From positions 570,001 through 602,000 of the forward strand of contig OZ245768.1 in NCBI GenBank assembly GCA_965227835.1: a stretch of DNA of 32,000 nt, written 5' to 3'. Both the position numbers and the translations under genes were made by a program. The notes under the pieces are model-generated. The model worked only from the letters and a program-made list of their open reading frames with translations, was not told the origin of the DNA and did not search any database. Position 1 is the first letter of the stretch. Each line of letters starts with the position of its first letter. Shown here piece after piece: positions 1-32,000 of this stretch. The stretch comes from Candidatus Saccharimonadota bacterium. GTDB lineage: Bacteria > Patescibacteriota > Gracilibacteria > BD1-5 > UBA6164.

Positions 1-1176
1 TTTGTTATACAGTTCTACCACACTATTACAGAATTTATCCTCATCTTTATCAGTTCACTCAAATGCTATTGATTCAAGTATATACTTGTGAATTTCTCAA
101 GTGTATTTTTCTTGAGCTGTTATTGTTAATCACATTGCATCTGTTCAAGTTTTTTCTGAAAAAGCAGGATCTATTCAAAATACTATTTTATAACTCTTAG
201 GTAGCTTATAAAAATACTTTATATCTGATCTTTTAATTATGCTTTGACCATTCTTGTAAGGGATTAAATTAAAGTTTTGATTATAAGCTATTAATCAATC
301 TCTTCTTTTTGTCTGCAGAGAAATAAACTTATAAGCATCATCTCTGATGTTTTTATTTTTTTCTCTAGCTTCTTTATCAGTAGAAACGAATCTACTCCAA
401 CTAATATTTCATTTGATCCTGATAGGTATCCAATAAATTTTAAAATCCTTGTTAGATTCAAAAAATTTCTTTAATCTTGGAATCCTACCATCTTCATTAA
501 TAACATTTCATAGGAATATTTTTTGTGCAAACGAATTTAATCATCCAAATACTTCTCAAGTCAGGAATCTCATATCAGCTTCAATCAGCTCGGAGTTCTT
601 AGTGTTTTTATTTGTATCTATATCATCAAATCATACTAAGTCAGGTCTATGAGTTCTTCCATCTCTTCATAAAAACTTCTTTCATCTAGGACTTTTTCAA
701 ATACTCATTGCTTGAACCTTTATATTTCAATCTATCATAAATTCTCAGATTGTTTTCTTTGTTGGTTCATTTTGTTTTCTTCATTCAGGAGGAATGTATA
801 AGTGTCAAAAGTCATGTATTAATAATTCATTTGTTTGAAGAATAACTATTATATCAAGTAGCATAGCTTTTGCTTGCTCTATCTCTGAGTTATAATGCAT
901 TATATATCTTCTTTTCTTATATACGATACAATAAACATAATAGTAAGTTAAAAACATTGTTTTAGCACATTCTCTAAATCAAACAAAAAATATATTTATC
1001 ATATTTTGTAAGTCATCACAGTAGTCTTTATGAAACTGAGCAAGTGCATGACTAAACTCATTTGGGAAATAATACAGACAAAAAGATAGAAAATCTCATT
1101 TAAAATATTCTTTTCTCAAAAATGTTTTATCAATATTTGTAAAAAGATATTCTAGTAGTTCTCCATCTCTCTCCAT
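1..1176 (-). CDS. terL: phage terminase large subunit (C-terminus beyond window edge)
   Basis: Minus frame checked codon by codon: open from 1176 to position 1 with TGA=Gly. ATG 1176-1174 directly follows the TAG of the upstream gene. MERDGELLEYLF..FHKDYCDDLQ..VGFRECAKT (Walker A-like)..PDLVGFDDID (Walker B-like)..GIDPAFSEKTGTDAMGLTI (start of RNase H-like nuclease domain). Confidence 0.85.
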
Positions 1177-1668
1177 CTATAATAATTTATTATTTTTTAA
1201 TATTTGCTGATATTTTTGCTGATCCTCTTTATCGAGTATTGGTTTATCTCAATTATGGAATTGGAGTTTATTCATGAAGTCTTTATCCCTCATCATTAAC
1301 CACCATTTTGAATCAGCTGAATCTCAGGCTTTTATGTTCGCTCATATATTCAATCTAGCTTGCAGGGATATACTATCTTTAAGTATCCCTTTTTCCTCCA
1401 AAAATTCAGGATTTTCTTGCTGATATTGGTATAACTTACTAGTCGAAATTTGGCTAAAGTAACAGGCTTGCTCGTCTGTCATACCTACTGCAAAACACAG
1501 CTTTAATTTTTGGAGTGTCAGATCTGTCATAATCTTAGGTCTTCAGGCTCATATTTGCTTTTCTTTTTCTTCTTCTTTTGGTAGATCTTTTGATATTTGT
1601 TTTACAGTATTTTCTTTTTCTTTTATACTCAAATTTCAGACTTTTTTGTGGAATTTTTTCCTAGTCAT
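1177..1668 (-). CDS. terminase small subunit-like HTH protein
   Basis: ATG 1668-1666 (alternative ATG at 1530), TAG stop 1179-1177. ..KQIGAGRPKIMTDLTLQKLKLCFAVGMTDEQACYFSQISTSKLYQYQQENPEF: GRPK plus HTH, typical of small terminases. Sits immediately upstream of terL. Confidence 0.6.
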
Positions 1669-2998
1669 CTAAAATTTTGTTAATATCTAAATTTCTATTT
1701 AAGCATGTAATTTCTTTTTTTCACTTTGTAACTTCATAGTATCTCTTGATAATAGTTTGAACGAAAACAGGATCTAACTCCATCATATAACAAGTTCTTT
1801 GTTTTTTCTCACTTGCTATAAGAGTTGATCCACTTCATCAAAATAAATCTAGGATATTATCTCAAATTTTACTAGAGTTATTCAAAGCATATTCTATTAG
1901 CTCCACTGGTTTTTGTGTAGGATGCACATATTCATTTACATTTGCTCTCTTCATACTCCATAGAGTAGTTCTTCATTCAGCTTCAGCATCTTTAGCTCTT
2001 TTTAAGATATTTAAAAGTTGCTTTTCAGTTTTTCAGTGTAAAGTTTCAATAACTGTAGAATGAGTCCTATCTCAGTAAAAATTTGTTTTACTACCAGAAA
2101 TTCAGCAATAAAAAAAAGGCTCATGTTTCCATCTATAATCTCACCATCAAAGTGCTGAACTTGGTTTATTCCATATTAATTGATTCTTAATATCAAAACC
2201 ATTATGCTCTAGTGCTTTCTCAAAAATAGAAGCTGTAGAGGTAGAATGAAAGACATAGACTCATGCTTCTTTATCGGTGTATTTTCTATAAACATCAAAT
2301 ACATCATCTAGGAAGTGTAAAAAGTTTTCATCACTCATATTGTCATTCTCTATTTTCCTATCAGTTCCTGTTATCTTACCTTGTCATTTATAATTCACAT
2401 TGTAAGGTGGATCTGTAAATATCATATTAGCTTTGACTCAATTCATGAGTGCTTCAACCTCATCACTTTTTGTGGAATCTCAAAACATCAATCTATGTTC
2501 TCATAATTGGAATATATCTCAATGTTTTACAATGATTTTCTTATTATCTACTTGTGGAACTTCATCTTCTACATTTTCATCATAGGATTCTGATTCAAAT
2601 AAATTAAAGTTTAAATCAAAGTCTAGATGTTCAACTATATCAACAGAAAAATCTCATAAACTTTCTAACTCAATTCTTAAATTATCAAGATTAAAGTCAG
2701 CTAGTAAGTTCGTAGTATTATCTCTTATACGATAATCTTTTTTCTGATCTTCGGTTAATCAAAAAACTCTAACAACTTCAACCTTTTCTATTCATAGTTC
2801 TTTGAGTGCTAGAGTTCTTCAATGTCATGCAAGAATTATATTTTTCTCATCAATTACAATTGGAGAAATATATCAATCTTTTTGTATAGATTTTGCAATT
2901 TCTCATACATCTTTTTCAGTATGTATTTTATTATTATTCTCATATGGAATAATCTCTTCAAGTTTAAGTTCTATAAACTCTTTTTCTAATTTTGTCAT
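1661..2998 (-). CDS. ParB-like nuclease domain fused to N6-adenine/N4-cytosine DNA methyltransferase (445 aa)
   Basis: ATG 2998-2996, TAG 1663-1661, frame verified. N-terminus MTKLEKEFIELKLEEIIPYENNNKIH..IILAGHGRTLA (ParB box). Then IFTDPPYNVNY (DPPY catalytic motif) and NILDLFGGSGSTLIA (SAM motif I, both Gly-Gly encoded by TGA at 1835-1840). No restriction partner is visible, so it looks like an orphan phage methylase. Confidence 0.9.
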
Positions 2999-3804
2999 AG
3001 TACATGGTTTATCATATTATTTAAAATTCACTCAGTTAGTTCTTTGTGAGGATTTGTATATTTCCAAGTTTTAATAGTTTCTCTTACTTTCTTCTGAACT
3101 TTAGCATCTAGTGAATCAAATGCTTTTCTAATCATTTGCCCGTCTCATTTCACTTCTACTACAGGAGAATGTATAAAACTCTTAATCTCGTTATATAAAA
3201 ACTTAATACTATTACAGTTCTTTTGCTTGAATGAATCTTCAAGAATTCATTTTAATCTTTTTATAAACTCTTCTTTTCAGTTTTTCTTTATAAATTCTAC
3301 CATGTGTTTTCAATATATTCTTTGCCATCATTTTGATTCTTTAAATTCATCAATTCAAACAGCTCTATATAATAAATCTAAAACTGCATTTATTTCTGTA
3401 TTTCAATATTCAATTTTTACATCATTTTTTACAGGTCACTGTAACTCTTTAGAGTTATTATTAATACTTGTATTATTATCTCTCACATTTTTGCTAACGG
3501 TCGGATTGCATTTTTGTATATGGTCGGTTATCGTTTTTGTTAATCGTATTTCTCTCTTTGTTATCTCACTTCATCTATATTCGTAATGAATATGAATATA
3601 TCATAGTTTTTCTAATTTTTTGATCTTTCTACTAATAGTATTTTCATGTATTTTTAGCTTATCTGAGAAATACGAATTACCAGCAAAACAAAAACCTTTT
3701 TCAGCTGTTAAACTGGATATATATAATAATAATGGAAGTTCACTTTTTATTTTCTTATTAAAGATCCAATCATTATCACATATTGCATATCAATTTTTAA
3801 GCAT
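2986..3804 (-). CDS. phage HTH-domain protein (replication/DnaD-like N-terminus), 272 aa
   Basis: ATG 3804-3802, TAG 2988-2986; frame free of TAA/TAG (all tta/cta positions indexed). MLKNGYAICDNDWIFNKKIKSELPLLLYISSLTAEKGFCFAGNSYFSDKLKIHENTISRKIKKLEKLGYI resembles HTH_36-type phage replication-module proteins. Overlaps the methylase start by 13 nt. Confidence 0.6.
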
Positions 3805-3806
3805 GT

Positions 3807-4184
3807 TTAGATCTTGTTATTATAATATTCAAGCATCCTCTTTTCTTCAGGATCAGGAATATCTAACTGCAAAAAATCTCTAGCCCAAACTCTTATTTTC
3901 TCAATAAAATCTGTCATTTCTTTACTTGTAAGACTCTTTGTTGGTTTTATATATATAGTTTTAAATTCATATGAATAAGTTCTTAAAAATTTAGATTTAA
4001 ATATCTCTTTAAGTTCTTCTTTATCATGTCATGTATTTCAAAACTCTTCTATAAAATCAAATATTAAGTGTAAATAAGAATTCTGAGGAATCGAACGGGA
4101 ACGAGAAAAGGCTTTTATTTTATAAAGCCTTTGTTTTGCAGTTTGTAGATATTCTATTAGTTCCTGTGGTGTTCCTATTTTCAA
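3807..4184 (-). CDS. hypothetical phage recombination-module protein (NinB/Orf- or HNHc_6-like, tentative)
   Basis: TAA stop 3809-3807. The only start-like codon after the in-frame TAG (4190-4188) is TTG 4184-4182. ..FSRSRSIPQNSYLHLIFDFIEEFG.. (RS-x-QN motif) and C-terminal TSKEMTDFIEKIRVWARDFLQLDIPDPEE. Confidence 0.4.
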
Positions 4185-5224
4185 AGCCTAAAGCTCAGGT
4201 TATAGGATATTTCAGGTTCATGCGATTCCTCGAAGCTATGTTTTAGCTCATTTACTCATACCATCTCTTTTTTATAATTTGAAGTTATAGTTTCTTCTTG
4301 TGATACTATATCTTCAGGATAGATCCATTTCTTTTTTTGTAGGTAGTAAAAATTACCAAGTCACTCTCTTTTAAAAGTTTTCACATTATGTTTTCTCATA
4401 TCCTGATCTATCTCTTTTTTAAGTTCCTTTTGTCTTGCTTCAATATTCTTTTTAGCACTTTCTAGTCATGCATATTCTTCATAAATATCTTCATTCAGAT
4501 TTACTTCTCAATCTTTTGATTTCATCCATGTTTCATAAGCTTCCTGCATTTCAGCAAATATTTTTGGAACTTTCTTTTTCATACTTTCAACTTTCTTTGG
4601 ATCTATCTTTACTTCAAATGTATGTATATCTCATGTTGGCATAATATTACCATTCTCATCATTTTCGGTTACTATCCAATCTAAGTATGCTTTTTGTGGA
4701 ATATATCAGCTTTGAGCTTCTATAAGCATCGCATAAAAATATAATTGTCAGTGACTTTCAGCTCTCTCTTGAGTCCAAGCAGTTTTTCAGGTTTTAAATT
4801 CTCTAAATGCATGAAGTCAATCTGTTACTATATCAGGAGAGTTATCTATAAATCCTAGACAGCAGATTCAATCTATAAATTGTTGCAATCTTTGCTCGTA
4901 TGTAGGATATAAATCAAATTGCCAATCCATCAGCTTTTCACAAAATTCTGAATTGTCAGATATAAGATTTACTATATTTCTATATTGTTTATCTTTATGT
5001 TCTTCTAAAGCTTCATATTCTCAGTTTCTATTTTTTGAGAGAGCTTTTATGATTACATCTTCATCAAATTCTCTCTCTTCAATCATAGTTCCAAGAACCT
5101 TTCAGAATGCTATTTCTTTTGTTTCAAAGAATGGTTCTTCTTCAAAATATGTTTTTATAAATTGTGATCTAAAATTTTCAAATGAATATATTTTAGACCA
5201 GCTTAGACTTTTAATTTCTGCCAT
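4175..5224 (-). CDS. PD-(D/E)XK-family nuclease (phage exonuclease-like), 349 aa
   Basis: ATG 5224-5222, TAG 4177-4175, every codon translated. Core GFIDNSPDIVTDGLHAFREFKTGKTAWTQERAESHGQLYFYAMLIEA fits the D..(D/E)xK..Q..Y nuclease signature. Lies directly downstream of the Sak4-like ATPase. Confidence 0.7.
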
Positions 5225-5244
5225 AGTTTTTTGGTTAAAATATA

Positions 5245-6126
5245 TTATTTAGTTTCTAATGATTTTTTCATATCTTCTTTTAGCTGTAAAATATCAGCTT
5301 TTTGTGTTTCAGATACAAATTCTTTGTTATTTTTCATCTCTTTTTGAAATTCTAGAAATCCTGTTTTTAGAGATGCTAGAGTTTTTACTTTCCTAAGTTT
5401 ATTGTATATCTTTTGGAAGTTTTTTTGCTGTTCATCTCAGACTCAGTTATATTCTACTACTTTCTTTTCTTCTCAGATTTCTATTTCAGCTAGTTTACTT
5501 ACCCATACCTGAAAGTCTGCTCAAGTAGTGTTTCATATAAGTCAGGTTCTATCTTTTGATAGGAGTTTTGGATTTGAGAGAGTTTCTATTACATGTTCTC
5601 AAGTAGCGAGTACTTCCATATGTCAGACTATATCCATGAAGTATGCAATTTTTGTCGCACTTTTTCAGTTCAAGCTTGGTACAATTTTTGAGATTTTACC
5701 CTCATCTGTAATTTCTTGCTCTTGAGCTATAAAAAGTACATGCATATCTAGTCATCTAAATTCTCTTAGTATTCATTCAATTTGCTTTGCGATTACAGCC
5801 CAATCCTGTAGTTGTAATGCTCTTCATCTTGTAGCTTCAAGTTCAGCTTTTATAATATCATTTATTTCACTTATCGAATCAATTACTACAGTTTCATAAT
5901 TATGTTTTTGATTTTTTAAATATAAAAGTAAATCTCTTAAATCTTTTAGTGATCTTATTTCTGCATAATCTATTTCTTTATTTCATACAGATAGTAGTCA
6001 TGCTTCAGCTGAAGCATAGATTACATTGTTTGCTGTTGATCAAAAAGTTGTTTTTCAACTTCATGATGCTCAATATATCAAAGCCTTAATCTTATGTGAT
6101 GTAGGCTTAAATTTCTTAATTTCCAT
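5245..6126 (-). CDS. Sak4-like AAA_24 ATPase (phage RecA-like recombination protein), 293 aa
   Basis: ATG 6126-6124, TAA 5247-5245, frame verified line by line. MEIKKFKPTSHKIKALIYGASGSGKTTFGSTANN (Walker A with three TGA glycines) and VVIDSISE (Walker B). Confidence 0.8.
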
Positions 6127-6130
6127 AATA

Positions 6131-6232
6131 TTGACTTAATGTAATAAATTAATATTATGTAAAGGCTTATTTATTCGTATGAGTAAATGAGTTCGTACGG
6201 AAGAGTCTCTATTTTTAGAGGCTTTTTCTTTT
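6131..6232 (+). ncRNA. candidate small phage RNA: promoter-like element plus plus-strand-specific terminator
   Basis: TTGACT (6131-6136), 16-nt spacer, TATTAT (6153-6158). About 45 nt later comes the hairpin agagtctct-attttt-agaggct(t) (6202-6224), followed by tttttctttt. The stem contains G-U pairs that become C-A mismatches on the minus strand. Confidence 0.3.
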
Positions 6233-6262
6233 CATTTATTTTTCATATCTCTAAATTAGCAA

Positions 6263-6427
6263 TTACATATTTTCTTTGTACACATCTTCCATTGCTATGA
6301 TTTTATCTCATATTTCAAGAAGTTGCTTATATTCTAGATCATTCATTTGAGTTTGATCTATAAGCTTATAATAAGTTTCAGATAACTTATCAAATAGCTT
6401 TTTCTTAGCTTTAAAATTATAAATCAT
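6263..6427 (-). CDS. small hypothetical phage protein (54 aa)
   Basis: ATG 6427-6425, TAA 6265-6263. MIYNFKAKKKLFDKLSETYYKLIDQTQMNDLEYKQLLEIGDKIIAMEDVYKENM. Packed 10 nt after the upstream gene. Confidence 0.4.
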
Positions 6428-6437
6428 TCATCTAAAG

Positions 6438-6662
6438 TTAAGAATTAAGTTTTGCTTCGATCTCTCTCATTCTTTCAAGATCGTATTGTATAAAAGTATT
6501 AATACAGTATTTTGTATTTACTTTTGCTCTAGAATCTTCAAGTCTATCTACAAATTCAATAAATTTTATAAATCTATCGCTATTAATAGTAAACTTAAGA
6601 AGTTCTATTTCAGTTTTCATAGACTCATATTTTTCTAAGTCTACTTGGATTTTGGCTCACAT
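6438..6662 (-). CDS. small hypothetical phage protein (74 aa; 60 aa if started at 6620)
   Basis: True TAA stop 6440-6438. The ORF-track fragment MKTEIELLKF.. extends upstream to ATG 6662-6660 (MGAKIQVDLEKYES..) when TGA is read as Gly. Confidence 0.5.
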
Positions 6663-6792
6663 GGAATTTCTCAGTTACAATATAAAATATTTGCACATTG
6701 TTCCATCACCTGAGTGTTGTAATCAATACTCCCTACTAATAAAATTAATAGTATTACTATAATAAATATATAAATATTACAGTTACATTTAG

Positions 6793-7029
6793 TTAGTTTT
6801 CTTCTCATAATTCATCATTATTAGCGAATAAATCAAGTATACTATACTTCTCGGTTTTAGTTCTTTTTTCAACCTTGTTAATAGCATCTGTTAAAGCCTT
6901 TTTGGTTTTCCAAATAGGATTTTTTTGCTTCTTTATATGATGTCTTATGACATAAGCAGGTTTATCTAAATGTTTGGCTATTAATTCCACCAATGTTGGA
7001 TCTAATATTTTCTTATCAATTAATCTCAT
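6793..7029 (-). CDS. hypothetical early phage protein (78 aa)
   Basis: The ORF-track fragment ends at a TGA (6807-6805). The real stop is TAA 6795-6793 (..NNDELGEEN). MRLIDKKILDPTLVELIAKHLDKPAYVIRHHIKKQ may be a small DNA-binding protein. Confidence 0.55.
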
Positions 7030-7039
7030 TTTTAGTTAA

Positions 7040-7201
7040 TTAAGTATTATTTTCTATTTCTTGTAGCAGTCATATAAAACTGACTAAGTTTTTTCTTACA
7101 GTTTCCTTTTGCAGAAGTTCCTTAATCTCGTTCTCTTTATAAGGTTCATCGAGATAGTAAACTCAGCGAAATTCAACCCATTTTTTATATCTTGCTTCCA
7201 T
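7040..7201 (-). CDS. hypothetical early phage protein (53 aa), first gene divergent from the repressor
   Basis: ATG 7201-7199, TAA 7042-7040. MEARYKKWVEFRGVYYLDEPYKENEIKELLQKETVRKNLVSFIGLLQEIENNT. Occupies a Cro-like position, but there is no sequence evidence for that function. Confidence 0.45.
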
Positions 7202-7421
7202 ATCAATCTCGTTTATTACTATTATTACCTAATTAGTATATAATGAAGATCAAAAAAATATTAGTTTTCTACTTATCGGATTATTTTAAAGAGCATTGCT
7301 TTAGTGCAGGTACACTATATACAGATTTAGTAATAATGCAAAACTTTTTATACAAAATATAGAGCTTTTCTCGTGTTTTTTTATAGTTTTTCATTAAAAA
7401 TCTTTGACTTATTACTATTTC

Positions 7422-7450
7422 TGTATACACTATTACCGAAATTGTATACA
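7422..7450. promoter_or_regulatory. candidate operator pair in the divergent immunity region
   Basis: Perfect 8-bp palindrome TGTATACA at 7422-7429 and again at 7443-7450 (21 bp centre to centre). They lie about 25-50 bp upstream of the XRE start. A related CTGTATA half-site sits inverted at 7318-7324, and TACACTAT repeats at 7311 and 7426. Confidence 0.45.
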
Positions 7451-7472
7451 ATTTAATTTTTTACATATAACA

Positions 7473-7922
7473 ATGTATAAGGAAAAAGTAGTTAATATTG
7501 AAGTGATATGTAAATATTTATGAAGAGAAATTTATAAATATTTAGAGAATAAAGGTCAGACAATTACAGCTTTAGCTGAAACTATCTGAAAATCTCAAGC
7601 ATATATTACTGACTTATTAAATGGTAGAAGAAATACTTCTAATTTAGAAGTCTATAAAAGAATGGCAGAAGCTATTTGAATGTCTGAAAAAGAGTTCAAT
7701 AACCTTTATAAAGAGGCTAAAAAATATGAGTACTCTGTTTCAACATGAGATAATTTAGATAATAGTTTTTCATTAGATGATTTTAAACTTTCAGATCTTA
7801 AACTAGCTCTTTCGAGAGAATATTGAACGAAAGACGAGCAGGTTTTAGAAGATATTATGTCTTATGCTAAGTTTAAAATAGAGCAATGAGATACTAAATT
7901 TTTGAAAAATTTAAAAAAATAA
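7473..7922 (+). CDS. XRE-family HTH transcriptional repressor (149 aa)
   Basis: ATG 7473, TAA 7920-7922. ..GQTITALAETIGKSQAYITDLLNGRRNTS is a classic HTH_3 helix-turn-helix. The turn Gly is a TGA at 7587-7589. Confidence 0.85.
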
Positions 7923-8021
7923 AATTTTGTATCGAGAAATTAATAAAAAATTAATATCCTATAGATATAATTTATTCTGATGCCCTAAGAAGCATATTTA
8001 TTTTTGTACCCAATTTTATAA

Positions 8022-8438
8022 ATGAATGAAGTACTAGAAAAATACAGAGGTAATTGTTTGCCGATTGATATAGAAAAAATTATATCTGATTTTTGATTGT
8101 CTATAGATTATTTTGAATTTAATACAATCAATGGTTTTATAGCCTGAAATTCTATCATAATAAATAAGAATTTAACTCCTGAAGAGAAAAGATTTACTAT
8201 AGCTCATGAGCTTGGTCATTTTATTGATGGTGAACTTTGAGCATCTACAGAACTATTCTCAAGTACTGATCCTAAAGAAAAAATAGCAGATCAGTTTGCA
8301 ATGGATATTTTATACCCTACCTATAAAGTTAAAGAATTATGGGAAGAATATGAAAATATACCAACTCTTGCACAAACTTTCCTTGTATCAAATAATGTTA
8401 TTGAAAAAAAGTTAAAACAAATTTATAAACTTACTTAA
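8022..8438 (+). CDS. ImmA/IrrE-family zinc metallopeptidase (138 aa)
   Basis: ATG 8022, TAA 8436-8438. ..EEKRFTIAHELGHFIDGEL (HExxH) ..ADQFAMDILYP. Paired with the XRE gene as in ImmR/ImmA prophage and ICE switches. Confidence 0.85.
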
Positions 8439-8445
8439 TGATGTT

Positions 8446-9912
8446 ATGAGAGCAATAGTCTATTGTAGAAAGTCAACTGATAGAGAAGATATGCAAATGC
8501 AAAGTCTTGATATTCAACTACAGTGGGCTTTAGAATACTGTAAAAGCAATAAAATGACCATTGCTGAAACTATATTAGAATCAAAAAGTGCATCAAAAAT
8601 TACATGAAGAGAAGGTTTTCAAAAATTAGTTGAACATTTTGAGAAATGAACAGCTGATGTTTTAATCGTGTATAACATTGATAGAATTGCTCGCAATCCT
8701 CTTGATGAGTGAAATATAAAATGGTTAGCTCAACAATGAAAAATAAAGCAAATACACTCTCCTCAGTGAGTATTTGATTGAAGGCAGATACTTGTGTTAT
8801 CACTTCATATGGCAATGGCGAATCAATATACAATCGATTTAAGTGCTAGAATTAAGGATGGTAAGAAAAAGAAAGTAGAAAAGTGAAAGATAAGCTGGAG
8901 AGCTCCTCTAGGTTATCAAAATGATAAAAATAATAATACTATTGAAGTAAAAGATGACGAATCTATCTATATAAAGAGAATTTTTGAAATGAGGAGTGAA
9001 TGACATTCTTTAGAATTGATAGCTGACCAAATTCATGCTGAATGATTTAGAACTAGAAAATGATATAGAGTTTCTAAAACTGTAATTGAAAGAATAATAA
9101 AAAGCCCTTTTTATTACTGAGTTATAGCATATAAAGATGAGCTATTTAAATGAGATCACAACCCAATAGTATCAAAAGAGTTATGGGACAAAGCAAACAG
9201 CCAATGAAGATGAATTACGGTCGTTTTTGATAGGGATATAACTCCTTTAAAATGAATGGTTAAACATTATGAAACTTGAACTACCATGACAGCTTCTCTA
9301 ATTAAAAATAAACAATATGTATATTTTCACTTACACTCTAAAGTAAAATCTTGAAATAAACTATGGTGTAATCAAAATAACATAATTAAAGAGTTTGATA
9401 AAAACATTGATCTATACTGTATTCCTGAACATGAAAAAGAAAATATAAAAGAAGCAATATTTGAAGAGTGTTGAAATAAATTGGATAATAATAAAAAAGA
9501 GAGAAAGATTATTAAATGAAAAATTACAAAATTAGAAAAAGATAAAACATGACTTATAACAATGAGGAGAAATTGAGAGTTAACTACTGAAGAATTTCTT
9601 GAAGAAAAAAATAACATAATCAACGAAATTGAAGATTATGAGAACAAATTGATTGGTTTAAATAGAAAAGATAACTCTATTTTAGATGAATTAGATTGAA
9701 TGCTCGAACTCTTCATAAACCTGAACAGCTTGTGGAAAACTGCTAGTAATGAAAAAAAACTTGAATATATTGCAAAAGTCGTGCTCGAACTAAATTTTAA
9801 CAACGAAAAAAGGCTTTACATAGAGGAAGAACCACTATTCAAAGCCTTTCAAAATTTTAATCGTCACAAATGGTGGACTCACCGGGGCTCGAACCCGGGA
9901 CCTATCGCTTAA
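8446..9912 (+). CDS. large serine recombinase (phage integrase), 488 aa
   Basis: ATG 8446, TAA 9910-9912. MRAIVYCRKSTDREDMQMQSLDIQ (catalytic Ser region), ..VLIVYNIDRIARN.., recombinase domain ..YIKRIFEMRSEGHSLELIADQI.. and a long coiled-coil C-terminus. The last 14 codons (WWTHRGSNPGPIA) are antisense to the tRNA-Lys 3' half. Confidence 0.9.
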
Positions 9913-9946
9913 GAGGCGAGTGCTCTACCAACTGAGCTATAAGTCC
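9871..9946 (-). tRNA. tRNA-Lys (anticodon CUU), CCA encoded
   Basis: The reverse complement GGACTTATAGCTCAGTTGGTAGAGCACTCGCCTCTTAAGCGATAGGTCCCGGGTTCGAGCCCCGGTGAGTCCACCA folds by hand. Acceptor 7 bp, D arm GCTC/GAGC, anticodon loop CTCTTAA, T arm CCGGG-TTCGAGC-CCCGG. There is a single C27-U43 mismatch. Confidence 0.9.
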
Positions 9947-9980
9947 ATAAATTAAAAATAGATTTTATAAAAAAAATATA

Positions 9981-9999
9981 AAAAATCCAAAGGATTTTT
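9981..9999 (-). terminator. intrinsic terminator downstream of ligA (A/T runs on both sides)
   Basis: aaaaatcc-aaa-ggattttt hairpin, starting right at the ligA stop codon and flanked by T runs on the minus strand. Confidence 0.55.
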
Positions 10000-12104
10000 T
10001 ATATTTTTCCCAAAAAGTAACTTAAATTAATAACGGAAACATCAAAAATTTTAGCTTTTTCCAACTTAGAGCCGGCTTTATCACCAGCAAGCAAAAAATC
10101 AGTATTTTTAGAAACAGAAGAAACAAATTCTCATCAAACATTTTCAAGTTTTTCAACTAAACTATCTCTTGAAACTTTATTTCAATCTTCTCCTAAAAAA
10201 CTACCAGTTATACAAACTTTTTTCCCATAAAAGAAACTATTTCCCATATTTTCTGATAAAGAGGAAACATTGTAATAACCAATATCAAGTAGATAAACCA
10301 GTTCCTTTAAAATTCAAGCATTATAATCATTACTAAAATAATCAACTACATTAAGAGCTGTTTCAGGTCAAATATCTTCCAAATTTTCTAAATCTTCCAC
10401 ACTATAACTAAAATTTAATAAATCATCTGAACTACTAAACAATTTTCACAAAGTCTTTGCAGTCTTTTTTCAAACTCAATAAATTCATAAAGCGGATATA
10501 AATTTAAAAATATCAAGCTTTCTAGATCTTTCTACCCCTTTAATAAGATTCTCAACAGATTTTTCCTTGAATCATTCAAAATTTAATATCAAATCCTTTT
10601 TACTTTCTAATTTAAAAATATCAGATAAATTTTTTATCAATCCCTCCTTCAAAAATAACTCAACCTGTTTTCTTCATAAACCATCAATATCAAATCAAGA
10701 CTTCCCTACTGCAAAAATAAGTCTTTCTAAATTTATAGACTCACAATGATAAATATTAGGACAATAGTATCTAACCTTATCCTCATCTTTTTGAACTTTT
10801 GATCAACAACTAGGACAGATTTTAGGAATTTTAATATCACTAAAAGTTTCTCTTGTTTTAGAATCTCTTGAAACAACAGATATTATTTTTGGAATAACCT
10901 CTCATGCTCTTTTTATAAAAACATTATCTCAAATCTTAACTCACAAATTAAAAACTTCTTCATAATTATGCAAGGTAGCTCTTTTTATAATAGCTCCTCA
11001 CATTAAAACAGGTTCTAAGTTAGCAACAGGAGTCAAAGTACCAGTTCTTCAAACTTGATGATCAACACTTATTATTTTTGTAGTGAATATTTGAGCTGGA
11101 AATTTATAAGAAATAGCATATTTAGGATGATGTTCAGTTCTTCATATCTTTTCCCAAAAATTGAGATTATTAAGTTTTAATACCAAACCATCAATTTCAA
11201 AATCCAAAGTATTTTTTCTATCTCAAAAAGAATTTATAGAATCTATAACTTCGGTAATTCAATTTAGCTTCTCAAAATAAGAAGAAATTTCAAAACCTAA
11301 ACTTTCAAGGCTTTTTATAATTTCAAAATAAGTATTTGAATTATTATAAAAAGACAAATTTGATACATCATAGGCAAAAAATTTTAAATTTCTTTGTTTT
11401 GTAACTCTATTATCTTTCATTCTAACACTTCAACTAGCTGCATTTCTAGGATTAGAAAAAACCTTTTCTCAAGATTCTTTAGCTTTTCTATTTATTTCTT
11501 CAAAACTAGAAATAGGCATAACAACCTCTCCCCTAACTTCAAAAATACCTTCATAATTTATTTTTTTAGGAATATTTGATATTTGCATTATGTTTTGAGT
11601 AACATCTTCTCAATAATTTCAATCTCATCTAGTAATAGCCTGTGTTAAATTTCAATCTTTATATATAAGTTCAACACCTAATCCATCAAATTTAAACTCC
11701 AATATATATTCTAAATTATAGGAACAATAGCTATTAGAATCATTATCAAATATATTTTTTAGTTGCTTTTTTGTTCTTTCGTCAAAATCTATTAAATCAG
11801 AGTCATTATAAGTATTATCTAAACTTATCATAGGTTTAGAATGCTTTACTTTTTCAAAACTAGATTCTAAAAAAGAAGAACCAACTTTTAAACTTTGTTT
11901 ATCTTCAGTATTAAGTAAGAATTTATCTTCCAAAAATTCCAATTTCTTAAACAAAAAATCATACTGTTCATCTGATATAATGGGATCTTCCCTATTATAA
12001 TATAAATCTGAGTGATATTTTATAATATTTGCCAGTTTTTTAGTATCTGATAATGTAAATAAGTCTAGATCTTTATCTAAAAATTCTTTTGATAAATCAA
12101 GCAT
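9999..12104 (-). CDS. ligA: NAD-dependent DNA ligase LigA (701 aa)
   Basis: ATG 12104-12102, TAA 10001-9999; all 35 sequence lines checked for in-frame TAA/TAG. ..LEFKFDGLGVELIYKDG (KxDG adenylation site), GRTGTLTPVANLEPV, Zn finger CPSCGSKVQKDEDKVRYYCPN, HhH region and a C-terminal BRCT-like FLLAGDKAGSKLEKA. Confidence 0.93.
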
Positions 12105-12796
12105 AATTTAATAGTTAAAATTGGTATATAACAATATATATACTATTTACTTACAAATTTTTAACAAATAAATTTTTAAAACATTTGTTGTATAAGTTTT
12201 TGAAACAAAACTAGGTAATATAAATATATAAATAAGCTAATATTTTTTGTGTCAATAAGTATAAAATAAGTAAATTCCAATCAAAAAAATAAGTTATTTT
12301 TTCTTTATTTAAAAGGAAAAAGCAAACAATATAAATTATTATATAAAACCAAAGGGGCAAATATTTGCTAAATAATTAAATAAAGGATATAATACTTATT
12401 GTAAGTTTAAATTAAACTTACGATCTTTAAAAAGATTTTTACTCTGCCAGAACGGAACTTGTTAAATCCTACAAGAAATCCTAACAAAAAACAAACTGAT
12501 CTTTATGATCAAACAAAAATAAAAACAAAAAAAGTGATAAATATATAAAAAATCACTAAAAATATAAAAAAAAGAGAATTTGAAAAACAATTCTTAAAAA
12601 ATAAAAACAAAAAAGCATGGTGAATAGCTTTCAAATAATTACCCAAGTAAGGTAGAAATCTGAGATTTTATAAGCATTTGTTTTATAAAACTCAAACGAA
12701 ATCAAAGGATTAGATTTCAAAAAGAAATCTAATATTCCCCTAGAACATATAAAATAAGTAATAAAATTTCTAGGCAAGTGAATGATTAGATATTAC

Positions 12797-12840
12797 AAAG
12801 ACCAAAGCTCTATTACCAAATAACTTAGGTCTTTTTTTTT
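12797..12840 (+). terminator. plus-oriented hairpin followed by a run of 9 T (weak, large loop)
   Basis: aaagacc-(24 nt)-ggtcttt followed by ttttttttt at 12832-12840. On the minus strand the hairpin is not followed by a U run. Confidence 0.35.
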
Positions 12841-12844
12841 GTTT

Positions 12845-13348
12845 TTAAATTTCAATATTTTTCTGTTTTTCTTCAATAAATCTTATAGAATAAATAGCTT
12901 CTTTTTTGATTAATTCATTTTTGGAATCTTTATATTGTTTCAAAAAATCAAGTATTTCAGGATGTATGTAAAAACCTATTGAAAAAATAACTGTATTGTA
13001 AAATCTTATATCTGAAATTAGTGAAAACATATAATCAATAATTTCTTTTCTTGTTTCTAAAGAAATATCTAAACTGGTTATTTTGTATGATTTAGTTTCA
13101 TCACTATTTAAGTGATTATATAAAACTTCCGGAGTATAAATATCTATTAATTGATTTAATAGAAAAAGACTAGCTTCTCTATATTCTTTTTCTTTAATTG
13201 CTACAAATAAACCACAAATAAAAAGAGGTATATTATCAATTTCTTTAAGTATATCATCTGTTGGAAATTCTTTTTTCACAACCATATAAAGAAGATTTCT
13301 TATATCTCTATATTTTATAGACTTTATTGAATTGTAGTTATTTTTCAT
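12845..13348 (-). CDS. hypothetical protein (167 aa, helical-repeat-like)
   Basis: Standard-code ORF with a true TAA stop and no TGA. No recognisable motif. Last gene of the minus-strand string. Confidence 0.6.
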   Translation of the reverse strand: MKNNYNSIKSIKYRDIRNLLYMVVKKEFPTDDILKEIDNIPLFICGLFVAIKEKEYREASLFLLNQLIDIYTPEVLYNHLNSDETKSYKITSLDISLETRKEIIDYMFSLISDIRFYNTVIFSIGFYIHPEILDFLKQYKDSKNELIKKEAIYSIRFIEEKQKNIEI

Positions 13349-13413
13349 TATTAGTTTTTTAAATGTTTTAAAATAAAATTAATAAAAATCATTTAAATTT
13401 TTAATCATTTAAA

Positions 13414-14859
13414 TTAACTCCTCATACTTCTAACTAAATTATCCCAATCATTTTTAGGTTTCTCTGAAATTTGTGATCATTTTGGAATTTTAGGATAATT
13501 TCATCTCACTCCTTGAGGAGTATTTTCATCATAATATAGTTTAAATTCTGGTGGGTTATAGCAGGAAATAATAGGAATTCATTCAAAATTATTTTTTCAG
13601 TATCTATTTCATACACAACTAATACCCACAGTTTGTCATCATTTTTTTCAAACTAGTATCATCATCTTGGTCAAAGTACTTCACTTTGTAATTATATCTT
13701 CACTTAAAATAACTTTCTTTCATCTTAAATCTATATCATGTCTTTTCAACATCATTTCTTTATCATTTTCTCATCATTTTTCAGTATAAATACTATCTTC
13801 AATTCCTAGTTTTTCAGCTAATAAAAGAGACATTCTAACACTTCCCATTTGTGCTCAAATAACTACATCAGCTTCTAATCACAAATTTTTTATTTCACTA
13901 GCAATTTCGTTTGCAGCTCTTTGTAATACTAAATAATTTCTCTCAATAGCTCATATATTTATATAAGCATTACTTAAAAGTCAGCTAGCAAGTCTACAGT
14001 ATTTTCATCATTCTATTCTATTATAAAAAGCTCAAATATATCTCAACAATTCTTCAAAACTACCCGTATAAAGCAATCTTTCAAATTCATTTTTGTCTTT
14101 AGAAATATTACTTTCTTGAAAAAAATCATATCAAATACAACATATTTCATCAAAAAATTCATTTACTGTATCTTTCAAATTTTCACTTCATAAAATTGGT
14201 CTTCACATAACTATATGATTAGAACCTTGGTTAATTGCTTCTTTAGGTGTAGTAATTCTTTTTTGGTCTCATTTATCTCATAAATAAAATCTCACTCAAG
14301 GAGTAATAATTTCAAAATTGTAATCTCTATAAACATCTCTTAATATTTGAGCTTCCATAGGAGAGCAAACGATACCATCAACTCAAGCCTGTAAAGCTTC
14401 CTTTGCAAGTTTTAAAACACTATGTTTTGAGGTTTCATCAAATATTTTATTTGTTTCTAAATCATCAAGTGTAGTTAAAGCGGTAATTGCAAAAATCTTA
14501 GTTTTCATTCATAGACTATTTCTAGTTTCTACTGCTTTTTTCAAAGCCTCATATCAACTACTTGCATGAATGGTAACAAATTCTGCTTTGTTTCAAAGAT
14601 CATAGTTTCATAACTTTTTAATGTAGTTTATAGTTGTATTTTGGATATCATGCCATTTAGGATCAAGCATAATACCTCACTTTACTCATTTAAACATTTC
14701 ATCAACTCCTCTAAGTCAAATATCTGCTAATAAATCATTAACTTTAAAAACAATTCTATCCATATATCAAGAACACTCCGAGGATATTTGCTCAATCTTA
14801 CTTCTAGCTTCTGACTCTGATAAATTATCTAAAGCAATAATTAGTTTATGATTATTCAT
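13414..14859 (-). CDS. pyrF/pyrE: fused orotidine-5'-phosphate decarboxylase (N) and orotate phosphoribosyltransferase-like domain (C), 481 aa
   Basis: ATG 14859-14857, TAA 13416-13414, frame verified line by line. N-terminal half: HKLIIALD..VFKVNDLL..MLDPKWHDIQNT..ITPGVR..GSNHIVMGRPIL (PyrF signatures). C-terminal half: CRLASGLLSNAYINIG..VVIGAQMGSVRMSLLLAEKLG..GKKVILSEDIITKGSTL (type I PRTase PRPP loop). Confidence 0.8.
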
Positions 14860-14954
14860 ATTTTTAATTTTAAAATAATTAATAAGTTATATAAATATGA
14901 ATAAATACAAATTTGTCAAACATAAAATTAAAAATAAAATTACAACGATAATAA

Positions 14955-15482
14955 TTAGCCTCTCAAATACAGTGTTCATCCCTTTTGATTTTGATATTTA
15001 CCATTATAGGTATTAATTGATTTTGAAGTTGCCTTAAAAAAATATATCTGTACAAATGCAATATTTGGATAAATTATTATTGAATGATTTGCATTATTTT
15101 TAATTTCTAGTGTTATGTTTCATATAAATCCAGGATCAATATGACCATCAGCATTATGGGCTTGTATTCAAGCTCGTGCAATATTTCATTTGGTTTCAAT
15201 AAATCAAAAATATCAATTAGGTATTGTTATATTTTCAATTGTAGATCATATCAAAAATTCCCCTGATTTTAATTTATATCCTTTTTTTGGGATTATTATT
15301 TCTCTAAAATTAGATAATTTTTCTGATTTCAAATCAACAATACTAGATTCATAACTAATTAATATAGAGTTTAAATGCAAATCAATATGATTACATTTAA
15401 TATCTTTTCTTTTAGGAAAAGGGATAATTTTTAAATCATTTTTATCAATCAATTTAATTATATCTCTATCACTAAGTATCAT
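14955..15482 (-). CDS. dcd: dCTP deaminase / dUTPase-superfamily enzyme (175 aa)
   Basis: ATG 15482-15480, TAA 14957-14955. MILSDRDIIKLI.., ..AHNADGHIDPGFIGNITLEIKNNANHSI.., C-terminal YNGKYQNQKGGTL. Confidence 0.85.
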
Positions 15483-15498
15483 ATTATTATATATTTAT

Positions 15499-16062
15499 TT
15501 ATAAAATTACCTCATAACTATTATTAATTTCGTTCAAATAATCAATAGCTTCATCAATATTTTTTACTCATTTACAAATAAGTCTGTTTTCATCATTTTT
15601 ATATCTATCATCAAGATAAGTATTTTTTAATTTATCTGCCCAACCTCAAGTTCCTTCCATAATAATAATTGGTATCTTTTTTTGGTAAGCTATAGTTACT
15701 TCATTTAAAGTTCAAGACCCTCATCAAATAACAATTATAGCATCACAGCTAGATACCAAAACAAATTCCCTTCATCATCATCTCTGCATTCAGGTATTTA
15801 TTATTATATCAGTATATTTTGGCATATCTCACCATATATCAGGAGTATTTCAGTATGTAATTCAAGTTACTAAACCTCAGCTAGATTTAGCTCATCTAGC
15901 TGAAACCGATGGTAAACTATCACTATCTTTTTCAGCTCAATAAAGAATTTTATAATTGTTTTCTGCAAGTAGTTTTCACAAATCAAATGCAGTTTTTTCA
16001 ACATCTTTTTTATAAGATAAATCTCCTTGAGATCACATTATTCATACTTGTCTTATTTTCAT
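15499..16062 (-). CDS. SLOG/LOG-family (TIGR00725-like) Rossmann-fold nucleotide-binding protein (187 aa)
   Basis: ATG 16062-16060, TAA 15501-15499, frame verified. QVGIMGSQGD.., ..GMQRGGGREFVLVSSCDAIIVIGGGSGTLNEVTIAY.. (LOG-type GGGxGT motif). Confidence 0.7.
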
Positions 16063-16072
16063 AATTGTATAT

Positions 16073-16957
16073 TTAAATATTATTTTTTTCCAATTCTAGC
16101 AACCTTGAAATTGAGACATTTATATCATAGCTTTCTGATAAATATTTTATCCTAGGTAAATTTGTAAGCCTAATAATTCTACTGTCAATATATTGCATTT
16201 CTTGCCAAATATCCCTGTTTAGACAAATCATATTTTTACAAAAAGACTTAGAGTTATACTTAGGAATTGATGCTTTTTTATTAGCAATTTGAGAATTTGA
16301 TATATATGGTAAACCGTTTAGGTTATTCAAATAAAAAAAAGATGCTCATCAATTTTTTGTTCAATAAAACAAATCTCTTTCATCTAACCAATCTATACAA
16401 CTATTTTCTCTATACATAGATTTTATAGGTATTCAATCAAGGTTATCTAATCATGTGAAATTTAATATAACTCTTATTTCTTTTATATCAACTCAATTGT
16501 AAAATAAATTTTCTACGACTTTTTTTAGTGTATCTCAAGAAAATAATCAATCATCACAAATTACTATTTCTTTTCAAGAAGGAATAATTAAATCTTTTGT
16601 TTGATACCAAAGTTTTTCTCAATTTCTCTGTAAAATTTCATAGTTATTGGGATTACTTAGTATAGAATCTATATTTTTATAAGCTCTAGTTGAACTAAAA
16701 TAAAAATTTGCATCTTCTATATATATTCAATCTTCAAGAGATATTACAAATTCTCACTGTTTTTTTAGTTGTTGAAAGAAACCACATATACTATCATAAC
16801 TAACAAATTCAACTACTTTTTGTTCAAAAGATTTATTAACAATATCTATTAAATCCTTTCTAAAATCTTTCCTAATTTCTGTAAAATTTTGAGACAAAAA
16901 ATCAACTCCTAGAGTTAAAGTTCTTTCTATATCTCAAGTTATAAAATATTTTTTCAT
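16073..16957 (-). CDS. hypothetical protein with a PRTase-like PRPP-loop motif (294 aa)
   Basis: ATG 16957-16955, TAA 16075-16073, frame verified. KEIVICDDGLFSGDTLKKVVENL resembles the acidic-hydrophobic PRPP-binding loop of phosphoribosyltransferases. The rest is unrecognised. Confidence 0.55.
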
Positions 16958-17533
16958 AATATAATTTTTAAAAAATAAAAAACTATTACTCTTATACAGC
17001 AATAGTTATAAAAAGCTTAAAAGACATTTTTATTAATCACTGTAAAAATGTTCTAACAAAGTATGATGAAAATTTTTATAAAAATTTTTCTTTTTCATAA
17101 AGGAAAAAATTAAAAAATAAAAAAGCTACTATTTCTCTTGAAATAATAGCTTTGAAATAATTTTATTATACTTTAGATAAAATAAAACCACAAAAAACTA
17201 TTATTTCAGTTTTTTGTGTTATGATGATTTGTATTTGTAAATATTTTTAACATAGTTTTTGTATTTAATTTACTTAATTATTTAAAATGTTCTAAAAGAG
17301 ATATTAATTGAAATATTGGAAAAGTCAAATTTATTTTTTTTTGGGAAATTATCTGTACCAGTAGATAGGAACTAGTTATTATTATTTAATTAAAAAATCA
17401 TCAAAAGTAAAAAATAAAAATTAAGAAATTAATAACGTTTAAATATGATTTTTAAAACTGGATATTTTTTAATTTTTAAATATGTTAGAGAGAGTATGAA
17501 AAATTAAAATCTAAAATTCTACAATTCTAAAAA

Positions 17534-19234
17534 ATGTATAAAAAAATATATATTATCTGAATATGATGAATATGAATATCTGCTGTAGCAAGATATTATT
17601 TGCAAAAATGATATAAAATATTTTGAAGTGATAAAACAAACTCTGAATTAATATCTAAACTGAAAGAAGAATGAATGGATATTATAATTTGAGAAGATGA
17701 AAAAAGAATAGATAAAAATTTTGAAAAAGTCATATATTCCAAAGCAATATCAAAAGATGCAGAAGAAATAAAAAAAGCAGTAAAATTGGGCATAAAAACA
17801 AAAAGCTATCCAGAAGAATTAGCTGAAATAACAAAGGATAAGAAATTAATAGCTATATCCTGAACGCACTGAAAAACAACTACAACATCCCTAGTATCAC
17901 TTGTATTAAAAAATTCAAATTATAATTTTTGAGCTATAATTTGAAGCACACTAAATCAACTAGATAAAAAAAATTTTTGCTATAAATGAAAAGAAAATCC
18001 GTGAGATCATTTTGTAATAGAAGCATGTGAATACAAAAGAAGCTTTTTAAAATATAAACCTTTGATAACAGTAATAACAAATATAGAACTAGACCATCTA
18101 GATTATTATAAAGATGAAAAAGATTATTTATTAGCATTTGAAGAATTTACAAAAAATACAATAAAGTGATGATATGTAATTCTAAACTGACAAGATAAGA
18201 ATTGTAAAAAACTACTAAAATTAAGAAAAGACCTAAACTACATAGAAATACACCAAAACCATTTCAAAGTCTTTAAAAATGACCTACTCCCCTCTCCTTT
18301 AAGGAGAGGTGTTGTGGGTGAGGTATGTCCGGAAATAAATGGGAATGAAGAAAAATCGGTCAGGAGTAAGGTTTATTCAAACAAGAATATGCAAGGGGTC
18401 AAGTATATGCAAGGGATCAAGTATATGCAAGGGATCAAGTATATGCAAGGGATCAAGTATATGCAAGGGGTCAAGACCCCTTGTCTTAGTGAATTTTGAG
18501 ATGAAATTTGAAAAATTGAAAATAAAATATGTTCTACCCCCCTCTCCTCTAAGGAGAGGGGTTGGGGGTGAGGTATGACCGGAAATGATCAGGGATGAGG
18601 TCTGTCCGAAGATGACTGAAAGTGAAGTTTAAATTACTGAGCTAAAATTTTTAAATTTCCAAAAATATCTCTAAAAATACCAGGGAGTCATATACTCTTT
18701 GATGCAAAAATAGCATATACAATATGAAAAATACTAGATATACAAGAAAAAGAAATAATCTCTTCAATACAAAATTATAGTTGAGCTTGGAGAAGAAATG
18801 AAATAATATGAAAAACAAAAAATGGTAATATATTGATAAGTGATTATTGACATCATCCTACAGAAATAAAACTAACACTAGAATCTATAAAAAATGCTAA
18901 CAAAGATAAAAAAATCCTAACAATATTTCAGCCACATCAATATAGTAGAACACTTAAACTTATAAATGATTTTAAAGAATGTTTTAAATACAGTGATAAA
19001 TTAATAATACCAAATATATATGAATCAAGAGACAGCAAAGAAGACAAAGAAAAAATAAATTCTGAAAAATTAGTGTCTTTAATAAATCATAAAAATAAGT
19101 CTGATTGAAAGGGTTTAAAAAATACATTAAAAATGATTTTAGAATATGATAATAAAAATATTAACTCAAGCATAATTATATTGCTTTGAGCATGAGACAT
19201 AGATGATTTGAGGAATAAAATTCCTTTAGATTAA
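17534..19234 (+). CDS. murC: UDP-N-acetylmuramate--L-alanine ligase MurC with a 115-codon in-frame insertion (566 aa)
   Basis: ATG 17534, TAA 19232-19234. [22 protein letters not shown] (four TGA glycines at 17558-17575), AISGTHGKTTTTS (P-loop), ..[12 protein letters not shown].., ..[17 protein letters not shown].., ..DYGHHPTEI.., ..[10 protein letters not shown]... Codons 18242-18660 were written out individually and contain no TAA/TAG. Confidence 0.9.
18284..18628 (+). repeat. GC-rich composite repeat element inserted in frame in murC
   Basis: 345 nt (exactly 115 codons), visibly GC-richer than its flanks. Contains a ~65-nt direct repeat (18284-18350 and 18534-18600), each with a hairpin cctctcc-N5-ggagagg (18291-18309, 18541-18559). 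The unit gaggtMtgWccgRaaat... occurs three times (18320, 18570, 18598). Also holds an 18-nt tandem array and a 20-nt palindrome. Confidence 0.8.
18389..18478 (+). repeat. tandem repeat, 18-nt unit atgcaagggatcaagtat x5
   Basis: Head-to-tail copies at 18389, 18407, 18425, 18443 and 18461. Translated in the murC frame as [30 protein letters not shown]. Confidence 0.95.
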
Positions 19235-19255
19235 AAGTATAATCATATAAAAAAA

Positions 19256-19277
19256 AGGTTTGCCCTAGGGCAAACCT
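19256..19277. terminator. bidirectional intrinsic terminator between murC and the convergent membrane-protein gene
   Basis: Perfect 22-nt palindrome aggtttgccctagggcaaacct, preceded by a run of 8 A and followed by cttttaatt. Confidence 0.75.
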
Positions 19278-19284
19278 CTTTTAA

Positions 19285-19578
19285 TTAGTCTCCTTCTTTT
19301 AAATTTTTTTCATTTTGATGTTCTTCACATTTATCTATAAGAACATAAAAAAGTCCTAAAAGAATAGTACATAAATAAATAAAGTAAAAAATACTAACAA
19401 ATACCACATCATACTCCCCATTCACTTTTTTATAAATTTCTAGGACAAATAAAACAAAAGAAATTATAAAGCCGACATTAAAATAAAATCTAGAAGAATC
19501 ACTGGTTGACACAGTATAAAGAATAAATGGCACAGCAACAAAAGAAGCAATATGACAAAAATCAATAAAATTTTCCAT
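19285..19578 (-). CDS. small multi-pass membrane protein, MENF family copy 1 (97 aa)
   Basis: Standard ORF with a TAA stop. MENFIDFCHIASFVAVPFILY.. has three hydrophobic segments and ends ..KEGD. RBS aaaggag lies upstream. Confidence 0.6.
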   Translation of the reverse strand: MENFIDFCHIASFVAVPFILYTVSTSDSSRFYFNVGFIISFVLFVLEIYKKVNGEYDVVFVSIFYFIYLCTILLGLFYVLIDKCEEHQNEKNLKEGD

Positions 19579-19790
19579 GTTTTAAAGAACTCCTTTAAAA
19601 AGTTTGTAACTTCAAAAAGCTAAACAATCAGATAAATCTTCAAGTAATAACTTTTTGCTTATTTTTAGTTATCTTGCATTAATAAATAATCCAAAAAAGG
19701 AAAGAATAAAAAACAAGATAAAATTATAATATAAATAAAAAAAAATTGTCAAAAAATATTTATAGCAAAACAATTTTTAAAATTTAAAAA

Positions 19791-19816
19791 GTAGGCTTAC
19801 ATTTAGGTAAGCCTAC
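19791..19816 (-). terminator. intrinsic terminator after MENF copy 2
   Basis: gtaggcttac-atttag-gtaagcctac, followed on the minus strand by ttttt. Confidence 0.7.
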
Positions 19817-19821
19817 TTTAA

Positions 19822-20124
19822 CTAATCTCCTTGTTTTAATACCTTCCATTTTTCAATTTCAGTCTTCTTTTTATGTTTTTGATGAAGAATAAATCCAAAA
19901 GCAAGAAACACAATAAGACCTACAGCAAAAATAGAGTTTAACACAGTACCTGCATTATAATCTATAAGCGATCCTATAAGCGAAAGAAAAAAACCTGCAG
20001 AAATAAGAAAGCATAAATTGAATATATAATATAAAGGTTTTCCTGATGCTAGTATAATTAAAACGATAAAAATTCCAACGACACCAAGACCAACAAAAAT
20101 AAGAATATCAGAGAAATTTTCCAT
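19822..20124 (-). CDS. small multi-pass membrane protein, MENF family copy 2 (100 aa)
   Basis: MENFSDILIFVGLGVVGIFIVLII.. ends ..LKQGD. Same N- and C-terminal signature and the same translation-initiation region as copy 1. Confidence 0.6.
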   Translation of the reverse strand: MENFSDILIFVGLGVVGIFIVLIILASGKPLYYIFNLCFLISAGFFLSLIGSLIDYNAGTVLNSIFAVGLIVFLAFGFILHQKHKKKTEIEKWKVLKQGD

Positions 20125-20634
20125 GATCTAAAAACTCCTTTAAAAAATTTGTAGTTTCAAAAAGTTACATACTTAAATAGATATTTATAAAAACACTAGT
20201 AAGTAGTAATTTTTTGTATTTATCTTTAATCTTGTATCAACAAATAATTCCAAAAAGGGAAAAATAAAAACAAGAGAAAGTCATTATACAAAAAAAATAA
20301 ATATTTAAACTTATTTTTTGATATTATAAGAAAAAATAATTATATGTAAAGGTATTTTTATGTTAGATAATTAACTGTCCCAGTAGATAGGTAAAACTAT
20401 TTATTAAGAAGAAACTGAGAAATTACTTCGTTAAAATAAAAATAAAGATTTTTATTTTTAGTAGGCAGAGAACTTTATCTCTTTGATTTTATATCTTCTT
20501 CAACAGATGGCTTTAGCCATTTGCTATTTTAGAAAATTTCTATTTTCTTGTTATCCACTATCTATATAGTAAAACAATTTGCATGCTAATTTACTATATA
20601 AAAAAATATATAGAAATATGACTTGAATAAAAAA

Positions 20635-20652
20635 AGAGTATTTAAATACTCT
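20635..20652. terminator. bidirectional terminator downstream of the large surface-protein gene
   Basis: agagtattt/aaatactct palindrome, flanked by aaaaa on the left and tttttttt on the right. Confidence 0.65.
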
Positions 20653-20688
20653 TTTTTTTCAATTATGAATAATAATAAAACTAATTTC

Positions 20689-23600
20689 CTATTTTGAAAA
20701 AAGTTTAGGAGGATCATTTTGAATATTAGAATCATATGTAATTACAAAAGAATAATCATTGCTACTATCATCATCACAAGTCTTTGTAACCTTTCTTATA
20801 TAATTTAAATCATAGATTTCTGCTAAACCATAATATCCTGTAGTCTGTCATCAAGGTAAACTATACTCACTACTACCCTTCACTGCCCCACCTATAGTAT
20901 TTCTAGTAAACAAAGCCCCATTAAATTCTAGCTTAGTTCACAATTCATTATCTCAGTAAGAATTTCAAGAACTATCTGCACTTCTAAAAGCTCAATCAGC
21001 ATAAATTAAAGCATTTATTTCAGAAACACTGTTAGAAATATATATGTTTCAAACATTATTATAATCAGATGAAACATTATAATTATCTTTTAAAACTATT
21101 ATTCAAAGCTTTTTTGAAGAAGTATTTAAATCTCATGTTATTATTACATTTCAATTTTTTACAACCAAAGTTTCATAGTCTTGATCTCAAGAAATAGATA
21201 TATCTCATTCTACATACTTAACTCAATTAACAACAGTGTTTGGAGCTCTATTTTTTATGGAAATAAAGGCATTTTTTCTTATATTAGACCTAAGTTCAGC
21301 CTTGGATAAATCTGAAAAATTAGAATCTTGTCCAGTAATATCTCATTTTCAATCTCATTGTAAATTTCAATAAACTTTTAATCACAGAGTTTCAAAACTA
21401 CACTCTCAACCTTCCCACTCAAAATCATCTAAAAGATATTTTATATTCTTTCCTCAAAAAATGTAAGAAATCTCTAAATTTTCAGATTTTATTTTTGGAG
21501 ATTCTAGCACATTATCATTAGCATCTATTTTTCAAATAAATGATGTAGTATTTGTAGATAGATTATTTCAAAAATATCTATCTACAGAAGAAATTCATCC
21601 GTTCCAAAAATGTCAGCTAATACTAGGTTTTATAGTACTTGTAGATATTGATAAATTTCAATTCGAATATGAACTAATACTGCCCTCATTATAAAGTACA
21701 ATTCTATAATTCTGTTCTTTTCAAATTTCAGGAACTTCACTTAAATCTATAAGCTCAAAGCCTCAAACTATAGGTTTCTTAAAAGAATTTGTATCTGATA
21801 TATTTTTAGTAATAGTTTGTTTTTCAGAAATATTCTCGTAATCATCTCACCATTTATCCATACTTATTTCAAAAGATTGATTAAAAGAATTAAGTGGATA
21901 AATAGACTTAAGGTAAAAATCAATATTTCAATTAGAGCTAGATTCTCATTGAAGAATTTCTTTTAAATAATCTTTATCATTATCTTTATTAGTAACAGAA
22001 TCAAGAAATTTTCCAAATATAGGATTTCAAAATTCATCTTTTAGCTTCAATGTATAAGTATAATAATCACTATTATTAGCATAGATGTCTCAATTTGAAG
22101 AAACTGAAATTTCAGATTCACTTTCAGATAAATCTCAAGGATAAACTGTAATTTCTTTTATATGTTCCTTACTATTTCAAAGAGCATCTTCAGTTACAAC
22201 TTTGATTTCATAATTTCATGATTCTTTAAAAGAGTTTGATAAAATAGAAGTTAAATCAATTTTTTCTGTCAATCTTGATACATTAGAAATATTAGTATCA
22301 GCTATTTTTTCTTCAAAATTTCATGAGTCTTTTTTTAGCGAAACACTATATTTTATAGAAGCTATATCACTACAACCTCAAGGAAAAATCTCATTTATAC
22401 CAATTTCAAAAGGTTTATTATCTGTAGCTTTTATAGAGGTTAAATCTGGAAATATCACATTGGGAGCAGTTCTATCAATATGATCCATAGTACCTTCATA
22501 AGAATATTGATTACCTGCATTATCACTAGCTGTTAGACTAAATTTTTGACCGTTATTTGATTCATCATTAAAGGTTTTAGTTTCTGAGACATAATTATTA
22601 CAACCAGAAAAATCATCCCAAGAACATATAGCCCTTACAGTTATACTCCTAGAACAAACTAAATTTTGGATTTCACTGACTATAACAGGTCTTATATTAA
22701 ATTTATCATTATCACTTCATAAACTAAATTCTATGAGTTCCTCAGTTAAGTTTCAATCTAAATCAATTTCAGGTATTTCTAAACTAAATTTTTGAGAATA
22801 ATTTCAAGGTTCACTAAAGCTAAAGCTAAAACTAAAATAAGATTTTCATTCATTATCAACATCACTTTTAATTCAGCTATTTTCTCAATTAAATACTAAA
22901 TTAGAAGAATTATTATTTACAGTTATTCAGTAAGTTCAATCCCCATAGCTATTTCATTTAGAATCTTTTAGATATATTTTAGCTTCAATAATATCATTTG
23001 GATAAAATAGAGTTCAATTACTATAGTTTATAAATTCTATTATAGATTCACTTTTTACTGGGTCTCAAGTTTTAGACTCCACAGGAGTAGAATTAAATTT
23101 TTCTTCAAGTTTATTTAAAGAAATATTATCTGATTCATGATCTATATCGTTTTCAAAAGTAAAATAAAAATAAAGTTGTCATATTTCGTTTGCTTGTACA
23201 TTTTCTTCAATTGAAATCTCAAGAAGCTTTTGTGAATTTATTTTTATTTCTTTTACTGATCAATTTTCTTCTCTATTAGTTTGATTTAAATCTTTATCAA
23301 TAGACACTGTATCATTTAAATATAATATTTTCTCAGATTCTTCTCAAGAATCAGTCATATATGTATATTCTATTTTATAATTAAAAGTCTGTTCTCTACA
23401 TTCTTGATTAGGTTTATTTACCAGAATTTTTGAATTTAAAGTTAGAGGTTCTCATATTTTCAAACTACTTTTATTATATGATAGAGAGTCAGATTGTACT
23501 TTATATTGATTAGCTCATTTAGTATCTGTTTTTTCTCATTTAAGTATTTTATAAGTTCATGTTACATTTAAAAATCAAGAATAAGTCTCAAGACAACTAT

Positions 23601-24192
23601 CACTAGAACATATATTTTTCAAACTATATGAATGTTTATCTTCTTCATATTTATATGAAGTGAGATTGGTAACTATATCTCAAAGAGCTAAATCTATATC
23701 AATTTCTTGAATACTACTTAGTATTTTATTATAGTTTTTGAAAAAATATTCTATTCAATTACTATAATCTACATAGGAAGAAACAGAATCTTCTTTAATT
23801 CTAAAACTCTGGTTATATTCAAATAAACTAAAAAGTTTAAAATTCTTTGAGTAGCATTCACTACTATTTTCTCATTCACAAAATCAGTTAATTTGAAAAG
23901 ACTTTTCATCATACGGATCGTATATATCTAATACATTATTACGAAGTTCTTCAGTTATCCATGAATCAAAATTTTCTATATCTAAAATTTTCCCATTTTC
24001 TATAATACCAAATTCATCTTCCAGTCAGACATAATCACTTTTAGTTGAAATACATTCTTCATCAACACATTTATTTTTAACAAAAACAGGTTTTTCACAG
24101 CTCATTTGTATAGCAAAAGTACTATTTGAGAAGATAAAAAATATGTTTAGAAATAAACATAAACTAAGAATAAATTTAAATATTTTTTCCAT
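20689..24192 (-). CDS. large secreted/cell-surface protein (1167 aa)
   Basis: ATG 24192-24190, TAG 20691-20689; all 59 lines checked, no in-frame TAA/TAG. Signal peptide MEKIFKFILSLCLFLNIFFIFSNSTFA. Asn/Ser/Asp-rich beta-type repeats with many TGA glycines. No catalytic motif recognised. Confidence 0.8.
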
Positions 24193-24343
24193 AAAAAAAT
24201 TATAAAATAATAAGTTAAATCATTATTATTTTATCATTTCATTAAAATAAGTGCAAGAAATTGAAGATAAAATTAAGAAATTTATAGTTAAAAAAATATT
24301 ATTTTTTAAATAACCTGAATTTTTTCAGAGATTTACTGGTTAA

Positions 24344-24363
24344 CAAGAGGTCAAGACCACTTG
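24344..24363. repeat. palindromic element copy (caagaggtcaagaccacttg)
   Basis: Matches the murC-internal palindrome 18464-18483 (caaggggtcaagaccccttg), including the flank ..tgtcttagt. Confidence 0.8.
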
Positions 24364-24524
24364 TCTTAGTAATTATTAAAATAGAGTTTATAAATAACAT
24401 GTTTTACCTACTTCCTATATTTATTATTATACTTTATATTTTATTTATTTTGGTAATCTATAAACTTTAGGTTTAAATATACTTGAATTATATTAAAGAT
24501 GATATATTAGAAGAATTTAAAAGA

Positions 24525-24544
24525 CAAGGGGTCTTGACTCCTTG
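24525..24544. repeat. palindromic element copy, inverted orientation (caaggggtcttgactccttg)
   Basis: The reverse complement atgcaaggagtcaagaccccttgtctt matches 18461-18487 at about 27 of 29 positions by eye. Followed by degenerate short tandem repeats (cttgaa units, 24578-24616). Confidence 0.8.
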
Positions 24545-24650
24545 CATTTTGAACCATTGAATAATAACAGTTTGCATCTTGAATTTTTGAACTCTTGAAC
24601 TCTTGAAACCTTGAACATTAAAAATATATTTATTAAAACATAATATATAA

Positions 24651-24812
24651 TTAATTTTCAAGCAGATTTTGAGCCTTCAAAACTCTTTTTCTAATAGAAT
24701 TTCTTATAAACTCAGATCTTTTCCTAGAGTCATATAAAGGCCTATACCTGTTTCTTTTATTCTTATATTCTCTTCTTTCTCACTTAGTGTTATACTTTAT
24801 TTGAAGTTTCAT
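24651..24812 (-). CDS. possible small highly basic protein (53 aa)
   Basis: ATG 24812-24810, TAA 24653-24651. MKLQIKYNTKGERREYKNKRNRYRPLYDSRKRSEFIRNSIRKRVLKAQNLLEN. Starts 24 nt after the upstream stop. No family recognised. Confidence 0.3.
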
Positions 24813-24835
24813 AAACTATAAAATTTAATATGTAT

Positions 24836-25309
24836 TTAGCCTTCTAAATCTGTAACTTGTTCTACTTCCCCTTCTGGCCTTACAGAGTCCACTTCTTTAA
24901 CAGTACAAGTTTCAGTTCAATAATCAAAATCTGTAGAATGTCTTCCACTAGAAGGATGTTTTTTATCAGCATTCTTACCTTCTTCGTCTAAAGAAGAACT
25001 ATCTGCATATTTTGCAGCTGTATTATCAGAAGCTGTACTTCATTCTATTTCTTTTTCATAACCTTCTTCACAAGCAGTTCTAGTATGATAATATCAAACT
25101 TGTGTTACTCTAGTTCATTCACAAGTTCTAAAACCATCTTCATCCCATTCACTACAAGTAGATCTATCTACTTCACAACTTCTACTAACATCTTTCACAC
25201 ATATATAATCAGGATTAGCATTTGTAGGATTAACTACAAAAAAGAAATAAGCAAAAACTATTCAAACAAGTAAAACAATGGATCAAACTATATATTTAAT
25301 ATTTTTCAT
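24836..25309 (-). CDS. small Cys-rich secreted or membrane-anchored protein (157 aa)
   Basis: ATG 25309-25307, TAA 24838-24836, frame verified. N-terminal hydrophobic segment IVGSIVLLVGIVFAYFFFVV, then 8 Cys (CVKDVSRSCEVDRSTCSEWDEDGFRTCEG..). Confidence 0.65.
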
Positions 25310-25367
25310 AATTAAAAGTAATTAATATTTAAAATAACAAAAGTAAATATAACAAGTATATTTAAAA

Positions 25368-26942
25368 TTACAAATCATTTATAGAATAAAATCTGGTTTC
25401 TATAAGACCATCAACTGTCAGTACTTTTGCAGGTATCGCTTCCCAAACTCATTTATTTCTATCAAGAGCCCACCAAGCAGGCCATCTAAGGAAATTATTT
25501 TGAGTCAGAAAGTCAAAATCAATAGGGTATCATCATTGCTTTTTAGAATATTCAACTAAAAACTCCATATCATCTTTTGTAAGTGCTTCATATATACCAT
25601 CATAGTTATCATATAGTTCTTGCATATGATAAATATTATTTTGTAAAATCATAGGGTCAGATTTATAAACAAAAAGCTCTTTTCTAGTATCGTTATCAAA
25701 AAATTGAATATATGGCATTCAAAAAGTCTTCATCAGGTTTCATACATATCAAAAAACAGGACTAAATGTATCAGAATTTGTTAAATCATCTATTTTATCA
25801 GATTTTTTAAATTCATACATATAAACATTTAGGTTGTTTCATTCCCATTTTTCTCAGTTAGCATAATAAAGTCAATCTGTTGGAACTAAATATTTTGATT
25901 GAGAAGTCTCAAAAACAAAATAATCTCTATCTCTAATTTTTTTCAAATTATTAGCTTCATTTTTAATTACTTCTTCAGAATAATGAGCTTTGGTTAAGTT
26001 AAAATTAAGTTTATCTCTTCTTTCCCAACTACCATTTGAATTATTGAAACTAATAGTTTTATATCAATCAGAATAACCTCTTTTAGATGATTTAAATCTA
26101 AGATGAGAAAATGGATAATATTCCATTTCTATTTTATATTCCCCTTTGGAGTTTGATATAGTAAAGTTTTTAGGATTGTTTAAGAGGACAACTTTGGCAC
26201 CGAAAACTGGTTTATCATTTTCATCAAGTATTTTTCAATAAATCTTTATTTTATTTCTTTTATCACAGGTTATTTTGTTTTCTAAGCAAGTTTTCTCTCT
26301 GTTTTGGTTTGCTTTCCTATAATCTCATTTTAAATCATATATATATGAAATAAATTCTTTTTTCTCAATAGACTTATTAGGGATTTTTTCTAGCTCTTCT
26401 ACTGTCTCATCTATATTTCTCTTTTTAGTAAAAATTTCATTTAGGATGTATGTATCATTATGACCTATGTCTCATTCAAAAATTACCTTACTTTTAGAAT
26501 CACTTTTATAACCTCAAACTATGCAATTTTTTTTATATGATTTATAAATATCCTCTATGGCTTCGTTTTTATAATCTTTATTTTTGAAAAATCATTTTCT
26601 TATAAAATCATGATAATATGGATTGTAAACAACTTTTCAATCCGTTTTTTCGGTGCAAGTAACAAAATCGTTTTTAGAAATATCCAAAGTTAAACCAGAT
26701 AAAGTCTCTGTATCTTCTAAAAAGTCTTCTATTTTTTCATAATCATTTGGGTTGATTCAAAGATCTTTATATTTATCTTCCTGTTCTTCTATATCTTTAT
26801 CTGTTTCTTGAACTTGATTATTTGTTTCAATTTCTCATTCTTTTAAATTCAAGCTACTTGATAAGAAATATTTATAAAATATAAATGCTCCTAGAATTAT
26901 TAAAAGAGCTAAAAGTGTTCTTATTATAGATTTTTTATTCAT
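25368..26942 (-). CDS. secreted/anchored protein with a carboxypeptidase-regulatory-like beta-sandwich segment (524 aa)
   Basis: ATG 26942-26940, TAA 25370-25368. Signal/anchor MNKKSIIRTLLALLIILGAFIFY. IYGKILDENDKPVFGAKVVLLNNPKNFTISNSKGEYKIE resembles CarboxypepD_reg. Includes the ORF-track fragment 25533-25718 in the same frame. Confidence 0.7.
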
Positions 26943-27058
26943 ATTTTTTAGAAAAAATTATTTAAAATTTTAGCTTTAATATATGTTTTGAAGAATGAAA
27001 ATCAAAAAAAAATAGCTTTACAAGTAAGTAAAACTATTAAATATAGACTGTAGAATTT

Positions 27059-27490
27059 TTATTCATGACTTTCAGAGAAAAATGCATCTCTAAGACCTTT
27101 TCATCATGCAAATGTATATTTTGAATCAGATGACCAAGTTATAAATACAGAGTTTTGTTCTTTAGATATACCTAATTCTTCAGATGAATAACTCTTAGTA
27201 GTTTTATCCATAATATAAGAACCTTCGGTTCATCATGTAGAGTCCACTACAGAAATATATCATTGTTCTCATACTTCTTCAGGATTAAGGGGGCAATCTC
27301 AAATATCAGAAGAATTATAATGATTTATACTAAATTTATCTCTATCCAAGCAATCCAAAACTCTATCTAAAAATTCTCTAGAACCTTTAACTCAAATATT
27401 TACAGATCATCATTTATTAAGATCTAAAAGAGTAAATATTCTTGCTTCAGCCTCCTTTGGGTCAAAATTAGGACCAGTTAATTCATTCAT
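27059..27490 (-). CDS. hypothetical cytoplasmic protein (143 aa)
   Basis: ATG 27490-27488, TAA 27061-27059. MNELTGPNFDPKEAEARIFTLLDLNKGGSVNIGVKGSREFLDRV... No motif recognised. Confidence 0.55.
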
Positions 27491-27554
27491 AATTATTAAA
27501 ATTAAAAAAATAAAATCATTTAAACGAACAAAACCAATTATAATGATAAATTAT

Positions 27555-28940
27555 TTAATGTCAAATAAATTTAGTTTTATCTTTCATATTTTTCGCAAGT
27601 ATACTGACAAAAAACCTTGATATAAACATAGCACTAAAAAGAGAAACTATTATTCATATTCAAAGCATTAAACCAAAACCTTTGATTATGTTTATTCAAA
27701 ATATATAAAGTATCATAGCAACTATAAAACCTGTTAGATTACTATCCCAAATAGCACTCCAAGATTTTTTAAATCAAATTCTAGTAGCATCCTGCATATT
27801 TTTTCATGTTTTTAACTCTTCTCTTATCTTTTCAAAAATTAAAATATTAGCATCTATAGCTATTCCCAAAGAAAGTATCAATCAAGCTATAGAAGCAAGT
27901 GTTAAAATAATTCCACTTGCTTTTACTATGGCAAGTATTATCAAAACATAGGTAAATAAAGCAAAAGATGATATAAGCCCAGAAAATCTATATGTATAGA
28001 TTAAAAACAAAAAAATTAATATAAATCAAGTTATTCAAGCAATTATAAGTTCAATCAAACTATTACTACCAAGTTTGGAATCAATAGATCTTTCACTTGT
28101 TAAATAAATAGGGGCTGGTACAACTCAAGTGTTAATATTATTAGATAGTTCTCTTGCTTCTTCTACTGTATAATTTCAAGTAACTTGTGCCTTTCATCAC
28201 AAAATAGGTTCATTGACAACAGGATCAGTTAAAAGTTCTCATCATACAAAAATTGCCATCCTTTCTCATACCAATCTACTAGATAAATCACCAAAAATAA
28301 GTCTTCACTCTTCGTTAAAAACAAGCTCTATCATAGGTTCTCTAGTAGCTGAATTAAACTGAACTGTAGATTTTACAAAGTATTTTTCATCAAGTTCATA
28401 CAAATTTCAATCAGATCATTTTCATTTAGCAGGAACCCATACATCTTCAGTTAAACTGTTATTAAAATCAGAGTTATCTTGAATACCAGAATCAGATAAA
28501 AAATTGGATTCTATCTGTTTGAATTTTATTCTTACTACTTTTCAAATAGCTTCCTTTGCCTTTTTTATATTCTCTTTATCTTCCAAAAAACTATTTCATT
28601 TCAAAGGAATTTGAACAATTATATGTTTTTCTCAAGCATAATCCGAACTTAATATTACAGAATCGTTGATATTTAAGCTTTCAATTCTTTTATCAATTAT
28701 GGTTTTTAATCATTCAATTATTTCTCTTTCTTTCTCTCTATTATAATCTTTTTCAAGTTTTGCTTCACTAAGATCTACTTTGTAATCAAGTTCTATTCAT
28801 CATTGTAAATCAAGTCCAAGTCTATAGTCTTTTCAAGAAAAAGGAACATCTATGTTATATGTATTCCAAGGAAAAGCATAGTAAAATAAAATAGATCCTG
28901 AAATCAAAAGTAAAAACAATCTGTAAACTAGTATTTTCAT
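27555..28940 (-). CDS. secD: protein translocase subunit SecD (461 aa)
   Basis: ATG 28940-28938, TAA 27557-27555. ..YRLGLDLQGGIELDYKVD (SecD signature; the GG is TGA TGA at 28797-28802), C-terminal TM bundle ..SLGIAIDANILIFEKIREEL.. and ..GFGLMLGIGIIVSLFSAMFISR... Confidence 0.88.
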
Positions 28941-29011
28941 ATATTATTTTGATTTATAAATTTTTTTGAAAAAGAGTATATGAATTTTTAATAAATATCA
29001 AAAAAAGAAAA

Positions 29012-29035
29012 AGAGGACACTTTAAGGTGTCCTCT
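29012..29035 (-). terminator. intrinsic terminator after the small membrane-protein operon
   Basis: agaggacac-tttaag-gtgtcctct, followed on the minus strand by tttttcttttttt. Confidence 0.7.
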
Positions 29036-29057
29036 TTTAATCTACTCAAATAAACAA

Positions 29058-29342
29058 TTAAGAAAAGCAAAGCTCAGAATCACTTGAATTAGACTCAAGC
29101 TTTTTCTTGTATTTTAAATATTGTTTATAGTTTCTCCTCTTTTTATATGGTAGGTGATTTTGAGATTCAAAATCACCTGTAGATTGTATATATGTCCAAT
29201 ATCCTTGAAACTCTATACGATTTTTATCTTGAGTATATTCTTTAATCTTAGAACAAAGAAATGAAATCCCATAGAGAACAATGAATGGAAAAAAGGCAAT
29301 GGCAATAACAAAACCTAAACCATAAAAATCAAAATTATACAT
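29058..29342 (-). CDS. small membrane-anchored protein, MENF-like initiation region (94 aa)
   Basis: Standard ORF with a TAA stop. MYNFDFYGLGFVIAIAFFPFIVLYGISFL.. followed by a basic tail. Upstream aaaggagttttagatt-ATG is nearly identical to the MENF genes. Confidence 0.55.
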   Translation of the reverse strand: MYNFDFYGLGFVIAIAFFPFIVLYGISFLCSKIKEYTQDKNRIEFQGYWTYIQSTGDFESQNHLPYKKRRNYKQYLKYKKKLESNSSDSELCFS

Positions 29343-29371
29343 AATCTAAAACTCCTTTTTTAAAAAATTCT

Positions 29372-29560
29372 TTAAGTTTTTACAATCTTCCAAGGATTTC
29401 TACTGTAAAAGTTATCCGAGAATAACACAAATAAAGCAGAAATAAGAACAAAGAAAAAAAATATTGATAAACCCAAAGATAAATTTGAATCTAAAACAAA
29501 GGGGAAATTAAAACCCAAAGCAAAAGAAACAGACTCTATTATAAGGAAAATAAATCCCAA
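29372..29560 (-). CDS. small membrane protein; the annotated frame lacks an ATG/RBS (possible homopolymer frameshift)
   Basis: The ORF-track frame begins at a TTG with no Shine-Dalgarno. A strong ggaggg RBS plus ATG (29588-29586) sits one frame off, separated by a 9-nt T tract (29577-29585 on + as A9). Confidence 0.4.
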   Translation of the reverse strand: MGFIFLIIESVSFALGFNFPFVLDSNLSLGLSIFFFFVLISALFVLFSDNFYSRNPWKIVKT

Positions 29561-29651
29561 AATAGAAAAGATTATTAAAAAAAAACATATTTTTATTCCC
29601 TCCTTTTAAAATAATATAAAATAGTGTGATTTTTTTCCCAAAGTAAGAAAT

Positions 29652-30806
29652 GAAGTGCAATTAAAAGAGAAGAAAATATAGTATTCCCCGTAGGGTAATA
29701 ACATTATTTTCTAATATAATAAGATATGTACTGACAATTAATATTCCAAGAGAGAGAAAGTATTGAATTTCATTTAAATAAATGATTAAAGAAAAAAGAT
29801 ATAGCATCAATACTAAAAAGATCAGAATCAACAATAAGCAGAGAGATATACAGAAATTCAGTAAAAAAACGATGAAACAATAAAAAAGTATATTTAGCAC
29901 TAGAAGCAGAAATCAAATCATATCAAAGACGATGGTTAACAAAAACTCAATCAATGAAGATAAATATGAATACTAATATGAAAAATTTCATAATAGAACA
30001 ACTATCAATAACAGAAATACAAATGTCCCCAAAAACAATTGCTAAGAAACGGAATAATACTCAAACAGATAAAAAGAAACATATCTCCCATACAAGTATA
30101 TATTCTTGGCTAGAAACTGGTATGTGAAATAAATATAAAGAACTATTATTATATAAACATAAAGGTTATAGAAAGAAAAAACAACAAACAGAAAGAGTGA
30201 AAATTAAAAATAGAGTTAGTATTAAAAATAGACCTGAAACAATAAATAACAGAGAAGAAAAATGACATATTGAAGCTGATTTAATTGTTTCTAAAAAATG
30301 ATTTAAATGAGCTATACTTACATTGGTTGATAGAAAGACTAGGTTACCTAAAATTTTTAAAATAAAAGATAAATCAAGTGAAAATATAATTAATCTAATA
30401 GCTTGAGTTAAAGATGATATATGAATTAAATCTGTTACTTTTGATAATTGAATGGAATTTGCTAAGCATTATTTATTAAATGATATATGAATAGATACTT
30501 ACTTTTGTGAGCCTTATTCTTCTTGGCAGAAGTGAAGTATTGAGAATTTAAATAGGATTATCAGGAGATTTTTTCCTAAATGAACTATATTTGATTATGT
30601 AAGTGATGAAAAAATAAAAAGTATTTGCGATATATTAGCAAATACTCCTAGAGAAATACTTTGATTTATTTCCCCTAATCAAGCACACTTTTCACAATCT
30701 TAATGTTGTATTTGGAATTATAACAAAATTTTTTATAATCTCAAAAATAAAAAATTTCTTAATGCTATATTTTCTTCTTTAAGTTCATTTAAAAAATTGC
30801 ACTTCG
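29652..30806 (+). mobile_element. IS30-family insertion sequence, apparently intact (~1.15 kb)
   Basis: Single transposase ORF flanked by imperfect inverted repeats. Left: gaagtgcaatt..agaagaaaatatag (29652-29681). Right reverse complement: gaagtgcaatt..agaagaaaatatag (30806 back to ~30766). No clear target duplication seen. Confidence 0.75.
29726..30703 (+). CDS. IS30-family DDE transposase (325 aa)
   Basis: ATG 29726, TAA 30701-30703. N-terminal HTH LIFQERESIEFHLNKGLKKKDIASILKRSESTISREIYRNS. DDE core ..GHIEADLIVSKKG.., ..SVTFDNGMEFAKH.., ..PYSSWQKGSIENLNRIIRRFFPKGT... Confidence 0.9.
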
Positions 30807-30945
30807 GGGTTTAATTCAGGTTTTAATAAGTTTACTTAGTATAATAAAATTTTAATGTTTTGTCAAAAAAAATTAAAGTTTGACATATATAACAAATTTA
30901 TTAATGTCCAAACAAATTAAAAAAATAATACATATTTAAAAATAG

Positions 30946-31182
30946 ATGAGAAAATATATGCAAGAAGAAATTATAGAAAAGTTCTATAAAGAATTAAAAT
31001 GAATAAAAGATTTGTATCCAAATAAGCAGTCCAATAAAATATTTAGAGAACTCGTAGATTATTGTACAAAAAATAATATAGATATTAAATACAATAGAAA
31101 AGTTGGTGAAATAAACAAAATTTGTGCAAGATGAGAATATAAGCTAAAAGAATATAATGGATCTGTTGCGTTTTGATTTTAA
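30946..31182 (+). CDS. hypothetical protein (78 aa) between the two IS elements
   Basis: ATG 30946 (or 30958), TAA 31180-31182. MRKYMQEEIIEKFYKELKGIKDLYPNKQSNKIFRELVDYC... Followed by a terminator. Confidence 0.45.
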
Positions 31183-31209
31183 AAAGAGTTTTAATTAAGA
31201 AATGTACTA

Positions 31210-31246
31210 AAATAGATGAAAGATTTATAAAATTCATCTATTTTTT
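31210..31246 (+). terminator. intrinsic terminator
   Basis: aaatagatgaa-(12 nt)-ttcatctattt followed by tttgtt. Confidence 0.6.
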
Positions 31247-31312
31247 GTTAAATTATAGCCATTTTTATATATAATTTAGGATTTTAGACGCAATCCACCT
31301 AAGGAAACTAAT

Positions 31313-32000
31313 CTAAACTATTGGGACTTCCTCTAAAACAACTAATCTTTTGAGATTAAAAGATATAGCTTCCATAAATGCAGTAAACTGATTTTTTACT
31401 ACAGACTTATACCTCACTCTATGATTCATTTTTGAAAATACCCTCTCATAAGGAGATCTAAGTTTAGAATAAAACTTATCTTTATCCTTGTTCTTATCTT
31501 TCATATTATTTTTCTTTATTGCACATAGATGTAATCACTTCTTTTTTGTTGATATTACAGCCGGTCAAATACAATATCACTTATCAGCATATACTGCTCA
31601 TGAACTTGGTAATACATGCTTCATTCACTTTGCATCTGTTACATTAGCTTGAGTTATAGCTATCTTGTTTATCATTCAAGATTGCATATCAACACTAGTA
31701 TGTTTTTTATATCCATACCAAAATTTATTTTTTCATTTAGATCAAATTTTAGCTTCCTTATCATTAGCAACTTTTGGAAGAGTTTCATTATTCATTTTTT
31801 CATATCATTCTTTTATTCATTTATCTCTTTCTTCCCATAAATTAGCTTTAGTAACTAAATGAGAAGCATCTACAAATGTAAACACTTCACTCATATACCC
31901 CTTATTTGATAATTGATTTTTTAAATCTTCAAATATCTTTGATAGTTCATTTGTTCATATCTTTTTTCTTGCTCTTGAGAATATACTATAATCTGGAGTT
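31313..32000 (-). CDS. IS5-family (DDE_Tnp_1) transposase, N-terminus beyond window edge
   Basis: TAG stop 31315-31313, open to 32000 with TGA=Gly. ..FVDASHLVTKAN.., ..FWYGYKKHTSVDMQSGMINKIAITQANVTDAKG.., ..AVYADKGY.., C-terminal RSPYERVFSKMNHRVRYKSVVKNQFTAFMEAISFNLKRL. Confidence 0.85.

What the first reader, a model, noticed from the sequence alone, without database searches (positions are those of the whole stretch)
18284..18628. GC-rich, internally repetitive 345-nt element inserted in frame and stop-free inside the essential gene murC (RPE-like)
MurC reads normally up to ..[14 protein letters not shown] and resumes at ..[21 protein letters not shown]. In between lie exactly 115 codons of sequence with a very different composition. 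It holds two ~65-nt direct repeats (18284-18350, 18534-18600), each with a cctctcc/ggagagg hairpin. A ~30-nt unit occurs three times. Five head-to-tail 18-nt repeats are translated as MQG(V/I)KY x5. A 20-nt perfect palindrome sits at 18464-18483. I wrote out every codon from 18242 to 18660. The murC frame contains no TAA/TAG but six TGA codons (18497, 18509, 18569, 18596, 18617, 18623). The insertion is therefore tolerated only because UGA is sense. The length is a multiple of three. The site corresponds to a variable stretch before the conserved PGxHN segment of Mur ligases. Pieces of the element recur in intergenic DNA at 24.3-24.6 kb. This is the behaviour described for Rickettsia palindromic elements, which are selfish repeats that colonise ORFs in frame. 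I am not aware of it being described for this lineage or under code 25.
Basis: partly seen in the sequence, partly recalled or inferred. Interest (0 to 1): 0.85.

Follow-up and report, generated by a model that had tools for sequence, protein, structure and literature searches.

The report
Triplex-motif repeat DNA translated inside murC
An essential cell-wall gene of a UGA=glycine bacterium carries a translated 115-codon patch of repeat DNA whose core is the 'BoxC/intrastrand-triplex' repeat, reported only between genes in E. coli; related repeats sit inside many genes of uncultured bacteria.

Summary
murC (17534-19234, code 25) carries exactly 115 extra codons (18284-18628). They are 42% GC against 23% for the rest of the gene. 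They hold no TAA/TAG, and six in-frame TGA at the stated positions.

The insert is a mosaic, not one palindromic element:
- two direct copies of a BoxC/PIT/TMECO-type intrastrand-triplex motif (TM), each with a 3' tail;
- a 27-nt hairpin that recurs twice in intergenic DNA at 24.3-24.5 kb;
- five 18-nt tandem units derived from that hairpin's 5' arm;
- an AT-rich linker.

About 10% of 120 Gracilibacteria MurC orthologues carry other TM-encoded inserts in the same loop. These are scattered over the tree, and sister genes lack them. LigA orthologues show similar inserts. One TM subtype occurs at more than 120 metagenome loci (contig GC 23-64%), some inside RpoB, FtsK and Pth.

In an AlphaFold model of an insert-bearing orthologue the loop is disordered and the fold is intact.

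The 'RPE-like' behaviour is supported. Membership of the RPE family, and the idea that the repeat is specific to this lineage, are not. I rate it a new variant of a known kind. How the repeat moves is unknown.

The parts
17534..19234 (+). murC coding sequence (566 aa under code 25; 451 aa without the insert)
   Evidence: Table-25 translation. It has 31 in-frame TGA and a single TAA at 19232. It is 54-65% identical to 120 Gracilibacteria MurC and keeps all 55 columns that are invariant in the 121-sequence alignment. PDB MurC matches cover residues 5-223 and 377-559 and skip the insert.
18284..18628 (+). The 345-nt (115-codon) composite insert, translated in the murC frame
18289..18324 (+). A1 triplex-motif core: CCCCTCTCCT / tta / AGGAGAGG / tgttgt / GGGTGAGGT. 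It gives 8 mirror triads and is read as [12 protein letters not shown].
   Evidence: Found by my triplex-motif finder, which finds none in 20 shuffles of the window. Matches CCTCTCCTYTAAGGAGAGG. The register was read.
18325..18350 (+). 3' tail of A1 (ATGTCCGGAAATAAATGGGAATGA...), part of the 74-nt direct repeat
18382..18475 (+). 18-nt tandem array, 5.2 copies (ATGCAAGGGRTCAAGTAT = MQG(V/I)KY). Each unit repeats the 5' arm and loop of hairpin C.
   Evidence: TRF score 167, 96% matches; family D1.
18461..18490 (+). Hairpin module C (ATGCAAGGGGTC-AA-GACCCCTTGTCTTAGT), a dispersed repeat of this genome
18491..18533 (+). AT-rich linker (16% GC) with two in-frame TGA; no detectable relative
18537..18574 (+). 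A2 triplex-motif core: CCCCCCTCTCCT / cta / AGGAGAGGGG / tt / GGGGGTGAGGT. It gives about 10 triads. It is read in a different frame from A1 ([13 protein letters not shown]), and the TGA of GGGTGAGG is in frame at 18569.
18575..18628 (+). A2 tail plus a local 27-nt duplication (18572-18598 and 18599-25); holds three in-frame TGA
24344..24370 (+). Intergenic copy of hairpin C (2 mismatches)
24521..24547 (-). Intergenic copy of hairpin C (1 mismatch), inverted relative to the copy at 24344
24577..24616 (-). 8-nt tandem array (GTTCAAGA x5 on the - strand). It lies 5' of the inverted C copy, the same array-then-hairpin order as in murC.

Best explanation
The segment is non-autonomous repeat DNA lodged in a surface beta-hairpin loop of MurC and translated as part of the protein.

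Its founding units are two copies of a BoxC/PIT/TMECO-type intrastrand-triplex motif. This motif is a C-rich arm, a loop, the complementary G-rich arm, a short loop, and a second G-rich arm that mirrors the first. Next to them sits a hairpin repeat specific to this genome (C).

Shown:
- the anatomy of the insert;
- its absence from orthologues;
- the open frame;
- recurrence of related inserts in the same loop, and at two other MurC sites, in independent Gracilibacteria lineages, with similar inserts in LigA;
- occurrence of a related triplex-motif subtype inside ORFs of many other uncultured bacteria;
- in the MurC cases examined at DNA level, the motifs lie in either orientation and always in a stop-free frame.

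Inferred:
1. A triplex-motif unit entered the loop by a process that is still unknown. It could be hairpin- or ssDNA-based transposition of the REP/REPIN type, or template switching or gene conversion from another copy.
2. Selection on an essential gene kept only an insertion whose length is a multiple of three, that has no stop, and that lies in a loop.
3. The patch then grew in place by duplication and replication slippage at non-B DNA. The traces are the 74-nt direct repeat, the 27-nt tail duplication and the five 18-nt units.
4. Reassignment of UGA to glycine removes the stop in GGG-TGA-GG and in the AT-rich linker. This opens frames that would be lethal under the standard code.

The peptide is most likely a disordered, tolerated loop with no function of its own.
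For: Frame, length, stops and composition:
-.

Triplex register of both A units, with a T-A*T triad replacing C-G*G at the loop-proximal end in all three arms:
-.
- The motif definition is in PMC4666352.
- The motif is far above chance: more than 120 viral loci against about 1 expected, and none in shuffles.

Orthologues:
- 80 of 121 have a 12-residue loop window, 22 have 17 residues, and ours has 134.
- Eleven others carry P/S/G-rich inserts there.
- They are scattered over the MurC tree, next to sisters without inserts.
- At DNA level these inserts are triplex motifs in both orientations.
- Sister genes 89% and 80% identical in DNA differ by presence or absence of the motifs.

LigA control:
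- 6-8 of 120 orthologues have peptides of the same kind at recurrent sites. One has about 300 extra residues.

Wider occurrence:
- More than 120 metagenome loci hold one 30-nt subtype. Copies lie inside RpoB, FtsK, Pth, an epimerase, UDP-glucose dehydrogenase and a GT4 glycosyltransferase, and the Pfam matches span the insert.

Structure:
- In the orthologue P0096 the same loop insert has pLDDT below 50, lies between two strands, and leaves the fold intact (mean pLDDT 84, pTM 0.83).

Other:
- No terminator-like site lies inside the insert.
- No Rfam family matches.
Against: - The source genome could not be found. Copy number of the A unit outside murC is therefore unknown. In the 32-kb window both triplex motifs lie in this one insert.
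- No terminal inverted repeats, target-site duplication or cognate transposase were seen. In sister comparisons the motifs replace about 22-24 nt of native loop rather than inserting cleanly. Mobility is inferred, not shown.
- The structural argument rests on an orthologue.
- There is no read, transcript or peptide evidence.
- The flanks of insert-bearing murC genes (about 77 kb) held no further strict triplex motif. Either the motifs are sparse in these genomes, or a few permissive genes accumulate them.
Confidence: 0.75

Rival explanations
1. The patch arose in place without any mobile element. Slippage and duplication in a tolerant loop, plus mutational or structural convergence, produced triplex-type sequence de novo.
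For: Local duplication is evident: 18-nt x5, a 27-nt tail duplication and a 74-nt direct repeat. No target-site duplication or terminal repeats were found. In sister genes the motifs replace native loop DNA rather than inserting cleanly.
Against: The same 30-nt subtype, including its loop sequences, is at least 90% identical at more than 120 loci in hosts of 23-64% GC. The motifs occur in both orientations at the same loop. A 42-58% GC motif is not expected to arise from 23% GC coding DNA. Hairpin C has two further copies 6 kb away.
Confidence: 0.1
2. The insert has been co-opted. The loop, with its MQG(V/I)KY x5 repeat, has a function such as an interaction surface or a length-variable regulatory loop, or the DNA or RNA structure regulates murC.
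For: The frame is kept open over 115 codons. An 18-nt repeat can change copy number without shifting the frame. Triplex and G-quadruplex motifs can stall polymerases in vitro (PMC4666352, PMC5100583).
Against: No protein in 5.8 billion matched any frame of the insert at E<=1. The two A copies are read in different frames, so no peptide is conserved. Inserts in orthologues differ in sequence, orientation and length. The equivalent loop is predicted to be disordered.
Confidence: 0.08
3. The segment is an assembly artefact: a chimeric join or a collapsed repeat inside murC.
For: The source appears to be a metagenome-type assembly. The segment is repeat-rich and differs in composition. No reads were available.
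Against: The length is exactly a multiple of three and stop-free only in the murC frame (P about 0.002). Both junctions continue the MurC alignment. Independent assemblies from NCBI, ENA and Logan show triplex-motif inserts in the same loop.
Confidence: 0.04
4. The segment is removed before the protein matures, as a small self-splicing intron or a mini-intein.
For: The RNA folds more stably than shuffles (z = -3.6). Introns are common in rRNA genes of candidate-phyla bacteria (my own knowledge).
Against: No group I, group II or other Rfam match, even at E<=10. There is no Cys/Ser/Thr at the N-terminal junction and no His-Asn plus nucleophile at the C-terminal junction. At 115 aa of low-complexity sequence it is too short for an intein. 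An intron would have no need to be stop-free or a multiple of three.
Confidence: 0.03

Closest known systems
BoxC / PIT / TMECO intrastrand-triplex motif repeats (Holder et al. 2015, PMC4666352; also described as a G-quadruplex-hairpin switch, Kaplan et al. 2016, PMC5100583)
   Same: The architecture is the same: C-rich arm, loop, complementary G-rich arm, short loop, mirror G-rich arm. The core words are the same: CCTCTCC ... GGAGAGG ... GGGTGAGG. Both are GC-rich islands, found in both orientations and sometimes as inverted pairs. Both are associated with local rearrangement.
   Different: In E. coli every copy is intergenic. Here the copies lie inside an essential ORF and are translated. 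The arm register is shifted by one, with a T-A*T terminal triad. A1 has a 6-nt second loop. Each unit carries a 3' tail of about 30 nt. The host has 25% GC and uses code 25.
Rickettsia palindromic elements (RPE; Ogata et al. 2000, from my own knowledge; named in PMC10969869)
   Same: The behaviour is the same: short non-autonomous repeats inserted in frame, free of stops, at surface loops of conserved proteins in an AT-rich reduced genome. They are also present in intergenic DNA.
   Different: There is no sequence relationship. The only related Rfam match scored 27.9 bits against a threshold of 60. RPEs are single palindromes of 100-150 bp confined to one genus. This insert is a mosaic whose core motif is found across bacteria.
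REP / BIME / REPIN elements mobilised by RAYT transposases (from my own knowledge)
   Same: Both are short GC-rich hairpin repeats. The SSPDKGRLGG-type triplex motifs occur as inverted doublets with a 10-15-nt spacer, like REPINs.
   Different: REPs are extragenic by definition. The two A units here are direct repeats, not inverted. No RAYT or Y1 transposase gene lies in the window. The third, mirror arm is not a REP feature.
GC clusters of yeast mitochondrial DNA (from my own knowledge)
   Same: Both are GC-rich palindromic mobile clusters in a very AT-rich genome, and some GC clusters are inserted in frame in a coding gene (var1).
   Different: They occur in an organelle, their sequences are unrelated, and they have no triplex architecture.

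Membership tests
BoxC/PIT/TMECO intrastrand-triplex motif | C-rich arm, loop of 1-6 nt, complementary G-rich arm, loop of 1-6 nt, second G-rich arm mirror-symmetric to the first (G*G, A*A or T*A triads), stem of 6-15 nt, at most one mismatch (ITxF rules, PMC4666352) | tested here: met
   A1 has 8 triads with loops of 3 and 6 nt. A2 has about 10 triads with loops of 3 and 2 nt. Shuffles give no hits.
BoxC/PIT/TMECO intrastrand-triplex motif | Exact TMECO pattern CCCTCNCCC N3-6 GGGNGAGGG N3 GGGNGAGGG | tested here: not met
   The arms read CCCTCTCCT / AGGAGAGGG / GGGTGAGGT. The terminal triad is changed in all three arms in a concerted way, and the second loop is 6 nt in A1 and 2-3 nt in A2. The looser core CCTCTCC N3-6 GGAGAGG N2-8 GGTGAGG is met, and more than 120 viral loci share it.
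BoxC/PIT/TMECO intrastrand-triplex motif | Many dispersed copies in one genome | not testable with these tools
   The source genome is absent from genome contigs, metagenome contigs and the gene index. The window holds two copies, both in the insert.
BoxC/PIT/TMECO intrastrand-triplex motif | Intergenic location (all copies in E. coli) | tested here: not met
   Both copies are inside murC. In viral and metagenome contigs below 50% GC, 34-42% of related motifs are spanned by ORFs of at least 150 aa, against 75-77% of random positions.
BoxC/PIT/TMECO intrastrand-triplex motif | Forms a triplex in vitro (CD, NMR) | not testable with these tools
   This needs biophysics on oligonucleotides of 18289-18324 and 18537-18574.
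Rickettsia palindromic elements | Sequence similarity to an RPE consensus | tested here: not met
   The only Rickettsia-related Rfam match (rpsL_ricks) scored 27.9 bits against a gathering score of 60, E = 0.5. RPE consensus sequences themselves were not available to align.
Rickettsia palindromic elements | In-frame, stop-free insertion at surface loops of conserved proteins | tested here: met
   and 71 (by way of an orthologue).
MITE | Terminal inverted repeats and a target-site duplication | tested here: not met
   The ends of the insert share no inverted repeat. The only long repeat is direct. No target-site duplication is seen in sister comparisons of orthologues.
REP/REPIN-RAYT | Inverted doublet of hairpin repeats plus a cognate Y1 (RAYT) transposase | tested here: inconclusive
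   The A units are direct, not inverted. No Y1 transposase is among the window ORFs tested. The related SSPDKGRLGG subtype does form inverted doublets. RAYT genes in those genomes were not searched.
Group I / group II intron | Match to the intron covariance models | tested here: not met
   No match at gathering score or at E<=10.
Intein | N-terminal Cys/Ser/Thr and C-terminal His-Asn followed by Cys/Ser/Thr, with splicing blocks | tested here: not met
   The junctions read ..KND|LLPSP.. and ..LNYGA|KIFKFP...

The most novel reading that the evidence does not exclude
Intrastrand-triplex (BoxC-type) repeats are not just intergenic curiosities of enterobacteria. They may be a mobile repeat family found across bacteria that actively colonises coding sequences of uncultured, often AT-rich bacteria, including RpoB, FtsK, LigA, MurC and Pth. 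They land in loops and are translated. Near-identical 30-mers in hosts from 23 to 64% GC would imply a still unidentified mobilising machinery or frequent horizontal spread. Reassignment of UGA would widen the set of frames in which they can be tolerated. The murC patch would then be an unusually large, multiply expanded example.
Probability: 0.45. Interest if true: 0.8.

Novelty: new variant of a known kind. Interest (0 to 1): 0.6.

Why it matters
If correct, this ties together two separate literatures. One covers triplex/BoxC repeats, regarded as intergenic and of unknown function. The other covers selfish repeats that insert into proteins, known mainly from Rickettsia. The finding shows the same phenomenon in a candidate-phylum lineage with a reassigned stop codon.

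It has three practical and conceptual consequences:
- Gene callers and orthology pipelines will mis-size or split such genes, and will certainly do so if the standard code is applied.
- It offers a natural map of insertion-tolerant loops in essential enzymes (MurC, LigA, RpoB, FtsK).
- It makes testable how a codon reassignment changes the cost of repeat invasion.

The extreme conservation of a 30-nt motif across very different genomes also poses a clear question: what moves it?

Tried and rejected
- I concatenated all six reading frames of the insert into one protein query against 5.8 billion proteins. Nothing scored at E<=1.
- I tried to locate the source genome. An exact look-up of a TGA-free window protein found nothing. 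A genome-contig scan with the A-tail pattern gave one hit, in a cyanobacterium, with no hairpin beside it, so it is a chance match. A metagenome scan with the hairpin-C pattern gave no hits. Counting copies in the genome was therefore impossible.
- Exact 20-mers of hairpin C occur in two AT-rich viral contigs. About seven chance hits are expected for 17 specified bases, so I did not use them.
- Apparent extended similarity between the sequence downstream of hairpin C in murC and in the intergenic copy did not exceed shuffles. I rejected it.
I used orthologue P0096 instead.
- The idea that murC alone is a hot spot was suggested, where every strict triplex motif in six loci lay in murC. The LigA control weakened it. 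The loci had been chosen because their murC carried inserts.
- Terminator function of hairpin C: no terminator-like site was called in the insert.
- Literature searches for the triplex-motif peptides or DNA strings, and for such elements in candidate-phyla bacteria, found nothing relevant.
Full report
**Observation**

The window is about 25% GC and uses translation table 25. The MurC P-loop GTHGKTTT at 17861 can only be read if TGA is glycine, and murC holds 31 in-frame TGA codons. Under that code murC is one open frame, 17534-19234, of 566 residues.

The flagged segment 18284-18628 is exactly 115 codons. It has 42% GC against 23% for the rest of the gene. The other five frames of the segment are closed by 1-4 stops. 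Only 0.2% of composition-matched shuffles stay open over 115 codons. The open frame is therefore not a by-product of GC-richness.

The repeats are as described:
- a 74-nt direct repeat at 18275-18348 and 18525-18598, 82% identical;
- 5.2 copies of an 18-nt unit at 18382-18475;
- a hairpin at 18464-18483 with two perfect 9-nt arms around AA;
- a looser 27-nt unit present three times.

**Is it an insertion?**

The 120 best MurC homologues are all from Gracilibacteria and are 435-506 aa long, mostly 439-445. In alignments the query keeps every invariant column. It differs by one block between ..HFKVFKND and [16 protein letters not shown]. In the window of columns around the loop, 80 of 121 sequences have 12 residues, 22 have 17, and this one has 134.

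PDB MurC sequences align to residues 5-223 and 377-559 and skip the block. No second Mur-type P-loop lies in the window.

**What the pieces are**

The 'cctctcc/ggagagg hairpin' is followed a few bases later by GGGTGAGG. The contigs range from 33 to 74% GC. A variant is present in about 4,400 of 5,426 E. coli genomes.

A literature search on the two words led to Holder et al. 2015 (PMC4666352) and Kaplan et al. 2016 (PMC5100583). This is the BoxC / PIT / 'TMECO' intrastrand-triplex motif: a C-rich arm, its complementary G-rich arm, and a second G-rich arm that mirrors the first, so that G*G-C and A/T*A-T triads can form.

Both A units fit the rule. A1 (18289-18324) has 8 triads. A2 (18537-18574) has about 10. 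The terminal C-G*G triad of the E. coli consensus is replaced in all three arms by T-A*T. My finder for this architecture gives no hits in shuffled sequence. Both papers state that in E. coli every copy is intergenic.

The second module is the 27-nt hairpin C (18461-18490). It is the only part of the insert that recurs in the window. It occurs twice, in inverted orientation, in the intergenic region at 24344-24370 and 24521-24547. Similarity does not extend beyond those 27 nt.

The 18-nt tandem units repeat the 5' arm and loop of hairpin C. The intergenic copy at 24521-24547 is likewise preceded, in its own orientation, by a tandem array of 8-nt units containing TCAAGA. This fits slippage at the hairpin.

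A 16% GC linker and a local 27-nt duplication complete the patch. The insert is therefore a mosaic, not one element. The two A copies are 250 nt apart and so are read in different frames ([12 protein letters not shown] and [13 protein letters not shown]). This argues against any selected peptide.

**Relatives**

Eleven other MurC orthologues have P/S/G-rich inserts in the same loop. Others have inserts at two further sites. I fetched the DNA for six of them. All their inserts are triplex motifs, in either orientation. All strict motifs in those loci lay in murC.

Insert-bearing genes are scattered over a MurC tree, next to sisters without inserts. P0098 and P0014 are 89% identical in murC DNA. 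P0096 and P0086 are 80% identical. In each pair the two genes differ by presence or absence of the motifs. The motifs replace about 22-24 nt of native loop, and no target-site duplication is seen.

Those loci had been chosen for their murC inserts, so I ran LigA from the window as a control. Six to eight of 120 LigA orthologues carry peptides of the same kind at recurrent positions. One is 988 aa instead of about 690. At DNA level the inserts of the two LigA genes I fetched (P0157 and P0213) are triplex motifs, and further motifs lie in neighbouring intergenic DNA. The phenomenon is therefore general in the lineage.

There were more than 120 loci, with contig GC from 23 to 64% and at least 90% identity including the loops. 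The motif usually has an inverted partner 10-15 nt upstream, forming a REPIN-like doublet. Copies lie inside RpoB, FtsK, Pth, an NAD epimerase, UDP-glucose dehydrogenase and a GT4 glycosyltransferase. They are read as SSPDKGRLGG or TPPNLPLSGE, and the Pfam domain matches span the insert.

Related motifs are spanned by long ORFs in 34-42% of cases, against 75-77% for random positions. They are depleted in genes but far from excluded. No Rfam family covers them. No paper in the library holds these strings.

**Structure**

The tool would not accept the code-25 translation. A model of P0096, which has a 60-residue insert in the same alignment columns, has mean pLDDT 84 and pTM 0.83. Its inserts (residues 248-294 and 390-395) have pLDDT below 50. 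The larger one lies between two short strands, and the rest of the fold is intact. By analogy, the 115-residue patch is a disordered surface loop.

**Mechanism and rivals**

The best-supported account has four steps:
1. A triplex-motif repeat unit enters a permissive loop.
2. Selection filters for frame, absence of stops and position.
3. The patch grows in place by duplication and slippage at non-B DNA.
4. UGA=Gly makes the GGG-TGA-GG frame and the linker readable.

The anatomy, the recurrence in orthologues and other genes, and the open frame are shown. The way the repeat entered is inferred and its agent is unknown. There are no terminal repeats and no target-site duplication. No Y1 transposase is among the window genes, although IS30-like and DDE transposases lie at 29.7-32 kb.

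The rivals are less likely, for the reasons given with each: purely local origin, co-option, assembly artefact, and an intron or intein.

**Verdict**

I found no description of three things: this motif translated inside an essential gene of a code-25 bacterium, its recurrence at the same loops in other genes of the lineage, and its presence inside genes such as RpoB and FtsK in metagenomes. I rate it a new variant of a known kind, of moderate to high interest.

Noticed in passing
L139-L258 (metagenome contigs); e.g. L220:1244 and 3333, L184:7397, L180:813: A 30-nt triplex-motif subtype (CCTCCCCTGAYAAGGGGAGGNTAGGNGGGG) is at least 90% identical at more than 120 loci with contig GC of 23-64%. 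It usually forms an inverted doublet. Some copies are inside RpoB, FtsK, Pth, an epimerase and a glycosyltransferase, read as SSPDKGRLGG or TPPNLPLSGE. What mobilises it is unknown.
   Followed up: partly
L137:2546-5512 (GCA_018456195.1, Gracilibacteria): A LigA of 988 aa instead of about 690. About 300 extra residues at five sites are encoded by at least five strict triplex motifs plus other GC-rich islands. Four more motifs lie in adjacent intergenic DNA.
   Followed up: partly
window 1-9946: Prophage-like block: a ParB-like N-terminus fused to an N6/N4 DNA methylase (1661-3016), small regulators, and a large serine recombinase (8416-9912). The recombinase reading frame runs into a tRNA gene on the opposite strand (9874-9946), which suggests integration at the tRNA.
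   Followed up: partly
window 29723-30703 and 31313-31999: An IS30-like transposase (HTH_38 + rve) and a DDE_Tnp_1 transposase that runs off the end of the window. They are the only transposase genes nearby. No Y1/RAYT-type gene was seen.
   Followed up: partly
window 13414-14886 (-): A single 490-aa ORF fuses OMP decarboxylase (PyrF) to a phosphoribosyltransferase (PyrE-like) domain.
   Followed up: no
window 24344-24547: The two intergenic hairpin-C copies are inverted relative to each other around about 150 nt of AT-rich DNA. This could be a small MITE-like unit or a pair of structural hairpins upstream of the 1177-aa surface protein gene (20689-24222).
   Followed up: partly
window 19285-19581 and 19822-20127 (-): Two neighbouring ORFs of about 100 aa begin with nearly the same N-terminus (MENF(I/S)D..) and end in ..(K/L)(E/Q)GD. 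They look like tandem paralogues of a small membrane protein.
   Followed up: no
window 20283-20359: A 41-nt AT-rich tandem repeat (1.9 copies, TRF score 101) in intergenic DNA.
   Followed up: no
L128:6781-6814; L134:11018-11064; MurC alignment columns about 205 and about 595: MurC has two further insertion hot spots besides the loop studied here. One lies after the KN.Y segment. The other lies before the conserved [12 protein letters not shown] segment and is occupied by reverse-oriented triplex motifs (PSPLAPLPGDRGE, PSPLTPLPEGEG) in separate lineages.
   Followed up: partly
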